DNA of 64,000 nt from Verrucomicrobiota bacterium (lineage in GTDB: Bacteria > Verrucomicrobiota > Verrucomicrobiia > Verrucomicrobiales > Akkermansiaceae): positions 931 through 64,930 of the forward strand of contig JBAXBG010000001.1 of NCBI GenBank assembly GCA_037142115.1, in the 5' to 3' direction. Numbering within the stretch: the stretch's first letter is position 1; the number at the start of each line of letters is the position of its first letter. The position numbers were made by a program, and so were the translations under genes. This document shows positions 1-64,000 of the stretch, in pieces. Below the pieces are notes generated by a model. That model did no database searches. It saw nothing but the letters and a program-made list of their open reading frames with translations, and was not told the DNA's origin.

Positions 1-1
1 T

Positions 2-166
2 CTGGCCGCCGGCCGCGGCCTCTGGCTCCACGTCGTCCGCGGCACCGCCACCCTGGCGGGAACCGTCCTGCATCCGGGCGACGCCGCCTCGCTCGAACAA
101 CCGGCGCAGGTCGAAATCCACGCCGGTCCTGACGGCCTTGAGGCCCTGCTCTTTGATCTCATCTGA
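2..166 (+). CDS. pirin-like protein, C-terminal fragment (5' end lies outside the window)
   Basis: Frame is open from the window edge to TGA at 164-166. The translation ...LWLHVVRGTATLAGTVLHPGDAASLEQPAQVEIHAGPDGLEALLFDLI resembles the C-terminal cupin segment of pirin/YhhW-type proteins. Confidence 0.45.
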   Translation: MAAGRGLWLHVVRGTATLAGTVLHPGDAASLEQPAQVEIHAGPDGLEALLFDLI

Positions 167-195
167 ATAACACAACAACACACACTAACAACACC

Positions 196-825
196 ATGAA
201 AGCCAAATCCCTGATCCTTGTTTCCGCCGGTTCACTGCTGTTCGCCGCCTGCGACAACCCCGCCGACAAAACCACCAAGGCCACCGTCGGTGAGGCCGTC
301 GCCGTTGCCGCCCCCGCCACCGCCGTAGCAGGCACGAAATACGTCCTCACCGCCAACTCCGAAATCCTGTTCGTCGGCTCCAAGGTTACCGGCAGCCACC
401 ATGGCGGTTTCAAGACCTTCACCGGCTCCTTCACCGTGGCCGACAACGCCCTGGTCGGCACCGGCCAGAAGATCGTCATCGACATGAACTCGCTGTGGAC
501 CGACACCGACAAGCTCACCGGCCACCTCAAGAGCGAGGACTTCTTCAATGTGGCGAAGTATCCCCAATCCTCGTTCGAGCTGACCGCGCTCAAGCCCGCC
601 ACCGCGGGCAGCTTCGAGGTCTCGGGCAATCTAACAATCAACGCCGCCAGCAAGAACATCACCTTCCCCGCCAGCGTCAGCGTGGCCGAAGGCAAGTCGA
701 AGATTGACGCCAAGTTCAACATCAACCGCAAGGACTTCGGCATCGTCTATGCCGGCAAGGCCGACGACCTGATTCGCAACGAAGTGGTCATCGAGCTCAA
801 ACTCGAGGCCGCCCCCGAACACTGA
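196..825 (+). CDS. YceI-like lipid/polyisoprenoid-binding lipoprotein
   Basis: ATG start with a lipoprotein-type signal (LLFAAC). YceI-like pattern FVGSKVTGSHHGGFKTFTGSF...NRKDFGI over the full 209 aa. Confidence 0.9.
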   Translation: MKAKSLILVSAGSLLFAACDNPADKTTKATVGEAVAVAAPATAVAGTKYVLTANSEILFVGSKVTGSHHGGFKTFTGSFTVADNALVGTGQKIVIDMNSLWTDTDKLTGHLKSEDFFNVAKYPQSSFELTALKPATAGSFEVSGNLTINAASKNITFPASVSVAEGKSKIDAKFNINRKDFGIVYAGKADDLIRNEVVIELKLEAAPEH

Positions 826-1149
826 TCCCCGACGCAAAAATCAACATCACTGTCATCGAACCGCAGGTCACCATCCCCATGGCCCACGAAATCATCCGCC
901 CGGATGGATCGTTTGCCGACGAGAACGTCTGGGGGACTCGCTTTCCGAGTCCGCATGGTGCCACCTGATGCGGGGTGTCCAAATGGGGGGTGGCCACGAG
1001 CGCGGCCGGAAGTGTTGCGCTGCGCGGCGAAATTCCGGGTGGAAACTCCTTGGCAAGGCGGGCCGGGATGCTAGGTTAGCGCGCCCCGTCTCCGTCGGCG
1101 GGTTCCCCGAGGAACCATCCCCCATGACCCCAGCCCCCCACACCATCCA

Positions 1150-4100
1150 ATGAGCGCCGCGTCGGTCAGTCCGAATGCGGCAATCCTGCGCACGGTCTGG
1201 GAGGTTTGTCCGGCCGCCATCGTGGTGACGGATCCCTGCGGTTGCATCGAGTATGTCAACCCCGCCTTCGAGAAGGACAGCGGCTACAGCGCCGCCGAGG
1301 TCACGGGAGCCAACCCGCGCATTCTGAACGCCGGGACGCAGGCCCCGGAAGTATACGCCGCGCTCTGGCAAACGATCGCGTCGGGCAAGACCTGGAGCGG
1401 GCGGCTGCACAACCGCCGCAAGGACGGCACTCTGTATTGGGAACGCTCGACCATTTCCCCGCTCTGCGACCCTCAGGGCAACATCCTCCGCTATGTGGCC
1501 GTGAAGGAAAATGTGGCGGGCGAGCAGTTGCTCGAACTCAGCGAGTCGCGCTTCCGCAGCTACTTTGAGCTGCCGCTGCATGGCCGCTGTGTCACCTCGC
1601 CCGAAAAAGGCTGGCTGGAGGTCAATGAACGACTCTGCTCGATGCTCGGCTATACCCGGGCAGAAATTGTCCGCCTGACCTGGGCGGAAATGACCCACCC
1701 GGATGACCTGGCGGCCGACGTCGCGCAATTTGATCGCATGATCGCCGGTGAAATCGAGCAGTACAAGCTGGAAAAACGCTTCTTCCGGAAGGACGGCACG
1801 ACGATCTGGACCGCAATCTCGGTGGGCTGCGTCCGCGCGACTGATGGCAGCGTGGACCATCTGGTTTGCGTGCTCGACGACATTACCGAGTTCAAGCAAT
1901 TGGATGAGGATCTGCGCGAGCGGGAGCGGTTGTTGCGCGAAAGCTGCACTCGATACGATGACCTGGTGCGGCGCCTGCCGGTCGGGATCTCCACCATGCG
2001 CGTGCACGTCAACGGGACGACCAGCTTCGAGTATGTCAACGACACGTTCTCTGAGATGCTCGGCCTGGACCCGCGGCAGGCACCGCACACCGCCGCGGCC
2101 GTTTACGGTGCCGTTCATCCCGAGGATCTCGCCGTGCTGGTTGACGCCCGGCGGCGCGCCCTGCACACCTTCAGCCCGTTTGCTTGGGAAGGTCGCACCC
2201 TGGGAGCAACGCGCTGGCTGCGCCTCGAATCCGCGCCGGTGGCCCAGCCGAGTGGCGACATCCTGTGGCACGGGGTGCTCATCGAAATCACCCGCCGCAA
2301 AGTGGACCAGGAGCGCATCGTGCGCTTGTCGATGCTTTATGCGGCGCTGAGCAAGTGCAGCCAGGCGGTGATGCACTCCACGAACGCGGTCGAATTGCTG
2401 CAGGCCGTATGTCGGATTGTGGTGGAGCATGGCGGCATGAAGCTGGCATGGATCGGAATGGTGGATGCGGCGAGCGGCAAGGTTCGATCGGTGGTCGATT
2501 ACGGCCCAGGCCGCGGGTATTTGTCGGGGCTTGAGGTTTTGGTGGATGCGTCCGACCCGCTGGGGCGCGGGCCGACGGGCACGGCGATCCGCGAGGGAAT
2601 CCCCTGCTGGTGCCATGACTTTCCCAACGATCCGCGCACCGCGCACTGCCATGAGCGTGGGGCACGCTATGGCTGGCAATGCACCGCCGCGATTCCCTTG
2701 CGTTCCAGTGGCAAAATCACCGGGGCGCTGACCCTCTACAGCGATATCGCCGACGTGTTTGACGAGGAGGTCCGTGAGTTGATGGTCGAAATGGGCGACA
2801 CGATCAACTTTGCCTTGGACCACTTCGCGGATGAAGACCAGCGCAAAAAGGTCGAGGCGGAACTGAGAATTCTGCGCATTGCCGTCGAGCAAACCGCCAA
2901 CAGCATTGTCATCACCGACCCCGAGGGGAACATCGAATATGCCAATCCCGCCTTTGAAAAATCCACCGGCTATTTGCGCGCCGAGGTGCTTGGCCGGAAT
3001 CCCAGATTTCTTCATTCCGGCGAGCAAAGCGCCTCGCATTACCAGCAACTCTGGTCGAGCATCACCTCCGGCGAGATCTGGCGGGGGCAGTTTCACAACC
3101 AGCGCAAGGACGGCTCGCTCTATTGGGAATCTGCGATCATCTCGCCGGTCAGCAACAAGCAGGGGCGGATTGTTCATTTTGTTGCCATCAAGGATGACAT
3201 CACCGAGCGCAAAGCCTTGGAAGCCAGCCTCAACCAAGCGCTCATAGCCGCGGAATCCGGGGCGCGCGTGAAGAGCGAGTTTCTGGCGGTGATGAGCCAC
3301 GAACTGCGCACCCCGCTCAACGGCGTGCTCGGTTTTGCGGAGTTACTCTCCTACACCCCACTCGACGAGGAACAAGCCGAGCACGTGGAGACCATCCGCC
3401 ACAGCGGCAACCACCTCCTGAGCATCGTCGATGACATCCTCGATTTCTCCAGCCTTGAAAAAGACGCGCTGGCAATCCACGCAGAACCGTTTCCCGTCTC
3501 TCAACTGGTGAAGTTTTCCGAGGACACCATCTGCAACTCCATCACGCTCAAAGGGCTGGAGTTCCGCTGCCAAGTTGCCGACAGCGTCCCGGAGCAGATC
3601 CTCGGCGACGAACGCCGGATCGGACAAATCCTCATCAATCTGCTCGGTAACGCCGTCAAATTCACCGCCAGCGGCTTGGTCACCTTACGCATTGCGACCA
3701 TCACCGATGACGACCGGCAGTTCCTGGATTTTTCCATTGAAGACACCGGCTTTGGGATTTCTCCCGAAACGCTCCAACGACTCTTCAAGCCGTTCACCCA
3801 GGCGGACTCGACGCATAGCCGGGCGTTCGGAGGCACAGGTCTTGGCCTGGCAATCTCCAAGCGCCTGGCCGAAGCCATGGGCGGCCAAATCACGGTGGCC
3901 TCCACTCCGGGAACCGGCAGCACCTTCAGCTTTCGCTTGCCGCTGCCAGGAACGCGCCCGGCTTCTGTGCAAACCCACGCGCCAGCCCCCGGAATTCCCG
4001 AACTCATCGCGCCCGCGGGTGATCTGGTGCTCGTGGTCGAAGATGACCCGGTCAACCGCAACCTGGCCGGAAAAATGCTACAGAGCCTCGGCTACCGCGT

Positions 4101-4416
4101 CGAGTTCGCCGCCAATGGTGCCGAGGCGGTCGAAACCTTCGCCCCGGAAAAATATTCCGCCATTTTAATGGACATTCAGATGCCGGTGATGAACGGACTG
4201 GAAGCCGCCCGCAACATCCGCGAGCGCGAATCCGCTTCCCACGTGCAGATCATTGCGCTCACTGCCAACGTGATGCCCGGCGACCGCGAGCGCTACCTGG
4301 CTGGCGACATGGATGAGTTTCTCTCCAAGCCCTTCAAACGCGATGAACTCGCGGCCATACTCAAGCGGTTGATCGGCAGGGAACCCACGGACGGGTGCGG
4401 GAAGGCCAGTAACTGA
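1150..4416 (+). CDS. hybrid sensor histidine kinase (PAS-PAS-PAS-GAF-PAS-HisKA-HATPase-REC)
   Basis: Four PAS/PAC-like segments (NPAFEK..GY...NPR(I/F)L...RKDG.LYWE) and a GAF-like region. H-box SHELRTPLN, G2 box GTGLGLAISKRL, and a receiver domain (VVEDDPVNR...MDIQMPVMNG...SKPF). Confidence 0.95.
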   Translation: MSAASVSPNAAILRTVWEVCPAAIVVTDPCGCIEYVNPAFEKDSGYSAAEVTGANPRILNAGTQAPEVYAALWQTIASGKTWSGRLHNRRKDGTLYWERSTISPLCDPQGNILRYVAVKENVAGEQLLELSESRFRSYFELPLHGRCVTSPEKGWLEVNERLCSMLGYTRAEIVRLTWAEMTHPDDLAADVAQFDRMIAGEIEQYKLEKRFFRKDGTTIWTAISVGCVRATDGSVDHLVCVLDDITEFKQLDEDLRERERLLRESCTRYDDLVRRLPVGISTMRVHVNGTTSFEYVNDTFSEMLGLDPRQAPHTAAAVYGAVHPEDLAVLVDARRRALHTFSPFAWEGRTLGATRWLRLESAPVAQPSGDILWHGVLIEITRRKVDQERIVRLSMLYAALSKCSQAVMHSTNAVELLQAVCRIVVEHGGMKLAWIGMVDAASGKVRSVVDYGPGRGYLSGLEVLVDASDPLGRGPTGTAIREGIPCWCHDFPNDPRTAHCHERGARYGWQCTAAIPLRSSGKITGALTLYSDIADVFDEEVRELMVEMGDTINFALDHFADEDQRKKVEAELRILRIAVEQTANSIVITDPEGNIEYANPAFEKSTGYLRAEVLGRNPRFLHSGEQSASHYQQLWSSITSGEIWRGQFHNQRKDGSLYWESAIISPVSNKQGRIVHFVAIKDDITERKALEASLNQALIAAESGARVKSEFLAVMSHELRTPLNGVLGFAELLSYTPLDEEQAEHVETIRHSGNHLLSIVDDILDFSSLEKDALAIHAEPFPVSQLVKFSEDTICNSITLKGLEFRCQVADSVPEQILGDERRIGQILINLLGNAVKFTASGLVTLRIATITDDDRQFLDFSIEDTGFGISPETLQRLFKPFTQADSTHSRAFGGTGLGLAISKRLAEAMGGQITVASTPGTGSTFSFRLPLPGTRPASVQTHAPAPGIPELIAPAGDLVLVVEDDPVNRNLAGKMLQSLGYRVEFAANGAEAVETFAPEKYSAILMDIQMPVMNGLEAARNIRERESASHVQIIALTANVMPGDRERYLAGDMDEFLSKPFKRDELAAILKRLIGREPTDGCGKASN

Positions 4417-4543
4417 ATGAAGACAACACCGCCAAGGAAGATCAAGTTTTTCGTTAGTAAATCCACCTTGGTGACAACCGGGCGATTTTGGCGGTTCATC
4501 ACCCTGTTGCGTGGGAGAGTCACTGCGGTTGGCAGATGACCAG

Positions 4544-4642
4544 CTAGGTTTTCCCAACCTGGCGGGCGCCCCGCAAAATCAAGGGCTTCCGCCGCGCGTC
4601 CGCCTGCCACGCCCGCAAATCCTCATACTCCGTTCGTTTCAT
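4544..4642 (-). pseudogene. remnant of an AAA_14/DUF4143-type ATPase gene (N-terminal 32 codons, stop directly after Walker A)
   Basis: The minus-strand ATG at 4642 translates to MKRTEYEDLRAWQADARRKPLILRGARQVGKT followed by TAG. This is the typical N-terminus plus P-loop of that ATPase family. The downstream frame decays (LVICQPQ*). Confidence 0.5.
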
Positions 4643-4933
4643 GGCTGAAACATGAAATAAACGGGTTGTTTTGCAAGCGATATCAGAATAAGAACAGGTT
4701 GTTTTTTCAGCGCGCAGGCATTGTCGGCGAGAGGCCGAATGGGTCAGGATTCACGCGACTTCATATGAAATATCCGCACCGACTCGCGGGGCGCTCCTCT
4801 GCAATGTGTTTGGGATCGCTCCCAGGACATTTGACTCGTGTGGAAAGTGGATGCGTAAGCTCGGGGGGCACTTTTGCGCTGGCGGCCACGGTGTATTGCT
4901 GCTCCTTATGTTCCATTGAGCTGATTTGACGCC

Positions 4934-5506
4934 ATGGATATTCCAGAACCGCCGCATTCATCCACGGTTGCCACCGCGCCGGAGGAGTTGTTGGTCATGG
5001 TCTATGACGAACTGCGCCGGGTGGCCGCCAGCCAGATGGCGCGCGGCGGCGCGGGGGGGCATACCTTGCAGCCCACGGCGCTGGTCCACGAGGCCTGGAT
5101 GCGTCTGACCACGAAAAACGCGGACTATTGGAACGACCGCGCGCATTTCTTCCGCACCGCCGCGGTGGCCATGCGGCGCATTCTGGTGGACCGGGCACGC
5201 GAAAAAAACAGCCTCAAGCGTGGCGGCTCCGGGATGGATCCGCAAGTGCCCGGCGATAGCCTGGACGGCTTCGACCCCGAGTCGCGCATCCTGCTGATGG
5301 ATGAGTGCCTGGCGCAGATGGAACAGGACCACCCGGACTGCGCCAAGGTCATCCAGCTGAAGTTTTTCGCCGGCCTCAGCAACCAGGAGACGGCGGCCCT
5401 GCTCGGCTCCAGCCTGCGCACCGTCGAGCGCCAGTGGGCCTTCGCGCGGTCCAAGCTCTATCAGATGATCCGCGCCCGCGAACAGGGCACCGCCCCCGAG
5501 CCATGA
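4934..5506 (+). CDS. ECF-type RNA polymerase sigma factor (kinase-associated TIGR02999-like type)
   Basis: VYDELRRVAASQMARGG.GHTLQPTALVHEAWMRL is the hallmark region-2 segment of this ECF group. Region 4 has an HTH (SNQETAALLGSSLRTVERQW). The stop overlaps the next gene's ATG (ATGA). Confidence 0.9.
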   Translation: MDIPEPPHSSTVATAPEELLVMVYDELRRVAASQMARGGAGGHTLQPTALVHEAWMRLTTKNADYWNDRAHFFRTAAVAMRRILVDRAREKNSLKRGGSGMDPQVPGDSLDGFDPESRILLMDECLAQMEQDHPDCAKVIQLKFFAGLSNQETAALLGSSLRTVERQWAFARSKLYQMIRAREQGTAPEP

Positions 5507-7674
5507 GTCTGCCCGCCGACATCGAGATCACGGTGTTCGACGCCGCGCGCCAGATCGAAGACCCGGTCTTGCGCCGCGCCTTCCTCGACTGGACCTTCCG
5601 CGACTCCCCTGACGAGGGCGCGCGGATGAAGGACTTGCTCGCCGCAGAATCCGAGGCCTGCTCATTTTTTAATGAGGCCGCCGCCACCCGCACCAGTCTC
5701 GCCGGGGAGATCCTCGAACTCGGCCGCGTGACCTTAACCCCGGACGATTCCGCAATGCCTGGCACCCTGGAGTTTCCGGAGTTAATCGCCGGGCGCTTCC
5801 GGATCCTCGGTCGGCTCGGGGAGGGCGGTGGCGGGCTGGTCTTGCGCGCCGAGCAGACCGAACCGGTCCGGCGCAAGGTCGCCATCAAGTTGCTGCGCGC
5901 CGACATGGACACCGGAGCCTTCGTGGCCGCCTTCCAACGCGAGCGCCAGGCCCTGGCGATGATGAACCACCCGAACATCGCTGGCATCATCGACGCCGGG
6001 TCAACCGACAGCGGCACGCCGTATTTGGTCATGGAACTGGTGGAAGGCCAGCGCATCACCCGCTTCTGCGACGAGCGGCGGGCCTCGTTGCGGGAGCGGA
6101 TCGGGTTGTTCCAGCAGGTCTGCTCGGCGATCCAACATGCCCACCAGAAAGGCCTGATCCACCGCGATATCAAGCCGTCTAACATCCTGGTCTCGACCGC
6201 CGACTCGCCGCCGCGCCCTCAAGTCATCGACTTCGGCATCGCTGCGGCAATCGCGGAGGGCAACGCCACCAGCCCGCTTCCCGCCGGCACCCCGCCCTAC
6301 ATGAGCCCGGAACAGCGCAACTCCAGCGAGACCGATGTGGACACGCGCGCCGACATTTTCAGCCTGGGCGTCCTGCTTTATGAACTTCTGGTCGGCGAGT
6401 TGCCGTGGAGCCCGGGCTCGATGCCCGCCGCCATCCGCCCGCCGTCCGAACACCTCGCCACCCTCGACCCCGCGCGCCTCGCTGAGCTCGCCCGGTGCCG
6501 CCAGATCTCCGCCGCCAGCTTGGTGGCGGCCTTGCGCGGCGACCTCGACGCCATCATCCGCAAGGCCACCGCAGCCGATCGCCAGCACCGCTACGACAGC
6601 GTCGCCGGCCTGGCGATGGACCTCCAGCGCCACCTCGACATCCAGCCGGTGCTCGCCCACCCGCCGGGAAAATCCTACTTCCTGAGGAAATTCGCACGCC
6701 GCAACCGCCTCGCCTGCCTGTCCGGCGCGGCGGTTCTCACCGCCATCGTCGTCGGGGCCGTGCTGGTGATCAGCTCGCTCATCCGCGAGCGCAAGGCCCT
6801 GCGGGTTGCCGAGACCGCCCGCGCCGCGGCCGCCAGAATGCTCGTGCAATCCGCAGCGCGTGAAGTCGTCGCGCAAGTGGCCATCCTCCTCAGCCAGAAC
6901 CGGATCGAGGACGCCGATGCCCTACTGCTGCGCAACCCGCTGGCTGGTGTCGAGCCGTCGTTGGAAGCCACGCACGTGTTCCGCTTTCTCGGCGAGCGCA
7001 ATGCCCTGCTCGGGCGCTGGCCGCAGGCCGCTGAATGTTTTGTCCGGCTGATGCAGGCGAACCGTTTGGTTCCCGCGCAGGAGGTTGCCGAGGGCATGGA
7101 CCTGCTGTTTGCCGCGCCCGCCACCCTCGAGGCCGGCGACGCGGCGGCCTACGACGCGCTGCGCCAGGAAATGCTCGCCCGCCTGCCCGCGACCGACCAT
7201 CTGCCCTCCGCCGAGCACCTGGTGAAGATGTCCCTGCTCACTCCTGCCAGCCCGGCCACCTTCAGTTCGCTCCGGCCGCTGGCCCGGCTGTTGCGCGAGA
7301 ACATCGACAGCGAGGCCAAGGTGGTCGCAGGCTTCCGCCCGTGGATCGCGCTGGCGCTGGCCCTGTTTGACTACCGCGACCGCAACTACGATGGGGCCTT
7401 GGAATGGTGCCGGAAAGCCGAGGCCATGCCGGTCAAGTTGGATTCCCGCAACGCCAGTCTCAAGCTCATCGCCGCGATGGCCCATCATCGCCTCGGGCGG
7501 GTGAATGAAGCGCGCCGCGAGTTCGGGGATGCCTCGCGGATGATTCAGAACGTGTCTTCCCGGGTCATCGTCCTTACCGTGGAGGACTACAATTCCACCC
7601 AAGGCTCGTGGTATGCTTGGTCCGTGGCAAGGATCCTGGAGCGTGAGGCGAGATCCCTGCTGGTAAAGCCCTGA
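5503..7674 (+). CDS. Ser/Thr protein kinase with a transmembrane helix and a C-terminal TPR-like sensor domain
   Basis: Hanks kinase motifs GEGGGGLV, VAIKLL, HRDIKPSNIL, DFGIA and GTPPYMSPEQ. TM segment LSGAAVLTAIVVGAVLVISSLI. The start at 5503 (MSLPADIE) was chosen over the longer ORF start at 5305, which overlaps the sigma gene. Confidence 0.9.
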   Translation: MSLPADIEITVFDAARQIEDPVLRRAFLDWTFRDSPDEGARMKDLLAAESEACSFFNEAAATRTSLAGEILELGRVTLTPDDSAMPGTLEFPELIAGRFRILGRLGEGGGGLVLRAEQTEPVRRKVAIKLLRADMDTGAFVAAFQRERQALAMMNHPNIAGIIDAGSTDSGTPYLVMELVEGQRITRFCDERRASLRERIGLFQQVCSAIQHAHQKGLIHRDIKPSNILVSTADSPPRPQVIDFGIAAAIAEGNATSPLPAGTPPYMSPEQRNSSETDVDTRADIFSLGVLLYELLVGELPWSPGSMPAAIRPPSEHLATLDPARLAELARCRQISAASLVAALRGDLDAIIRKATAADRQHRYDSVAGLAMDLQRHLDIQPVLAHPPGKSYFLRKFARRNRLACLSGAAVLTAIVVGAVLVISSLIRERKALRVAETARAAAARMLVQSAAREVVAQVAILLSQNRIEDADALLLRNPLAGVEPSLEATHVFRFLGERNALLGRWPQAAECFVRLMQANRLVPAQEVAEGMDLLFAAPATLEAGDAAAYDALRQEMLARLPATDHLPSAEHLVKMSLLTPASPATFSSLRPLARLLRENIDSEAKVVAGFRPWIALALALFDYRDRNYDGALEWCRKAEAMPVKLDSRNASLKLIAAMAHHRLGRVNEARREFGDASRMIQNVSSRVIVLTVEDYNSTQGSWYAWSVARILEREARSLLVKP

Positions 7675-7713
7675 TGCCGCATCAACTGGGGCTCAACGGT
7701 CATGGAGGGAACT

Positions 7714-7815
7714 CATACTCCCCCAGAACGCCGCTTCCAGCGTAGGTAAAGACCGCCTGAAGGCGGTACTACATACCTCCCCGAGCACGTCGCTTCCAGC
7801 GTAGGTAGTCCCGCC
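7714..7815. repeat. two ~44-bp direct repeats (59-bp period) with an embedded GC hairpin; REP-like
   Basis: The exact 17-mer cgcttccagcgtaggta occurs at 7732-7748 and 7791-7807 with similar flanks (catac(t/c)cccc.ag.acg). Hairpin ACCGCC-tgaa-GGCGGT at 7752-7767. Confidence 0.65.
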
Positions 7816-8148
7816 TTCCGCCGGACTCTGAATCCACCCAGCCCGGCCCAAAGCCGCTCGTGGTCAACGCCATGCAGGCCAGCCCCTCAATTGATGCCGC
7901 TCCCGAAAAAAAGTTGGCGGGTTTTGCGGGTGGGATCCCGTTATTAGGTTGAAACGTCGAATTGTGCCCGCTTCGCGGCTCGTCCGAACTCCGCATCCGC
8001 AGCCCATGTCATAGCCCTTTCACCACCCTGCCTGCGACCCGCTCACGTGCAACCTCCCGCGTTTTTCCACCCATCGTCCCAGACTTTCACTCTTTCAACT
8101 GGCCATCAAATAATCCCGCAGTAGTTATTGGCAACCTCTCGACCTACC

Positions 8149-11100
8149 ATGAAACCCAAAACTCCATTCCGACTTCATTCGGCTCGCGCCGCATCCCTCG
8201 TCTGCGGCGCGCTGTTCACTCATTTCGCCGCGCCCGCCGCGGTCGCTGTGACTTCTTCTTATTACTGGGATAACGACGGGATCACCGCCGGTTTCGGCAC
8301 TGCGGCCGGAACCTGGGCGGCAACGACTACCGGCGACTCCACTCAGGGCTGGAGCACGAGCACCACCGGCGGAGCGATCCCGAGTAGCGTCACCACCGCT
8401 ACTGGCGACGCGCTCAACTTCGGCAATGGCGCTACCGGCTTGGCCGCAGGCACCGTCGCGGTCGGCACGGTCTCTGCCGGCAATATTACTTTTGCGTCAG
8501 GCTCGGGTGCCATCGCGCTTTCAGGGGGCACCATCACCCTGGCGGCGGCCGAAACCATCACCGTCAACAACGCCGCCGACAGCATCAGTGCCGCCCTCGC
8601 CGGCGCGGCCACCAGCCTGACCAAGGCGGGCGCTGGCACGCTGAACCTTTCCGGGTCTAACATCTACAGCGGGCCGACCACCGTGACCGGCGGAACCTTA
8701 ACCGCCACTGCGCCGGGCGCCCTGCCGAACTACAGTTCCGCCGCCAAGGTGATCTTCAGCGGCGGCACCGTCGGCCTGCAGGTCGGCGGCAGTGGCTGGA
8801 CCACGACGCAGGTGGACACCCTCCTGGCCAACGCCACCAAGACCAGCGGCGCCTTGGGGATCGACACGACCAACGGCGACCTCACCCAATGGACCGCCTT
8901 CACCACCGGCAACCTGGGTCCCCTGGGACTGACCAAGCTCGGAGCCGGCACCCTCACACTCAACCAGGCCAACACCTACACCGGCACCACCACGATCAAC
9001 CAGGGCACGCTCGACCTGGGCGGATTCAGTCCGACAACGGGCGGCCTTGCGATGTCGGGTGCCACCGGCACTGCCACGGGCAGCGTCACCAACGGCTCGC
9101 TCACGGTGACTGGCGGAAATCTGCTAGTGCAGCCCGTGGGCGGTGCCGCGGTGACGTCCACCCTCGATCTGGCGGGGCTTGCCAGCTTCACTTATAACAA
9201 CTCTAGCGGGAATATCCAGTTGGGTGGCACCGCGGTCAACGCGATCCAAGGTGGCAACCTGAAGCTGTCCACCACCACCAATGCGATCACCGCCAACTCG
9301 GTGGTCGTCGGCTATCAGGCGGCCACTTCCCCCTCGGTTCACACGGCAACCCTGACCCTGGGCGCGTCCAACACGATCTATACCACGACCCTCAGCGTCG
9401 GGGGCGTTCAGCGAGCCAATGGCAGCGTCGCCTTTGCCACCGGGCTGAGCGTGCCAGGCGGGCCGACCCTTACCTTGAGGGGAATCGCAGGTGGCCTGAC
9501 CCCGGCGACGATCAACATTACCAACAATACTGCGGGCCTCAACGCCGCCTCCTCTTCTATGGACCTCCGCGGGGGCACCGTCGATATTCTGGCCGACAAC
9601 CTGACCCTCGGCAGTTATACGCCCTCCTCGGGCAGCGCCAACACCACGGGCAGTCTGCTGTTTACTCCAGGCACCATCAATGTCGCCACGGCCATCGTGC
9701 TGTCCAAGCGCAGTGGCGCATCCGCTGGCGGCACCACGACGGGAAGGATCACCCAAGGTGGCGGCACGATGAAAGTGCCGACCCTGACTCTGGGTGACAA
9801 CGCCGCCACGCTCACATCAGGCACGGCCACCACCACGGCGGAGTATATCCTTGGTGGCGGGTCGTTGTATGCCACCACGATCCAGGCCGGCACCAACACC
9901 ATCGATGGCGCGGCTTCGGCGCGAACCATCACATTCAACGCCGGCACAATCCACAACTACGACGCCACCACCGATCTGACTATCAACGGCGTGGCGAGTG
10001 GCAACGGCCCGCTTGGAATCGTCCTGGCCAGCACCGGCACCCACACCTTCTCCGTCGATACACTCCGCACCATCACCGTGTACCCGAATGTCGTCATCTC
10101 CGGCGCGGGCGGCACGCTGGTGAAAGCGGGAACCGGCACACTGGTCCTTGCCACTCCCGGCAACAGCTATGACGGCGGCACCACCCTCTCCGGCGGAATC
10201 CTACAGGCGAATGCTTCCGGCACCCTGGGCAGCGGGGCGGTCGCCCTCACCGGCGGTGGCGTGCGCCTCGGCCTGGGCGATGGCGTCACGCTCGCCAATA
10301 ACATCACCATCAGCTCCGCCACCGGAACCGCCGGACAGGGATTGATTGAAGGCCCGGCCGGCGCGGCCGGCTCGGCCACCCTAACTGGACCTATCGCCAT
10401 CAGCAGCGCGTTGACCGGCGGCGGTCACTTTGCCAATCGCAGCACATCGGGCACCGGCACCTTCAACATCCAGGGCGCCATCACCTCGTCCGTGGCCGTC
10501 GTCCACCGCACCGGAACCGTCACCTACTCGGGCGGTGGCTCGTATGCGGATTTCCAGGTGACCGGCACCGCGGCTTTGGGTGCCGCCAATGGCCTCGCCG
10601 CCAATGCGGTGGTCACCCTGGGTGCCAGCGCCGCAGGCACCCTCGACCTCGCCGGCTACAGTCAAACCCTGGCAGGAATCGCCAAGGGTGCCAACGCCGC
10701 CACCATTGGCAACAGCTCGACCACCGCGGACGCGCTGCTCACCACCACCGGCACCTCAACCTATGCGGGCGTCATTAAGGACGCGCTGGGCGCCGGGACC
10801 AGGAAACTGGCCCTAACCGTCAGCGGCGGCACGCTGACCCTCGCCGGCGCGAACACCTACACCGGCGCGACGATTGTTAGCGCAGGCACGCTCGCGCTTG
10901 CCGCCGGCAGCGAGGCGTCGCCGGTCACTGTTCACAGCGCGGCAGCACTCGGCTTCACGGTCGGGTCACCTGTCACTTCAACCAGCTCTCTCACCCTGGA
11001 TACAGGGGCGAAAATCAACATCACAGGCGCGCCCTCGTCACCTGCCAGTTACACCTTGATGACGGCGGCGGGCGGCATTGCCGGCACGCCCGTGCTGGAG

Positions 11101-11589
11101 ACCTCCATCGCCGGCTACTCCCTTGCGCTGGAAAGCGGCAACACGGTGCTCAAACTCAACTACACGGGCGGCGCGGCCGACTACGCCTCCTGGGCCAGCG
11201 CTCACAGCATAGCCGGGGAACCCGCCGCCGGGGACTTCGACCACGATGGGCTGGGCAACGCCGCGGAAAACGTTCTAGGCTCCAATCCCGCGCTGGCCAA
11301 CACCGGCCTCACCGCCGTCTCCGCCACCGCCGGCGTCTTCAAATTCCGCCACAGTCAATCCAACACCATCGCGCCCGATGTGACCAAATCCTATCAATGG
11401 TCGACCGATCTCGCGGAATGGAAAGCCAGCGGCCTGAGCAATGCCGGCGGCACCAGCGCCACCATCACCGAGGCCACCCTCATCGACAACGCCGCGCCTG
11501 ACAACGACCTGATCGAGGTCACCATCACCGTCACCGGCGGCCCCGCCACCAAGGTCTTCGGCCGGCTCATCGCCACCCAGGCCCCCTGA
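8149..11589 (+). CDS. autotransporter-associated beta-strand repeat (PATR) surface protein
   Basis: Signal peptide (MKPKTPFRLHSARAASLVCGALFTHFAAPAAVA). Many G-(A/S)-G-T-L-x-L-x-G-x-N-T-Y-(T/S)-G repeats. C-terminal DFDHDGLGNAAENVLGSNP module. The ATG at 8149 is preferred over the TTG at 8128. Confidence 0.9.
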   Translation: MKPKTPFRLHSARAASLVCGALFTHFAAPAAVAVTSSYYWDNDGITAGFGTAAGTWAATTTGDSTQGWSTSTTGGAIPSSVTTATGDALNFGNGATGLAAGTVAVGTVSAGNITFASGSGAIALSGGTITLAAAETITVNNAADSISAALAGAATSLTKAGAGTLNLSGSNIYSGPTTVTGGTLTATAPGALPNYSSAAKVIFSGGTVGLQVGGSGWTTTQVDTLLANATKTSGALGIDTTNGDLTQWTAFTTGNLGPLGLTKLGAGTLTLNQANTYTGTTTINQGTLDLGGFSPTTGGLAMSGATGTATGSVTNGSLTVTGGNLLVQPVGGAAVTSTLDLAGLASFTYNNSSGNIQLGGTAVNAIQGGNLKLSTTTNAITANSVVVGYQAATSPSVHTATLTLGASNTIYTTTLSVGGVQRANGSVAFATGLSVPGGPTLTLRGIAGGLTPATINITNNTAGLNAASSSMDLRGGTVDILADNLTLGSYTPSSGSANTTGSLLFTPGTINVATAIVLSKRSGASAGGTTTGRITQGGGTMKVPTLTLGDNAATLTSGTATTTAEYILGGGSLYATTIQAGTNTIDGAASARTITFNAGTIHNYDATTDLTINGVASGNGPLGIVLASTGTHTFSVDTLRTITVYPNVVISGAGGTLVKAGTGTLVLATPGNSYDGGTTLSGGILQANASGTLGSGAVALTGGGVRLGLGDGVTLANNITISSATGTAGQGLIEGPAGAAGSATLTGPIAISSALTGGGHFANRSTSGTGTFNIQGAITSSVAVVHRTGTVTYSGGGSYADFQVTGTAALGAANGLAANAVVTLGASAAGTLDLAGYSQTLAGIAKGANAATIGNSSTTADALLTTTGTSTYAGVIKDALGAGTRKLALTVSGGTLTLAGANTYTGATIVSAGTLALAAGSEASPVTVHSAAALGFTVGSPVTSTSSLTLDTGAKINITGAPSSPASYTLMTAAGGIAGTPVLETSIAGYSLALESGNTVLKLNYTGGAADYASWASAHSIAGEPAAGDFDHDGLGNAAENVLGSNPALANTGLTAVSATAGVFKFRHSQSNTIAPDVTKSYQWSTDLAEWKASGLSNAGGTSATITEATLIDNAAPDNDLIEVTITVTGGPATKVFGRLIATQAP

Positions 11590-11625
11590 CTCTAACATTA
11601 TCGAATCCGTCTTTTTTCCCACATC

Positions 11626-14232
11626 ATGAAAAACTCCCGTTGTCACCTTTTCTCCGGATTCGCTCTGGCGGCGATCGCGCTGGCACCCGCGGCCGACGCT
11701 GCCAACCGCATCTGGGCCGCCTCGACCAACACCACCTGGAACACCAGCACCGCCAACTGGAGCGGGACGGCCTTTGCCAATGGTGACACCGCGATTTTCA
11801 GCGCCGCCACTGGCAACAGCGCCCTGACCCTGGGATCCAGCGTCACCGCGCTCAATCTCCGCTCCAACGGCGCGACCACGCCGGCCACCACCACCCTCAC
11901 CGGCGCGGCGGGGTTCACCCTGTCGCTCGGCAGCGCCACCGCCGGCTCCGGCAATCTCACCGCCCTCAATGGCACCAGTGCTTATGAACAGAACCTGACC
12001 TACAACATGGTGGGTGCCGGCAGCGGCTTCGCGCTGGTGGCGGGCAGCGGCACCACCGCCACCCCGACGATCTGGAACATCGCCAGCGGCAAAACCTTTG
12101 CCGTCAATGCCGGCAGCGCCGGGCAAATCGCCGATCTCAATGGCAACACCGTCAACCTAACAGGCACGGGCACGGTGAACTTCAACAGCGGCACCACGCT
12201 GAAAAGCACCGGCGCCACCGGCACATTCAATGTGAATGCGGGCACCTTGTCTCTCACCGGCGGAACAAACCGTGTCACCACCATCGACAGCAGCATCACG
12301 GTCAACGTGGCGGCGAGCGGCACACTCACTCTGGCGGTGAATAGCGGCGCGGGATCGACTTTTTCCCAGGCTACGAATCTGAACGGGGGCACTCTAACGA
12401 ACTCGAATGTGCAGGACCTTGTTCTTGCCGGCACGGTCACCCTGGGCGCAGGCACCACCAGCACCTTGACCTTTCAGACCACCGGCAACAACACGATCAA
12501 TGCCCTTGCGGGTTCCGGCAATGCCACCCTCACGCAGGGCGTGCTGGTTCTCACTAACGCCAACTCCCTGTCCGGCGGGACCATCACGAACACAGGAGGC
12601 ACCTTGCAGCTCGGCAATGCCACCGCACTCGGCACCGATAGTTTGGCTCTCAATGGCGGCACCCTGTCATCCAGCAGCACCACCGGCTACTCCCTGGGCA
12701 ATGCCCTGAGCCTCGGTGGCGACGTCACCTTGGGAAGTGCCACCAACACCGGCAAGATCACTTTTTCCAGCACGACCAACCTCGGCGGTGCGACCCGCAC
12801 CCTGACGGTGGCTTCGACAGTGGAATTGTCAGGGGTTGTGTCCAACGGCTCCATCACCAAAGCCGGCGCCGGCAGCCTGATTCTGTCCAATGTCGGCAAC
12901 AGCATGACTGGCGGTACCTCGATCTCGGGCGGCGTCATCCAGGTGAACGCCACCGGCGCCATGGGCTCGGGAACAATCACCTTCAATACCGGTGCCCAGC
13001 ACCTCAGAGTTGCCGGCGGAGTCACCGTGGCCAATGACATTACGATCACCGGTGCCACCGGGGTCAGCGGCGGAGGGTTACTCGAATCGACGGCAGCCTC
13101 GGGTGGAACCGCCACCCTCAACGGCACGATCACGATCAACAGCGCCCCAACCAACGGCGGCCATTTCGCTAACACCGTGCTAGGCAGCACCTTCAACATC
13201 AAGGGGGCCATCAACTCGTCCTCCATCCCGATCACCCAACGCGCCGGAACCGTCACCTACTGGGGCGGCGGCTCGTATGCGTCAATGGGTGTGAACGGCA
13301 CGGCCAAGCTGGGTGCCACCAACGGACTGGCAACCAACGCCATGGTGACCCTCGGCTATGTCAGCGATATCACCCAGCAGGACAGCCTCGACCTAGCCGG
13401 CTACAATCAAACCCTGGCAGGAATCACCCAGGGTTACAACGCCAGCACCATCGGCAACAGTTCCACCACCGCGGACTCCGTGCTCACCACCACCGGCACC
13501 TCGGCGTATGCGGGTGTGATTCAGGATTCGCTGGGCACCGGCACCAGGAAGGTGGCGCTAACTGTCAACGGCGGCGCACTCACGCTCTCCGGCGCGAACA
13601 CCTACAGCGGCGCGACCCTCATCAGCGGCGGCACGCTCAAACTAGACGCCGCCGGCACCATCAACAACACCAGCGAGGTGTCGCTGGGCACCGTCGGCAC
13701 CTTCGATGTCTCCGCCAAGGGCCTGGGCTACACGGTCGGCACCCTCAAGGGTTCCGGCAACGTGACCGGCGCATTGACCGTCTCCACCCAACTCGCGATC
13801 GGCAATTCACCCGGCACCATCAGCTTCAGCAGCGGACTCACGCTGGATTCGGCCACCTATGCCTATGAAATGACTGGCGGAATGTCACCCGGCGCGGGCT
13901 CCGCTGATCTGGCTAACATCACCGGGGCACTCACGATCACCGCAGGCTCGATTCTCGACCTCGTCGAACTCGGCCACTACACGCCAGGCAACAAGTTTAC
14001 CTTGTTCGGCTACACCACGGGCATCACCGGAACCTTCGACGGACTGGCCAACAACGCCATCTTCTTCGATGACCTGGCCAACCCGTGGAAGATCCAATAC
14101 GCTGACGGAGCTGCCGGCACCAACGGCGGCACCGGCACCAATTTCGTCACCATCACCGCCGTGCCTGAACCGGAGCCGGCGGCCGTGCTTGGCGGCCTCG
14201 GACTGCTGGCGCTGCTGCGCCGGCGGCGCTGA
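11626..14232 (+). CDS. PATR repeat surface protein with a C-terminal PEP-CTERM sorting signal
   Basis: Signal peptide, repeated GTLxLxGxNTYSG units, and a terminal VPEPEPAAVLGGLGLLALLRRRR. Confidence 0.9.
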   Translation: MKNSRCHLFSGFALAAIALAPAADAANRIWAASTNTTWNTSTANWSGTAFANGDTAIFSAATGNSALTLGSSVTALNLRSNGATTPATTTLTGAAGFTLSLGSATAGSGNLTALNGTSAYEQNLTYNMVGAGSGFALVAGSGTTATPTIWNIASGKTFAVNAGSAGQIADLNGNTVNLTGTGTVNFNSGTTLKSTGATGTFNVNAGTLSLTGGTNRVTTIDSSITVNVAASGTLTLAVNSGAGSTFSQATNLNGGTLTNSNVQDLVLAGTVTLGAGTTSTLTFQTTGNNTINALAGSGNATLTQGVLVLTNANSLSGGTITNTGGTLQLGNATALGTDSLALNGGTLSSSSTTGYSLGNALSLGGDVTLGSATNTGKITFSSTTNLGGATRTLTVASTVELSGVVSNGSITKAGAGSLILSNVGNSMTGGTSISGGVIQVNATGAMGSGTITFNTGAQHLRVAGGVTVANDITITGATGVSGGGLLESTAASGGTATLNGTITINSAPTNGGHFANTVLGSTFNIKGAINSSSIPITQRAGTVTYWGGGSYASMGVNGTAKLGATNGLATNAMVTLGYVSDITQQDSLDLAGYNQTLAGITQGYNASTIGNSSTTADSVLTTTGTSAYAGVIQDSLGTGTRKVALTVNGGALTLSGANTYSGATLISGGTLKLDAAGTINNTSEVSLGTVGTFDVSAKGLGYTVGTLKGSGNVTGALTVSTQLAIGNSPGTISFSSGLTLDSATYAYEMTGGMSPGAGSADLANITGALTITAGSILDLVELGHYTPGNKFTLFGYTTGITGTFDGLANNAIFFDDLANPWKIQYADGAAGTNGGTGTNFVTITAVPEPEPAAVLGGLGLLALLRRRR
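14161..14229 (+). other. PEP-CTERM sorting motif (protein terminus)
   Basis: VPEP + hydrophobic helix + RRRR immediately before the stop codon. Confidence 0.85.
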
Positions 14233-14342
14233 GAGGCCTGGGAGAGGGGATCATGCCACTTGCAGCAAATGACGAGACTCTGTGAAAACCGACGGAGCGG
14301 TGGCGAAGTGATGATTCTCACACCCACCCATTCACCTAACGA

Positions 14343-15845
14343 ATGATTCATTCTCCACACAATCTAACCGGCGCGATGACCCGCGCCTGGCTGGTCCTCG
14401 CCGGGTGCGTGATCTGGGCCACGCCTGTCGCCCTCGCCATGCCGCAAGTGGTGACCCACGCCATCCCGGTCGGGGAGGTGACCATGGGCAACTACTGGGT
14501 CACGGTCAACGGCCAGGACGTGCCCGTGCATCGCGCGATCCAGAACGACTCGCGCGTCAACGACGACGGCTGGGACCTCGATTACGGCGACTACGGGTTC
14601 GTGTCGTTTGACTTCTCCGGCGGCCCGGTGGAACTGCGGATCGTGTCGCGCACCACCCTCGACCAAGCCGTCATCCGACCGCTGACCCAGGGCGTGAAGC
14701 CTGAGTTTCCCAAACCCGACACGGCGCTGATCCGCATCGACAAGCCCGGCCAATACAGCTTTGAGCCCAATGGACCCTACAGTCCGCTGCTGATCTTCGC
14801 CAACGCCCCGGAGCCGCCCGCCCCCAAGGAGGGTGATCCGGGAGTCGTCTATTTCGGCCCGGGCCTGCACCGCCCGCCAGGAGGGATCATCCGCCTAACC
14901 GACAACCAAACCCTGTACCTGCACGGCGGGGCGGTGGTCCAGGCGGGCCTGCGCATCGATGGGCGCAACATCAAGGTCCGCGGGCGCGGCATCCTGGATG
15001 GCTCGCCGTGGACCTGGCGCAAGGGACCGCTGGTGGAGGACTGGTCGAAGCGCGACGCGAAGGGCCGCGTCATCGAGCGCGGCCACATGAATGCCATTCA
15101 AGACAGCTATGATGTGAGCATCAAGGACATCACCGTGCGCGGTGCCTGGCAGTGGACGTTCTATCTGGAAAACAGCGAGAAGGTTTCGTTCGACAACGTC
15201 AAGATCGTCGGCGGCAAGAATCACAACGACGACGGCATCGATCCCACCAACAGCCGCAACATCACCGTGCGCAACTGCTTCATCCGCACTGCCGATGACT
15301 GCTTCGCCCTCAAGGGCCATAACTTCAAGGACGGCCCGGTGGAGCATCTGCTCGTCGAGAACTGCGTGCTGTGGACCGAGGCCCAGCGCATCGCCCTGCT
15401 CGGACACGAATCGAGCGCCCCGGCGATGCGCGACATCGTCTTCCGCGACATCGACGTCATCCACTTCGGGCCCAACATCGGGTTTTGCCTGCAACCCGGC
15501 GAGGAGATGATGCTAGAGGACGTCCTGTTCGAGAACATCCGGATCCATGCCGACGGTTATGTGGGCAGGACCAATCCCGCGCATGTCATCGACGTCGCGC
15601 CGGTGGTCAACAAGTTCATGCAACGCAAGGTTCCCGGCCACGTGCGCGCGATCACCTTCCGCAACATCTCGGTGACCGGCCCCGAGAAACGCAAGCGTGA
15701 GATCCGCATCGCGGGGGTGGACCAAGCCCACGCCAGCTGTAACATCACCCTGGAGAACGTCTCGATCTTCGGTGTGCCGGCCACGCGGGATGCTCCATTT
15801 GTCGATGTCGGACCCAATACCTCCAGCATCTCCTTCAAACGATGA
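14343..15845 (+). CDS. GH28-like right-handed beta-helix glycoside hydrolase
   Basis: NHNDDGIDPTNSRNITVRNCFIRTADDCFALKG resembles the GH28 NTDGID/DD catalytic region. Signal peptide after M12, so an alternative start is 14376. Confidence 0.8.
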   Translation: MIHSPHNLTGAMTRAWLVLAGCVIWATPVALAMPQVVTHAIPVGEVTMGNYWVTVNGQDVPVHRAIQNDSRVNDDGWDLDYGDYGFVSFDFSGGPVELRIVSRTTLDQAVIRPLTQGVKPEFPKPDTALIRIDKPGQYSFEPNGPYSPLLIFANAPEPPAPKEGDPGVVYFGPGLHRPPGGIIRLTDNQTLYLHGGAVVQAGLRIDGRNIKVRGRGILDGSPWTWRKGPLVEDWSKRDAKGRVIERGHMNAIQDSYDVSIKDITVRGAWQWTFYLENSEKVSFDNVKIVGGKNHNDDGIDPTNSRNITVRNCFIRTADDCFALKGHNFKDGPVEHLLVENCVLWTEAQRIALLGHESSAPAMRDIVFRDIDVIHFGPNIGFCLQPGEEMMLEDVLFENIRIHADGYVGRTNPAHVIDVAPVVNKFMQRKVPGHVRAITFRNISVTGPEKRKREIRIAGVDQAHASCNITLENVSIFGVPATRDAPFVDVGPNTSSISFKR

Positions 15846-16990
15846 AACCCGTCATGAAACCCACAACCACAATGCAGCTGAAAATTCGCCTCTGCGCCGC
15901 GCTGCTCTGCCTGATCGCGCCACTCCACGGCGCCGAGCGCTGGTCCGCGGCCAAAGCCAACGCGTGGTATGGAGCCGGCGCATGGCCGGTTGGAGCGAAC
16001 TTCGTGCCATCCACCGCGATCAACCCGCTGGAGATGTGGCAGGCCGACACCTTCGACCCCAAGACCATCGACCGCGAGCTCGGCTGGGCGGCGGCCATCG
16101 GCATGAACACCATGCGCGTGTTCCTCCACGACATCCCGTGGAAGACCGATCCGGCTGGATTCTGCCAGCGCATTGACCGCTATCTGGAGATTGCCGACAA
16201 ACACGGCATCCGCACGATGTTTGTCATCTTCGACGGAGTGTGGAATCCATACCCCAAAGCCGGCAAGCAACCCGAGCCACGGCCGCGCGTTCACAATTCC
16301 GGCTGGGTCCAGTCGCCCGGCAAGGAGATCCTCGGCGACCCCACCCGCCACGACGAACTCAAGCCTTACGTCCAGGGCATCCTGCGCCGCTATCAGAACG
16401 ATAAGCGGGTGCTGGTCTGGGACCTCTTCAACGAGCCGGACAACCCCAACGCCGGACAATTCGGCGGCGGCAGCGAGCAACCGGACCTCGCGCCCGCGAC
16501 CAAGCTGCAGCGCGCCGCCGACCTGTTGGAAAAGACCTTCGCCTGGGCCCGCGAGATCAACCCGTCGCAACCTCTCACCGCCGGCGTCTGGGGCGAACCC
16601 AGCTGGCTGGCCGTGCCCGACCGGATCGAAAAAATCTCGCTGGAGCAATCCGACGTGATTTCGTTCCACACCTACGACGGCCCTGGGAAAACCGGCCAGA
16701 TGGTGGTGGGGCTGGCCAAATACGGGCGGCCGATCCTCTGCAGCGAATACATGGCCCGCGGCAACGGCTCGACCTTCGAGGGGATCCTGCCGGTCTTTAA
16801 AAAATACCGGGTGGCCGCCTACAACTGGGGCCTGGTCGACGGCAAGACCCAGACGATCTATCCGTGGGATTCCTGGAAGAAAACATACACTGCCGAACCC
16901 CCGCTCTGGTTCCATGACGTCCTCCGTGCGGATGGCACCGCCTATTCATCAGATGAAATCACCTTCATCCGCCAATGCACTTTGAAATAA
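15842..16990 (+). CDS. clan GH-A (GH5-like) glycoside hydrolase
   Basis: Signal peptide. TIM-barrel pattern NTMRVFLHD...VLVWDLFNEPDN (NEP acid/base motif). The start overlaps the upstream stop (ATGA). Confidence 0.8.
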   Translation: MKPVMKPTTTMQLKIRLCAALLCLIAPLHGAERWSAAKANAWYGAGAWPVGANFVPSTAINPLEMWQADTFDPKTIDRELGWAAAIGMNTMRVFLHDIPWKTDPAGFCQRIDRYLEIADKHGIRTMFVIFDGVWNPYPKAGKQPEPRPRVHNSGWVQSPGKEILGDPTRHDELKPYVQGILRRYQNDKRVLVWDLFNEPDNPNAGQFGGGSEQPDLAPATKLQRAADLLEKTFAWAREINPSQPLTAGVWGEPSWLAVPDRIEKISLEQSDVISFHTYDGPGKTGQMVVGLAKYGRPILCSEYMARGNGSTFEGILPVFKKYRVAAYNWGLVDGKTQTIYPWDSWKKTYTAEPPLWFHDVLRADGTAYSSDEITFIRQCTLK

Positions 16991-16997
16991 CTTCGCT

Positions 16998-17681
16998 GTG
17001 AAAATGCCTGTTCAAATTCCAATCAAAAACAACCACGGGGGGTTCACTCTCGTCGAGTTGCTCGTGGTCCTTGCCATCATCGGCGCTTTAGCGGCACTGC
17101 TTTTCCCAGTGCTTGGCAGGATGCGCGATTCCGCCGACACCGCCAAGTGCACCTCGAACCTCCGCCAAATCGGCATCGCCCACAACCTCTACACGGCGGA
17201 ACACGACACCTTGCCGGGGCCTCTTTATCTGGGCCAAAGCGCCGGGTACAGCCAATACACCGACCTCGGCAGTCTCGCGTGTTTCCTCGCTCCGCACCTT
17301 GGACTGACAAGCGCAACCCAGCAATATCAGTGCGCCGATGTCTTTGTTTGCCCCGCCTGGAAACGCAAGGCATCGCCGGCGTTGCGCGCCGCCACCAATC
17401 CCGGCCCGACCTACTGCCGCTTCTGGGATGCCGAAGCCGCCGCCAAGATCAGTGCCGACCCTTGGGGCCGAAAGGGCTACAACCTGCCCAAGAAGCTCAG
17501 CGTCATGGACAATCCCGCCCGTACCCTGATGTTGGTGGACATTGACCGGGAGCTTCCTGCCGCCAGCGGCGCAGGGTGGTTTGCCTCCCTCCCCCCGTCA
17601 CCCGTTCACGGCCACAACCGCAACGCCCTTTACCTCGATGGCCACACCCAATCCCTGCCCTCTGTCACCGAGCGGCCTTGA
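16998..17681 (+). CDS. prepilin-type N-terminal cleavage/methylation domain protein (H-X9-DG class)
   Basis: GGFTLVELLVVLAIIG prepilin signal. C-terminal HGHNRNALYLDGH motif. An ATG at 17004 is an alternative start. Confidence 0.9.
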   Translation: MKMPVQIPIKNNHGGFTLVELLVVLAIIGALAALLFPVLGRMRDSADTAKCTSNLRQIGIAHNLYTAEHDTLPGPLYLGQSAGYSQYTDLGSLACFLAPHLGLTSATQQYQCADVFVCPAWKRKASPALRAATNPGPTYCRFWDAEAAAKISADPWGRKGYNLPKKLSVMDNPARTLMLVDIDRELPAASGAGWFASLPPSPVHGHNRNALYLDGHTQSLPSVTERP

Positions 17682-20600
17682 CCCACATCCTTGGGCGGCC
17701 CTCGCGCTGATCATTCTGCTGGGCGTCACGCCGCCCGCGCAGGGCTCGATCTCCCGGTATTTCAACCCGGTGTTTGGCAGCGGGAGCGAGGCCGACCCCG
17801 ATGTGATTCGCCACAACGGAATGTATTACGCCTACATTTCCGCCACGACCCCCACCGCTGGCTACAAGGTTTACCGCTCCATGGATCTGGTGAACTGGTC
17901 CGAGGGGCCCCAGGTGTTCACCGGCGGCACCGGCCTGTGGGCGCCGGACGTTTGCTACAACCCGTCTAACCAGACATTCTGTCTCTATTACACCGCCGAC
18001 AGCCCGACCAACCCGGCCAACAAGGTGATCGGCGTAGCGACCTGCGCCACCCCGGACGGCAACTTCACCGACCAGGGGGTCCTGACCGACGGGGTCGACG
18101 CCCATCTGTTTGCGGATGACGATGGCTCACTCTATCTCTTCTACAAGGGCGCGGCGAACCTGTGTGTGAACAAGCTGACCGACCTGACGCATCTCGGCCC
18201 GACAACCATCTCCTGGACCGCGGAAACCACCGACGCGGAAGGCCCGTTCGTGCTCAAACACAATGGAACCTATTACCTGTTATACTCGTATAACGGCGCG
18301 ATGGGGCCCACGTACGCCGTCGGCTACGCCACGGCCACCAACCCGCTGGGTCCCTGGACGCGGTATCCGGGCAACCCGATTGTGTCCCGGACCGCCGGGC
18401 CGTCATGGTATCGGGTGGAGAACACGACCGCCCCGGTCAATGGAACCGCCAAAACAGCCGCCTACGGCCGGAACTACTGGGCGGATTTCAACGGCCAATC
18501 CTCGCCCTCGGGAGGCACGTCCTGTTATTTGGGCAACTACGGCGGCGCGGTGACCTGGGCGAGGACCGGCGTGCCTTTTGCGGCCAACACCAGCTACCAT
18601 CTGACTTGGGCGGTCGGGCTGCGCAACAACGTCGGCGGCGCCGACAACAACGACCAGATCGAACTCTATTACTACAACGGCACCGACATCACGCCGGTGG
18701 CTCAGAGCGCGGCGCTCAAAAACCTGCCAGAATACACCACCACCACCGGTTGGCAGAATGTCAGTTTCAGCTACCGCTGCGCAACCGGCGGCGCGGAGAT
18801 CGGCAAGGAGATCGTGGTGGCATTTCGCCGCAACCGGCAGGACACGGCTCCCGCGACTTACACCTACACCGCCGCGGATGGACACTGGCAGTCGAATGTC
18901 GATGACCCCCGGCTGGATGCCGACAGCACCCGGATCTGGAGCGATGACCTGGACGACCGGGTATATGGCCCGGGCCACGGCAGCGTGATCGCCGATGACG
19001 CCGGCGCGCTGTGGCATATCTATCACCAAAAGCTCAATCCCACGTGGGATTGGTCGCGCGCGGTCTGTCTCGACCCGCTGTGGTTCGACGGGCAGGGGGT
19101 TCTGCACAGCCGGACCACCCGCGGCAGCGCCCAGAATGCGCCGACGATCACGGTGCCGGTCTTCACTTGGACCGGCGCCACCAGTACCGCCTGGACCAAC
19201 GCCGCCAACTGGTCGCCAGCCGTGCCCGACGTGTTCGGCGATGCCGTCATCGCCACCACCACCGGCAAAACCAGCCTGAACCTGACCGACTCGCGCACGA
19301 TCCGGAGCCTGATCTTCGGGGACACCAGCAATCGCACCACCGCCTTCACCATCACCGGCAGCACGGCTGCCTGCACCCTCACTCTCACCAACGATTTCAC
19401 CGCCAACGGTGCGGGCGGCACCCTGGCTGCCGTGGATTTGTTCAAAATCCCCGTCACCATCGCCAACGACCAAATCTGGACCGTCGGCGGCAGCCCGGGG
19501 TCAGCCACCAGCGACGCCGGCATTCGCCTGGTGCCTCGTGCCAGCGGCACGCCGAATGCCCTGACTCTAACCGGCACGCTCACCAAGTCGGGTCCCGGAC
19601 AGCTGTCGTTGGTGGGCCAGAACGTCGCCAACGGCAACATCGTGGTCAACCAGGGCTCGTTGAAACTCAACGCCGGCAGCGGCAGCGTGCTGACCGTCGG
19701 CGGCAGCGGCTCGATCACGGCCAACCGTGGCGCCAGCATCATGCTCAGCAAGAACAGCGGCACCTTCGAGATCACCAAGCCCTTCGTAATGAATGCCGGA
19801 TCGTCGCTCCAGTACGGTTCCGCGAGCGCCCAAACCGCCAGTTTTGACATGCCGGTGAGCTGGACGGGCGCGGTCACCATGGAGTATCTAGCCACCGCCA
19901 CCCAGACGAACAGCTTCACCAACAACTGGAGCGGCGACGCCGCGATCACCTTGACCCAGAATGGCGCCACCGCCGGGTATCTCCAGCTCTCCGGCAACAA
20001 CACCCACCTGTCCGGCAGCTTCACCCACGACTGCGCCAACCAGCGCGTGCGCTTCCTCAACGAGAACGCCAGCAGCTCCAGCGTGGCGTGGTCCCTGGCG
20101 ACTTCGTCAGCCTGCCTGGAAACCTTCGGCCCGGCTAACATCAACCTCGGATCGCTGGCTGGCCCCGCGGGCAGTGTGCGCAACTCGAATCCCGACGCCT
20201 CCCCTGCCACCGTGACCGTCGGCGCGCTGGACACGAGCGCGGATTTCGGCGGCGTGCTGGCTGACAACACGGCCGCGCTGGGCTTGGTCAAGGTCGGCTC
20301 GGGGACCTTCACCCTCAGTGGTGCCAGCACCTACAGCGGTCCCACCACCGTCAGCGCCGGCACGCTGGCCACCGCCGCCGCCAATGCCCTGCCCGGTGGC
20401 ACGACGGTCAATCTGGCTGGTGGCACGCTGGCGCTGGGCGCCGCCGCAACTGTCAGCGCCCTCCAATTTGACGGCCGCAGCCAGGTTGCCGGCAGCTGGG
20501 GCTCAGTGAATTCCGGGGCCGCTCACCCGAGTGTGCGCTTCACCGGCAGCGGCGTTCTAACCGTCGCGACCGGTGCCGCGGCCACCTTCGCGAGCTGGGT

Positions 20601-21009
20601 CGACGGATTTTTCGCGGGGGCCGCCGCGCCGGCCGTGGCCGGGTTTGCGGCGGACCCGGATGGAGATGGCGTCCCCAACGGACTTGAATGGATTCTCGGC
20701 GGAAACCCCAACTCGCCGGACGCGGCCTCGCTCCTAACCCCCAGCACCGGCTCCGTGGCCGGGATGACGCTGCGCTTCACCCGCGAGGAGTCGTCGCTCG
20801 GCGTCGCCGAACTGGCCGCGCAGTGGACCACCGATCCGGCCGCACCGTGGCACGACATTCCGATCACTCAGGGCGGGGGCTCCTATCCGAACGGAATTGA
20901 GGTCGCGGTCAACCAGGCCGCGACTCCGGACGTGGTCACCGTCACCATCCCGCAAGCCGTCGCTCCCGCCGGCCGCCTGTTCCTGCGCCTGAGGGCGGTT
21001 ATGCCCTAA
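17638..21009 (+). CDS. GH43 glycoside hydrolase fused to PATR repeats
   Basis: GH43 propeller motifs ADPDVIRHNGMYYAY, LWAPDVCYN, AEGPFVLKHNGTYYLLYS and GPGHGSV..WHIYH, then PATR repeats, then a C-terminal DPDGDGVPNGLEWILGGNP module. The start is uncertain (ORF opens at 17542; the ATG at 17638 precedes the signal peptide). Confidence 0.85.
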   Translation: MATPNPCPLSPSGLDPHPWAALALIILLGVTPPAQGSISRYFNPVFGSGSEADPDVIRHNGMYYAYISATTPTAGYKVYRSMDLVNWSEGPQVFTGGTGLWAPDVCYNPSNQTFCLYYTADSPTNPANKVIGVATCATPDGNFTDQGVLTDGVDAHLFADDDGSLYLFYKGAANLCVNKLTDLTHLGPTTISWTAETTDAEGPFVLKHNGTYYLLYSYNGAMGPTYAVGYATATNPLGPWTRYPGNPIVSRTAGPSWYRVENTTAPVNGTAKTAAYGRNYWADFNGQSSPSGGTSCYLGNYGGAVTWARTGVPFAANTSYHLTWAVGLRNNVGGADNNDQIELYYYNGTDITPVAQSAALKNLPEYTTTTGWQNVSFSYRCATGGAEIGKEIVVAFRRNRQDTAPATYTYTAADGHWQSNVDDPRLDADSTRIWSDDLDDRVYGPGHGSVIADDAGALWHIYHQKLNPTWDWSRAVCLDPLWFDGQGVLHSRTTRGSAQNAPTITVPVFTWTGATSTAWTNAANWSPAVPDVFGDAVIATTTGKTSLNLTDSRTIRSLIFGDTSNRTTAFTITGSTAACTLTLTNDFTANGAGGTLAAVDLFKIPVTIANDQIWTVGGSPGSATSDAGIRLVPRASGTPNALTLTGTLTKSGPGQLSLVGQNVANGNIVVNQGSLKLNAGSGSVLTVGGSGSITANRGASIMLSKNSGTFEITKPFVMNAGSSLQYGSASAQTASFDMPVSWTGAVTMEYLATATQTNSFTNNWSGDAAITLTQNGATAGYLQLSGNNTHLSGSFTHDCANQRVRFLNENASSSSVAWSLATSSACLETFGPANINLGSLAGPAGSVRNSNPDASPATVTVGALDTSADFGGVLADNTAALGLVKVGSGTFTLSGASTYSGPTTVSAGTLATAAANALPGGTTVNLAGGTLALGAAATVSALQFDGRSQVAGSWGSVNSGAAHPSVRFTGSGVLTVATGAAATFASWVDGFFAGAAAPAVAGFAADPDGDGVPNGLEWILGGNPNSPDAASLLTPSTGSVAGMTLRFTREESSLGVAELAAQWTTDPAAPWHDIPITQGGGSYPNGIEVAVNQAATPDVVTVTIPQAVAPAGRLFLRLRAVMP

Positions 21010-21019
21010 CTTACAACCC

Positions 21020-23365
21020 TCAGTATTGCAGGACCAGCGTCCCGTGGACCCGCAGTTCCGGCAGTGAGGTGCGCAGACACCCCATGGTCACGTCGAAGTC
21101 GAGTTTGACCGGCTGTTGGAGGCCTCTGACATCGGGGCTCGCGAAAAACACCTCGCGCGGCGCCACTCCGCCGGGCAAATCCATCGCGATCGGGAAATTG
21201 ATTTTCGGACTCGGGTACGGCCCCTCCTCCGACCAACTCCGGTTCGTCCCGGCATGCAATAACTGGACAACCAAGGACTGCTTTTGTGGCGCGGCATAAA
21301 CGCGGGTGATGCAATCGGCAACCATGACATCACGCCGGATGTTATACACGTTCCGGCCGTGGGTGTAGCCGAGCATGAGCGCGTCGTGTTCATGGTAAGC
21401 CCGCAGCAATTCCTCGTTGCCCGAGCGCAGCGGGTGATGGTCGGGATAATAAAGCGAGTTCAATCCATGCATCACCGAGCGGCGCTCGTCGGGTTCTCCG
21501 ACCACCATGAGCGATCCGCCGCCGGTCATGGTTGCGCCAAGGATGCGGGCCAGCGTGGCGGGTGGCCAGGCGACCTGCTTCGGGTCCATGTCCGCAGGAT
21601 AAAGCTTGAGCACCACCCGCTGGCGCAGTTGCTCGCGGTGCCGGCAGCAGATATCGACCAGATCCTCGAGTTGCTCGGCATGCGAGCGCCAGATTTCGAG
21701 GAACAGAAAGTCCGTGACATCGTGCATCCGCTCGCCGGAAAACTCGTTCACGTTGTTCACTGCCACCAGTCCGTTAGGTTTTGATTTACGGGTGAGCGCG
21801 TGGATATCGCCGACGAAATCATGCAGCACGTTGACCAACAGATCGCCATTGCGGCTGCTGCCCTTGGCATAAAACCGGGTCTCGGCGGCATCGCCGTAGG
21901 TGTCGATTTCAAACCCGTCGAACGACAACAGATCCTCCGGCGTGTCATCGAGAGCCCGTGCGAGATTTTCCATGATGTATTGATGCCAGGGAGAGTCGCC
22001 GGCGATATTGGTCAGCCAGAACCATTTGGGTTTATGCATCTGGTCGGCTTGGGCCTCGGTCATGATCTCGCCGTTGAAAACCTTGGGGGCACCCAGCGCG
22101 TCGGTCATCGGAAAAGGATGCTTTTGATAGACGCTGGCCGAGGCGGCGTAGGCGGAGACATAGGCCAGGGAGAGGATGTTACGGCGGCGGCCAGCGTCCA
22201 TTTTGGCCTTGATGTCGCGGCCATTGATCCGGGTGCCGAACGGCTCGAACCGATACTCCGCTTCGCGCGGCGCGTAGGATCCGTGGGCGGGGAAATAGTC
22301 GTAATATTCGACGGCATTGATGTGCAGGCGCGCCAGCATCGCGGCCTTGGCGTCGTAGTCCCCGTCGAACTTCCCGTAGTTGGAATAGAAACCGTAGCGC
22401 AAGTCATCGGCCACATTCCCGACCACCGACAACACCGCGCCGCCCCATTGGAACACCCGGTCGCCGCGAACAACTTCCACTTTCAGCAAGTATCCACCCT
22501 CCCGTTCCAACGCTGGGATGACGAGGTGATTTTCCCCGTGGATGGCCGGCTGCGCGGCCCTATGGACGACCTGCCCAAGAGGCGTTTTGATTTCGATTTG
22601 GATGACCGTGCCGCCCCGGGTGTCCGCGTCGTCGAGCGCTAGCGTGAACGAGTTGCGCTGGTCTGGCCGGACCCACACCTCTTTGACCTGAACCTCCAGA
22701 TTGGGTGGCACCACCGCCGTCTGGTGCCTGCCGGCTGGAACAGCGACCTGCGGGCCGCTGCCGAACGATGCCGCAATGGCGGAGACCTCCAACAGGCTGT
22801 GGCCCGCGGCGTCACGCGCCGCGACATTCGGATCGGCGACCCATTGGTATCCGCCAGCCGCATTCTCGATCACATATTGATATTGATAGATCGCCGGCTG
22901 GAGGGCGATTCTCTTGAACCAAATGCCAGCCGCGCCTTGGTTCATGGCAAAGCGTGGGTCGGTGACTTTGCCGCTGGTGTTATGTGCCCAGGAATTGAAA
23001 TCGCCAGCCAGAAAAACCCGGCGCGTTCCCGCCGGCGCGCGGAACCGAAAGACCATCGAATCACCGATGCGTTCCGGATCCCGCTCGCGGCCGGACGCCT
23101 CAGGCAAGGCCGGTTGCTGGTCCGCGGGAGATTGCAACCGTGTCCAGACCTTATCCCAAGCGGCGCTTGGCACCGCGAGTCCGGAATGTTCAAGCGCCGG
23201 GGATTGCGCGGGCGTGACCTCCGCGATCGGACGCCCGGCCTCAGCTGCGGGCGGCTCATGGCACTTGTAACTGGCGATGCCGAATGCAGCCAGGGCGATG
23301 AGCATCGGCCACCAAAAGAATTTCCCGCCGCCGAAACGGTGATGCCTGGCAGAGGCGGTAGTCAC
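21020..23365 (-). CDS. GH66-like TIM-barrel glycoside hydrolase with an N-terminal CBM48-like module
   Basis: FRFRAPAGTRRVFLAGDFNSWAH is CBM48/AMPK-beta-like. LHINAVEYYDYF and FDGFEIDTYGD resemble the GH66 dextranase/CITase barrel motifs. The family call is tentative. Confidence 0.75.
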   Translation of the reverse strand: MTTASARHHRFGGGKFFWWPMLIALAAFGIASYKCHEPPAAEAGRPIAEVTPAQSPALEHSGLAVPSAAWDKVWTRLQSPADQQPALPEASGRERDPERIGDSMVFRFRAPAGTRRVFLAGDFNSWAHNTSGKVTDPRFAMNQGAAGIWFKRIALQPAIYQYQYVIENAAGGYQWVADPNVAARDAAGHSLLEVSAIAASFGSGPQVAVPAGRHQTAVVPPNLEVQVKEVWVRPDQRNSFTLALDDADTRGGTVIQIEIKTPLGQVVHRAAQPAIHGENHLVIPALEREGGYLLKVEVVRGDRVFQWGGAVLSVVGNVADDLRYGFYSNYGKFDGDYDAKAAMLARLHINAVEYYDYFPAHGSYAPREAEYRFEPFGTRINGRDIKAKMDAGRRRNILSLAYVSAYAASASVYQKHPFPMTDALGAPKVFNGEIMTEAQADQMHKPKWFWLTNIAGDSPWHQYIMENLARALDDTPEDLLSFDGFEIDTYGDAAETRFYAKGSSRNGDLLVNVLHDFVGDIHALTRKSKPNGLVAVNNVNEFSGERMHDVTDFLFLEIWRSHAEQLEDLVDICCRHREQLRQRVVLKLYPADMDPKQVAWPPATLARILGATMTGGGSLMVVGEPDERRSVMHGLNSLYYPDHHPLRSGNEELLRAYHEHDALMLGYTHGRNVYNIRRDVMVADCITRVYAAPQKQSLVVQLLHAGTNRSWSEEGPYPSPKINFPIAMDLPGGVAPREVFFASPDVRGLQQPVKLDFDVTMGCLRTSLPELRVHGTLVLQY

Positions 23366-24096
23366 TGGGATATGATGAGATGGTTCACATACAAATCGTT
23401 TTCCGTTCCTTTGTCCGTCTCGCTCACATAAAACTTAAACCCGCAGGCCACGCCGCCATAACCGCCCTCGGCGGTCGCGCTGACGCCGCCACGACGGGTG
23501 ATTTTCCAGGTGCCTCCAGCAGGACCGGTCTGGGTGAACAGCAGGGTGAATGAGGAGTTGTTATGGTAGGTGGCACCAATGGAACCGTTGCCTGTCAATG
23601 CCTGGCTGACGACGTAGTCTTCGGATCCGACGTTAAAGTTGAAGATGACTTTGCCGCCGGGGCCGCACAGGTCGACGCCTTTCTGGCCGCTGCGGAAATT
23701 CACCGCCAGGTCGACGGCCAGTTTTTGGCCCGGCTCGAGCGGTGAGGCAAGAGTGCGGTAGGCCTGTGCGCTGCGGTCCTTTTCCTTGGCAAACATCCCG
23801 AAGGACTTGCCGTTGGAGTCGATGTCGGCTCCGGACTCCCCGGCGACTTTCTTGGAGCTGCCGATAAAAAACCCGCAGCCGCCGGTGGTGTCCGAGGAGA
23901 TGAGATTCCATCCCACAAAGCCGCTGCCGCCGTTGGTGCCCGAACCCCAACCGGGCTGGTTGTCTTTCTGGTATGCGGGATGATCCGCTTGATCGCCGCC
24001 CGGCGTGGCCGCGAGGCAATGAGCACAGAACCCGAGGGTGCCGATCAGGAGAAGTTTCACCATCGCAAGTGGCGTGGTCTTGTGGCTTGTTATCAT
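23362..24096 (-). CDS. secreted hypothetical protein, possibly a divergent member of the WSIWCYG6 domain family
   Basis: Signal peptide. No recognised family. The stop overlaps the downstream GH66-like start by 4 nt. Shares weak collinear motifs with the domain at 29034-29612. Confidence 0.7.
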   Translation of the reverse strand: MITSHKTTPLAMVKLLLIGTLGFCAHCLAATPGGDQADHPAYQKDNQPGWGSGTNGGSGFVGWNLISSDTTGGCGFFIGSSKKVAGESGADIDSNGKSFGMFAKEKDRSAQAYRTLASPLEPGQKLAVDLAVNFRSGQKGVDLCGPGGKVIFNFNVGSEDYVVSQALTGNGSIGATYHNNSSFTLLFTQTGPAGGTWKITRRGGVSATAEGGYGGVACGFKFYVSETDKGTENDLYVNHLIISQ

Positions 24097-24114
24097 GACG
24101 GTAGATGTTGGGGG

Positions 24115-26709
24115 TTATTGACTGGGAATTTCCTTACGCGACAAAAGGACCGGCGGTTTCAGATAGAGGACATGCGCCGCCGAAATATTCACGTAGTTGT
24201 AGCTGTCGTCCCCGCCGCCGGGCAACGCCGTGTAGCGCTCGTTGCTTTTCAGGTAGCTCATGTTGCGCGAGCAGTCGTCTTCCGACAGGCGGATGGAATA
24301 GCTCTCGCCCTGGACCAGATCCGCAGCAATCGCGTTGGACAGATCCCATCTCCGCCAGTCTCCGGAGTGCGGCATCACCAGATAACCGGAACCCACGGCT
24401 TCGCCCGAAGGCACCTTGCAGACCACGAGTCTCTTGACCGCGCAGGTGATGCCGGTGTTGACCGGCCCGGAGCCGTTGGAGAATTCCATCCGGACTGAAT
24501 GACGTCCGGAACGAGGCACCTGGAAACTCCGGGTAGCCAGCGTGTCGCCGGGCTTCCCCCAATTCTCGAAATGGTGGCCGCCGACCAGGTTTCCTCCCCG
24601 GTTTGCCATGGCCTGCGCCGGAATGACCTGTTGCTGGTCCGGGGTCCGGTAGCAGCGGGCGGGTGCCGGGTGCGAGACATTGCCACTTTTCGGGCAGGTC
24701 GCGGTGATCGTGTAGGCACGGACATGGTCCTCGAAGTCGGCGGACTGGGGGTCGTTCCATTGCGTTTCACGGAGATTTTCCGCGCAGAGTTTCCCGTCAC
24801 GATAGATCGTGAAAAGAACCTTGCGGGCGTCGGGATGCTTGTAATGCAGCGTCAGTTGTCCATGGCCCAGGGTGATGCCGCCCATGGCATCATCCCACTC
24901 CGGTTGGAGTGGGCTGAACAGCGCGGCTTCATCGGAAACATCGACCCTCTTGATGGAATCCGCTCTGCCACCAGCAACAGGAGCCTTCAGAGCAATTTCC
25001 CAGATGTTTTCGGCCCGCAGTTTTTCGGCATTGGCAAATCCACCGGTGAAGGTCGCACCATTCAGAGTGACCTGCGCCACGGTGCAGACACCGCTGGAGA
25101 ACGTGCCGGCACCAGGCAGGCTCACCCGCACCCGGTTGCGGGTGCCTTGGAAGTCGAAATTCTGCAATTCAATGGCATCCGCGGCAGCGAATGACCCGTT
25201 GCGGAGCTTGGCGGTGATGAATGGCGCAAAACGAATGCCCTCGACGGATGTTTCCAAACCAAACACCACATCCTGAACCATCGCCAGGTAACCGCCCACG
25301 GACCAAAGCTGGCGTTGTGAATTGATGACCGGTCCTTGACGCGGACCTTGCGCGACCTCCGCCTGGCCCGTGATGAAATCGTAATTCTCCATGTTGGAGA
25401 GGTTCGCTGCGGCCAGGCGCGACAGCGACTCGATGCCGGCATCGACCGCCGCGGCATTGCCCGCCGCCTTCGCCGCCTTGGTCCAATAGGCAGTGACGAA
25501 CGGCCAGATCGCCTGATTGTGATAGATGGGCGCGCCCCGCTCCTGTGGCCAAACGACCGGCGGGCCGATGGGGCCGGTCGGATAGCTTGCAACCATGCGC
25601 TCCGCCTGTTGCCGGTCCGCCACGCCCAGCAGGATGGCCAGCGATTGACCCAGAAGATCATAGCGGTTGACGGCCACGGCCGAGGTGCCGTCATCGGAAA
25701 GGAGATACGTCCGATAGAGCCCCGCAGGCCCGTCCCAGAAACGCCGGTTGATAGCGGCTTTCAGCTCGGCCGCCCATTGTTGGTATTTCGCGCGCGCCGG
25801 GGCATCGCCAAGCACGCCGGCGAATTCGCCGGCCTTTTCCAGCAGGAAGTAATTCGCGGCGTTCACCGACACCGCCTTGGACATGCCGACCGCCAGCACG
25901 TTGTTAGCAGTCCAGCCCGGATAGGTCTGTTCCCGCCAGTCGAGAAATGACTGTTCGCCACGGTACAGCCCGTCACTCACATCGAAAACAAGCTGCCGGT
26001 CCTGTTCGATCGTGTCGCGGAATATCGGATAAATGGTTTGGATGAACCTCTCGCGCGCCGCACCTGCCAGATACTTCGATGTCTCATACGCTCCCAGCGC
26101 CCACACCACGCGGTCCGATGAGACGGGGTAACTGCCACCCGAACCGGTGTCCTGAACCATCTGCCGGGCAAACCCGCCGTGAACGGCGGGCTTCAGGCCG
26201 GACGCCTTGAACAGAAGCGAGTCGGCGGCCCGCGTCGGGTCGAATCCGGCGAGCGACAGGTGCAGGGAATAGGCCAGGTCCCGCGTCCACACATATTTCC
26301 ATTTGGCTCCGGTCTGATAGGCGTTGACCCGGATCGGAGCACCGCCCGAATAGGCGTTGTCGCTGATTTCGGCGACCGAGTTTTCCACAGCCTCGCCAAC
26401 CGCCAGCGCGTAAAGCCCGTCGAAGAGCACGTTGCCAGTGCGGATGCGGGCATGATCCGGGAGCTCCGTCACCACAACCCGCTTGTCCGCCGGATGGTTG
26501 TCTCTCAGGTTGGCGGTGCTCGAGAGTTCATAACTCCGCCCCGCCCCCCGCGCATCACTCATGGTCGCGCGGAACCCGGGGCCCTCCACGGGCCGGCCCT
26601 CACCGGCAAGCAGCAGGCATGACGGAAAAAATACGGCGGCACCAAGCGCCGCGGAGATGATAGTTTGACGATCGTGGATCATGTTGGTTTGACAGATAAT
26701 GACTTGCAT
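24115..26709 (-). CDS. GH15-like (alpha/alpha)6-barrel glycoside hydrolase with a C-terminal CBM6/35-like module
   Basis: WKYVWTRDLAYSL matches the GH15 YxWxRD motif. The C-terminal ENWGKPGDTLATRSFQVPRSGRHSVRMEFSNG is typical of a CBM6/35 jelly-roll. Confidence 0.8.
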   Translation of the reverse strand: MQVIICQTNMIHDRQTIISAALGAAVFFPSCLLLAGEGRPVEGPGFRATMSDARGAGRSYELSSTANLRDNHPADKRVVVTELPDHARIRTGNVLFDGLYALAVGEAVENSVAEISDNAYSGGAPIRVNAYQTGAKWKYVWTRDLAYSLHLSLAGFDPTRAADSLLFKASGLKPAVHGGFARQMVQDTGSGGSYPVSSDRVVWALGAYETSKYLAGAARERFIQTIYPIFRDTIEQDRQLVFDVSDGLYRGEQSFLDWREQTYPGWTANNVLAVGMSKAVSVNAANYFLLEKAGEFAGVLGDAPARAKYQQWAAELKAAINRRFWDGPAGLYRTYLLSDDGTSAVAVNRYDLLGQSLAILLGVADRQQAERMVASYPTGPIGPPVVWPQERGAPIYHNQAIWPFVTAYWTKAAKAAGNAAAVDAGIESLSRLAAANLSNMENYDFITGQAEVAQGPRQGPVINSQRQLWSVGGYLAMVQDVVFGLETSVEGIRFAPFITAKLRNGSFAAADAIELQNFDFQGTRNRVRVSLPGAGTFSSGVCTVAQVTLNGATFTGGFANAEKLRAENIWEIALKAPVAGGRADSIKRVDVSDEAALFSPLQPEWDDAMGGITLGHGQLTLHYKHPDARKVLFTIYRDGKLCAENLRETQWNDPQSADFEDHVRAYTITATCPKSGNVSHPAPARCYRTPDQQQVIPAQAMANRGGNLVGGHHFENWGKPGDTLATRSFQVPRSGRHSVRMEFSNGSGPVNTGITCAVKRLVVCKVPSGEAVGSGYLVMPHSGDWRRWDLSNAIAADLVQGESYSIRLSEDDCSRNMSYLKSNERYTALPGGGDDSYNYVNISAAHVLYLKPPVLLSRKEIPSQ

Positions 26710-26718
26710 CCAGCCGGA

Positions 26719-27498
26719 TCATCGGCTGCCGCCCCAGAACACGCTGCTCACGCCGCCCAGTTTGTCGAAGCGCCGGATGTCTTCATTGGACAGCAATTCC
26801 GTGTGCCCGTCATAAAATACGGCAATCGCCTTGTTGTTGTGTCGATAGGCAATCTGCCCGTTGTCGGTTTTGCCCTCCACTGGATTCGCCAACCACGAGC
26901 TGCGGCCGTCAAAGCGGACCAGATAGTCCGTGGCCGTGATGAAGTTCATCATCCGTGCCGGCGCGCTCATCCTAACAACCGACTGCTGGGCCTTTTGATT
27001 CCTCCCTCCAGATACGTAGGGGAGCGGTATATTTTCGTCATTGTAGCCGTAGCTTGCTGAAATCCGGTCCGAAAACCGCTTCTTGGCCCGCACCGCGAGC
27101 GGGTCGAGCACCACTTCCGGCATGCCGCCGATGCCCTCGTATCCGGTGACCCCGTTGAGAAACTCAGTGTCCCCGATCAAGGGGCCGAGGAAATCCGCGT
27201 TGAAGTGCCACATCACGCCGGCCTGTCCATTCCCGTCGAAGGAGAGGATCGGAACGTAACTGCCGTTGTGCTCGGTGGCGTAGATGGCATTCGCGGTGCC
27301 AAGACCCTTGATTCGGTCGGTCGAGAGCACCATGGAACTCGCCGCGCGGGCGCGCTGCCAACCCGCCATGGCCAGGCTGGCAAGGACGGCGATGATCAGG
27401 ACGACCACCAGCACCTCCACCAGGGTGAAACCTGCGCGGCTGAAGCGATGGCCTTTCATGAATGTGACCTGGGGTGCCGTGGTTTGCGGGATTGCCAT
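26719..27498 (-). CDS. prepilin-type N-terminal cleavage/methylation domain protein (H-X9-DG class)
   Basis: MKGHRFSRAGFTLVEVLVVVLIIAVLASLA prepilin signal, so the likely true start is 27459. C-terminal HNNKAIAVFYDGH. Confidence 0.9.
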   Translation of the reverse strand: MAIPQTTAPQVTFMKGHRFSRAGFTLVEVLVVVLIIAVLASLAMAGWQRARAASSMVLSTDRIKGLGTANAIYATEHNGSYVPILSFDGNGQAGVMWHFNADFLGPLIGDTEFLNGVTGYEGIGGMPEVVLDPLAVRAKKRFSDRISASYGYNDENIPLPYVSGGRNQKAQQSVVRMSAPARMMNFITATDYLVRFDGRSSWLANPVEGKTDNGQIAYRHNNKAIAVFYDGHTELLSNEDIRRFDKLGGVSSVFWGGSR

Positions 27499-27629
27499 CT
27501 GGAGTGGTGCGGTAAAGCTATCAAAACGCCGAATCCTCGGTGAACTTCGCGGGATTCACCTGCATACGGCGGATAATGCCTTTAGGTTTATCGCAAGCTT
27601 CGCGCTTCGCTCTCAAACCCCAATCCACG

Positions 27630-29681
27630 TCAGTGAGCCTGGTCTTTGTAAACGCGCACCCAATCCACCTGCATGGTGTAGGGATAGGTTCCCGCGGTCG
27701 GATCTCCGCCCCATGAACCGCCCACGGCCAGGTTGAGAATGAGCCAGAACGGCTGGTCAAAGGGCCATTGGGCCTGGCTGGTTCCCAGCTGCGCCTTGGT
27801 AACGGTGAAATACACACTGTGGTCCACGTAGAAGGACAGCTTGTCCGCCGTCCATTCCATGCCGTAAGTGTGGAAGCTGGTGTCGTAGTCATTGATGCCA
27901 AAGCCGCCGGTCTTGCCGGTGCCGATGGTGTGGTTATAGGCCTCGGTGTGAATGGCGGCACCAATGTTATCGACCACGTTGGCGTGTTCCATGATGTCGA
28001 TCTCACCGCATTTCGGCCAGCCAACGTCAGGGATATTGTCGCCCAACAGCCAAAAGGCCGGCCAAGTGCCCTGACCACGTGGCAATTTCATCCGGGCCTC
28101 GATTTTGCCGTATTGAAAAGATATTTTGCCCTGGCCCTGCACCTTGCCGGAGGTGTATGCCGAGGTTTTGGATTGGCCGTTCATCCACGGGCCGGTGCCG
28201 GTGTAGTTTTCTTGGATGGCGGTCAGACAGAGACAGCCACCGGCGACCGAGATATTTTGCGCGCGGTTAGTGTAAAACTCCAACTCGCCGTTGTCCACAT
28301 TGCCATGCTGCACCGGGAGCCAGTTGCCGGTGTTGAGCACGGGACTGTCGAATTCGTCCTGCCAGAACAGCACATAGTCAGCAGTGTGAATTCTGTCCGT
28401 CGAGAACCGGAACCAGTCAAGATTGCAGACGCCGGCAGCACCCACGGCGACAAAATAGAGGTCCCGCACCCCGATGACATCGGCGACGTTGACCTGCTGT
28501 TCGGTATAGGTGGACCATCCTCCCGTTGCCACAGGAGTGATCACTCCCAGCAGCGGACCGCTCGGACTGTCTAGGCGAAGCTCGACCGCACCGCCGGAGT
28601 TGGCCTTGGCTACGGCAAGGGTGACGCTGGCCACTCCATCTCCGAAATCGACATTCCCAAACTTCACCCAGTCGCCGCTGTCGAACCAGCCGATGGCGGT
28701 GTTGCCGGGTTCCAACTGGATGCCGGACATGCTGGAGAAGTTTTCGGCCTGAAGCGTGCTGAAGGCGTCGATGGTAGGCCCGAGGTTGGCCGCCACCCGA
28801 TAGAACATCTTCGGCTGGTTGACTGGCACCGCGACGCTGATCGAGCCGCTGCCGCCGGCGGGAATACTGTTGAGTGCAGCCTGTGGTGCCACAAAGGAAC
28901 TCCATGGACCACCCGGTGCCAAGGCCCACTCCACCCGGTAACCGGTTGCGGCTGCCAACTCGTTGAACCGCAACTGGCCGCTGGTATCGAGGGAGGCGCG
29001 CAAGGGGTTCTGCAAACCGGACTGTCTGGAAACGATCCGCAGGTTGGCGGAGTATTGGTCGCTGTTATTTCCCGCATTATTATTGAACACCTGGATGCCC
29101 GAGACCGGAGCATCCACCGTGCCGGTCCAGGAGTGACCATTCAGCGTGGCACGATAGGTGACTTCACTGGTCAGCGTGAAGCAGAAGGCCATCAGGACAT
29201 TGGGATTGTAATCCTGCCCCGTGGCAACGCCGGTATTCGTGGCATCCGTATATTTGAAGAACGAGCTTCCGCCGGTGAAGGCAATTGTCACTCCAGATCC
29301 CCCGACACTGAGCAATTGAACTCCGACGACTGTGTCCGTGTCGATATGGGTGTTGTGGGCGTAGTCAAGCGATACCGTCTGGCCGGGTGCCAGCGGCCCA
29401 CCGGCGAAAGTGTGCGTCTGGGTGACTGAGCCGCCGCCGCCGCCGCCATAGCACCAGATCGACCACACCGGTGTGCCGCCGATCGAGCCAGTGCCGCTGC
29501 CGGTGGCACCGGTATGAACCACGGTCCATGAGTCCACGCCGGTGGAACCGTTGAGCACCGCATCGGCGCTTTGATCGGGACTGGCCAGCATGGCGAAGGA
29601 GCCAGGGGTGGCGGCGTAGGCATCACTCCCGAGCGAGGTGAGAGCCGCTAGCAGCGTGAGGATGGTGGTGGTCTTGGTCAA
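27630..29681 (-). CDS. GH16 beta-glucanase with CBM6 and an N-terminal unassigned WSIWCYG6 domain
   Basis: GH16 catalytic GEIDIMEH with WPAFWLLG. CBM6-like LQAENFSSMSGIQLE...GDWVKF. TTG start followed directly by a signal peptide (TKTTTILTLLAALTSLGSDAYA). Confidence 0.9.
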   Translation of the reverse strand: MTKTTTILTLLAALTSLGSDAYAATPGSFAMLASPDQSADAVLNGSTGVDSWTVVHTGATGSGTGSIGGTPVWSIWCYGGGGGGSVTQTHTFAGGPLAPGQTVSLDYAHNTHIDTDTVVGVQLLSVGGSGVTIAFTGGSSFFKYTDATNTGVATGQDYNPNVLMAFCFTLTSEVTYRATLNGHSWTGTVDAPVSGIQVFNNNAGNNSDQYSANLRIVSRQSGLQNPLRASLDTSGQLRFNELAAATGYRVEWALAPGGPWSSFVAPQAALNSIPAGGSGSISVAVPVNQPKMFYRVAANLGPTIDAFSTLQAENFSSMSGIQLEPGNTAIGWFDSGDWVKFGNVDFGDGVASVTLAVAKANSGGAVELRLDSPSGPLLGVITPVATGGWSTYTEQQVNVADVIGVRDLYFVAVGAAGVCNLDWFRFSTDRIHTADYVLFWQDEFDSPVLNTGNWLPVQHGNVDNGELEFYTNRAQNISVAGGCLCLTAIQENYTGTGPWMNGQSKTSAYTSGKVQGQGKISFQYGKIEARMKLPRGQGTWPAFWLLGDNIPDVGWPKCGEIDIMEHANVVDNIGAAIHTEAYNHTIGTGKTGGFGINDYDTSFHTYGMEWTADKLSFYVDHSVYFTVTKAQLGTSQAQWPFDQPFWLILNLAVGGSWGGDPTAGTYPYTMQVDWVRVYKDQAH
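29034..29612 (-). other. unassigned ~195-aa domain, copy 3 (N-terminus of the GH16 protein)
   Basis: Residues 24-216: ...GTPVWSIWCYGGGGGGSVTQTHTF..GQTVSLDYAHNTHIDTD...GIQVFNNNAGNNSDQYSANLRI. Confidence 0.8.
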
Positions 29682-32600
29682 ATTCCCGGATTTCGTTGGC
29701 TAGATGTTGATGCAAGAACGGAAGGACTCGTCGCCTCGAACCCAGCCTTGCGAATCATTGTTAGCCTATCACCAGGCCGCCGGCGGCGCAGCAGGACGAG
29801 CATCCCGCAGCCGCCGACCAGCATTGCGACGTCAGGCTCCGGGATCGCGGTGTAGGTGAGCACGAGGTCGTTGCCAGTCTGGCCAAGCGCCCAGGTGCCG
29901 GTGTCCGGATTGGTGAAGCCGGCCGTATCGATCGTCCAATTGGCGGCATTGAAGCCGGTGAGTCCGGTGCTGGTGAGGATCGTCCAGGAGTGGTTGATTT
30001 CGCTGAAATCAGCCGCCGCGCCGGCCACATTTTCGCCGGTCAGGGAGAGCACGTTCAGATGGTAAGTCCCGGTGTCCGGAGCAAGCCCCAACGAGTTAGC
30101 GATGGCGATCTGGTCAAAGCCCGTGCCCGCGACGGTGCTGGTAAAGTTGTTAATCTCCCAGTCATAGCTGAACGAGCTCCACGCTTGGGCCGGGGTGAAC
30201 GACAAGGTTCCCGGGCTGTTGCCGGGCGAGAGGGTGGTGGCCGGATTGTTCAGGATCACCGGCGAGCCGATCGTGCCGCTGCCGCCAAGCACCGCGCTGC
30301 CGGTGAGGGCGATGCCCACGGTCAGGGCGGTGCTGCTGTTGTAAACAAATTTAGACCCGGCCGCCACCGTGACCCCGCTGCTGGAGTTGATCGTGCCCGC
30401 GGTGTCGATTTTGAGCGTGCCGCCGGCCACGGTGGTCGCGCCGCTGTAGGTGTTGGCAGCGTTGAGGGTGGTGGTGCCGGAGCCGGCTTGGATGATCGAG
30501 CCGGTGCCGGTGATGGCGGCTCCGCTGAAGTCCGTGCCTTGCACCGCGGCATTGCTGCGGTTGATGGTTAGGGAGCCGTGGTTGATGATGGCGCTGGCCG
30601 CCGCCAGACTGCCGGTGGTGCCGCCGCTGCCGAGTTGAAGTTTGCCATTCGCACTGATCGTCGTGCCGCCGGTATAGGTGTTACTTCCCGTTAGAACGAC
30701 GACCCCCGTTCCAGACACCGTTTGAGGAGTGATGGCCGCGCTCGAAGTCCCGGTATAGACGGTGTAGGATCCCGCGATATTGAGATTGGCCGATCCGCTC
30801 ACCACGCCGCTGAGCGTCAGGTTGTTCGCGGAAACGTTGCCCCACGTTTGATCCGAGGTCAGGGCGATGTTCGCCGAGATGAAGTGCGCTCCCGTGCCCT
30901 GCTGCACGGTGATGCCGCCGCCGCCGAGGCTCAGGGTATTGGATCCCCCCACGGCGACCGACCCGGTGGCACCGGCCGCGAAGTTCAGGCTGCGCACCGT
31001 GGTGTCGGCCCCGAGCGTGGTCACCAGCGGCGCGGAGTTGCCGTTGAAATAGACATCCGCGTAGGAGTAGGTGGTGGCGGTGGAATCGGTGAGCTGCTTC
31101 TGCCGGTCCGTCGTGCGCGCGGCATCCATCGCCCAGTTGGTATTGGTGCCGCCGTTGAGGGTGTTCCAGTTCCCGTCCTGGTTCCCGGTCCAGTAGGCGG
31201 CACCATATACCGTGCTGTGATACATGATATCGCCCATCAGGTTGTAGCCGGCCTGGGTGAGATGAACCCCGTCCGAGCTGAGGTTGGTTAGCGAAGCTCC
31301 CGGCGTGATGAGGTTGTATAGGTCGACAAACTGGACGCTCTGCCCGGCTAACACATGGTTGTAAACGACGCCCTGGACATAAGGATTGTAATAGGTGTTG
31401 ATATAGCTTCCGACGTCGGAACGATACATCAGGTTGCTGGCGAGAGTAGTCACCCCCGCGCGCAGGGTGTTCACTTGTGAGACGATGGCGTCATACCGGT
31501 TGATGGACTGGGTGTCGGTGTGATTGGCCGCAAAGTCATTGCCCCCGACATTGAGTGGGACATAGTTCGGGTTGATGCCGTTGCCTGGAGCCAGCCAATA
31601 GCCGCCGTTATTTCCCGCGCTGCCATCATTGGCGTTGAGGTTATTGAGGATCTGGTTGGTGGTGTAGCCGGGGTGCCCTTCCTGATTGGTCTGCCCCGCA
31701 GTGCTGAGCAGGTTGGGAGAGGCCGGGTTATTCGCATAAAGATTGGTGTTGCTGCCGACAAAATTGGGCGTGAATCGCCCGTCGTTGACGAGGTTGGCAT
31801 AGAGCTGGGTGTGGAACCCGCCGCCGTCGTAACTGCTTTGGGAGCTGTATCCCGCCATGATTGAAGCGCCCAGCGGCATGATGCTCATCACATGGCTTGG
31901 AATGCCGGACGAGATGACGGCCTGCTCCGCGGTGCCGGTGTTAGCCAGCGTGACGCGGTAGAAGGTGCCACTGCCGTTCTTCACGATCAGCGAACTGAGC
32001 GACCCGGCGAGATCCTGCGCGCCCGCAAACTGGAACGTGCCGGTTAACCCGCCAGCGGACGAGGTGATCAGATTGCTGGTGCCGGCTCCGGCAATCCCGG
32101 AGGGATTGAACCCGATATAGTGGGTGCCGCTGACGCTGGCGGAACTTGCGGCCAGAGTGTTGACACTGCCACCCAGGTTGAAGCCCGTGAAAGTTCCACT
32201 CGTGCTGGTCAAGAGGCCGACCGAGGAACTGTACCCACCCAGGTTGAGTGACCCGCCGCTGTTCACCGTCAGACTGCCGGTGGCGGCTCCCAAGGCGGCG
32301 GCGTTGCCGAGCTGCAGCCAGCCGGCAGTGACGGTCGTGCCACCGCCGTAGGTGTTTGCGCCGTTGAGGGTCAACGTGCCACTGCCGACCTTGTTCAGGG
32401 TGCCGGTGAGCCCGCTGATCACGCCATTGAGCACCGGGCTATAGCTTTGGGTGTCGAGGGTCGCGGTCACGCCCGCGCCGATGGCCACCAAACGGTTAGC
32501 ACTCAAAGCGCCAGACGAAGGGGTTTGAAAAAACCGCAGGGTGCCGTTGCCGGCGAAGGTGAGATCCGTCGCGGGCGTGACGGGAATCGCCCCGAGGCCG

Positions 32601-35600
32601 CTGCCCTCCCAGATGCCGACCGTTCCCGAATTGATCGTCACTCCTCCCGTGTAGGTGTTGCCGCTCCACAAGACCAGTGTCCCGGAGCCGCTCTGTACGA
32701 TCGAGCCGCTGCCGGAAATGATCGACCCGCTGTAGTCGGTTCCAGCCGACACCGTGTTGCTGCGATTGAAGACCAAGGTCCCGTTATTGAGGATCGTGCC
32801 GCTGGCGGAGAGTGCGCCGGTGGTGCCACCGTTGCCGATTTGCAGGGTGCCACCCTTGATCGTCGTGGTGCCGGTATAGGTATTGGTCCCAACCAGAACC
32901 GCCGTGCCGGTGCCGAACTTCGCAAGCCCGCCGGCACCGCTGATGACGCTCCAGAGCTGCAGCTTGTTGCTCGAGACCAGGTCCAATCCCGATCCGCTGG
33001 CAATCACGATCGAGGGTGCAATCTGGCTGCCGCCGGAGGTGGCGTCGCCGGGCGCGAACCCACCGTCGGAAATCGCGCCGCCGTTCGACGTCACGTTGAT
33101 AGTCCGTGTGCTGAGATAGCCGGCACCGCCGTTGGCGGTGAACTGGAGCGTGCCGGCGTTGAGATTGAGCACGTTGCCGGTCGAGCCCCCCAAAACGTTG
33201 CCGGCCGCGATTCCGAGCACGCTGTCGTAGAGTCCCGTGGTGCTGTTATAGCTGCCGCCCTGCGCGGTCCAGGTGGAGCTGTTAGCGAGCCCGCCGCCGC
33301 TGCTGTTGACGATCAGGGATCCGGCCCCGATCTTGACCACGTTGGCCGCGCCGGCGCTGCTAACCAGGCCGTTGATCGTCAAGACGTGGCCATTGGTGTC
33401 TAAGGTGGCCGTCGCGCCGGTGGCAACGCTGATCGTGCGGTTGACATCGAGCGTGATGTTGTTGGCGCTGTCCTGGAGGGTGGCGCTGCCAAGGAACTGG
33501 AGGTTGGCATAGGGACCTACCGGAGCCACTCCGAGGCTGCCGTCGCCATAAATGCCCAGGGTGCCGGCGTTGATCTGGGTGCCGTTGCCGTTCAGGAACC
33601 CGGCGCTGGTGCCCGTGTAAGTGTTGCTGGTGTTCTGCAGGATGAGCGTCCCGGTGCCGTCTTTGTAGAGATAGCCGCCCGCCGCGTTGGCACTTCCCAG
33701 AACCTCGCTGATCGTGGTATTGCCGCTGCCGTTGACCGTCAGTTGATTGCTATTGATATTGATACTGTTGGATCCGGCGAAGGCGAGCAGGGCGGTGGCG
33801 GTGGTGGAAGTGAACACCGCCGCGTTATTCAGGGTGATCGAGCCGCTGTAGGTCGCCGTGGTGGCGGCCGCGTTGGTCGCGCTCAGGGTCCGGTTCGACG
33901 CGCTGCCCGGGTTGATCGTGATGGGGTTTGCCAAGGTGACGGCCGCACCGAGTTGCAGAGTCGCGGCGGTTCCCGTGGTGCCGCCGTTGCCCACATAGTA
34001 GGTTCCGCTGGTGCCGGTGCCCGTCGTCGCGGCGGCCACCACCAAGATCCCGGCATTGAGATCGGTTTCGCCGCCATAGGTGTTGCTGCCGGCGAGAACC
34101 AGAGTGCCGGTGCCGACCTTGGCCAGCGACCCGCTCGTTCCAGTGATTTGACCCGAAAAGGTAGTCGTGCTGGCGGTATTGGTCGTGAGCGTCAGCCCGG
34201 CCCCAATGGCAATGGTTCCGCCCGCGCCTGAAATCGCGCCGATGGTATCGGAGGCCCCTGCGGTGAAGGTTCCTGAGGTGATGGCCAAGGTTGCCGTGTC
34301 CGCCAGATTGGCGGTGCTTTCCGTGGTCAGATTCCCGCCCGTGAGCGAGTAGCCCGAGGTCGCCGTGGTGCTGACAATTTGCAGGTTGCCCGCCTGAATC
34401 GTCGTCGCCCCCGTGTATAATGAGGCACCATACAAGCGCAAGGTGGTTGACGCACTGGCCGCGTTGAGCGTCAGCGACCCGGTGTCTCCGGCAAGACCCA
34501 GGGTGTTGAAGTGATACATGGTGGAAGCGGCCCCGCCATTCATGGTCAGCGTCTTCGCTCCCAGCTTGACCGATCCGCCGTTACCCGAGCCGGTTTCGGA
34601 GAGGATCGACACGCTGATACCAGTGGTGACTCCGCTGATATCAAAGACCCCGCCACTGCTGACGTTCACCCGGGAACCGCTGGCACCATTGGCCAGGCTG
34701 CCACTGCCCGTCAGGGCGAGGGTGCCGGCACCCACCGTGGTGGTGCCGGTGTAGCCATTGGCCGCGGCAAGCCGCAACGTGCCACCACCCAGCACGGATA
34801 ATGTGCCAGTGGAGCTATTGAGACCGCTGGCCAGGGTCACCGTTTGGGTGTTGGTGTCAATGCTGTAGGCTTGGCCGGCCGCGCTGCTGAACCGGCCGGA
34901 ATAGTCGGTGGTGTTGCTGGCACTGGACTGCAAAGTTCCGCCGCCGAAGCTGATGGTGCCGGTGGCACCCAGGGCACCGGAGCTGCCAAGGGCAAGCGAT
35001 CCTCCATTCAGGTTCGTTCCGCCGCTGTAGGTGTTGGCACCCGAGAGGGTGATCGTGCCGCTGCCGGTCTTGCTCAATGCGAGGGTCCCGGTGCCGGAGG
35101 TGTGATCGGCGAGGACTCCCTGATAGTTGCCGCCTGTGCCATTGCCAGTGCCGATGGTCAATGTCACGTTGCTGCCAGTGGAATTGTTAAGGATGGTGCC
35201 GCCTGTGCCGCTGAAGTTGCCCACCGCCTGGGTCGTTCCGTTCAAGTCGAGTGTCCCGCCGTTGACTGCCAGCGACCCGCTGGTGCCGCCCAGGGTCCCC
35301 GAGCCCGTGAGTTGCAGCGTGGCCGCGGTGACCGTGGTGCCGCCGGTGTAGGTGTTGGCGCCAGTCAGGGTGAGGACGCCCGTCCCCGAACCGGTCGCGA
35401 CCAGCGCTCCGGCGCCGGTGATGATCCCATTGTCGGTGTTGTTGAAACCCTGCGTGTCAAGTGTCGCGCTGACTCCGGTGTTGAGCGTGAAATTGCGGCC
35501 TACGGCCAGCGCGTTGCTGCCGCCCGACACTTGGAACTGGAGGCTGCTGGTGCCCGAAAAGGTCAGGCCGGCACCTCCCAGCGCTCCCAGATTGCTGCCG

Positions 35601-36238
35601 GCGGAAATGCCGAGCGTGCCACCGGACAGGGTCACGCCGCCGGTGAAATAGTTGACCGTGGTGAGGATGGTTTTGCCCGAGCCTGTGACTGCCAACGCGC
35701 CAACCGAGCTGGACCCGTTGTTGATCGCGCCGGAAAAAGTCACCGTGGTTCCGCTGTTAGTCTGACTCGTCAGGGTGGTGTTGAGATCCAGATAGATCGG
35801 GCAAGTGATCGCAAGGCTCCCCGTGTTGGCATACAGGGTCATGTTCTTTTCCACATCGAGCTGATTGAGCGAGATGGTCTGGAGGTTGGTGCTGTCATTC
35901 TCGATTTTCGGCAGCACTCCGCCGTAATCATAGAAATTCATGCCGTTGCCGGTGAGGGTGAACGCCCCCGCCCCCGCATCGAAAAGAATCTGGAAGGCGG
36001 TCCAGTTGGCAAATCCATTGACCGGTGCCAAACGGGTGGTGCCGGCGAAATGCAGGTAATTTTGCAGCCCGCCGGGCGCGGATCCGCCCCAGTTGGCACC
36101 GGTTGACAGACTGCTATCGGTGCCGCCACCGTTCCAGGTGAAGGTGCTCTGGGCGAACGCCTGGGGCGCGGAGAAGAAGGGGGCTAAGGCGCAGACCGCC
36201 AGGGAGAGCTTGGCAAAGGAACGGGATTTCAACTTCAT
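29678..36238 (-). CDS. giant (2186 aa) PATR repeat protein with an embedded SGNH/GDSL hydrolase domain and a PEP-CTERM signal
   Basis: Signal peptide. Dozens of GTLxLxGxNTYTGGTT repeats. SGNH blocks at residues ~1448-1680. IPEPDVAMLVGGCGMLVLLRRRR near the C-terminus. Confidence 0.9.
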   Translation of the reverse strand: MKLKSRSFAKLSLAVCALAPFFSAPQAFAQSTFTWNGGGTDSSLSTGANWGGSAPGGLQNYLHFAGTTRLAPVNGFANWTAFQILFDAGAGAFTLTGNGMNFYDYGGVLPKIENDSTNLQTISLNQLDVEKNMTLYANTGSLAITCPIYLDLNTTLTSQTNSGTTVTFSGAINNGSSSVGALAVTGSGKTILTTVNYFTGGVTLSGGTLGISAGSNLGALGGAGLTFSGTSSLQFQVSGGSNALAVGRNFTLNTGVSATLDTQGFNNTDNGIITGAGALVATGSGTGVLTLTGANTYTGGTTVTAATLQLTGSGTLGGTSGSLAVNGGTLDLNGTTQAVGNFSGTGGTILNNSTGSNVTLTIGTGNGTGGNYQGVLADHTSGTGTLALSKTGSGTITLSGANTYSGGTNLNGGSLALGSSGALGATGTISFGGGTLQSSASNTTDYSGRFSSAAGQAYSIDTNTQTVTLASGLNSSTGTLSVLGGGTLRLAAANGYTGTTTVGAGTLALTGSGSLANGASGSRVNVSSGGVFDISGVTTGISVSILSETGSGNGGSVKLGAKTLTMNGGAASTMYHFNTLGLAGDTGSLTLNAASASTTLRLYGASLYTGATTIQAGNLQIVSTTATSGYSLTGGNLTTESTANLADTATLAITSGTFTAGASDTIGAISGAGGTIAIGAGLTLTTNTASTTTFSGQITGTSGSLAKVGTGTLVLAGSNTYGGETDLNAGILVVAAATTGTGTSGTYYVGNGGTTGTAATLQLGAAVTLANPITINPGSASNRTLSATNAAATTATYSGSITLNNAAVFTSTTATALLAFAGSNSININSNQLTVNGSGNTTISEVLGSANAAGGYLYKDGTGTLILQNTSNTYTGTSAGFLNGNGTQINAGTLGIYGDGSLGVAPVGPYANLQFLGSATLQDSANNITLDVNRTISVATGATATLDTNGHVLTINGLVSSAGAANVVKIGAGSLIVNSSGGGLANSSTWTAQGGSYNSTTGLYDSVLGIAAGNVLGGSTGNVLNLNAGTLQFTANGGAGYLSTRTINVTSNGGAISDGGFAPGDATSGGSQIAPSIVIASGSGLDLVSSNKLQLWSVISGAGGLAKFGTGTAVLVGTNTYTGTTTIKGGTLQIGNGGTTGALSASGTILNNGTLVFNRSNTVSAGTDYSGSIISGSGSIVQSGSGTLVLWSGNTYTGGVTINSGTVGIWEGSGLGAIPVTPATDLTFAGNGTLRFFQTPSSGALSANRLVAIGAGVTATLDTQSYSPVLNGVISGLTGTLNKVGSGTLTLNGANTYGGGTTVTAGWLQLGNAAALGAATGSLTVNSGGSLNLGGYSSSVGLLTSTSGTFTGFNLGGSVNTLAASSASVSGTHYIGFNPSGIAGAGTSNLITSSAGGLTGTFQFAGAQDLAGSLSSLIVKNGSGTFYRVTLANTGTAEQAVISSGIPSHVMSIMPLGASIMAGYSSQSSYDGGGFHTQLYANLVNDGRFTPNFVGSNTNLYANNPASPNLLSTAGQTNQEGHPGYTTNQILNNLNANDGSAGNNGGYWLAPGNGINPNYVPLNVGGNDFAANHTDTQSINRYDAIVSQVNTLRAGVTTLASNLMYRSDVGSYINTYYNPYVQGVVYNHVLAGQSVQFVDLYNLITPGASLTNLSSDGVHLTQAGYNLMGDIMYHSTVYGAAYWTGNQDGNWNTLNGGTNTNWAMDAARTTDRQKQLTDSTATTYSYADVYFNGNSAPLVTTLGADTTVRSLNFAAGATGSVAVGGSNTLSLGGGGITVQQGTGAHFISANIALTSDQTWGNVSANNLTLSGVVSGSANLNIAGSYTVYTGTSSAAITPQTVSGTGVVVLTGSNTYTGGTTISANGKLQLGSGGTTGSLAAASAIINHGSLTINRSNAAVQGTDFSGAAITGTGSIIQAGSGTTTLNAANTYSGATTVAGGTLKIDTAGTINSSSGVTVAAGSKFVYNSSTALTVGIALTGSAVLGGSGTIGSPVILNNPATTLSPGNSPGTLSFTPAQAWSSFSYDWEINNFTSTVAGTGFDQIAIANSLGLAPDTGTYHLNVLSLTGENVAGAAADFSEINHSWTILTSTGLTGFNAANWTIDTAGFTNPDTGTWALGQTGNDLVLTYTAIPEPDVAMLVGGCGMLVLLRRRRPGDRLTMIRKAGFEATSPSVLASTSSQRNPGI
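29777..29845 (-). other. PEP-CTERM motif followed by a 32-aa extension
   Basis: IPEP + hydrophobic helix + RRRR at residues 2132-2154. Translation then continues PGDRLTMIRKAGFEATSPSVLASTSSQRNPGI to the stop. Confidence 0.8.
31199..31897 (-). other. SGNH/GDSL esterase-like domain inside the PATR giant
   Basis: Block I IMPLGASIMAGY, block III VGGNDF, block V SDGVHLTQAGY. PATR repeats flank it on both sides. Confidence 0.75.
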
Positions 36239-36345
36239 GACTTGGGTGTTTTCTGATTTCCGGGGTGGTTGGGGGTGGGTGAAGAGCCCGATTGAAGGCG
36301 GGACTCGCTACGCGGGAATGAACGTTTCTTGAGGATCTATGTGAT

Positions 36346-36362
36346 ACCGCCTGCAGGCGGGT
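36346..36362 (-). repeat. REP-like GC hairpin related to 7752-7767
   Basis: The minus strand reads tccagcttaCCCGCCTGCAGGCGGTAtcACATA. Compare the plus strand at 7735-7776, tccagcgtaggtaaagaCCGCCTGAAGGCGGTActACATA. It lies 3' of the 36397-37902 gene. Confidence 0.6.
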
Positions 36363-36396
36363 AAGCTGGACTGACGCCAGCACGGGGCGGGACCAC

Positions 36397-37902
36397 TCAG
36401 GGGATATCCACCACTTGGAAAAACCGTTTGGGGGTGACGTCCGGGGCGACCGGCAGGGTGATCACCTGGGACACCTGACTCGCGGTGAACTGCGATCCCA
36501 CCACATCGGCGAATCCCGCCAGCGTCACGGAATCCCGGACCTTGTAATTGCTCCCCACCACCAGGCCAAGCACGGTGAATTGGATCTGCGTATTACCGGC
36601 AAGCATCTGCACCGAGCTGATGCGCAGGCTGGGTTGCGGGGCGGTGATCTGCAGGTTGGCGGCCGACTGGTCGCTGTTATTTCCCGCATTATTGTTGAAC
36701 AGTTGGATACCCGTGACGGGGGCGTCGAGAGTGCCGGTCCAGGTGTGCCCGTTGAGCGACGCGGTGTAGGTGGTTGCGCTGGTGACGGTGAACGAGAAGG
36801 GCATCAGCACATTGGCATTGTAGTCTTGGCCCGTGGATACACTCGTGTGCGTGGCATCCGTGAATTTGAACATCGAGCTGCCGCCGGTGAACGCAATCGT
36901 CACGCCGGACCCGCCGACACTGAGCAATTGGATTCCAACGGTCGCATCCGTGTCGATATTGGTGTTGTGGGCGTAGTCGAGCGACACCGTCTGGCCGGTT
37001 GCCAGCATACCTCCCGCGAACGCGTGCGTCTGAGCGATGACTCCTCCGCCCCCGCCAGCCCAGCACCAGATGGACCACACCGGGGTGGCCCCGATGCTGC
37101 CCTTGACGCAGCCGGTGGCGCCCGATTGGACCACGGTCCAGGCATCGACATCGGTGGTGCCATTCCACACCGCATCGGGGTTGACGTTCGAACTGGCCAA
37201 CACGGCGTAGGTGCCGGGGATCGCGGTGGCGGCGGCAACCTTCAGGTTGGCAGAATACTGGTCGCTGAAATCGCCGGCATTATTGTTGAAGACCTGGATG
37301 CCCGTGATCTCAGTGTCCACCGTGCCGGTCCAGGTGTGCCCGTTGAATGTCGCACAGTAGGTGGTGGCGCTGGTGAGAGTGAACGAGAACGGCATCAAGA
37401 CACCCTGGTTGTAATCCTGGCCGGTGGAGACATTCACGTACGTGGAGTCGGAGAATTTGAACATCGGGCTGTTGCCCGTGAACGCAACCGTAACCGCCGG
37501 CCCACCCGCACCCGCAAATCCCCCGGCACCGATCAAATTCAGGCCGATAGTGGCGCCGTTGTTAATGTTGTAGTTGTGGGCGTAATCGATCGACACCGTT
37601 TGGCCGACCGCCAGCGCCCCGCCGACGAAGGTGTGGGTCTGGGCAACGATTCCTCCTCCTCCGCCGCCATAGCACCAGATGGACCACACCGGGGTGCTGC
37701 CGACCATGCCTGTCGCGCTGCCGGTGGTGCCGGTATTGCCCACCGCCCAGGCATCGACGTTGCTGGTGCCGTCCAGCACCGCATCAGGGTTTTGGCCCGG
37801 ACCAGCCAAAAAACTATAGTTGCCAGGGGATGCTGCAAACGCAGCACTTCCAAGTGAGGTGATGGCCGCGAGCAGAACGGATAAATTGGGGAATGGGTTC
37901 AT
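36397..37902 (-). CDS. secreted protein with two tandem copies of the unassigned WSIWCYG6 domain plus a C-terminal beta-sandwich-like tail
   Basis: Signal peptide MNPFPNLSVLLAAITSLGSAAFA (start at 37902; the ORF opens at 37983). Two collinear ~195-aa repeats. Confidence 0.85.
   Translation of the reverse strand: MNPFPNLSVLLAAITSLGSAAFAASPGNYSFLAGPGQNPDAVLDGTSNVDAWAVGNTGTTGSATGMVGSTPVWSIWCYGGGGGGIVAQTHTFVGGALAVGQTVSIDYAHNYNINNGATIGLNLIGAGGFAGAGGPAVTVAFTGNSPMFKFSDSTYVNVSTGQDYNQGVLMPFSFTLTSATTYCATFNGHTWTGTVDTEITGIQVFNNNAGDFSDQYSANLKVAAATAIPGTYAVLASSNVNPDAVWNGTTDVDAWTVVQSGATGCVKGSIGATPVWSIWCWAGGGGGVIAQTHAFAGGMLATGQTVSLDYAHNTNIDTDATVGIQLLSVGGSGVTIAFTGGSSMFKFTDATHTSVSTGQDYNANVLMPFSFTVTSATTYTASLNGHTWTGTLDAPVTGIQLFNNNAGNNSDQSAANLQITAPQPSLRISSVQMLAGNTQIQFTVLGLVVGSNYKVRDSVTLAGFADVVGSQFTASQVSQVITLPVAPDVTPKRFFQVVDIP
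36646..37224 (-). other. unassigned ~195-aa domain, copy 2
   Basis: ...ATPVWSIWCWAGGGGGVIAQTHAF..GQTVSLDYAHNTNIDTD...GIQLFNNNAGNNSDQSAANLQI. Confidence 0.8.
37240..37833 (-). other. unassigned ~195-aa domain, copy 1
   Basis: ...STPVWSIWCYGGGGGGIVAQTHTF..GQTVSIDYAHNYNINN...GIQVFNNNAGDFSDQYSANLKV. Confidence 0.8.
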
Positions 37903-38175
37903 GTGGAGCATTTCTACGGGTTGATTTAGGGGGGAATTGTGGATTTGGGCTCTCCTGCGTTTGGGATCGCAGACCGTCCTCAATGCACACGCCGAAACTC
38001 CGTCGGCGGTTTACGGAATCAAACGATTTTTTTCGCAGCGCTCGCGGGAGTGTGATCCTGGGAGCCGCCACGGCATGCGAGAAACCGCCACTTGCAACAC
38101 TGAGTGGCGCGCAAGGTTGAGGAATAGTCGTGGGCAGGATTCCGACTCTCGAGCAAATTCACCCGCCCAAGCGGA

Positions 38176-39624
38176 TCAGTTGATCTTGCGAATCGAGTTC
38201 GCGGCCGAAAGCACCGTCGCCTTGATCTTGCGCACGGCAATGTTGCTGCGGACGTTGATGGCATCGTACAATTTGACTTCCTCGGCGTTGCCGCCGGCAT
38301 CGAGAATCGCGTCCATCACGCTGCCATTGGCGATGCGGATCCGGTCAAAGGCGAGGCCCGGGGCAATCCATTGCGAGGCCCGCGGGGTACCGGTGGTTTC
38401 TTCGCCCTCGAACAACTCCACCAGGCCCGTGCGATAGTCATACCGCAGGGTCACCGTGCTGATCCCCTCCAGCAATGGACAGGCATTGATGGCCTGCCAA
38501 CCCACCGGGTGCAGCGCCCAGTCTCCGCTGCTGCCGCACGGATCACCGACGAAGATCCGCTCCTGATCACCGGTGTAGAGGCTCACGCCCGCCCACCCTT
38601 CGTCACCTGGGCCGCGGCCTTCGATGGTCAACAAGAGGATGTGCGTGAGATCATTCAGATACGGCTGCCCGAGCGGCGCAAAGGCCGCGTTGCGGCGTTC
38701 TCCACGAGTATCCAGCACGCCGTTTCTAACTTCCATGGCCCCGCGCGTGGTCCGCCATGGCCCCGCACCGATATCAGGCAGCTTCCCATCCAGGGGAGTA
38801 CCGTCGGCGTCATGGAAATCATCGGCAAACACCACGACTTTTTCAGGAAACGCCGCCGAGAACGCCGCCTGGCCCTTGGCACCTTCGAGCTGTTGGTCTT
38901 TCCAGGCGGCCCCCTGCCCTTGCACCAGGTTGTGGATTTCCGCCGGGCGCTCGATCGGATGCAGCCGGACCTTGCCCTTGATCACATAGACGGCTTCCGG
39001 ACGGCCCGGATCCGCTATCACTCCGAACTCGGTCCCCAGATCTTCCACAAACAGCGAATCCGTCGCGCACACGAAGCCATCCGCGCCCGCCGGAACCTCG
39101 AACCAGGCCCGCCCGGAGTGCAACCGCAGCTTGTTAGGATTCTCCATGTCCAGTTTGCCCGGACCCTCGAAATATCCTTTGACCCCGCTGGGCATGACGA
39201 TTGCCACCGAACCACGGTCCAATTCCAACGTCGAACCCACCCACATCAGGTTGGTGCCAACCCGGCCCTCCGGGTGCTCGGTGCGACCTTTGGATTCCGG
39301 CCCGTAAACCAGGATGGCCGTTGGCTCGGGCGTGGTCAGCCGCAACAAGCCCGCGGCGCTTGCCAGCAGCGCAACGACCGCCACCAACGCCAGCCACATC
39401 CGCCGCCGCCGCACGGCCATCGGACTGGCGGGCATGCGGACAATATTGCCGCCGCTGACTTCAAATTTTTCCACCAGCAGGTGATGGATTTTCACGTAGC
39501 TGAGATAGAGACGGCGGAATTCGCGATCCTGCCGCATCCGTTCCTCCACCTTGGAAAATTCAGCCTCTCCGAGTTTGCCATCAAGGAGATCCTGAATCGT
39601 GGTTTCGTCGTCGCGCAGGCTCAT
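38176..39624 (-). CDS. FecR-type anti-sigma factor with a large extracytoplasmic domain
   Basis: N-terminal anti-sigma helix (DLLDGKLGEAEFSKVEERM). One TM segment (MWLALVAVVALLASAAGLL). FecR-like beta region. The ATG overlaps the sigma stop (ATGA). Confidence 0.85.
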   Translation of the reverse strand: MSLRDDETTIQDLLDGKLGEAEFSKVEERMRQDREFRRLYLSYVKIHHLLVEKFEVSGGNIVRMPASPMAVRRRRMWLALVAVVALLASAAGLLRLTTPEPTAILVYGPESKGRTEHPEGRVGTNLMWVGSTLELDRGSVAIVMPSGVKGYFEGPGKLDMENPNKLRLHSGRAWFEVPAGADGFVCATDSLFVEDLGTEFGVIADPGRPEAVYVIKGKVRLHPIERPAEIHNLVQGQGAAWKDQQLEGAKGQAAFSAAFPEKVVVFADDFHDADGTPLDGKLPDIGAGPWRTTRGAMEVRNGVLDTRGERRNAAFAPLGQPYLNDLTHILLLTIEGRGPGDEGWAGVSLYTGDQERIFVGDPCGSSGDWALHPVGWQAINACPLLEGISTVTLRYDYRTGLVELFEGEETTGTPRASQWIAPGLAFDRIRIANGSVMDAILDAGGNAEEVKLYDAINVRSNIAVRKIKATVLSAANSIRKIN

Positions 39625-40178
39625 GTTGATAGCCCCCTTTCTGCAATGTGGTCCGCGGGCTTGCTTGATAGAGAGTTCTCAATGCAGCGGCGCAACGCCG
39701 CGCGGATTTTGAACAGCCGGGCTTTCAAGGTTCCCGAACTGCGTTGCAAGGTGTGGGCGTATTCGGTCAGTCCGCAAGAGCTCGCATACCGCATTTGGAC
39801 CAGCTCCATGTCCTGCGGTCGCAGTTTCCCCATGCATCCCTCCAGCGCCCGCAGCGCATCTTCCCAATCCGCGGGACCCTCCTCCAGGTCCTGCGCAAAT
39901 TTTTCCGCCACCTCTTCACCAAAAACCAACCAGCCGTTGCGCTGCAGGCGCTTGCGCTGGCCCAACACCTCGAACCGCGCGACCGCAAACGCCCAGCTCT
40001 TGAAGTTGGTTCCAGGAACGAAATGGTCCTTCTTGGCCCAAAGCACCAGGTTCGTTTGCTGCAGGATGTCCTGAGCACCGGGACAGCCACCCATCAGGGA
40101 ACGGACGTAGGCCAGGATCGGCCCCTGATGAAGGGTCAGCTCCCTGACGAAGTCGCTATCTGGATTTTCCGTAGGCAT
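39621..40178 (-). CDS. ECF-type RNA polymerase sigma factor
   Basis: Start MPTENPDSDFVRELTLHQ at 40178; the longer ORF to 40493 lacks coding signal. Region 2 (FKSWAFAVARFEVL) and region 4 (GLTEYAHTLQRSSGTLKARLFKIR). Confidence 0.85.
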   Translation of the reverse strand: MPTENPDSDFVRELTLHQGPILAYVRSLMGGCPGAQDILQQTNLVLWAKKDHFVPGTNFKSWAFAVARFEVLGQRKRLQRNGWLVFGEEVAEKFAQDLEEGPADWEDALRALEGCMGKLRPQDMELVQMRYASSCGLTEYAHTLQRSSGTLKARLFKIRAALRRCIENSLSSKPADHIAERGLST

Positions 40179-40416
40179 CCGTTTGTATACGGACCGTTTC
40201 GCCAAACGGTTTACCGATTCAAGGAAAATCATTAGAATCACGCAGGCCTCCACCGCCGCCGGGGTGAATCCGGCGCCACAACCCTGGAAACCACGCTGGG
40301 TCCGGATTTTTTTCACCGAAAACGCCTTGCTTGTCGGCGCGTTGCCCGCTACCCCACGGCCGTTTTGAGCCGGGCTTCGCACTCTCTGCCGCCCGGACCT
40401 TCCAGCATTCACCGCC

Positions 40417-41643
40417 ATGAAACCGAAAAAAGTCGCCATTCTCACCGCCGGGGGGCTCGCCCCATGTCTGTCCAGCGCCATCGGCGCGCTCATCGATCGC
40501 TACACCGAGATGGATCCCTCGATCGAGATCATCTGTTATCGCGGCGGCTACAAGGGCCTGCTGCTGGGCGACAGCATCACCGTTTGCCAGAAGATCCGGG
40601 ACAACGCCCACATCCTCCACAGCTACGGCGGCAGCCCGATCGGCAACAGCCGGGTCAAACTCACCAACGTCAAAGACTGCGTGAAACGCGGCCTGGTCAA
40701 GGAAGGCGAGGAACCGCTGGAAGTCGCCGCACGCCAAATGATCAAGGACGGCGTGGACGTGCTCCACACCATCGGCGGTGACGACACCAACACCACCGCC
40801 GCCGACCTCGCCGCCTTCCTTGAGAAAAACAACTACAACCTCACCGTCATCGGCCTGCCCAAGACGATCGACAACGACGTCTATCCGATCCGCCAGAGCC
40901 TCGGCGCCTGGACCGCCGCCGAGCACGGCGCCCACAACTTCGCCAACGTGGTGGCCGAGCACAATGCCAACCCGCGCATGCTCATCGTGCACGAGGTGAT
41001 GGGCCGCAATTGCGGCTGGCTCACCGCCGCCACCGCCCGCGAGTATCAGGACGGGCTCGCCACCCAGCAATGGCTGCCAGAAATCGGCCTCACCAAGGAG
41101 CGCTTCTCGGTGCATGCGGTCTACATTCCCGAGATGGCCATTGATTTCGATGTGGAAGTCGCCCGCTTGAGCCAGCTCATGGACGAGCATGACAACGTCA
41201 ACATCTTCATCTCCGAAGGTGCCGGCCTGGAGGATATCGTGCGGGCGATGGAGGCGGCCGGCAAAACCGTCGTGCGCGATGCCTTCGGCCACGTGCGGCT
41301 CGATGCCGTCAATCCCGGTGCCTACTTCGCCAAGGAAATCGCCGCCCGCATCGGCGCGGAAAAGACCCTGATTCAAAAGAGCGGCTACTACAGCCGCGCG
41401 GCCGCCGCTAACAACGCCGACCAACGCCTCATCAAGGGCTGCGTCGACCTCGCCGTCGAATGCGCCCTGCGCCGCGAAGGCGGAGTCATCGGTCACGATG
41501 AGGACCGCAACAACACCCTCCGTGCCATCGAGTTCGACCGCATCAAGGGCGGCAAGCCCTTCGATATCGACACCCCGTGGTTCGAGGATCTGCTCGCCAC
41601 CATCGGCCAAACCAAAGGCGCGCGCGTCGAGGTCGGCCACTGA
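40417..41643 (+). CDS. pfp: pyrophosphate-dependent 6-phosphofructokinase
   Basis: PFK motifs ILTAGGLAPCLS, HTIGGDDTNTTA, GLPKTIDNDV and MGRNCGWL. The ~408-aa length is typical of short PPi-PFKs. Confidence 0.9.
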   Translation: MKPKKVAILTAGGLAPCLSSAIGALIDRYTEMDPSIEIICYRGGYKGLLLGDSITVCQKIRDNAHILHSYGGSPIGNSRVKLTNVKDCVKRGLVKEGEEPLEVAARQMIKDGVDVLHTIGGDDTNTTAADLAAFLEKNNYNLTVIGLPKTIDNDVYPIRQSLGAWTAAEHGAHNFANVVAEHNANPRMLIVHEVMGRNCGWLTAATAREYQDGLATQQWLPEIGLTKERFSVHAVYIPEMAIDFDVEVARLSQLMDEHDNVNIFISEGAGLEDIVRAMEAAGKTVVRDAFGHVRLDAVNPGAYFAKEIAARIGAEKTLIQKSGYYSRAAAANNADQRLIKGCVDLAVECALRREGGVIGHDEDRNNTLRAIEFDRIKGGKPFDIDTPWFEDLLATIGQTKGARVEVGH

Positions 41644-41656
41644 TACCACCCAAGGC

Positions 41657-41682
41657 CTTGCTCAGGCCGATGCCTGAGCAAG
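41657..41682. terminator. perfect 11-bp-stem hairpin between convergent genes
   Basis: CTTGCTCAGGC-cgat-GCCTGAGCAAG. It has an A-run after it on the + strand and a T-run before it on the - strand. It lies between the pfp stop (41643) and the stop of the 77-aa ORF (41697). Confidence 0.5.
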
Positions 41683-41696
41683 AAAAATCCTGGCAC

Positions 41697-41930
41697 TCAC
41701 GCCACCTTCAGGGCCTCGCTCTCGGCCGCGAGTTCGGCCTCAAATTCCGCCTCCAACTGGGCCTGAACGTCCGCCTCGCTCTGCTTGGCCGCCGCCTCGG
41801 CGGCAGCCTCTGCCGCGACCTGCTGGGCCTCAAACTCTAAGGATTTCGCGGCATCGCGAGCCACGCGTTTATCAAACTTCCTCTGCTCGCGCTCGCGGCG
41901 CTTGTAATCTTTGCTTGGTGTGACGGCCAT
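41697..41930 (-). CDS. small Ala/Glu/Lys-rich hypothetical protein (predicted coiled coil)
   Basis: 77-aa ORF with an ATG start and a basic N-terminal half followed by an acidic Ala-rich half. No family recognised. Confidence 0.4.
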   Translation of the reverse strand: MAVTPSKDYKRREREQRKFDKRVARDAAKSLEFEAQQVAAEAAAEAAAKQSEADVQAQLEAEFEAELAAESEALKVA

Positions 41931-42169
41931 TGGTAATTCCCTTCTGCGTTGCTGAATTGTGTGCCAGGCCCTCGGTCTCGTTGCGGCGGCGACCTCAGCC
42001 TGGCCGCGGCCTCATACCGTGAGGTGCCAGTTCAAAGCAATGGAAATAAAGCGAAATGACCAACTTACAACCGGAGAGGGGCCGTCGCGGCAAGGCTTGT
42101 ATGCCCGTCCCTGCCGTGAACGGCCGAATAAAGCGTGAAATCCTCCCCATCCGTGGTTGACTGGCCCGG

Positions 42170-42583
42170 ATGAGTCGTCACCAAGGACACCAAGCCAACC
42201 GCGAGGCCCCAGGCCTGACGCCGGATCCATTCGGCGCGCTGGCCGCGCTCGGCAATTTGCCTGCGGGGCCGACCGATCCCCCCGATTCCGACCGCGTCAT
42301 TCCAGTCAAGACCTCTCAACGGGGTCAGAAAAATACCCACCGGGGCCGCGTGGATATCGTCCGGCAGACCGCCCATCGCGGCGGCAAGGTCGTCACCGTG
42401 GCCAAAAATTTCACCGGCATCGGGCTCGCTGAGAAACAGATCCTCACGAAAAAAATGCAGAAAGCCTGCGGCGGCGGCGGCACGGTCAAAGATGGCTGCA
42501 TCGAAATCCAAGGCGACAAACGCGACGAGATGAAGCGCATCCTCACCGAAGCCGGCTTCCAGCCGGTTTTCGCCGGTGGCTGA
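42170..42583 (+). CDS. SUI1/YciH-family translation initiation factor
   Basis: The C-terminal GGKVVTVAKNF.G...EKQILTKKMQKACGGGGTVKDGCIEIQGDKRDEM matches the SUI1 domain. Confidence 0.85.
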   Translation: MSRHQGHQANREAPGLTPDPFGALAALGNLPAGPTDPPDSDRVIPVKTSQRGQKNTHRGRVDIVRQTAHRGGKVVTVAKNFTGIGLAEKQILTKKMQKACGGGGTVKDGCIEIQGDKRDEMKRILTEAGFQPVFAGG

Positions 42584-42721
42584 GTGACGCTCAATGCGTC
42601 CGGGGGGGGCGGCGGCCATGGAATGCTTACGACGCCATCCTTTTTGGCCATCACCAGGCACTGATCTTCTCCCCGCCGGGCGGACCATGCGCATGAACCT
42701 GCGAGTTCCGGAACCGTCGAT

Positions 42722-43819
42722 TCATACCCTCACCCGCAAATCCCTGACGCTCCACAGCAGCCCCTTCGCGCCGCTGCCGCTGCCCCTCATCGAACGCGCG
42801 CCATCCTTGCGCTTGGCGCTGAACCTCTCCCGCGCCTGCGCAAACGCCTCGTTCACAAACCCCTTGCTCCCAATCACCGCCCCGTCTGTGAAATACCTCA
42901 CCCGGCATCGCAACATCTTCGCCATGCCAAGGTCCTTCAAGACCGTGCCGTTGTCCCTGCCTTCCAACATCTCAGCCGTGTTCATAGTGCCTTGACCCTG
43001 ATGGTTTCCGGCTCCAGCCAGTTCCGCCCGCCCGGCTTTGCGTCCCAGCGCCATGCCCATCAACCGCCGATATAAGCGTGCGACCTCCGACCATTTTCCC
43101 GCCTCAAATCCCACTCCCTGATCGCAATAATACGCCCTCACCAACCCCTCGCGCGCTTTTTTTCCGTTCCCTTTCTTGCCGCCTCCCACGGCTTCGCCAT
43201 AGCTGCTCCAGCGGTAATCCGCCGGGTCTTTCACCATTCCGGCTCGCACCGGATTGAGGTCGATATAGGCCGCCATCGTCCGCGCCGCCACCCCGCTTTC
43301 CACGATCACGCTCTTGAATCGTTCTTCCCACAGCGTCCCGGTCCGCGAATGCACCCGGTTGAACCACCTCGTGAAGCGAATCAGCAACCCTTTCATGAAC
43401 TCACTGAGATCATGCATCCGGTAGGTGTATCGAGCATGAATGGCCGCCACCCGCGCCCGTCCCGCACCACCGTCCGCGCCGGCATCCTTCTTCCTCGCCG
43501 CCGCCAATTCCACCGCCACTCCCGCCACAACCCCCTCGGCATATAGCCCGCCCAATCGTTGCAACAACTCCTCGTCACTCAGCCCGCCATCCACCATCCG
43601 CGGCACCTCCAGCAGCAAGTGAAAGTGGTTCGACATCACGCAATACGACAATACCCGGCAGCCCGAGAATTTCTCATACATCCGCAGAAACATCCGGAAC
43701 GCCTCGCATTCCCGCTCCCCAAACACATACCGCCGATCCACCACCCGCGAGATGCAGTGATAGATCACCGGCTTCCTCGCGGAATCCTTCCACCCCGCCA
43801 GCCATCGGGCTCTGCGCAT
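42722..43819 (-). CDS. RAYT-like (IS200/Y1 HUH) tyrosine transposase family protein with a long C-terminal extension
   Basis: HUH motif in YCVMSNHFHLLLEVP. Catalytic Tyr region YIDLNPVRAGMVKDPADYRWSSYGEA. Confidence 0.8.
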   Translation of the reverse strand: MRRARWLAGWKDSARKPVIYHCISRVVDRRYVFGERECEAFRMFLRMYEKFSGCRVLSYCVMSNHFHLLLEVPRMVDGGLSDEELLQRLGGLYAEGVVAGVAVELAAARKKDAGADGGAGRARVAAIHARYTYRMHDLSEFMKGLLIRFTRWFNRVHSRTGTLWEERFKSVIVESGVAARTMAAYIDLNPVRAGMVKDPADYRWSSYGEAVGGGKKGNGKKAREGLVRAYYCDQGVGFEAGKWSEVARLYRRLMGMALGRKAGRAELAGAGNHQGQGTMNTAEMLEGRDNGTVLKDLGMAKMLRCRVRYFTDGAVIGSKGFVNEAFAQARERFSAKRKDGARSMRGSGSGAKGLLWSVRDLRVRV

Positions 43820-43981
43820 GAAACCATTCTACCACCGGAAATCACTCAATCAAGCGGCTTCCCTACTTTTTGTCTGTCACTTTGTTATGATCCCGGGCGC
43901 GTGCCAGCGCTGATCCAAGTCCCTAGTGGTGACTGGGATCCTCCTAGTCGCAGGGGGGGCTGATGCCCCTTAGACAGGGGC

Positions 43982-44806
43982 ATGAGAAAAATCTCTGTAC
44001 CAAGCGTCGGGCATTTGAGTGGAGCTGTGAGTCATTGCGCGCGAGTCATTGGACTTGGCAAGGTGGCGGGAGGACTCCTGGGACTCGCCCTGCTCCACGG
44101 CCCGGCCGTGGTTTGCGCGTCCACACTTCCCGGCACGGCCAGCGTGGTGCTGGTCTGGGACCCGAATCCCGAACTCAACACCGCCAGCTACCAATTGAGC
44201 TACGGAACCACGCCGGGCGTCCATCCCAATGTCATCAATGCCGGCGCGACCACCACCGCCGCCGTGACCGGCCTGGTTGAAGGCACGACCTACTATTTCG
44301 AGGTCAGCGCCTCGAATCAGGCGGGCCAGCAAAGCGTGCCGTCGGCCGAGGTTTCCTATCTCGTCCCGGCCGGTTCGGCGAGCGCGCCCACCTTGGCGGC
44401 ATGGGCCACGGCCGCCGACTTGAGCGCCGGGGACGCGGATCCGCTCGCCAGTCCGCACCATGACGGCATTCCGAATCTACTCAAATACGCCTTCGGCATG
44501 AATGGCAGCGGCGCGGACGTGAGGGTGATCGTGTCCGGCACCGGGACGGTCGGGCTGCCCCTCATCGCCCACAGCGGCAGCAGGCAATCGCCCGTGCTGC
44601 GCTTCGAATACCTGCGCCGCAAGAACAGCACCCTCACCTACACCCCGCGCAAGTCACTCGATCTGCAGAACTGGCTGCCACTCAATGTCACCCAGCCCTC
44701 GACGGTGACCGATCTCGACACCGAGTGGGAACGGGTGGTGTATGCCGAGCCCTGCGAGGCCACCACGCCGAGCTACTTCGGCCGGGTGGAGGTGATGCTG
44801 CCCTGA
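43982..44806 (+). CDS. secreted fibronectin type III domain protein
   Basis: The FN3 pattern LVWDPNPELNTASYQLSYGTTPG...GLVEGTTYYFEVSASNQAG. The C-terminal module (HHDGIPNLLKYAFGMNG) is like those of the PATR proteins. Confidence 0.8.
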   Translation: MRKISVPSVGHLSGAVSHCARVIGLGKVAGGLLGLALLHGPAVVCASTLPGTASVVLVWDPNPELNTASYQLSYGTTPGVHPNVINAGATTTAAVTGLVEGTTYYFEVSASNQAGQQSVPSAEVSYLVPAGSASAPTLAAWATAADLSAGDADPLASPHHDGIPNLLKYAFGMNGSGADVRVIVSGTGTVGLPLIAHSGSRQSPVLRFEYLRRKNSTLTYTPRKSLDLQNWLPLNVTQPSTVTDLDTEWERVVYAEPCEATTPSYFGRVEVMLP

Positions 44807-44857
44807 CCATCCCGCGGCGAATCATTCCAGGAAGGTGGCGGTGATGGTGGTAAGTGT

Positions 44858-44903
44858 TCCAAAGGGCGGGTCGGCGGTACGGGCTCCAAAGGGCTGGTCG
44901 GCG
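44858..44903. repeat. two 19-bp direct repeats (27-bp period)
   Basis: tccaaagggcGggtcggcg at 44858-44876 and tccaaagggcTggtcggcg at 44885-44903. Confidence 0.6.
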
Positions 44904-45007
44904 ACCCCCGCAACCGGCCTGGCGGGGGGATTGAGCGGAATTACGGGGAATCCGGTTGCAGGTTGGGGCCGGGCCGTCTTAAATCCCGCCCCGTGCCCCC
45001 ATTGGAC

Positions 45008-46048
45008 ATGCCATCATTCACCCATGGAGGAGTTACCAACCGCGAATTTCTGCGGTCGGTCTTCCACTCCATGCTCCGCTCCCGCATCCTGGAAAACAAA
45101 CTTTCCAGCCTCTACAAAGCGGGCAAAATCGTCGGCGGCGTCTATTTGGGCCGCGGTCAGGAAGCCGTCAGCGCCACCCTCGGCACCGCCCTCATCCAAG
45201 GCACCGACGTGTTCGCCCCGCTGATCCGCGACCAGGCGGGACGCACCGCCTTCGGCGAACCGCTGCTCGATTGCACCCGAACGTATCTGGGATCCGCCCA
45301 GGGACCGATGCGCGGGCGCGACGGCAACATCCACCGCGGCCGCCCGGAATTGGGTATGCCCGCGATGATTTCCCACCTCGGTGCCCAGGTCTCGGTGGTG
45401 ACGGGTATGCTCTTCGCCAAGCGCCTCAAAGGCCAACTCGCCGGCTGCGTCGGGGCCACCTGCCTCGGTGACGGTGCATCCTCCACCGGTGCCTTCCACG
45501 AAGGGCTCAATCTGGCCGCCGTGGAAAAACTGCCGCTGGTGCTCGTCATCGGCAACAACCAGTTCGCCTACTCCACCCCGAATGCGCACCAATTCGCCTG
45601 CGCCGATCTGGTCGAAAAAGCCCGCGGCTACGGCGTCGGCGGCTTCGCCGTGGATGGCACTGACTTGTTGGCCTGCGCCTCGGTCATCACCGAAGCCGTC
45701 CATCGCGCCCGCCAGGGCCACGGCCCGCAGATGGTCGTCGCCCGCCTGCTGCGCCTCTCCGGCCACGGCGAACATGACGACGGATTCTATGTCCCGGCCG
45801 AGGTGCGCGCCGACCACTACGGCCGCGACTGCATCGAGGTGGCCATGCGCCAACTCGTCGAACACGAGCTCGCCACGGCCGAGGAAATCGGTGCCTGGCG
45901 CGAGCAGTTCGCCGACGAGGTGCAGCGCGCGGTGGCCCAGGCCCAACAGGAAGCGCCACCCGACCCCTATCAGGAAGACTGGACCGCCCTCGCCACCCGC
46001 TTCCCCCTGCCAGTCAGCCAACCCGCCGGCCAACCTGTTTTCTCGTGA
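45008..46048 (+). CDS. 2-oxoacid dehydrogenase E1 component alpha subunit (TPP-dependent)
   Basis: TPP motif LGDGASSTGAFHEGLNLAAVEKLPLVLVIGNNQFA. The ATG at 45008 (MPSFTHGG) is preferred. Confidence 0.9.
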   Translation: MPSFTHGGVTNREFLRSVFHSMLRSRILENKLSSLYKAGKIVGGVYLGRGQEAVSATLGTALIQGTDVFAPLIRDQAGRTAFGEPLLDCTRTYLGSAQGPMRGRDGNIHRGRPELGMPAMISHLGAQVSVVTGMLFAKRLKGQLAGCVGATCLGDGASSTGAFHEGLNLAAVEKLPLVLVIGNNQFAYSTPNAHQFACADLVEKARGYGVGGFAVDGTDLLACASVITEAVHRARQGHGPQMVVARLLRLSGHGEHDDGFYVPAEVRADHYGRDCIEVAMRQLVEHELATAEEIGAWREQFADEVQRAVAQAQQEAPPDPYQEDWTALATRFPLPVSQPAGQPVFS

Positions 46049-47010
46049 GCGTTACCTACATTGATGCCATTCGCGAAGCGCAGCAGGTTCTGCTGCGGGA
46101 CGATCCGCGCGTGTTTCTCTACGGTCAGGACATCGCCACCTTCGGCGGTGCCTTCAAAGCCACCAAGGGCCTGGCGGAGCAATTCCCCGGGCGGGTGTTT
46201 GACAGCCCGATCTCGGAAGACGCCATGATCGGCCTGGCCGTCGGTGCCGCCATCGAAGGCCTGCGCCCGATCGTGGAAATGCAGTTCGCGGACTTCTCGT
46301 CGATCGCCTTCAACCAGATCGTCAACCAGGCGGCGACCCATTTCTATCGGACCGGGATGCCCATCCCGATCACCGTGCGCCTGCCCTCCGGCGGCACCGC
46401 CGGCTCCGGTCCGTTCCACAGCCAAAGCATGGAGGGCATCTACGCCCAGTATCCCGGGCTGGTCGTGCTCACCCCGGCGACCGTTTCCGACGCCTATCAC
46501 ATGCTCATCGACGCGGTCGCCCTCGATGATCCGGTCATCTTCTGCGAGCACAAGTTCCTCTACCGCTGGCTCAAGGCCAAATCCATCAACGGCGACCACC
46601 TGCCCATCGGCCAGGCCCGCATCATCCGCCCCGGCAAACATGCCACCGTCGTCGCCTACAGCGCCATGGTCCATGAGGCGGTGCGCGCCGCCGACCACCT
46701 CCAGCACGACGGCTGGGAAATCGAAGTGGTCGATCTGCGCTCAATCAAGCCCCTCGACATCGACACCGTGCTCGCCTCGGTCGCACGCACCGGACGCCTG
46801 CTCGCCGTGGGCGAGGCGTTCCCCTGGGGCGGTGTCACCGCCGAAGTCGTGTCGCGCGTCACCGAGGAAGCCTTCCACCTGCTCGACGCTCCGCCGCAGC
46901 GCCTCAACGCCCGCGACACACCCATCCCCTACCACCCGCAGCTGTGGGCCGCCCACCGCCCGACCCCGGAGTCGATCTGCCAGGCACTGCGCAAACTGCT
47001 CACGTTCTAA
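46045..47010 (+). CDS. 2-oxoacid dehydrogenase E1 component beta subunit
   Basis: Transketolase-like pyrimidine-binding and C-terminal domains (DSPISEDAMIGLAVGAA..., VVDLRSIKPLD). The GTG start overlaps the E1-alpha stop. Confidence 0.95.
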   Translation: MSVTYIDAIREAQQVLLRDDPRVFLYGQDIATFGGAFKATKGLAEQFPGRVFDSPISEDAMIGLAVGAAIEGLRPIVEMQFADFSSIAFNQIVNQAATHFYRTGMPIPITVRLPSGGTAGSGPFHSQSMEGIYAQYPGLVVLTPATVSDAYHMLIDAVALDDPVIFCEHKFLYRWLKAKSINGDHLPIGQARIIRPGKHATVVAYSAMVHEAVRAADHLQHDGWEIEVVDLRSIKPLDIDTVLASVARTGRLLAVGEAFPWGGVTAEVVSRVTEEAFHLLDAPPQRLNARDTPIPYHPQLWAAHRPTPESICQALRKLLTF

Positions 47011-47020
47011 CTGGTATTCG

Positions 47021-47052
47021 TTTAGAATTTAGAATTTTCAATTTAGAATTTT
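47021..47052. repeat. AT-rich heptanucleotide tandem repeat inside the E1b-E2 intergenic gap
   Basis: TTTAGAA TTTAGAA TTTTCAA TTTAGAA TTTT read directly. The surrounding sequence is GC-rich. Confidence 0.8.
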
Positions 47053-47058
47053 CCCCTG

Positions 47059-48300
47059 ATGCCCACCGTTCCCATCCTCATGCCCCAACTCGGCGAGTCC
47101 ATCGCCGAGGCCACCGTCGTCCGTCTGGGTGTCGCGCCGGGCGATGTGGTCCATGCCGACCAGGAAATCATCGAGGTGGAAACCAACAAGGCGATCATGG
47201 GCGTGACCACCTTGTGCCACGGCGTGGTGGCTGAAATCCGCGTCCAGGAGGGTGTCTCCTACTCGGTGGGCACCTTGTTAGGGCTGCTCGAGGTTACCGC
47301 CGAAGAAGTCGCCCGCACCGGCGTGGACACCATGGAGTCCATTGAAGCCAAGCGCACCGCCACCCACCAAACGGCCAGCCCGGGCCGGGCTGAAGCGAAC
47401 CTGCACTTTGCCATCAACGACCACGACGCCTACGAGGAAGCCCCGGCGGTGGTGCCCAACATCAAGGGCCTGCCGGTGCCAGCGGGCACCATGGGCGCCC
47501 ATTACATTTCGCCACGGATGCGCGCACGGATGAATGATCTCGGCCTGCGCGAGGCCGACATTTCCGCCGTGGCGGGAACCGGTGCCGGCGGCCGCGTCAC
47601 GGTCGAGGATCTGGAGCGCTTCCTCGCCTATCTCGAAGCCTGGCCCAGCACCCACGCCTCGCCGATGCGCTTGGCCGTGGCCGATGCCATGCGCCGCAGT
47701 TGGACTCGCCCGTTGGCCACCGTCGGCCTGCCCGCGATGCTCGACCGGGTCCTGGAACACCGCCGCAGCCACAGCCCGAAACCCGGGCTCACCCTCTATC
47801 TGTTGCGCGCCTTCGCCCTGGCCATCGCCGAAAATCCGACCACCGCGGGCTATCTGATTGGCGACAAGATCGTCCACCCGCGCTCGTTTGACATCGGCGT
47901 GGCGGTGCAAGTCGAGGACGGGGTGGTGGTTCCAGTGGTCCGCCAACTCGACCACAAACCGCTGCGTGAGCTCATCGGGGAATACGACGACCTGGTTGAT
48001 CGCGCCCGCCGCCGCCGCCTCACCGAGGACGATTGCCGCGGCGGCATCGCCACCGTGACCAACTTTGGCACTTTCGGCCTGACCCTCGGCACCCCGATCC
48101 CGCTGCCCAACGAAACCCTCATCCTTGGCATCGGCGCAGGCGTCAGAAAACCGGTCTGGAGCAGCCAAATCGAAGTCTTCCTGCCCGCCGTCGTGGCCGA
48201 CCTCTTCCTCACCTTCGACCACCGCGTCGTCGATGGCGGCGGGGCCGGCGTCCTGCTCGCCCGCGTCGCAGAACTCCTCCAGCATCCGGACTCGCTCTAA
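47059..48300 (+). CDS. 2-oxoacid dehydrogenase E2 (dihydrolipoamide acyltransferase)
   Basis: Lipoyl domain (EVETNKAIMGV), an E3-binding-like segment, and the catalytic DHRVVDG motif. Confidence 0.95.
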   Translation: MPTVPILMPQLGESIAEATVVRLGVAPGDVVHADQEIIEVETNKAIMGVTTLCHGVVAEIRVQEGVSYSVGTLLGLLEVTAEEVARTGVDTMESIEAKRTATHQTASPGRAEANLHFAINDHDAYEEAPAVVPNIKGLPVPAGTMGAHYISPRMRARMNDLGLREADISAVAGTGAGGRVTVEDLERFLAYLEAWPSTHASPMRLAVADAMRRSWTRPLATVGLPAMLDRVLEHRRSHSPKPGLTLYLLRAFALAIAENPTTAGYLIGDKIVHPRSFDIGVAVQVEDGVVVPVVRQLDHKPLRELIGEYDDLVDRARRRRLTEDDCRGGIATVTNFGTFGLTLGTPIPLPNETLILGIGAGVRKPVWSSQIEVFLPAVVADLFLTFDHRVVDGGGAGVLLARVAELLQHPDSL

Positions 48301-48402
48301 CTCATCAGCCGCGCTGCCACCTCCAATGGGATACATAGATCCTATGGGACTCAGGTATCCCGTAGTGACTCTAAGATTCTCACCCACCCGCGCGTTCTCC
48401 CG

Positions 48403-48933
48403 GTGAACTCCCACCACTCCGACGCATCCGCCGCCATGCCACCGCCTCGAGACTTATTCATCGAGCAAGCCATGGTGGAGTTTGAATCGGCACTCATCGG
48501 ATATGCCGCCAGCCTCCTTCACGATAGCGACCGCGCCCGCGACGTCGTCCAAGACACGTTTATCCGGCTCTGCCAGCAGGATCCGGCGCAAGTGCGCGAC
48601 CACCTCAAGTCGTGGCTGTTCACCGTCTGCCGCAACCGCGCGCTCGACCTCCTGCGCAAAGACCAGCGCCTCCAACCGCTGGCCGATCACCATTGGAACT
48701 CCATGGCCGACCCCGGCCTCCAACCCGACGCCCAGGCCGCACTCGCCGACCGCCTGGCCCGCGTCATGCAACTGCTCGACCGGCTCACCGCCAATCAACG
48801 CGATGTCATCGTCCTCAAGTTCCAGCAAGGCCTCAGCTATCAGGAAATCCAACAAATCACGGGCCTCAGCTCAGGCAACATCGGCTTCCTCATCCACACC
48901 GGCCTCAAACAACTCCGCGCGCTGATGCAATGA
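48403..48933 (+). CDS. ECF-type RNA polymerase sigma factor
   Basis: Region 2 (DVVQDTFIRL...WLFTVCRNRALDLLRK) and region 4 (LSYQEIQQITGLSSGNIGFLIHTGLKQLR). GTG start; an ATG at 48436 is an alternative. Confidence 0.9.
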   Translation: MNSHHSDASAAMPPPRDLFIEQAMVEFESALIGYAASLLHDSDRARDVVQDTFIRLCQQDPAQVRDHLKSWLFTVCRNRALDLLRKDQRLQPLADHHWNSMADPGLQPDAQAALADRLARVMQLLDRLTANQRDVIVLKFQQGLSYQEIQQITGLSSGNIGFLIHTGLKQLRALMQ

Positions 48934-48939
48934 TGAGGA

Positions 48940-49014
48940 AAAGCAGAAAGCAGAAAGCTGAAAGGGCTTCGCGCTTTCCTTCCACCTGAATTTCAACTTT
49001 CAACTTTCAACTTT
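48940..49014. repeat. paired heptanucleotide repeat tracts forming an imperfect long hairpin between the sigma and anti-sigma genes
   Basis: AAAGCAG AAAGCAG AAAGCTG AAAGGGC (48940-48967), a small hairpin at 48960-48978, then TTTCAAC x3 (48991-49011). The two tracts are partially complementary (GAAAG/CTTTC helices). Confidence 0.75.
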
Positions 49015-49019
49015 ACCCC

Positions 49020-50213
49020 ATGCCCCAGCACCCCGATGACCCCCGCCTCACCGCCTACCTGCTGGGCGAACTGTCGGCGGACGAGGCCGCAGCCATCGCC
49101 GAAGCGCTGGCCACGGACCCGGTATTGCGCGCGGAACTGGAGGAACTAACGCAACTGCAGCGCGATCTCACCGCGGCCTTGGCACCGGTGCCGCGCGCCC
49201 TGCGGCCCGCGCAGCGGGCCGCCGTCCGCCACGCCGCCCGCCAACGCTCTTGGCAACCCTGGCTCATGCCACTCGCCGCCGCCCTCACCCTGGCCGCCCT
49301 GATTTTCAGCAATCCAGCATCCCACTGGCAGAACTCCAGAGCGAGCCACCCCGCCGCCAAACCCGAGTCCACCGAGCCGCCGCAAGAACCCGCGACAAAG
49401 GCCACCGCCGCCCAGCCGTTAGCCAGGGCAGCAATCCCCGCCACGCCCGCCGCCGCTCTAGCCGCCGCCGGCTCCCCCACCCTGGAGTTGCCGGTCCAAG
49501 CCGGCCGGGCCGGCTTGGCACAAATCCGGGCCGCCATTCGCACCGCCCACCACCTGCCGGCCCGCGACAGCGTGCGACTGGAGGAGATCCTCAACAACTT
49601 CCCGCTCACTCCTCGCGGCTTGACCGCGGTCGCACGCAACCCCGCCAACCCCTGGCACCCGGATGACCGGGGCACCGGCGCGACGTCCCATGCCGCCACC
49701 CTCGCCACCGAAACCCTGGCCTGCCCGTGGAAACCCTCAGCCTCGCTGGTGCTCGTCACCCTCCGCGGCAACCCTTTCAGCGATTGCCAAATCCAGGCCG
49801 TGTTCCGCCCCAATCCCGCCAACATCCTCCGCTGCCGCCTGCTCGGCTTCGCCCCCGTCGCCGGCCAAACCCAGCGCCCCCAAGCTCGCCAACTCGCCGC
49901 CAAAACCAGCACCTCGCTCGTCCTCGAAGTCGAACCCTCAACCGCCGCGGGCGACCTCGGCGCGATCGAATGGTCGGTCAATGGCGAACCCGCCGCCACC
50001 GTCGCCATCGCCCGCCACGGCGACACCGAACCGTCCGACGACGCCCGCTTCGCCGCCCTGGTCTGCACCTTCGCCCAGTGGCTCGCCGGCGAATCCCCCG
50101 CCCTGATTGACTCGGATCTGCTCGCCGCCCTCGCCCGCGAATCCGCCACCACCACCCTGCCCGCCGACCGCGCGGACTTGCTCGAGCTCATCGACCAGGC
50201 GTTCCAGTTGTAA
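49020..50213 (+). CDS. anti-sigma factor fused to YfbK-like flanking regions but lacking the vWA core
   Basis: N-terminal anti-sigma helix (LTAYLLGELSADEAAAIAEAL) and a TM segment (WLMPLAAALTLAALIF). Then VRLEEILNNFPL and CPWKPSASLVLVTL (YfbK N-region), followed directly by VFRPNPANILRCRLLGF (YfbK C-region). Confidence 0.8.
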   Translation: MPQHPDDPRLTAYLLGELSADEAAAIAEALATDPVLRAELEELTQLQRDLTAALAPVPRALRPAQRAAVRHAARQRSWQPWLMPLAAALTLAALIFSNPASHWQNSRASHPAAKPESTEPPQEPATKATAAQPLARAAIPATPAAALAAAGSPTLELPVQAGRAGLAQIRAAIRTAHHLPARDSVRLEEILNNFPLTPRGLTAVARNPANPWHPDDRGTGATSHAATLATETLACPWKPSASLVLVTLRGNPFSDCQIQAVFRPNPANILRCRLLGFAPVAGQTQRPQARQLAAKTSTSLVLEVEPSTAAGDLGAIEWSVNGEPAATVAIARHGDTEPSDDARFAALVCTFAQWLAGESPALIDSDLLAALARESATTTLPADRADLLELIDQAFQL

Positions 50214-50257
50214 TTCGGATTGCCTGACGGCGCGGCTCAAGTCCAGACTGCCGCCCG

Positions 50258-51139
50258 ATGGATCCCTGCCTGCCGAAATGGTTTCGGTTCGCCAGCCGCG
50301 TGCTGCGCGATTTCTTCTGGCGCAATCACGGCCTGTTGCTCACCGGCGCGGTGGCATTCAACATGATGCTGTCGCTCATCCCGCTCTCCGCCGTGCTGAT
50401 CGTGGTGGCCTCCAACTTCTTCGATCAGCGGCTGCTGATGGAATCGCTCACCACCGAGGTTTCCCTGATCGCGCCGGGCTTTGCCGCCACCCTCACCGAG
50501 GTGCTCACCGGCTTCCTGCAAAACCGCAACATCATCGGCTGGATCGGCCTGCTCGCCCTGCTCTTCATCAGCTCGATGGCCTTCCGGGTGCTCGAGGACT
50601 CCATCGCCATCATCTTCCACCGGCCATTGCCCACCCTCAAACGCAAGTTCTGGGTCTCCGCGCTTCTCCCCTATCTGTTCATCCTCATCGTCGCCGCCGG
50701 CCTCCTCCTGGTCACCGCCGCCATCGCCGTCATCGACGCCCAAAGCCAGATCCGCCACGCCTTTCCACTCCTCGATGCGATCCTCCACAACCACATCGGC
50801 CTCATCATCTATCTCTCCGGCGTGCTGGGCATGGTCCTGCTCTTCACGCTGTTCTACAAGATCATGCCAGTGGCCAAAGTCTCGTTCCGCCGCGCCCTGG
50901 CCGGCGGCCTCACCGCCGCCATCCTCTGGGAAATCACCCGCCACTTGTTAGTCGCGTACTACACCAAGGTCTCCATCGTCAACGTCCTCTACGGCTCGAT
51001 GGCCACCATCATCATCGTGCTCTTCACCCTCGAAGCCGTGGCCCTGATCCTGCTGCTGGGTGCCCAGGTCATCGCCGACCTCCAGCGCAACGCCAACGCC
51101 GGAATCCCGTGGCACGAGGATCCCGGCGACGACTTCTAA
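50258..51139 (+). CDS. YihY/BrkB-family membrane protein
   Basis: LTGAVAFNMMLSLIPL and multiple TM helices typical of the YihY family. Confidence 0.9.
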   Translation: MDPCLPKWFRFASRVLRDFFWRNHGLLLTGAVAFNMMLSLIPLSAVLIVVASNFFDQRLLMESLTTEVSLIAPGFAATLTEVLTGFLQNRNIIGWIGLLALLFISSMAFRVLEDSIAIIFHRPLPTLKRKFWVSALLPYLFILIVAAGLLLVTAAIAVIDAQSQIRHAFPLLDAILHNHIGLIIYLSGVLGMVLLFTLFYKIMPVAKVSFRRALAGGLTAAILWEITRHLLVAYYTKVSIVNVLYGSMATIIIVLFTLEAVALILLLGAQVIADLQRNANAGIPWHEDPGDDF

Positions 51140-52281
51140 TTGACTTCCAGCTCGTCCTTGGTTGGCAGGGGCGCGAACGGCTGATGGGGTTCGGTTTGAT
51201 ACCAGAACCCGACCGACGAGATGTCGTCCTGCAACGGCAGGTAACGGCCGTTATCCCTCCAGCCCAGCGCCTGGATCGTCACCTTGAGATCCTGGTCAAA
51301 GCGAACCGGGTCGGTGATGTGCCAGCGGTAGAGGCCGAAGCGCTGGTTGGCATGATAGGTGCCATCGGGACGGATCACCTGGTGCAGCCCGGCATACGGC
51401 GTGCAGAACTCGGTGTATTGCCCCTTGCGGTCGAAGTTATACGATCCGCAGAAATAATCCTCGGTGCCCGTGCCGCAGATGGTCGGGAATTCCTTGTCGC
51501 CATCCATGAAAAACTTGATCTCGCCCTCACCCCACCAGCCGTTGTGGTTGACCTGCCACGCCAGATAGGTCCCGACATACTGGCCCTTGCCCTTGATCCG
51601 GTCGACAATGGCGTGAACCTCCTTGTATTTGAGCGGATTGCTGCGGTGGAACTGGGCGTGGAAGTAGGCGGCGTTCTTGGGAACCTCGGTCAGGCTGTAA
51701 TCTATCTGGTAGTAGACCGTCATGTCCTTCTCGTCCATGTTCTGCATGGTGATCTTGCATTTCTTGCGGAACGGCATCTGCCAATAACAATTGAACGCGC
51801 TGCCGGGATTGACGCAGACCGGCAGCGATTGCAGCGGCGCGTATTCGCCCCAGCCCATGCCGAAGAAGTCGCCCACCGGGCATTCCACCGATGGCTCCTT
51901 CTCGTCGTCCCAGTAGAACCGCAGGATCGAATAGCGCCACTTGCCGGTGGGCGTCATCCAGATGTGATTGATGGCTCCCGAACCGGTGATCTCGGCGAGG
52001 GTGAAGGTGGTCCCCTTGGCGATTCGGATGAACGGATTGACTTTCCACCCCTGGCCGAGGTCGCGGGCGGCGTTCGAGGCCGAGCCCTCGCCGAGTTTCG
52101 CCATCCCGCCGCGGCCGTTTTCCCCGGTGAGGTTTTCCGGGCTGATCGAGCGGGTCTTCGCATCGGAAAGGAGATGCAGGTTGCCCAGCTGGTTCTGCAG
52201 GCCGTCGTAGCCGGCGGTTTGGGCGAATGACAAGCCGCTCACCAGCGGCAACGTGACAAGCAGTGCGAAGGATGTTCTCAT
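51136..52281 (-). CDS. DUF2961 / GH172-family glycoside hydrolase
   Basis: Signal peptide. SISPENLTGENG, INHIWMTP and GTGTEDYF are motifs characteristic of DUF2961. The stop overlaps the YihY stop (convergent). Confidence 0.85.
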   Translation of the reverse strand: MRTSFALLVTLPLVSGLSFAQTAGYDGLQNQLGNLHLLSDAKTRSISPENLTGENGRGGMAKLGEGSASNAARDLGQGWKVNPFIRIAKGTTFTLAEITGSGAINHIWMTPTGKWRYSILRFYWDDEKEPSVECPVGDFFGMGWGEYAPLQSLPVCVNPGSAFNCYWQMPFRKKCKITMQNMDEKDMTVYYQIDYSLTEVPKNAAYFHAQFHRSNPLKYKEVHAIVDRIKGKGQYVGTYLAWQVNHNGWWGEGEIKFFMDGDKEFPTICGTGTEDYFCGSYNFDRKGQYTEFCTPYAGLHQVIRPDGTYHANQRFGLYRWHITDPVRFDQDLKVTIQALGWRDNGRYLPLQDDISSVGFWYQTEPHQPFAPLPTKDELEVN

Positions 52282-52636
52282 ATCGGTGGGTTAGGTTGCG
52301 GGCGTGGATGCGGCTACTATCAATAATACCGCCCGGCAACGGCGGGTCTATCATCGGGTTAACCCGCAGGCGATCCAAGGTGGCGCGGCCTCGATGAGGC
52401 CTCCGTCACAGTGTGGATCGAGTGTCGCGCCCCCGCGTGCGCTCGCCCGCTAGCGGGAGGCCCCCGACAGCCACAAATCACTGCGCGCAAAATGCTATCG
52501 TCTGGACTCGCTTGCGCCACTTCCCCAGAATGCACGTGAAGCAATAAACGCGTAGCCTTAGCGACTTCCTGCGGTGCCAGTCTGGCGATACCTGCAATCA
52601 TGGCGTTGCCCCCGGCACGCAACCACACACATCACG

Positions 52637-53041
52637 ATGATCACTAAAATCGACCACTTGGGAATCGCCGTCCGCTCGCTCGACGAAGCCATGGCCTACT
52701 ACGAAAACGTGCTTGGCCTGACCTGCGAAGGACGGGAAGAAGTGGAGTCCCAAAAAGTACGCACCGCGTTTTTCGCCGCCGGCGACGTTCACATCGAACT
52801 GCTCGAACCGACCTCCGACGAGAGCCCGATTGCCAAGTTTCTCGAGAAGAACGGCCCGGGCATCCACCACATCGCGTTCGCCACCGATGACATCACCGGC
52901 CAACTCGCCCAAGCCAAGGACCAGGGCGCGCGCCTGATCCACGAGGTGCCCTTTGCCGGCGCCGGCGACAAGCTCGTCGCCTTCCTGCACCCGAAATCCA
53001 CCTTCGGCGTGCTCACGGAGTTCTGCCAGCCAGCCCACTGA
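52637..53041 (+). CDS. mce: methylmalonyl-CoA epimerase
   Basis: VOC/glyoxalase fold with MITKIDHLGIAV...IELLEP...GIHHIAF. The ATG at 52637 is preferred over the upstream ORF start. Confidence 0.9.
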   Translation: MITKIDHLGIAVRSLDEAMAYYENVLGLTCEGREEVESQKVRTAFFAAGDVHIELLEPTSDESPIAKFLEKNGPGIHHIAFATDDITGQLAQAKDQGARLIHEVPFAGAGDKLVAFLHPKSTFGVLTEFCQPAH

Positions 53042-53080
53042 TTTTCCGTTACTCCCAACCATTCACCTCACCATTCCACC

Positions 53081-54634
53081 ATGCCAATCGACTCATCACT
53101 GCTGGAGGGGCTCAAGCTCCGCCGCGAAGAAGCCCTCATCGGAGGCGGCATCGACCGCATCGAAAAACGCCACGAAAAAGGCGTCCTGACCGCGCGCGAG
53201 CGCCTCGCCGTGTTCTTTGACGACGGCAACTTCATCGAGTTCGGGATGCACGCCCATCATTCGTGCACCAACTTCGGCCTCGAAAAACGCAAGATGCCCG
53301 GTGACGGCGTGGTCTGCGCCACCGGCGTGGCCGACGGCCGCCAAGTCGCCGCCTTCGCCCAGGATTTCACCGTCGGCGGCGGTGCCGTGGGTGCCATGCA
53401 TGCCAAGAAAATCTGTGATTTGCTCGACTTCGCGATCAAGGCCGGCATTCCGGTCGTCGGCATCAACGATTCCGGCGGCGCCCGCATCCAGGAAGGCATC
53501 GAAGCCCTCGCCGGCTACGGCCAGATCTTCTTCCGCAACGTGCTCGCCTCCGGCGTCATCCCGCAGATCTCGATCATCGCCGGTCCCTGCGCCGGTGGCG
53601 CGGCCTACTCGCCCGCGCTCACCGACTTCATCATCATGACGCGCAAAAACGCCAACATGTTCATCTGCGGCCCGGACGTGATCCGCGCCGCCACCGGCCA
53701 GACCGCCTCGCTCGACCAATTCGCCAGCGCCGACGCGCACGCCCAGGTCAGCGGCAACATCCACCTCATCGCTGATGACGACACCCACGCCATCCAACTC
53801 GCCAAGAAACTGCTCGACTACCTGCCGTCGAACAACATGAGCGATCCGCCGCACAAGATGAGCCAAGTCATCGCGCTCACCGAAGATCCGGGCATGAACG
53901 ACATCATTCCGCTCGACCCGAAATCGCCGCTCGACATGCAGTTGGTCATCGACCGCCTGATGGACCCCGGCAGCTGGTTTGAAATCATGCCGGACTTCGC
54001 CCCTAACATCCTCATCGGCTTCGCCAAACTCGAAGGCATGGTCATCGGCATCATCGCCAACCAACCGATGGTCAAGGCCGGCTGCATCGACATCGATGCC
54101 TCCGACAAGGCGGCGCGTTTCATCCGCGTCTGCAACATCTATTCGATCCCCGTCCTGTCGCTGGTGGACGTCCCGGGCTTCATGCCCGGCCTCGCCCAGG
54201 AACGCGGCGGCATCATCCGCCACGGCGCCAAAATGCTCTTCGCCTGGGCCTCGGGCACCGTGCCCAAAGTCACCCTCATCTGCCGCAAGGCCTACGGCGG
54301 GGCCTACATCGCGATGTGCCCCACCGACCTGGGTGCCGACTTCGTGTTCGCCTGGCCCACCGCCGAAATCGCGGTCATGGGCGCCCAGGGCGCGATGAAG
54401 GTGCTCTACAAAAAGGAACTCGAGGAAGCGTCCGACCCGGAAGCCCTGGAAAAGGAACTGCGCGCCGCCTACACCGAGAAATTCGCCTCTCCCTATCAGG
54501 CCGCCAGCAACGGCATGATCACCGATGTCATCGATCCCGCCGTCTCCCGCAGCACCTTGGCGCTCGCCTTCCGCGGCATCATGGGCAAGCATGAATCCCG
54601 TCCGCCCAAGAAACACGGCAATATCCCACTCTAA
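53081..54634 (+). CDS. methylmalonyl-CoA carboxyltransferase (MmdA / transcarboxylase 12S / PCC-beta family)
   Basis: Carboxyltransferase family pattern throughout (GGGAVGAMHAKKI, INDSGGARIQEG, GPCAGGAAYSPALTDF, KAYGGAYIAM). Confidence 0.95.
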   Translation: MPIDSSLLEGLKLRREEALIGGGIDRIEKRHEKGVLTARERLAVFFDDGNFIEFGMHAHHSCTNFGLEKRKMPGDGVVCATGVADGRQVAAFAQDFTVGGGAVGAMHAKKICDLLDFAIKAGIPVVGINDSGGARIQEGIEALAGYGQIFFRNVLASGVIPQISIIAGPCAGGAAYSPALTDFIIMTRKNANMFICGPDVIRAATGQTASLDQFASADAHAQVSGNIHLIADDDTHAIQLAKKLLDYLPSNNMSDPPHKMSQVIALTEDPGMNDIIPLDPKSPLDMQLVIDRLMDPGSWFEIMPDFAPNILIGFAKLEGMVIGIIANQPMVKAGCIDIDASDKAARFIRVCNIYSIPVLSLVDVPGFMPGLAQERGGIIRHGAKMLFAWASGTVPKVTLICRKAYGGAYIAMCPTDLGADFVFAWPTAEIAVMGAQGAMKVLYKKELEEASDPEALEKELRAAYTEKFASPYQAASNGMITDVIDPAVSRSTLALAFRGIMGKHESRPPKKHGNIPL

Positions 54635-54643
54635 CACCACCCC

Positions 54644-55039
54644 ATGCACCTGACTTCCTTCCTGGCTGATCAATGCGGCGCCGCCGCCCTTGATTGGATG
54701 CTACGCGCCTTCGGCGTCGCGGCGATTGTCTGGGCCTTTTTCAAGGGCCTGAAATCGCTCGTCGCCAAACCGGCCGCGGCGCTTGCGCCGCAGCCCGCGG
54801 CGCTTGCGCCGCAGCCCGCAGCGGTCCTGCCGCAACCCGCGGCTCCCGCCGCCACGGTGGCCAAAGCCCCGGCACCGGCCCAACCCGAGGGCCTCACCCC
54901 GGAAATCATCGCCATCATCGCCGCTGCAGTCACCAGCGTTCTGGGCTCCGCCCACCGCATCGTGTCCATCAAGAGCCAAAATTCCCACTGGGAAAAAGCC
55001 GGCCGCCAATCCGTTCTCACCTCACACCGCATCCGCTAA
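54644..55039 (+). CDS. OadG-like small membrane subunit of a biotin-dependent decarboxylase (MmdD-like)
   Basis: N-terminal TM helix, an Ala/Pro linker, and a C-terminal LTPEIIAIIAAAVTSVLGSAHRIVSIK typical of OadG-family subunits. Confidence 0.7.
   Translation: MHLTSFLADQCGAAALDWMLRAFGVAAIVWAFFKGLKSLVAKPAAALAPQPAALAPQPAAVLPQPAAPAATVAKAPAPAQPEGLTPEIIAIIAAAVTSVLGSAHRIVSIKSQNSHWEKAGRQSVLTSHRIR
54776..54838 (+). repeat. 21-bp in-frame tandem repeat (x3) encoding (A)ALAPQP heptapeptides
   Basis: gcggcgcttgcgccgcagccc is exact at 54776-54796 and 54797-54817. A degenerate third copy is at 54818-54838. Confidence 0.85.
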
Positions 55040-55051
55040 TCCCACCACACC

Positions 55052-55429
55052 ATGGAACATCTTCGCATCACCGTTGCCGGCAAAGCTTACGACGTCGTCG
55101 TTGAAAAACTCGACTCCTCCGACACCGCCACCCCTGTCGCCCCCGTCCAGGTGCGCAGTGCCGCACCCGCCGCCGCCCGCCCCGCTCCATCTGCTCCCAA
55201 GCCCGTCGCCGCGGGCAGTGGCGACGCCACCAGCCCCTTGGCCGGCATCGTCCAGGCCATCGCTCTTGAAGTCGGCGCCCCGGTCAACGAAGGGGATCTG
55301 GTCATCACCCTCGAGGCCATGAAAATGTACACCGCCATCAACGCGCCCACCAGCGGCACGATCAAGGCCATCCTGGTCAAGGTCGGCGACGCCGTCGATG
55401 AAGGTCAGGTGCTCTACACGATCGGCTGA
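55052..55429 (+). CDS. biotin carboxyl carrier subunit (MmdC / 1.3S-like)
   Basis: Biotinyl domain with the LEAMKM motif and an Ala/Pro-rich linker. Confidence 0.9.
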   Translation: MEHLRITVAGKAYDVVVEKLDSSDTATPVAPVQVRSAAPAAARPAPSAPKPVAAGSGDATSPLAGIVQAIALEVGAPVNEGDLVITLEAMKMYTAINAPTSGTIKAILVKVGDAVDEGQVLYTIG

Positions 55430-55513
55430 TCCCGGCCGACTCCCTAACCACCACCTCGCCGGTCGCGCGGCCCCGTCCGTGGCGCGCCCGTCCGGCACTG
55501 CCTCCATGCTTTC

Positions 55514-57001
55514 ATGAACAGTCCATATCCCACCCTTACCGCCGACGAGGCCGCCGCGCTCATTCTCCACGACCAGGTCATCGGCTTCAGCGGGTTCACC
55601 CCCGCCGGTGCCGCCAAGGTCATCCCCACCGCCATTGCCCGCAAGGCCATCGCCGAGCACGACGCCGGCCGCGAGTTCAAGGTCGGCGTCATCACCGGCG
55701 CATCCACCGGCCCCTCGCTCGACGGCGAGCTCGCCAAGGCCGAGGCCATCAAGTTCCGCACCCCCTATCAGTCTAACAAGGATTTGCGCGCCAGCATCAA
55801 CGCCGGCAAGACGCATTTCTTCGACCTGCATCTCTCGATGCTGCCGCAATACGTCCGCTATGGCTTCCTCGGCCAGGTCGACTGGGCCATCGTCGAGGCG
55901 GCGGATGTTTCCATCGACGGCAAGATCCTGCTCACCACCAGCGTCGGGGCCTCCCCCACCTTCCTCACCCAGGCCAAGCACATCCTCATCGAGATCAACA
56001 AGCGCCATCCCAAGGAGCTGCTCGGCTTCCACGACATCTACGAGCCGCAGTCCCCGCCCAACCGCCGCCCGATCCCGATCTGCAACGCCGAAGACCGCAT
56101 CGGCACCCAGCGCGTCTGGGTCGATCCCAAAAAAATCGTCGGCATCGTCGAGTCCAACCACGAGGATGAAGTCAAGGAATTCACCCCGGTGACCGATGTC
56201 ACCACCCGCATCGGCCAGAACGTCGCCGAATTCCTCGCCGCCGAACTGCGCTGCGGCCACATCCCCAAAGGTTTCCTGCCGATCCAGTCCGGCGTCGGCA
56301 ATGTCGCCAACGCGGTGCTCGGCGCCATGGGCGATCACCCGGAAATCCCCCGCTTTCAGATGTATACCGAAGTGATTCAGGATTCGGTCATCGAGCTCAT
56401 CAAACGCGACCGCTGCAGTTTCGTGAGCGGCACTTCGCTCACCGTTAGCAACGCGGTGCTGCAGGACGTCTATGACAACCTGGAGAGCTACCGCGGCCGG
56501 ATGCTGCTGCGCCCGCAGGAAATCGCCAACAATCCGGAGATCGTGCGGCGCCTGGGCATCGTTTCCATCAACACCGCGCTCGAGGCCGACATCTTCGGCA
56601 ACATCAACAGCACCCACGTGCTCGGCCAGAAAATGATGAACGGCATCGGCGGCTCCGGGGACTTCACCCGCAACGCCTATATCTCGATCTTCACCTGCCC
56701 GTCCACCGCCAAGGGCGGCAGCATCTCGGCGATCGTGCCGATGTGCTCGCACATGGACCACAGTGAACACTCGGTGCAGGTGCTCATCACCGAACACGGC
56801 ATCGCCGACCTGCGCGGCAAGGACCCCCGCCAGCGCGCCCACACCATCATCAGCAACTGCGTGGACCCTTCCTACCGCGATCTGCTCTGGACCTACTTCC
56901 AACTCACCGAAAACGGCCACACCCCGCAATCGTTCCGGTCCGCCTTCGCGTTCCATGAGGCGTTCCTGGAAACCGGCGACATGCACCAGACCACCTTCTG
57001 A
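55514..57001 (+). CDS. succinyl-CoA:propionate/acetate CoA-transferase (acetyl-CoA hydrolase/transferase family)
   Basis: Collinear along its length with the ScpC/Cat1/AarC family (GFSGFTPAGAAK, GVITGASTG, SGVGNVANAV, NGIGGSGDF). Confidence 0.9.
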   Translation: MNSPYPTLTADEAAALILHDQVIGFSGFTPAGAAKVIPTAIARKAIAEHDAGREFKVGVITGASTGPSLDGELAKAEAIKFRTPYQSNKDLRASINAGKTHFFDLHLSMLPQYVRYGFLGQVDWAIVEAADVSIDGKILLTTSVGASPTFLTQAKHILIEINKRHPKELLGFHDIYEPQSPPNRRPIPICNAEDRIGTQRVWVDPKKIVGIVESNHEDEVKEFTPVTDVTTRIGQNVAEFLAAELRCGHIPKGFLPIQSGVGNVANAVLGAMGDHPEIPRFQMYTEVIQDSVIELIKRDRCSFVSGTSLTVSNAVLQDVYDNLESYRGRMLLRPQEIANNPEIVRRLGIVSINTALEADIFGNINSTHVLGQKMMNGIGGSGDFTRNAYISIFTCPSTAKGGSISAIVPMCSHMDHSEHSVQVLITEHGIADLRGKDPRQRAHTIISNCVDPSYRDLLWTYFQLTENGHTPQSFRSAFAFHEAFLETGDMHQTTF

Positions 57002-57058
57002 GACGACTCAAGGAGTGATGGCAGCCCGCCATCACTCTGCTTCCAACCATTCCACACC

Positions 57059-59122
57059 ATGAGCAAGCACACGCAAGCAGAACGCTTGCTGACGGATTTC
57101 CCCGCGCACAGCTACGAACAGTGGCACCAAGCCGCGGAGGCACTTCTCAAAGGCGCTAACTTCGAGCAGCGCCTTGTCAGCAAAACCTACGAAAACATCA
57201 CCATCCAGCCGATCTATCGGCGCGAGGACATCGCCAACCTGCCCCACCGCCAACACCTGCCCGGCACGGACTCGCTGGTGCGCGGCAGCCACCCGCAGGG
57301 ATTCCTCAAAACCGGCTGGGATGTCTCCCAGGAACTCCTGGCCGCCACCCCCGCCGAGCTCAACCGGCTCGCCCATGAAGGACTCAACGGCGGCCAGAGC
57401 GAACTGAATATCGCCGTCGGCTGCGGCCAAGCCGAGTGCTGCAAAGGCGGCGTCACCCTCAATTCCGCCGCCGAAGTGACCACCGCCCTCGCCGGGGTGG
57501 CCGTGGACTCGATCGCCAGCTACTGGCAATCCGGGCCCGCCAGCGTGCCGGTGGCCGCCTTGGTCATCGCCGGGGCCGAACAACTCGGCGTCCCCGCCGC
57601 CCAGCTGCGCGGCGGCTTCGAGAACGACCCGCTCGGCGAACTCGTCGTCAAGGGCAAGCTCCGCCACCCGCTCACGACCCGCTTCGACCACATGGCCGCG
57701 CTAACCGACTATGCCGCGAAGCACGCACCCAAGCTGCGCACCATCGCGATCAAGGGCGACGTCTATCACAATGCGGGTGCCACCGCCACCCAGGAACTGG
57801 GTTACGTCATCGCCACCCTGGTCTGTTATATCGAGGAGATGAAAGCCCGCGGCCTCTCGCCCGCGGCCGTCCTGCCGCGCGTGCGCATCCGCCTCGCTGT
57901 CGGTTCGGACTATTTCATGGAGATCGCCAAGATCCGCGCCGCCCGCTGGCTGTGGAGCAAGGTCGCCGCCTCCTACGGGGTGCCTAACGCCCCGGTCCAC
58001 GTTCACGCCTGCACCTCGAAGTGGAACAAGACCACCTACGACGCCCATACCAACATGCTGCGCGTCACCGCGGAGGCGTTTGCCGCCGTTGTCGGTGGTG
58101 TTGACAGCCTGCACATCGGCCCCTACGACGAGATCGCCGGCCACTCCGACGAGTTCTCGCGCCGCATCGCCCGCAACGTCCACATCATCCTGCGCGAGGA
58201 GTGCGGGCTCGACCACGTGATCGACCCGGCCGGCGGATCCACCTACATCGAGTGGCTCACCGACCAAATCGCCGCCAAAAGCTGGGAGATCTTCCAAGGC
58301 ATCGAAGCACAGGGCGGCATGCTCGCCGGCCTCGAAAACGGCTCGGTCCAACAGTCGGTCGAGGCGGTCTGCAAGGCCAAGCTCCAGAACATCCGCCGCC
58401 GCAAGGACAAGATCATCGGAACGAACATGTATCCCGACCTCAAGGGCAAAAAGCTCGCGGTGCTCACCCCGGAATGCAAGTCCGCCCAGGCCCCAGCCTC
58501 CGCGCCACCCGCTCCAGCGCCCGCCCAGGTCACCGCCTCCGCCGACGCCACGATGGTCGAACAAGCCATCGCCGCCGCCCTCAAGGGTGCCACCCGCATG
58601 GCGCTGGCCATCGCCACCGGCCTAACCAACACCGATGGCGCCCCGTCCGTCACCCCCCTGCCGGCGCGCCGCGCCGCCGAGGAATACGAAGCCCTGCGCG
58701 ATGCCTCAGCCGCCTTCGCCGAAAAAACCGGGGCCGCCCCGGCGATCCTGCAATTGAACATCGGCCCGTCCGGCCGCTACCGCCTGCGCGCCGACTGGAC
58801 CGCCTCGTTCTTCGAGGCCGCCGGTTTCGCCATCGACGGCAGCCGTGATTTTGCCACCGCCGCCGAAGCCGTGGCCGCCCTCGCCGCCAGCCCGGCGACC
58901 ATCGCGGTCATCACCTCGGACGACGCCACCTACCAGGAAACTGTCGCCCCGCTCGCCACCGCCATCAAGGCGGCCCGGCCCGGCGTCACCCTGTTGGTCG
59001 CGGGCGCCCCCGGCGACCACGAGGCCGCCTGGCGCGCCGCCGGCGTCGATGACTTCGTCAACGTCCGCAGCAACAACTACGAACTCAACCACACGCTCCT
59101 CGCCAAGGCGGGGGTCATCTAA
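57059..59122 (+). CDS. mutA: methylmalonyl-CoA mutase small (beta) subunit
   Basis: Mutase barrel-like N-terminal region (PIYRREDI, AIKGDVYHNAGATATQELG), an Ala/Pro linker, and a degenerate B12-domain-like C-terminus. Located immediately upstream of mutB. Confidence 0.9.
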   Translation: MSKHTQAERLLTDFPAHSYEQWHQAAEALLKGANFEQRLVSKTYENITIQPIYRREDIANLPHRQHLPGTDSLVRGSHPQGFLKTGWDVSQELLAATPAELNRLAHEGLNGGQSELNIAVGCGQAECCKGGVTLNSAAEVTTALAGVAVDSIASYWQSGPASVPVAALVIAGAEQLGVPAAQLRGGFENDPLGELVVKGKLRHPLTTRFDHMAALTDYAAKHAPKLRTIAIKGDVYHNAGATATQELGYVIATLVCYIEEMKARGLSPAAVLPRVRIRLAVGSDYFMEIAKIRAARWLWSKVAASYGVPNAPVHVHACTSKWNKTTYDAHTNMLRVTAEAFAAVVGGVDSLHIGPYDEIAGHSDEFSRRIARNVHIILREECGLDHVIDPAGGSTYIEWLTDQIAAKSWEIFQGIEAQGGMLAGLENGSVQQSVEAVCKAKLQNIRRRKDKIIGTNMYPDLKGKKLAVLTPECKSAQAPASAPPAPAPAQVTASADATMVEQAIAAALKGATRMALAIATGLTNTDGAPSVTPLPARRAAEEYEALRDASAAFAEKTGAAPAILQLNIGPSGRYRLRADWTASFFEAAGFAIDGSRDFATAAEAVAALAASPATIAVITSDDATYQETVAPLATAIKAARPGVTLLVAGAPGDHEAAWRAAGVDDFVNVRSNNYELNHTLLAKAGVI

Positions 59123-59128
59123 CTAAAA

Positions 59129-59298
59129 AGACACAAGACTTCAAGACACAAGACGCAAGACAAGACCACTCGCACGATCTCGTCCCTATAACTCTCCATT
59201 TCATGACTTCTCTCCTCATCACACGTCTCACCGGTCCAAGCCCGCGCCGTCCCATGCTGGCTCTGCTCTTGTGTCTTGTGTCTTGAAGTCTTGCGTCT
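59129..59298. repeat. 33-bp inverted repeat pair (30/33 complementary) built from AAGACNC heptads, with a 104-bp spacer, between mutA and mutB
   Basis: The left arm agacacaagacttcaagacacaagacgcaagac (59129-59161) matches the reverse complement of the right arm (59266-59298), agacgcaagacttcaagacacaagacacaagag. Confidence 0.85.
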
Positions 59299-59321
59299 AC
59301 CCCATTTCAGTTTCTACCACC

Positions 59322-61499
59322 ATGAGCCGTCCCAACTTCGCTGAGATTCCCTACACCGCCACGCCGCCCACCACCGGTTACGACCAGTGGTGCCAAGCGC
59401 TCGAAAACGAGCATGGTCAACCCATCGGCTCGATCGTGTGGAACACCATGGAAAAAATCCCGGTCAAGCCGCTCTACACCGAAGACGACATCGACGGCCT
59501 GGAGCACCTGCAGTATCAGGCCGGCATTGCTCCCTTCCTGCGCGGCCCCTACGCCACGATGTATTGCTTCCAACCGTGGACGATCCGCCAATACGCCGGG
59601 TTCTCCACCGCCGAGGAATCCAACGCCTTCTATCGGCGCAACCTCGCCGCCGGCCAGAAGGGCCTGTCCGTCGCCTTCGACCTCGCCACCCACCGCGGCT
59701 ATGACTCGGACCACCCGCGCGTCGTGGGCGATGTCGGCAAGGCGGGCGTCGCCATCGACTCGATCCTCGACATGAAGGTGCTCTTCGACAGCATCCCGCT
59801 GGACAAGGTTTCGGTGTCGATGACCATGAACGGCGCGGTGCTGCCGATCCTCGCGTTCTACATCGTCACCGCCCTCGAGCAGGGCGCCACCCTGGAACAA
59901 CTCGCCGGCACCATCCAGAACGACATCCTCAAGGAATACATGGTGCGCAACACCTATATCTATCCGCCAGGCCCGTCGATGAAGATCATCGCCGACATCT
60001 TCGAGTTCACCTCGCAGAAGATGCCCAAGTTCAACTCGATCTCGATCTCGGGCTATCACATGCAGGAAGCCGGCGCCACCGCCGACCTTGAAATGGCCTA
60101 CACCCTGGCCGACGGCTGGGAATACCTCCGCACCGGCATCGCCGCGGGCATCGACATCGACGCCTTCGCGCCGCGCCTGTCGTTCTTCTGGGCGCAGGGC
60201 AAGAACCACTTCATGGAAGTGGCCAAGATGCGCGCCGCGCGCGTGCTGTGGGCCAAGATCGTCAAGACCTTCAACCCGAAAAACCCCAAGTCGCTGGCCC
60301 TGCGCACCCACTCGCAGACGTCGGGCTGGAGCCTAACCGAACAGGACCCGTTCAACAACATCTCGCGCACCTGCATCGAGGCCATGGCCGCCACCCTCGG
60401 CCACACCCAGTCGCTGCACACCAACGCCCTCGACGAGGCGATCGCGCTGCCCACCGACTTCTCGGCCCGGATCGCGCGCAACACCCAGATTTTCCTCCAG
60501 GATGAGACCTCGATTTGCCGGGTGATCGACCCGTGGGGCGGCTCGTACTACCTGGAAGCCCTCACCCACGAGCTCATCCACCGCGCGTGGGGCCACATCA
60601 TGGAAGCTGCCGAACTCGGCGGAATGTCCAAGGCCGTCGAGGCCGGCATCCCCAAGATGCGCATCGAGGAAGCGTCCGCCAGACGCCAGGCGCGCATCGA
60701 CTCCGGCGAGGAAACCATCGTCGGCGTCAACAAATACCGCCTCGCCCAGGAAGCTCCCATCGACATCCTCGACGTCGACAACACCGCGGTGCGCATCTCC
60801 CAGATCGAACGCCTCAACAAACTCCGCGCCGAACGCGACGAGCCGAAATGCCAGGCCACCCTCAAAGCCCTGACCGATTGCGCCGGCGGCGGCGAAGGCA
60901 ACCTGCTGGCCCTCGCCATCGAGTGCGCCCAGGCCCGCGCCTCGCTCGGTGAAATCTCCGACGCGATGGAAGTCCACTTCGGCCGCTACAAGGCGGTCAT
61001 CCGCTCGATCTCCGGCGTCTATGGCAAGGAATTCAGCAATCAAGGCGATATGAAGGACATCCCCGACCTCATCCAACAATTCGAAGCCGCCGAAGGCCGC
61101 CGCCCGCGCATCATGATCGCCAAAATGGGCCAGGACGGCCACGATCGCGGTGCCAAAGTGGTTTCAACCGCCTACGCCGACATGGGCTTCGACGTCGATA
61201 TCGGTCCGCTGTTCCAAACCCCCGAGGAAACCGCCAGGCAAGCCGTCGAAAACGACGTCCATATCGTCGCCATGAGCTCGCTGGCCGCCGGCCACAAAAC
61301 CCTGCTGCCACAGCTCATCGCCGAACTCAAAAAACTCGGCCGCGACGACATCATGGTGGTCTGCGGTGGCGTCATCCCCGCCCAGGACTACGACTTCCTC
61401 TATCAAAACGGTGCCGCCGCCATCTTCGGCCCCGGCACCGTCATCCCCGACTCCGCCCGCAAGATTCTCCACCTGCTGCTTGAGCAGGCTGCGGACTGA
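59322..61499 (+). CDS. mutB: methylmalonyl-CoA mutase large (alpha) subunit, B12-dependent
   Basis: [29 protein letters not shown], the C-terminal B12-binding domain ([11 protein letters not shown]) and others. The ATG at 59322 (MSRPNFAE) is preferred. Confidence 0.95.
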
Positions 61500-61507
61500 T
61501 AGAATGC

Positions 61508-61530
61508 AGCGGCGGTCGCCGACCGCCGCT
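61508..61530 (+). terminator. perfect GC-rich palindrome just after the mutB stop (candidate terminator, no U-tract)
   Basis: AGCGGCGGTCG-c-CGACCGCCGCT, with 11-nt arms, 9 nt after the TGA. Confidence 0.5.
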
Positions 61531-61798
61531 ACAAACCGGACCGCGAGGCTCCAGACTCGCCCGCGCAGCGTGTTGTGCAGGATCACTGACCCAAGGCCAC
61601 TCCTCATTGGCTACCTACTGGCCGTAGCGACAGAACGCCGCCACCACGGCCAGCCGCCGGAACGCGGCAGCCACATTGCGCAGTGAGGTTGATTGCAACA
61701 CGCGGGAGGCCGCCCGATCGCATTCTGACGAATGCGCCTACGGCTGAATCCGCGCTGGACTTTACCTAAAGGCAGGCCAACTTGGGTAAGACTTTGTC

Positions 61799-62890
61799 AT
61801 GGCTACGATTCGCAAAATCACCCTCAAGGACATCGCGGAGCAAACCGGGCTCACCCGGATGGCGGTCTCGCTCGCGCTGCGCAACAAACCGGGCGTCTCC
61901 GCCACCACGCGGGAGAAGGTCATGCAGGTGGCGACCCGCCTCGGGTATGAACCGGATCCCGAAGTCTCCAACCTGATGGCGCGGATCCGGTCGACCCGCC
62001 CGGCAGAGAACAAGGCGTGCATTGCCTTGCTCTCGTCGACCCCGGCAGGTGCCGCGGACTCCACCTCCATCACCGAGCGCAAATACATGGAAGGGGTCAT
62101 CGAGCGCGCCCGGCTTTATGGCTACCGGGTCGAGGAATTCGGCATCCAAGACCAGGGCATGACGCCGGAACGGGTTGGCTCGATCCTGTGGAGCCGGGGC
62201 ATCGAGGGCGTCATCCTGCGCCCGCTGCAATACGGCTTGTCGGGCGGCAAGTCGCGCACGATCCGCTTTGATTTCGAGCGCTTTGCCTCGGTGGCCATCA
62301 GTGAGACCATCGTGACCCCGGATTTGGACCGCTCGCTGCACGATCAATACACCGCCATGATCATCGCGATCACCGAACTCACGCGCCTGAACTATCAAAA
62401 CATCGGCTTGGTCCTCGCCGAGGATTTGCATCTGCGGGTCAATGGCCGCTGGACGGCGGCTTTCCTGCAATACTTTTACTCGCCGCACGCCAAGCACGCC
62501 ACTCCGCCGCTGATTCTGGACGGCTTCCGCCCGAAGGAATTCAGCCGCTGGTTCAACCGCCACCGCCCGGATGCCCTCGTCAGCGTGGACCGCTTCGGGT
62601 TGCGCCTGGCTCAAGACTGCGGCTTGAATATCCCCGGCGACGTGGGATATGCCACTTTGGATCTCGACGAGCTCGTACCGGAATATGCGGGCATGTCGGG
62701 CATCGACCAGAATTCCCACTTGGTCGGGGCCGCGGCCGTCGACATGCTGGTGGTCTCGATGCAGCGCAAACAACGCGGCATCCCGGTGCACCCGGTGCGC
62801 GTCGAAGTCGAGGGAATCTGGCACGCGGGCACCAGCACCCTGCGCCAGCACCACACCAGTGAGCGCACGGCACCCGCCGGCTTTAGGTAA
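61799..62890 (+). CDS. LacI-family transcriptional regulator
   Basis: N-terminal HTH ITLKDIAEQTGLTRMAVSLALRNKPGVSATTREKVMQVATRLGYEPD plus a periplasmic-binding-fold body. Confidence 0.9.
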   Translation: MATIRKITLKDIAEQTGLTRMAVSLALRNKPGVSATTREKVMQVATRLGYEPDPEVSNLMARIRSTRPAENKACIALLSSTPAGAADSTSITERKYMEGVIERARLYGYRVEEFGIQDQGMTPERVGSILWSRGIEGVILRPLQYGLSGGKSRTIRFDFERFASVAISETIVTPDLDRSLHDQYTAMIIAITELTRLNYQNIGLVLAEDLHLRVNGRWTAAFLQYFYSPHAKHATPPLILDGFRPKEFSRWFNRHRPDALVSVDRFGLRLAQDCGLNIPGDVGYATLDLDELVPEYAGMSGIDQNSHLVGAAAVDMLVVSMQRKQRGIPVHPVRVEVEGIWHAGTSTLRQHHTSERTAPAGFR

Positions 62891-63008
62891 AGGTGGGGCC
62901 ACCCTTGCGAAGCGATCCAAGTGCGGCTCCATTGGTTCCATCTTAACGGGTGAACGACGGGCCAGAGGGCACGCATCGCCATCCGCCAACCCAGTAGCAA
63001 ATCCAGTC

Positions 63009-63704
63009 ATGAAACATCACAGCGGACTTTGGAGCACCTGCCTGTTAGCCACCGTCTTGGCGGCAGGCGGGCTCTGCGCGGCCGAAAATTATCAGGCGTC
63101 ACTCCAGGCGGGCGACGCGCAACGGCAGAGCCAACATCCGGACGCGGCGCTGACGGAATATGAGGCCGCCCTCGGGCAGGCCGCCACCGACACCGAACGA
63201 GCGCTGGCCATGGGTAAAAAGGGCTATGTGCTGGCCTTTGACCGGAAGGATTATCCGGCCGCCCGCGCGCTGGTGCTACAAGCCTTGGCGCTGGAGAACA
63301 CCGCGCCGGTGGCGCAAGTCACCGCGCTCCAGGTCATGGCCGAGTGCCAGATGAAGGCAGACAAAAACTACGCGGCGGCAACCACCACGCTGGAAAAGGC
63401 CGGCCAACTCGCGGGCGTGGACTGGGCCCAACCCATGATCGCCCTGTCACTGGGTGACTGCCGGCGCTTTGCCGGACAGTTCGACCAGGCCATGGCCTCC
63501 TACCAGCGGATTGTCGACATGCCCGATGCGGACGCGACGATCAAGGCGATCGCCCATCTCAACCAGGGACTCACCTGGCAGTATGACCGCCAGGATTTCG
63601 CCAAGGCCAAGCTGGCCTATGCCGCCGCGCTGGCGCTCAAGCCCGATCTGAAGGCGGAGGTCGACGGCCACCTGGCGCGGATGTCCGCCACGGCCAACCC
63701 GTGA
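63009..63704 (+). CDS. secreted TPR-repeat protein
   Basis: Signal peptide MKHHSGLWSTCLLATVLAAGGLCAA, then Ala-rich TPR-like helices. The start at 63009 was chosen over the ORF start at 62649, which overlaps the LacI gene. Confidence 0.75.
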   Translation: MKHHSGLWSTCLLATVLAAGGLCAAENYQASLQAGDAQRQSQHPDAALTEYEAALGQAATDTERALAMGKKGYVLAFDRKDYPAARALVLQALALENTAPVAQVTALQVMAECQMKADKNYAAATTTLEKAGQLAGVDWAQPMIALSLGDCRRFAGQFDQAMASYQRIVDMPDADATIKAIAHLNQGLTWQYDRQDFAKAKLAYAAALALKPDLKAEVDGHLARMSATANP

Positions 63705-63744
63705 GCCGACGCCTCCTAATGGATCATTGCGATCATCCGCCATC

Positions 63745-64000
63745 ATGAAAACCGCGACTGCATGCCTAACCCTGCTGGCCGCCACGTTGCTAGTTTCCTG
63801 CAACGATAAGCAGGCGGACTCCGCCAGACCCGCCGCGCATGTTAGAGAGACCGGCAAGGTGCTGCTCGTCCACTACATGCCGTGGTATGAAGCGCCGTCG
63901 ATGCGCGGGAAATGGGGCAGCCATTGGACCGGCCACCAGTCCGAGCACCAACCCGGGCGCACAGGCAGCAACGGCCTGCCCGACATCTGGTCGAATTACC
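63745..64000 (+). CDS. lipoprotein, 5' partial at the window end (possible glycoside hydrolase)
   Basis: ATG at 63745 and a lipobox LLVSC. The frame MKTATACLTLLAATLLVSCNDKQ...LLVHYMPWYEAPSMRGKWGSHWTG is open to the window end. Confidence 0.55.
   Translation, partial: MKTATACLTLLAATLLVSCNDKQADSARPAAHVRETGKVLLVHYMPWYEAPSMRGKWGSHWTGHQSEHQPGRTGSNGLPDIWSNY

Follow-up and report, generated by a model that had tools for sequence, protein, structure and literature searches.

Bacteria of the PVC group are important degraders of polysaccharides in soil, in freshwater and in the sea, and to our knowledge they do without the SusC/D machinery that has eased the reading of glycan loci in Bacteroidota. In a 64-kb stretch of verrucomicrobial DNA (the whole of which is called 'the window' here), a domain of ~195 amino acids occurs three times, twice in a predicted secreted protein and once on a GH16 enzyme. 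The initial annotation of this stretch had proposed a new carbohydrate-binding or substrate-sensing module. To which family and fold does the domain belong, and what is it likely to do in such a cluster?

Module copies and the genes that carry them

The three copies (A, B and C; Table 1) share 64–74% amino-acid identity (A/B 65%, A/C 64%, B/C 74%; 71-77% at the nucleotide level), with tblastn E-values of 1e-66 to 1e-92 between copies. HMM envelopes and the alignment place them, all on the minus strand, where they had first been read, and every conserved motif that had been listed was found in the three-copy alignment. Copy A differs by a 6-residue insertion, GAGGFA, that is absent from B and C. 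No fourth copy was detected in the 64-kb window by tblastn. The copies are under purifying selection: ortholog dN/dS values range from 0.15 to 0.22, and copy C is 92% identical to its counterpart in the syntenic ortholog L007 at a dN/dS of 0.15.

Copies A and B follow a predicted signal peptide in a single protein, and the same 23-residue leader, with an equivalent start, occurs in the orthologs L007 and L011. The description of this protein as a stand-alone, secreted tandem is correct for the signal peptide and the two copies, but it leaves the additional C-terminal region of ~82 aa unaccounted for. This region gave no Pfam match, and it does not resemble the linker of the GH16 protein in a BLASTP comparison. 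In the latter, copy C stands N-terminal to CBM6 and GH16 as had been described, with Pfam matches to CBM_6 at residues 311-427 (E 3e-33; ~28401-28751) and to Glyco_hydro_16 at residues 508-675 (E 1e-23; ~27657-28160). The GH16 domain proper comprises residues ~440-683 and is separate from the module. As the enzyme has a CBM6, it has no evident need of a second binding module, which counts against a glycan-binding role of the module.

The two module genes had been called neighbouring, but they are not adjacent, as a gene for a long PATR (autotransporter-type β-strand repeat) protein lies between them; the start of the GH16 gene overlaps the stop of its upstream gene by 4 bp. Inspection by eye revealed a PEP-CTERM-like stretch near the C-terminus of the PATR protein, and its ortholog also has a GDSL/SGNH match. 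Neither module protein of the window has the PEP-CTERM signal (PF07589).

Table 1. Coordinates of the module copies, the surrounding genes and the promoter-like sites in the window
Feature	Position	Strand	Remarks
Tandem-module ORF	36397-37983	-	Likely ATG at 37902, giving 501 aa; 23-residue signal peptide; holds copies A and B
Predicted signal peptide of tandem protein	37834..37902	-	MNPFPNLSVLLAAITSLGSAAFA, then ASPG; from likely ATG; cleavage site inferred from sequence
Module copy A	37237..37833	-	Residues 24-222 of 501-aa protein; HMM envelope and alignment
Module copy B	36646..37224	-	Residues 227-419; HMM envelope and alignment; input of structure model
C-terminal region of tandem protein	36397..36645	-	~82 aa and stop codon; conserved in L007 and L011
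PATR protein	29678..36238	-	2186 aa; between the two module genes
Module–linker–CBM6–GH16 gene	27630..29681	-	683 aa; Pfam; partial β-glucanase matches in NCBIfam
Module copy C	29034..29612	-	Right behind signal peptide of GH16 enzyme; HMM envelope and alignment
Prepilin-type (N_methyl) protein	26719..27498	-	Pfam
Six-hairpin GH	24115-26709	-	Downstream of prepilin-type gene; Pfam
GH66-like protein	21020-23365	-	Downstream of prepilin-type gene; Pfam
FecR-like anti-sigma factor	38176..39624	-	482 aa; transmembrane segment and ~225-aa C-terminal domain without assignment
ECF sigma factor	39621..40178	-	Pfam Sigma70_r2/r4_2; probable 185-aa product from ATG at 40178
GTAAACC-N16-CGTGT, ECF-type promoter-like	37987..38014	-	Exact; 85 nt upstream of tandem-module gene
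GTAAACC-N16-CGTAT	40187..40214	-	Exact; immediately upstream of sigma gene
ATAAACC-N16-CGTAT	27564..27591	-	One mismatch; upstream of prepilin-like gene

Family membership and predicted fold

A word-index search with the single sequence of copy B returned no relatives, and the family surfaced only by a full HMMER scan and profile queries. The scan of 1.84 billion representatives yielded only 81 relatives, all of them named 'hypothetical' or 'PEP-CTERM', and those that were named or assigned to a taxon all belong to the PVC group. The phyletic survey that had been proposed describes a rare family, which in the sampled material is limited to the PVC superphylum (Verrucomicrobiota, Planctomycetota and Kiritimatiellota). 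Judging by their domain tables, two entries in the list of representatives, P0053 (a repeat protein) and P0064, are spurious.

That the domain corresponds to no named Pfam module was borne out. Neither the 528-aa protein of the tandem-module ORF nor an isolated copy had a Pfam or NCBIfam match at E ≤ 1, and comparison with Pfam-A/NCBIfam, including CBM_6, CBM_35, CBM_4_9, Laminin_G_3, Alginate_lyase2 and Glyco_hydro_16, assigned it to no family. With 45 diverse members searched against Pfam, the best result was a match of one single member at E 0.0016, and PDB sequence searches with profiles of 3 and even 45 sequences gave chance-level matches only (fimbrial protein, auracyanin; E 0.06). Judged by sequence, the module represents a rare protein family that had not been annotated before and that is new at the level of the sequence family although of a kind that is already known.

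The Cys/poly-Gly motif, which had been singled out as unusual, is not a hallmark of this family, as Cys is absent from 136 of the 149 family domains (91%). TPVWSIWC is invariant within the window but not beyond it: copy B of L007 reads TPVWAIWSWGGGAGG, with Cys changed to Ser, and WDIWCNAVGGGG stands in the third ortholog, L011. The Gly run forms a variable hairpin loop. The motif is lineage-specific and limited to close paralogs and orthologs. A conserved disulfide was also considered and rejected, since each window copy has a second Cys but its position differs from copy to copy, and since most family domains have no Cys.

An AF2 model of copy B was obtained with a pLDDT of 85.9 and a pTM of 0.84, all-β with 14 β-strands; a first run with the three paralogs only was poor (pLDDT 62.7) and was discarded. 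Foldseek matched the model to many members of the ConA-like superfamily with a probability of 1.0 and TM-scores of 0.5-0.66, at sequence identities of ≤18% (≤15% for solved PDB structures). The matches included the lectin domain of V. cholerae sialidase (2w68), the SasG lectin (8g1m), calreticulin (3o0x), CBM11 (6r31), TeNT Hc-N, Cip1 (3zyp), PL7 (1uai), EG16 (5dzg) and phage 'ConA-like lectin/glucanase' proteins. No solved CBM structure was nearer than TM ~0.5. The module is thus predicted to fold as a concanavalin-A-like β-jelly roll and, at the level of the fold, to belong to this superfamily. It shares with the ConA-like lectins and glucanases the two-sheet jelly roll of ~14 strands, whereas there is no relation at the HMM level and the catalytic and ligand motifs of these proteins are not conserved in the module. 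The initial annotation had allowed that the predicted structure might simply be a known CBM fold, and this proved right for the fold and wrong for the family.

Laminin_G_3 (PF13385) is of the same fold class and shares proteins or loci with the module (P0016, P0026, L016, L018, L024). In PVC surface proteins it often stands alongside dockerin-like or PEP-CTERM ends, and in the shared proteins it is C-terminal whereas the module is N-terminal. A divergent LamG_3 was rejected as the identity of the module, as hmmscan gave no match and hhalign against the LamG_3 segments a probability of 0.5%.

The best E-values in Foldseek are those of enzymes, the PL7 alginate lyases (1uai, 5zqi; 5e-5), an observation that counts against glycan binding. 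The highest TM-score of the PDB matches is that of Cip1 (0.64), and EG16 and a phage carbohydrate esterase are also matched. The module could accordingly be catalytic and represent a new family of polysaccharide lyases, hydrolases or esterases whose jelly-roll cleft resembles that of PL7, GH16 or Cip1; the Q-T-H triplet of the close subgroup recalls the Q-I-H of PL7, and Q78, D123 and Y153 are kept family-wide, as are W29, G38, L74, G77, G97 and G164. We nevertheless regard catalysis as very unlikely. The matches to enzymes are at ≤15% identity, with TM about 0.5, those to lectin domains are just as good, and no member matches a catalytic Pfam model at E ≤ 1. In PL7 alginate lyases, the catalytic Arg, Gln-x-His and Tyr lie in the motifs RxELR, QIH and YFKAGxYxQ. 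RxELR and YFKAG are absent from the module, no Pfam match was found, and only some members of the close subgroup have Q-T-H, its Q being variable there, while the distant subgroup has A-x-R. The GH16 catalytic strand carries the motif E-x-D-x-(x)-E; in the family alignment there is no ExDxxE motif, no acid pair and no conserved Glu anywhere. With no conserved acid pair and no catalytic motif of PL7 or GH16, a non-catalytic, glycan-binding module is preferred.

Architectures, gene neighbourhoods and putative ECF control

A typical relative has ~250 aa and consists of a signal peptide, the module and a PEP-CTERM anchor. N-terminal modules are also fused to GH3 (P0017, L001), GH5 (P0034), GH31 (L012) and, in the window, GH16 with CBM6; other fusion partners are SGNH, PA14 and LamG_3. 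In these fusions and in its AF2 fold, the module resembles a CBM in the generic CAZy sense, i.e. a contiguous discrete fold within a carbohydrate-active enzyme. About 80% of the family end in VPEP-hydrophobic-RRR, like other PEP-CTERM/exosortase substrates (PF07589), whereas the two module proteins of the window do not; PEP-CTERM is a sorting signal and does not define the N-terminal module.

A role of the module apart from the substrate, such as anchoring or assembly, is possible. It could be a unit of cell-envelope attachment or surface assembly that tethers secreted proteins to the cell's own surface or exopolysaccharide, or that helps the assembly of exosortase-sorted proteins. Such a unit would suit the strict placement right behind the signal peptide (135 of 149 members with an N-terminal module), the dominant pairing with PEP-CTERM signals (120 of 149), the joining to enzymes whose specificities are unrelated (GH3, GH5, GH16, GH31, SGNH) and the CBM6 already present on the GH16 enzyme. 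We consider attachment unlikely, however, as the PEP-CTERM members are already anchored, which would make a second anchor redundant in ~80% of the family, and as the tandem protein of the window carries no cargo beside its two copies. Substrate recognition agrees better with the ConA-like fold and with the tight link to sugar-responsive regulators.

The position of the tandem gene downstream of an ECF sigma/FecR pair was confirmed by the sigma domains, while the FecR match itself is weak (E 2.5e-4; 21.9 bits vs the Pfam cut-off of 24). jackhmmer ties the FecR-like protein to its anti-sigma counterparts in L002, L004, L016 and L007. The listed sigma ORF extends to 40493, and the L007 ortholog was called as 185 aa. 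The idea that the module is a copy of the sensor domain of the anti-sigma factor was rejected, since hhalign found it unrelated to the anti-sigma C-terminal domain; the family profile likewise gave no hmmsearch match to the FecR-like protein of the window, also with the filters off.

The motif GTAAACC-N16-CGTRT occurs in the 64 kb at two exact sites and one site with a single mismatch, against an expectation of 0.15; conservation of these sites extends to L007. Its presence upstream of the sigma gene suggests autoregulation. The sigma/anti-sigma pair stands directly before the module genes in the window, L007, L002, L016, L023 and L024, and is divergent in L004. The module gene is the first after the pair in three cassette types, GH16 (window), GH31 (L002, L016, L023, L024) and GH30/LamG (L004). 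In the GH31-type cassettes it follows the anti-sigma gene at a gap of ~75 bp and is probably co-transcribed with it; a simple AAC-N15-18-CGT search revealed no shared promoter there. The neighbourhoods also contain GH31, GH30, GH66, GH13, LacI regulators, a sugar ABC transporter and a histidine kinase with its response regulator. The sigma/anti-sigma pair is lacking from about half of the loci sampled, which counts against the explanation favoured below.

With an ECF sigma factor and a FecR-like anti-sigma factor adjoining glycan-degrading genes that they presumably control, and a promoter-like motif common to the sigma gene and one target gene, the window resembles FecI/FecR systems and the ECF-controlled glycan loci of Bacteroides. 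In its classical form, FecI/FecR-type cell-surface signalling uses a TonB-dependent transducer. In contrast, the genes scanned in the window (17.5 to 43.8 kb) include no such transducer, and the anti-sigma factor has its own unassigned C-terminal domain. The lack of such a receptor among these genes and the first position of the module gene in three cassette types are what one would expect if the module proteins were ligand-sensing partners of the sigma/anti-sigma pair, i.e. surface lectins that report the glycan to the FecR-like anti-sigma factor in place of the TonB-dependent transducer. This role seems improbable to us: the first gene of a regulon could as easily encode a highly expressed binding protein, many members adjoin LacI or two-component regulators or no regulator at all, and anti-sigma factors with large extracytoplasmic domains of their own (NPCBM-like in L023 and L024) could sense directly. 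It is equally a long shot that a PVC-specific, TonB-independent signalling route exists, in which a secreted or PEP-CTERM-anchored lectin would capture glucan and act on the extracytoplasmic domain of the FecR-like anti-sigma factor, so that the ECF sigma factor would be freed to transcribe from its own promoter and from those of the module and GH genes via GTAAACC-N16-CGTRT.

Probable glycan binding and its possible meaning for PVC bacteria

The lack of a family match, the discrete, confidently predicted fold and the fusions and neighbourhoods, in which glycoside hydrolases and sugar-responsive regulators overwhelmingly prevail, together fit the carbohydrate-binding or sensing module that was originally proposed, the difference being that its fold is a known one. 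The module is most likely a non-catalytic glycan-binding domain of the lectin or CBM type and a candidate for a new carbohydrate-binding family. The best explanation as a whole is, with somewhat better than even confidence, a rare PVC family of jelly-roll domains that bind glycans without catalysis in an ECF-controlled glucan cassette. We infer carbohydrate binding, a surface location and sigma dependence for the module proteins, with β-1,3-glucan as the ligand in the window and α-glucan in the GH31 cassettes. A single ligand for the family is unlikely, given that the enzymes found with it belong to both α- and β-glucan families and include an esterase. In the window, the module would retain the glucan substrate at the surface of the cell or at the enzyme: the tandem protein would act as a bivalent glycan-capture protein, copy C and CBM6 would jointly target the GH16 β-glucanase, and the adjacent sigma/anti-sigma pair would switch on the whole set via the common promoter.

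A precedent is known from the laminarin locus of Christiangramia forsetii, in which unassigned β-sandwich domains proved to be laminarin-binding CBMs; there, a stand-alone glycan-binding protein of the surface carries repeats of the β-sandwich CBMxx, and CBMyy occurs singly on a GH16 enzyme (bioRxiv 10.1101/2023.09.07.556657). Both cases have unassigned domains in one β-glucan locus, with a stand-alone repeat protein and a GH16-borne copy. They share an internal duplication (47-84% identity in C. forsetii, 64-74% between the window copies), and neither the C. forsetii domains before their characterisation nor the window module had a close structural relative. No relation in sequence was found between the two, and Foldseek against PDB gave no close match. 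The C. forsetii locus is from Bacteroidota, with lipoprotein anchoring and SusC/D, whereas the module is from the PVC group, with a plain signal peptide or PEP-CTERM and an ECF sigma factor. Furthermore, the binding protein and the enzyme of C. forsetii carry different CBM families, whereas in the window the same module is present on both, and binding is proven for the C. forsetii CBMs and predicted for the window module.

If binding is true, the module would found a new CBM family. As it recurs with sugar-responsive regulators and glycoside hydrolases, it could be a practical marker of PVC-type glycan-utilisation loci. The tandem form and the enzyme-borne copy under a recognisable ECF promoter make a compact and testable model, which could reveal how PVC bacteria sense and capture glucans.

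Module copies and their genes

The initial annotation described three collinear copies of a ~195-aa module. All three were found on the minus strand, which carries all relevant cluster genes, and every motif listed for them was located in their alignment. Copies A and B make up one tandem protein, while copy C opens a larger enzyme. Protein identity was 65% for A/B, 64% for A/C and 74% for B/C (pairwise alignment; DNA identity 71-77%; copy-versus-copy tblastn E-values 1e-66 to 1e-92), and tblastn revealed no fourth copy in the 64-kb window. Pfam bore out the CBM6 and GH16 unit behind copy C (CBM_6, residues 311-427; Glyco_hydro_16, residues 508-675). The two module genes are not neighbours as first described, since a PATR-repeat gene lies between them.

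The most likely start codon of the tandem protein is the ATG at 37902; the product would then carry a signal peptide of 23 residues, like its orthologs. Orthologous module copies from the organisms of the window, of L007 (a syntenic locus) and of L011 (a locus carrying another ortholog of the tandem gene) had dN/dS values of 0.15-0.22, and the split of these organisms postdates all three copies. The ~80-95-aa segments following the modules end in ...FFQVVDIP (tandem protein) and ...FYRVAANL (GH16 protein) and showed no BLASTP similarity to each other; 'FYR(V/I)'-like endings also occur in several PVC relatives (P0029, P0030, P0036).

The giant PATR protein contains an SGNH/GDSL-like segment, with the Pfam match seen in its L007 ortholog, and a PEP-CTERM-like stretch (IPEPDVAMLVGGCGMLVLLRRRR), after which ~40 residues remain. 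Because its stop codon overlaps the start of the GH16 gene by 4 bp, the two genes may be translationally coupled. Antisense ORFs of 420-567 aa over real genes (e.g. 36415-37857, 38371-40074 and 34844-36106, all plus strand) were set aside as the usual artefact of ~62% GC DNA.

Features of the module cluster and its surroundings in the window
Feature	Position	Strand	Remark
GH43+PATR protein	17542-21009	+	
GH66-like protein	21020-23365	-	
244-aa protein	23362-24096	-	no Pfam match
Six-hairpin GH	24115-26709	-	weak MGH1/GDE_C/GH94-like matches
Prepilin-type N_methyl protein	26719-27498	-	
One-mismatch motif copy	27564-27591	-	upstream of prepilin-like gene
Module-CBM6-GH16 gene	27630-29681	-	683-aa protein
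Segment after module, GH16 protein	28752-29033	-	without family assignment
Module copy C	29034-29612	-	start of GH16 ORF
Giant PATR-repeat protein	29678-36238	-	2186 aa
C-terminal region, tandem protein	36397-36645	-	~82 aa, without family assignment
Tandem-module ORF	36397-37983	-	two collinear ~195-aa units
Module copy B	36646-37224	-	in tandem ORF
Module copy A	37237-37833	-	in tandem ORF
Exact motif site	37987-38014	-	85 nt upstream of tandem-module gene
Anti-sigma C-terminal domain	38176-38860	-	residues ~256-482, ~225 aa; second domain without family assignment
Sigma ORF, mechanical call	39621-40493	-	290 aa, ~105 codons too long
Exact motif site	40187-40214	-	immediately upstream of sigma gene
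365-aa ORF	42722-43819	-	IS200-like Y1 transposase match, N-terminal residues 18-74 only; far longer than typical IS200 TnpA

Family status and predicted fold

The module had not been recognised as any named Pfam or CAZy module, and for Pfam this held: neither the tandem protein nor the isolated copy matched Pfam or NCBIfam at E ≤ 1, and no convincing Pfam match was obtained for any of 45 diverse family members. Profiles of 3 and 45 module sequences retrieved nothing meaningful from PDB sequences. When 1.84 billion representative proteins were scanned in full with HMMER, only 81 matched at E ≤ 1e-3, and two of these were judged spurious. Two profile searches of a 5.8-billion-cluster collection recovered 64 and 48 proteins, named only 'hypothetical protein' or 'PEP-CTERM sorting domain-containing protein', with PF07589 (PEP-CTERM) as the sole precomputed Pfam domain. 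Relatives with taxonomy belonged to Verrucomicrobiota (Opitutaceae), Planctomycetota (Anaerohalosphaeraceae and Bythopirellula) and Kiritimatiellota (Pontiella), and one came from a lichen MAG labelled 'PVC group'. The family is real, conserved and truly unannotated.

An AlphaFold2 model from 60 sequences (pLDDT 85.9, pTM 0.84; first ~26 residues of low confidence) showed an all-β domain of 14 strands. Foldseek matched it in the PDB to concanavalin-A-like jelly rolls only: PL7 alginate lyases (1uai, 5zqi; E 5e-5), the tetanus/botulinum Hc-N lectin-like domain, the V. cholerae sialidase lectin domain, Cip1 (top PDB TM 0.64), SasG lectin, calreticulin, EG16 and CBM11. In BFVD, phage proteins annotated 'ConA-like lectin/glucanase' were matched (top TM 0.66). 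Although the module model shares this jelly roll, identity to every PDB match was ≤15%; the sequence family is therefore new and its fold ordinary. Judged by the model, both fold and functional class would be familiar. Hhalign found no relation to the LamG_3 modules that some proteins of the family also carry.

A catalytic role, which similarity to lyases and glucanases might bring to mind, is improbable: the family has neither a conserved catalytic acid pair nor a conserved PL7 or GH16 catalytic motif. Residues conserved in ≥90% of the family are W29, G38, L74, G77, Q78, G97, D123, Y153 and G164 (copy B numbering). The Cys/poly-Gly motif, earlier highlighted as invariant, lies in the model at the end of strand 47-54 and in hairpin loop 55-61. 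Cys was present in seven of the eight close copies (window, L007, L011) and replaced by Ser in L007 copy B, and the Gly run varied (GGGGGG, AGGGGG, GGGAGG, AVGGGG). Because the loop varies in length and composition across the family and 136/149 near-full-length domains contain no Cys, the motif is lineage-specific and incidental, not a functional signature.

Architecture, neighbourhoods and regulation

Among 149 members with near-full-length domains, 135 carry the module within the first 45 residues, directly behind the signal peptide; 131 do not exceed 300 aa in length and 120 have a PEP-CTERM-like end, which makes the window proteins atypical. With such ends so common, a module for envelope attachment or assembly was considered; we regard this as unlikely. 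The remaining members are N-terminal fusions, to GH3 (P0017, L001), GH5 (P0034), GH31 (L012), SGNH esterase (L019), PA14 (L002, L023), Ig+LamG_3 (P0026, L016, L018, L024), LTD/MopE proteins and, in the window, CBM6-GH16.

L007 is syntenic with the whole window cluster, in the order PFK | sigma, anti-sigma, tandem module, PATR/GDSL giant, module-CBM6-GH16, prepilin-like and six-hairpin GH. The window cluster runs on into six-hairpin GH, GH66-like and GH43-PATR proteins, and 17542-27498 forms a CAZyme island extending it. L002, L016, L023 and L024 share a second cassette, which L003 has in part: sigma, anti-sigma with an NPCBM-like C-terminus, module-PEP-CTERM, module-PA14 or module-Ig-LamG_3, then GH31-PA14. 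In a third (L004), a divergent sigma/FecR/GH30 unit adjoins a module protein and a LamG_3/dockerin/module protein. Elsewhere the module accompanies a histidine kinase, a LuxR-type regulator and GH13 or GH66-CBM6 (L019-L022), LacI regulators (L005/6, L008/9), or a sugar ABC transporter and GH66 (L013). Loci L019-L021 solve the regulation of this module in another way, through kinase/LuxR-type control. There, the kinase (with PA14), the LuxR-type regulator and a module-SGNH esterase fusion (6323-7753, +) precede a 1275-aa protein (7734-11561, +) with three divergent module copies and He_PIG Ig domains between them.

Of the ECF sigma/FecR pair previously placed upstream of the tandem gene, the sigma factor was clear in Pfam, whereas the FecR-like match was only weak. 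The motif GTAAACC-N16-CGTRT is built like an ECF promoter and has exactly two perfect sites in 64 kb, one before each of the sigma and tandem genes; with the one-mismatch copy this makes three sites, against 0.15 expected by chance. All three keep their positions in L007 (5791-5818, 7992-8019 and 18465-18492), which argues that the tandem gene would be a direct target of the neighbouring, apparently autoregulated sigma factor. The same simple search found no shared motif in the GH31 cassettes. Since the sigma ortholog was called as 185 aa and the motif falls inside the extended ORF, translation of the sigma factor probably begins at the ATG at 40178. The motif ends only ~8 nt ahead of this ATG, suggesting a leaderless or very short-leader transcript.

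With an anti-sigma gene so close, the module might act as its ligand sensor, a reading we hold to be as doubtful as the catalytic one. Hhalign found no relation between the anti-sigma C-terminal domain and the module. Jackhmmer tied this domain to a free-standing 260-aa protein encoded close to a module gene (L014, 5595-6377), and a weak link led to the N-terminal part of a GH31/PA14 enzyme from Pontiella (L003, 10920-15443); a PEP-CTERM protein (L024, 7129-7911) opens with a motif of the same kind, 'DDF.Y.DG...GGTGWD'. The anti-sigma domain seems to represent a sister family of small surface/sensor modules in PVC bacteria.

Glycan binding as the favoured function

On balance, we lean towards a non-catalytic glycan-binding module acting at the cell surface or on enzymes, given that its predicted fold is of lectin/CBM type, that it is always secreted, that it is joined to glycoside hydrolases of many families and closely linked to regulators responding to sugars, and that it lacks the conserved catalytic features named above. 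Most partner enzymes act on glucans, either β-glucans (GH16, GH3, GH5, GH30) or α-glucans (GH31, GH13, GH66), and ligand preference is likely to vary from subgroup to subgroup, with β-1,3-glucan as the natural guess for the window locus. In the laminarin locus of Christiangramia forsetii, domains that had lacked a family assignment turned out to be laminarin-binding CBMs; one of the two families is repeated within a surface protein, and the other is present singly on a GH16 enzyme (bioRxiv 10.1101/2023.09.07.556657). The window locus mirrors this architecture, with binding proven there and predicted here. The module is a candidate for a new family of CBMs or lectins and would be useful for marking glycan loci in PVC bacteria.
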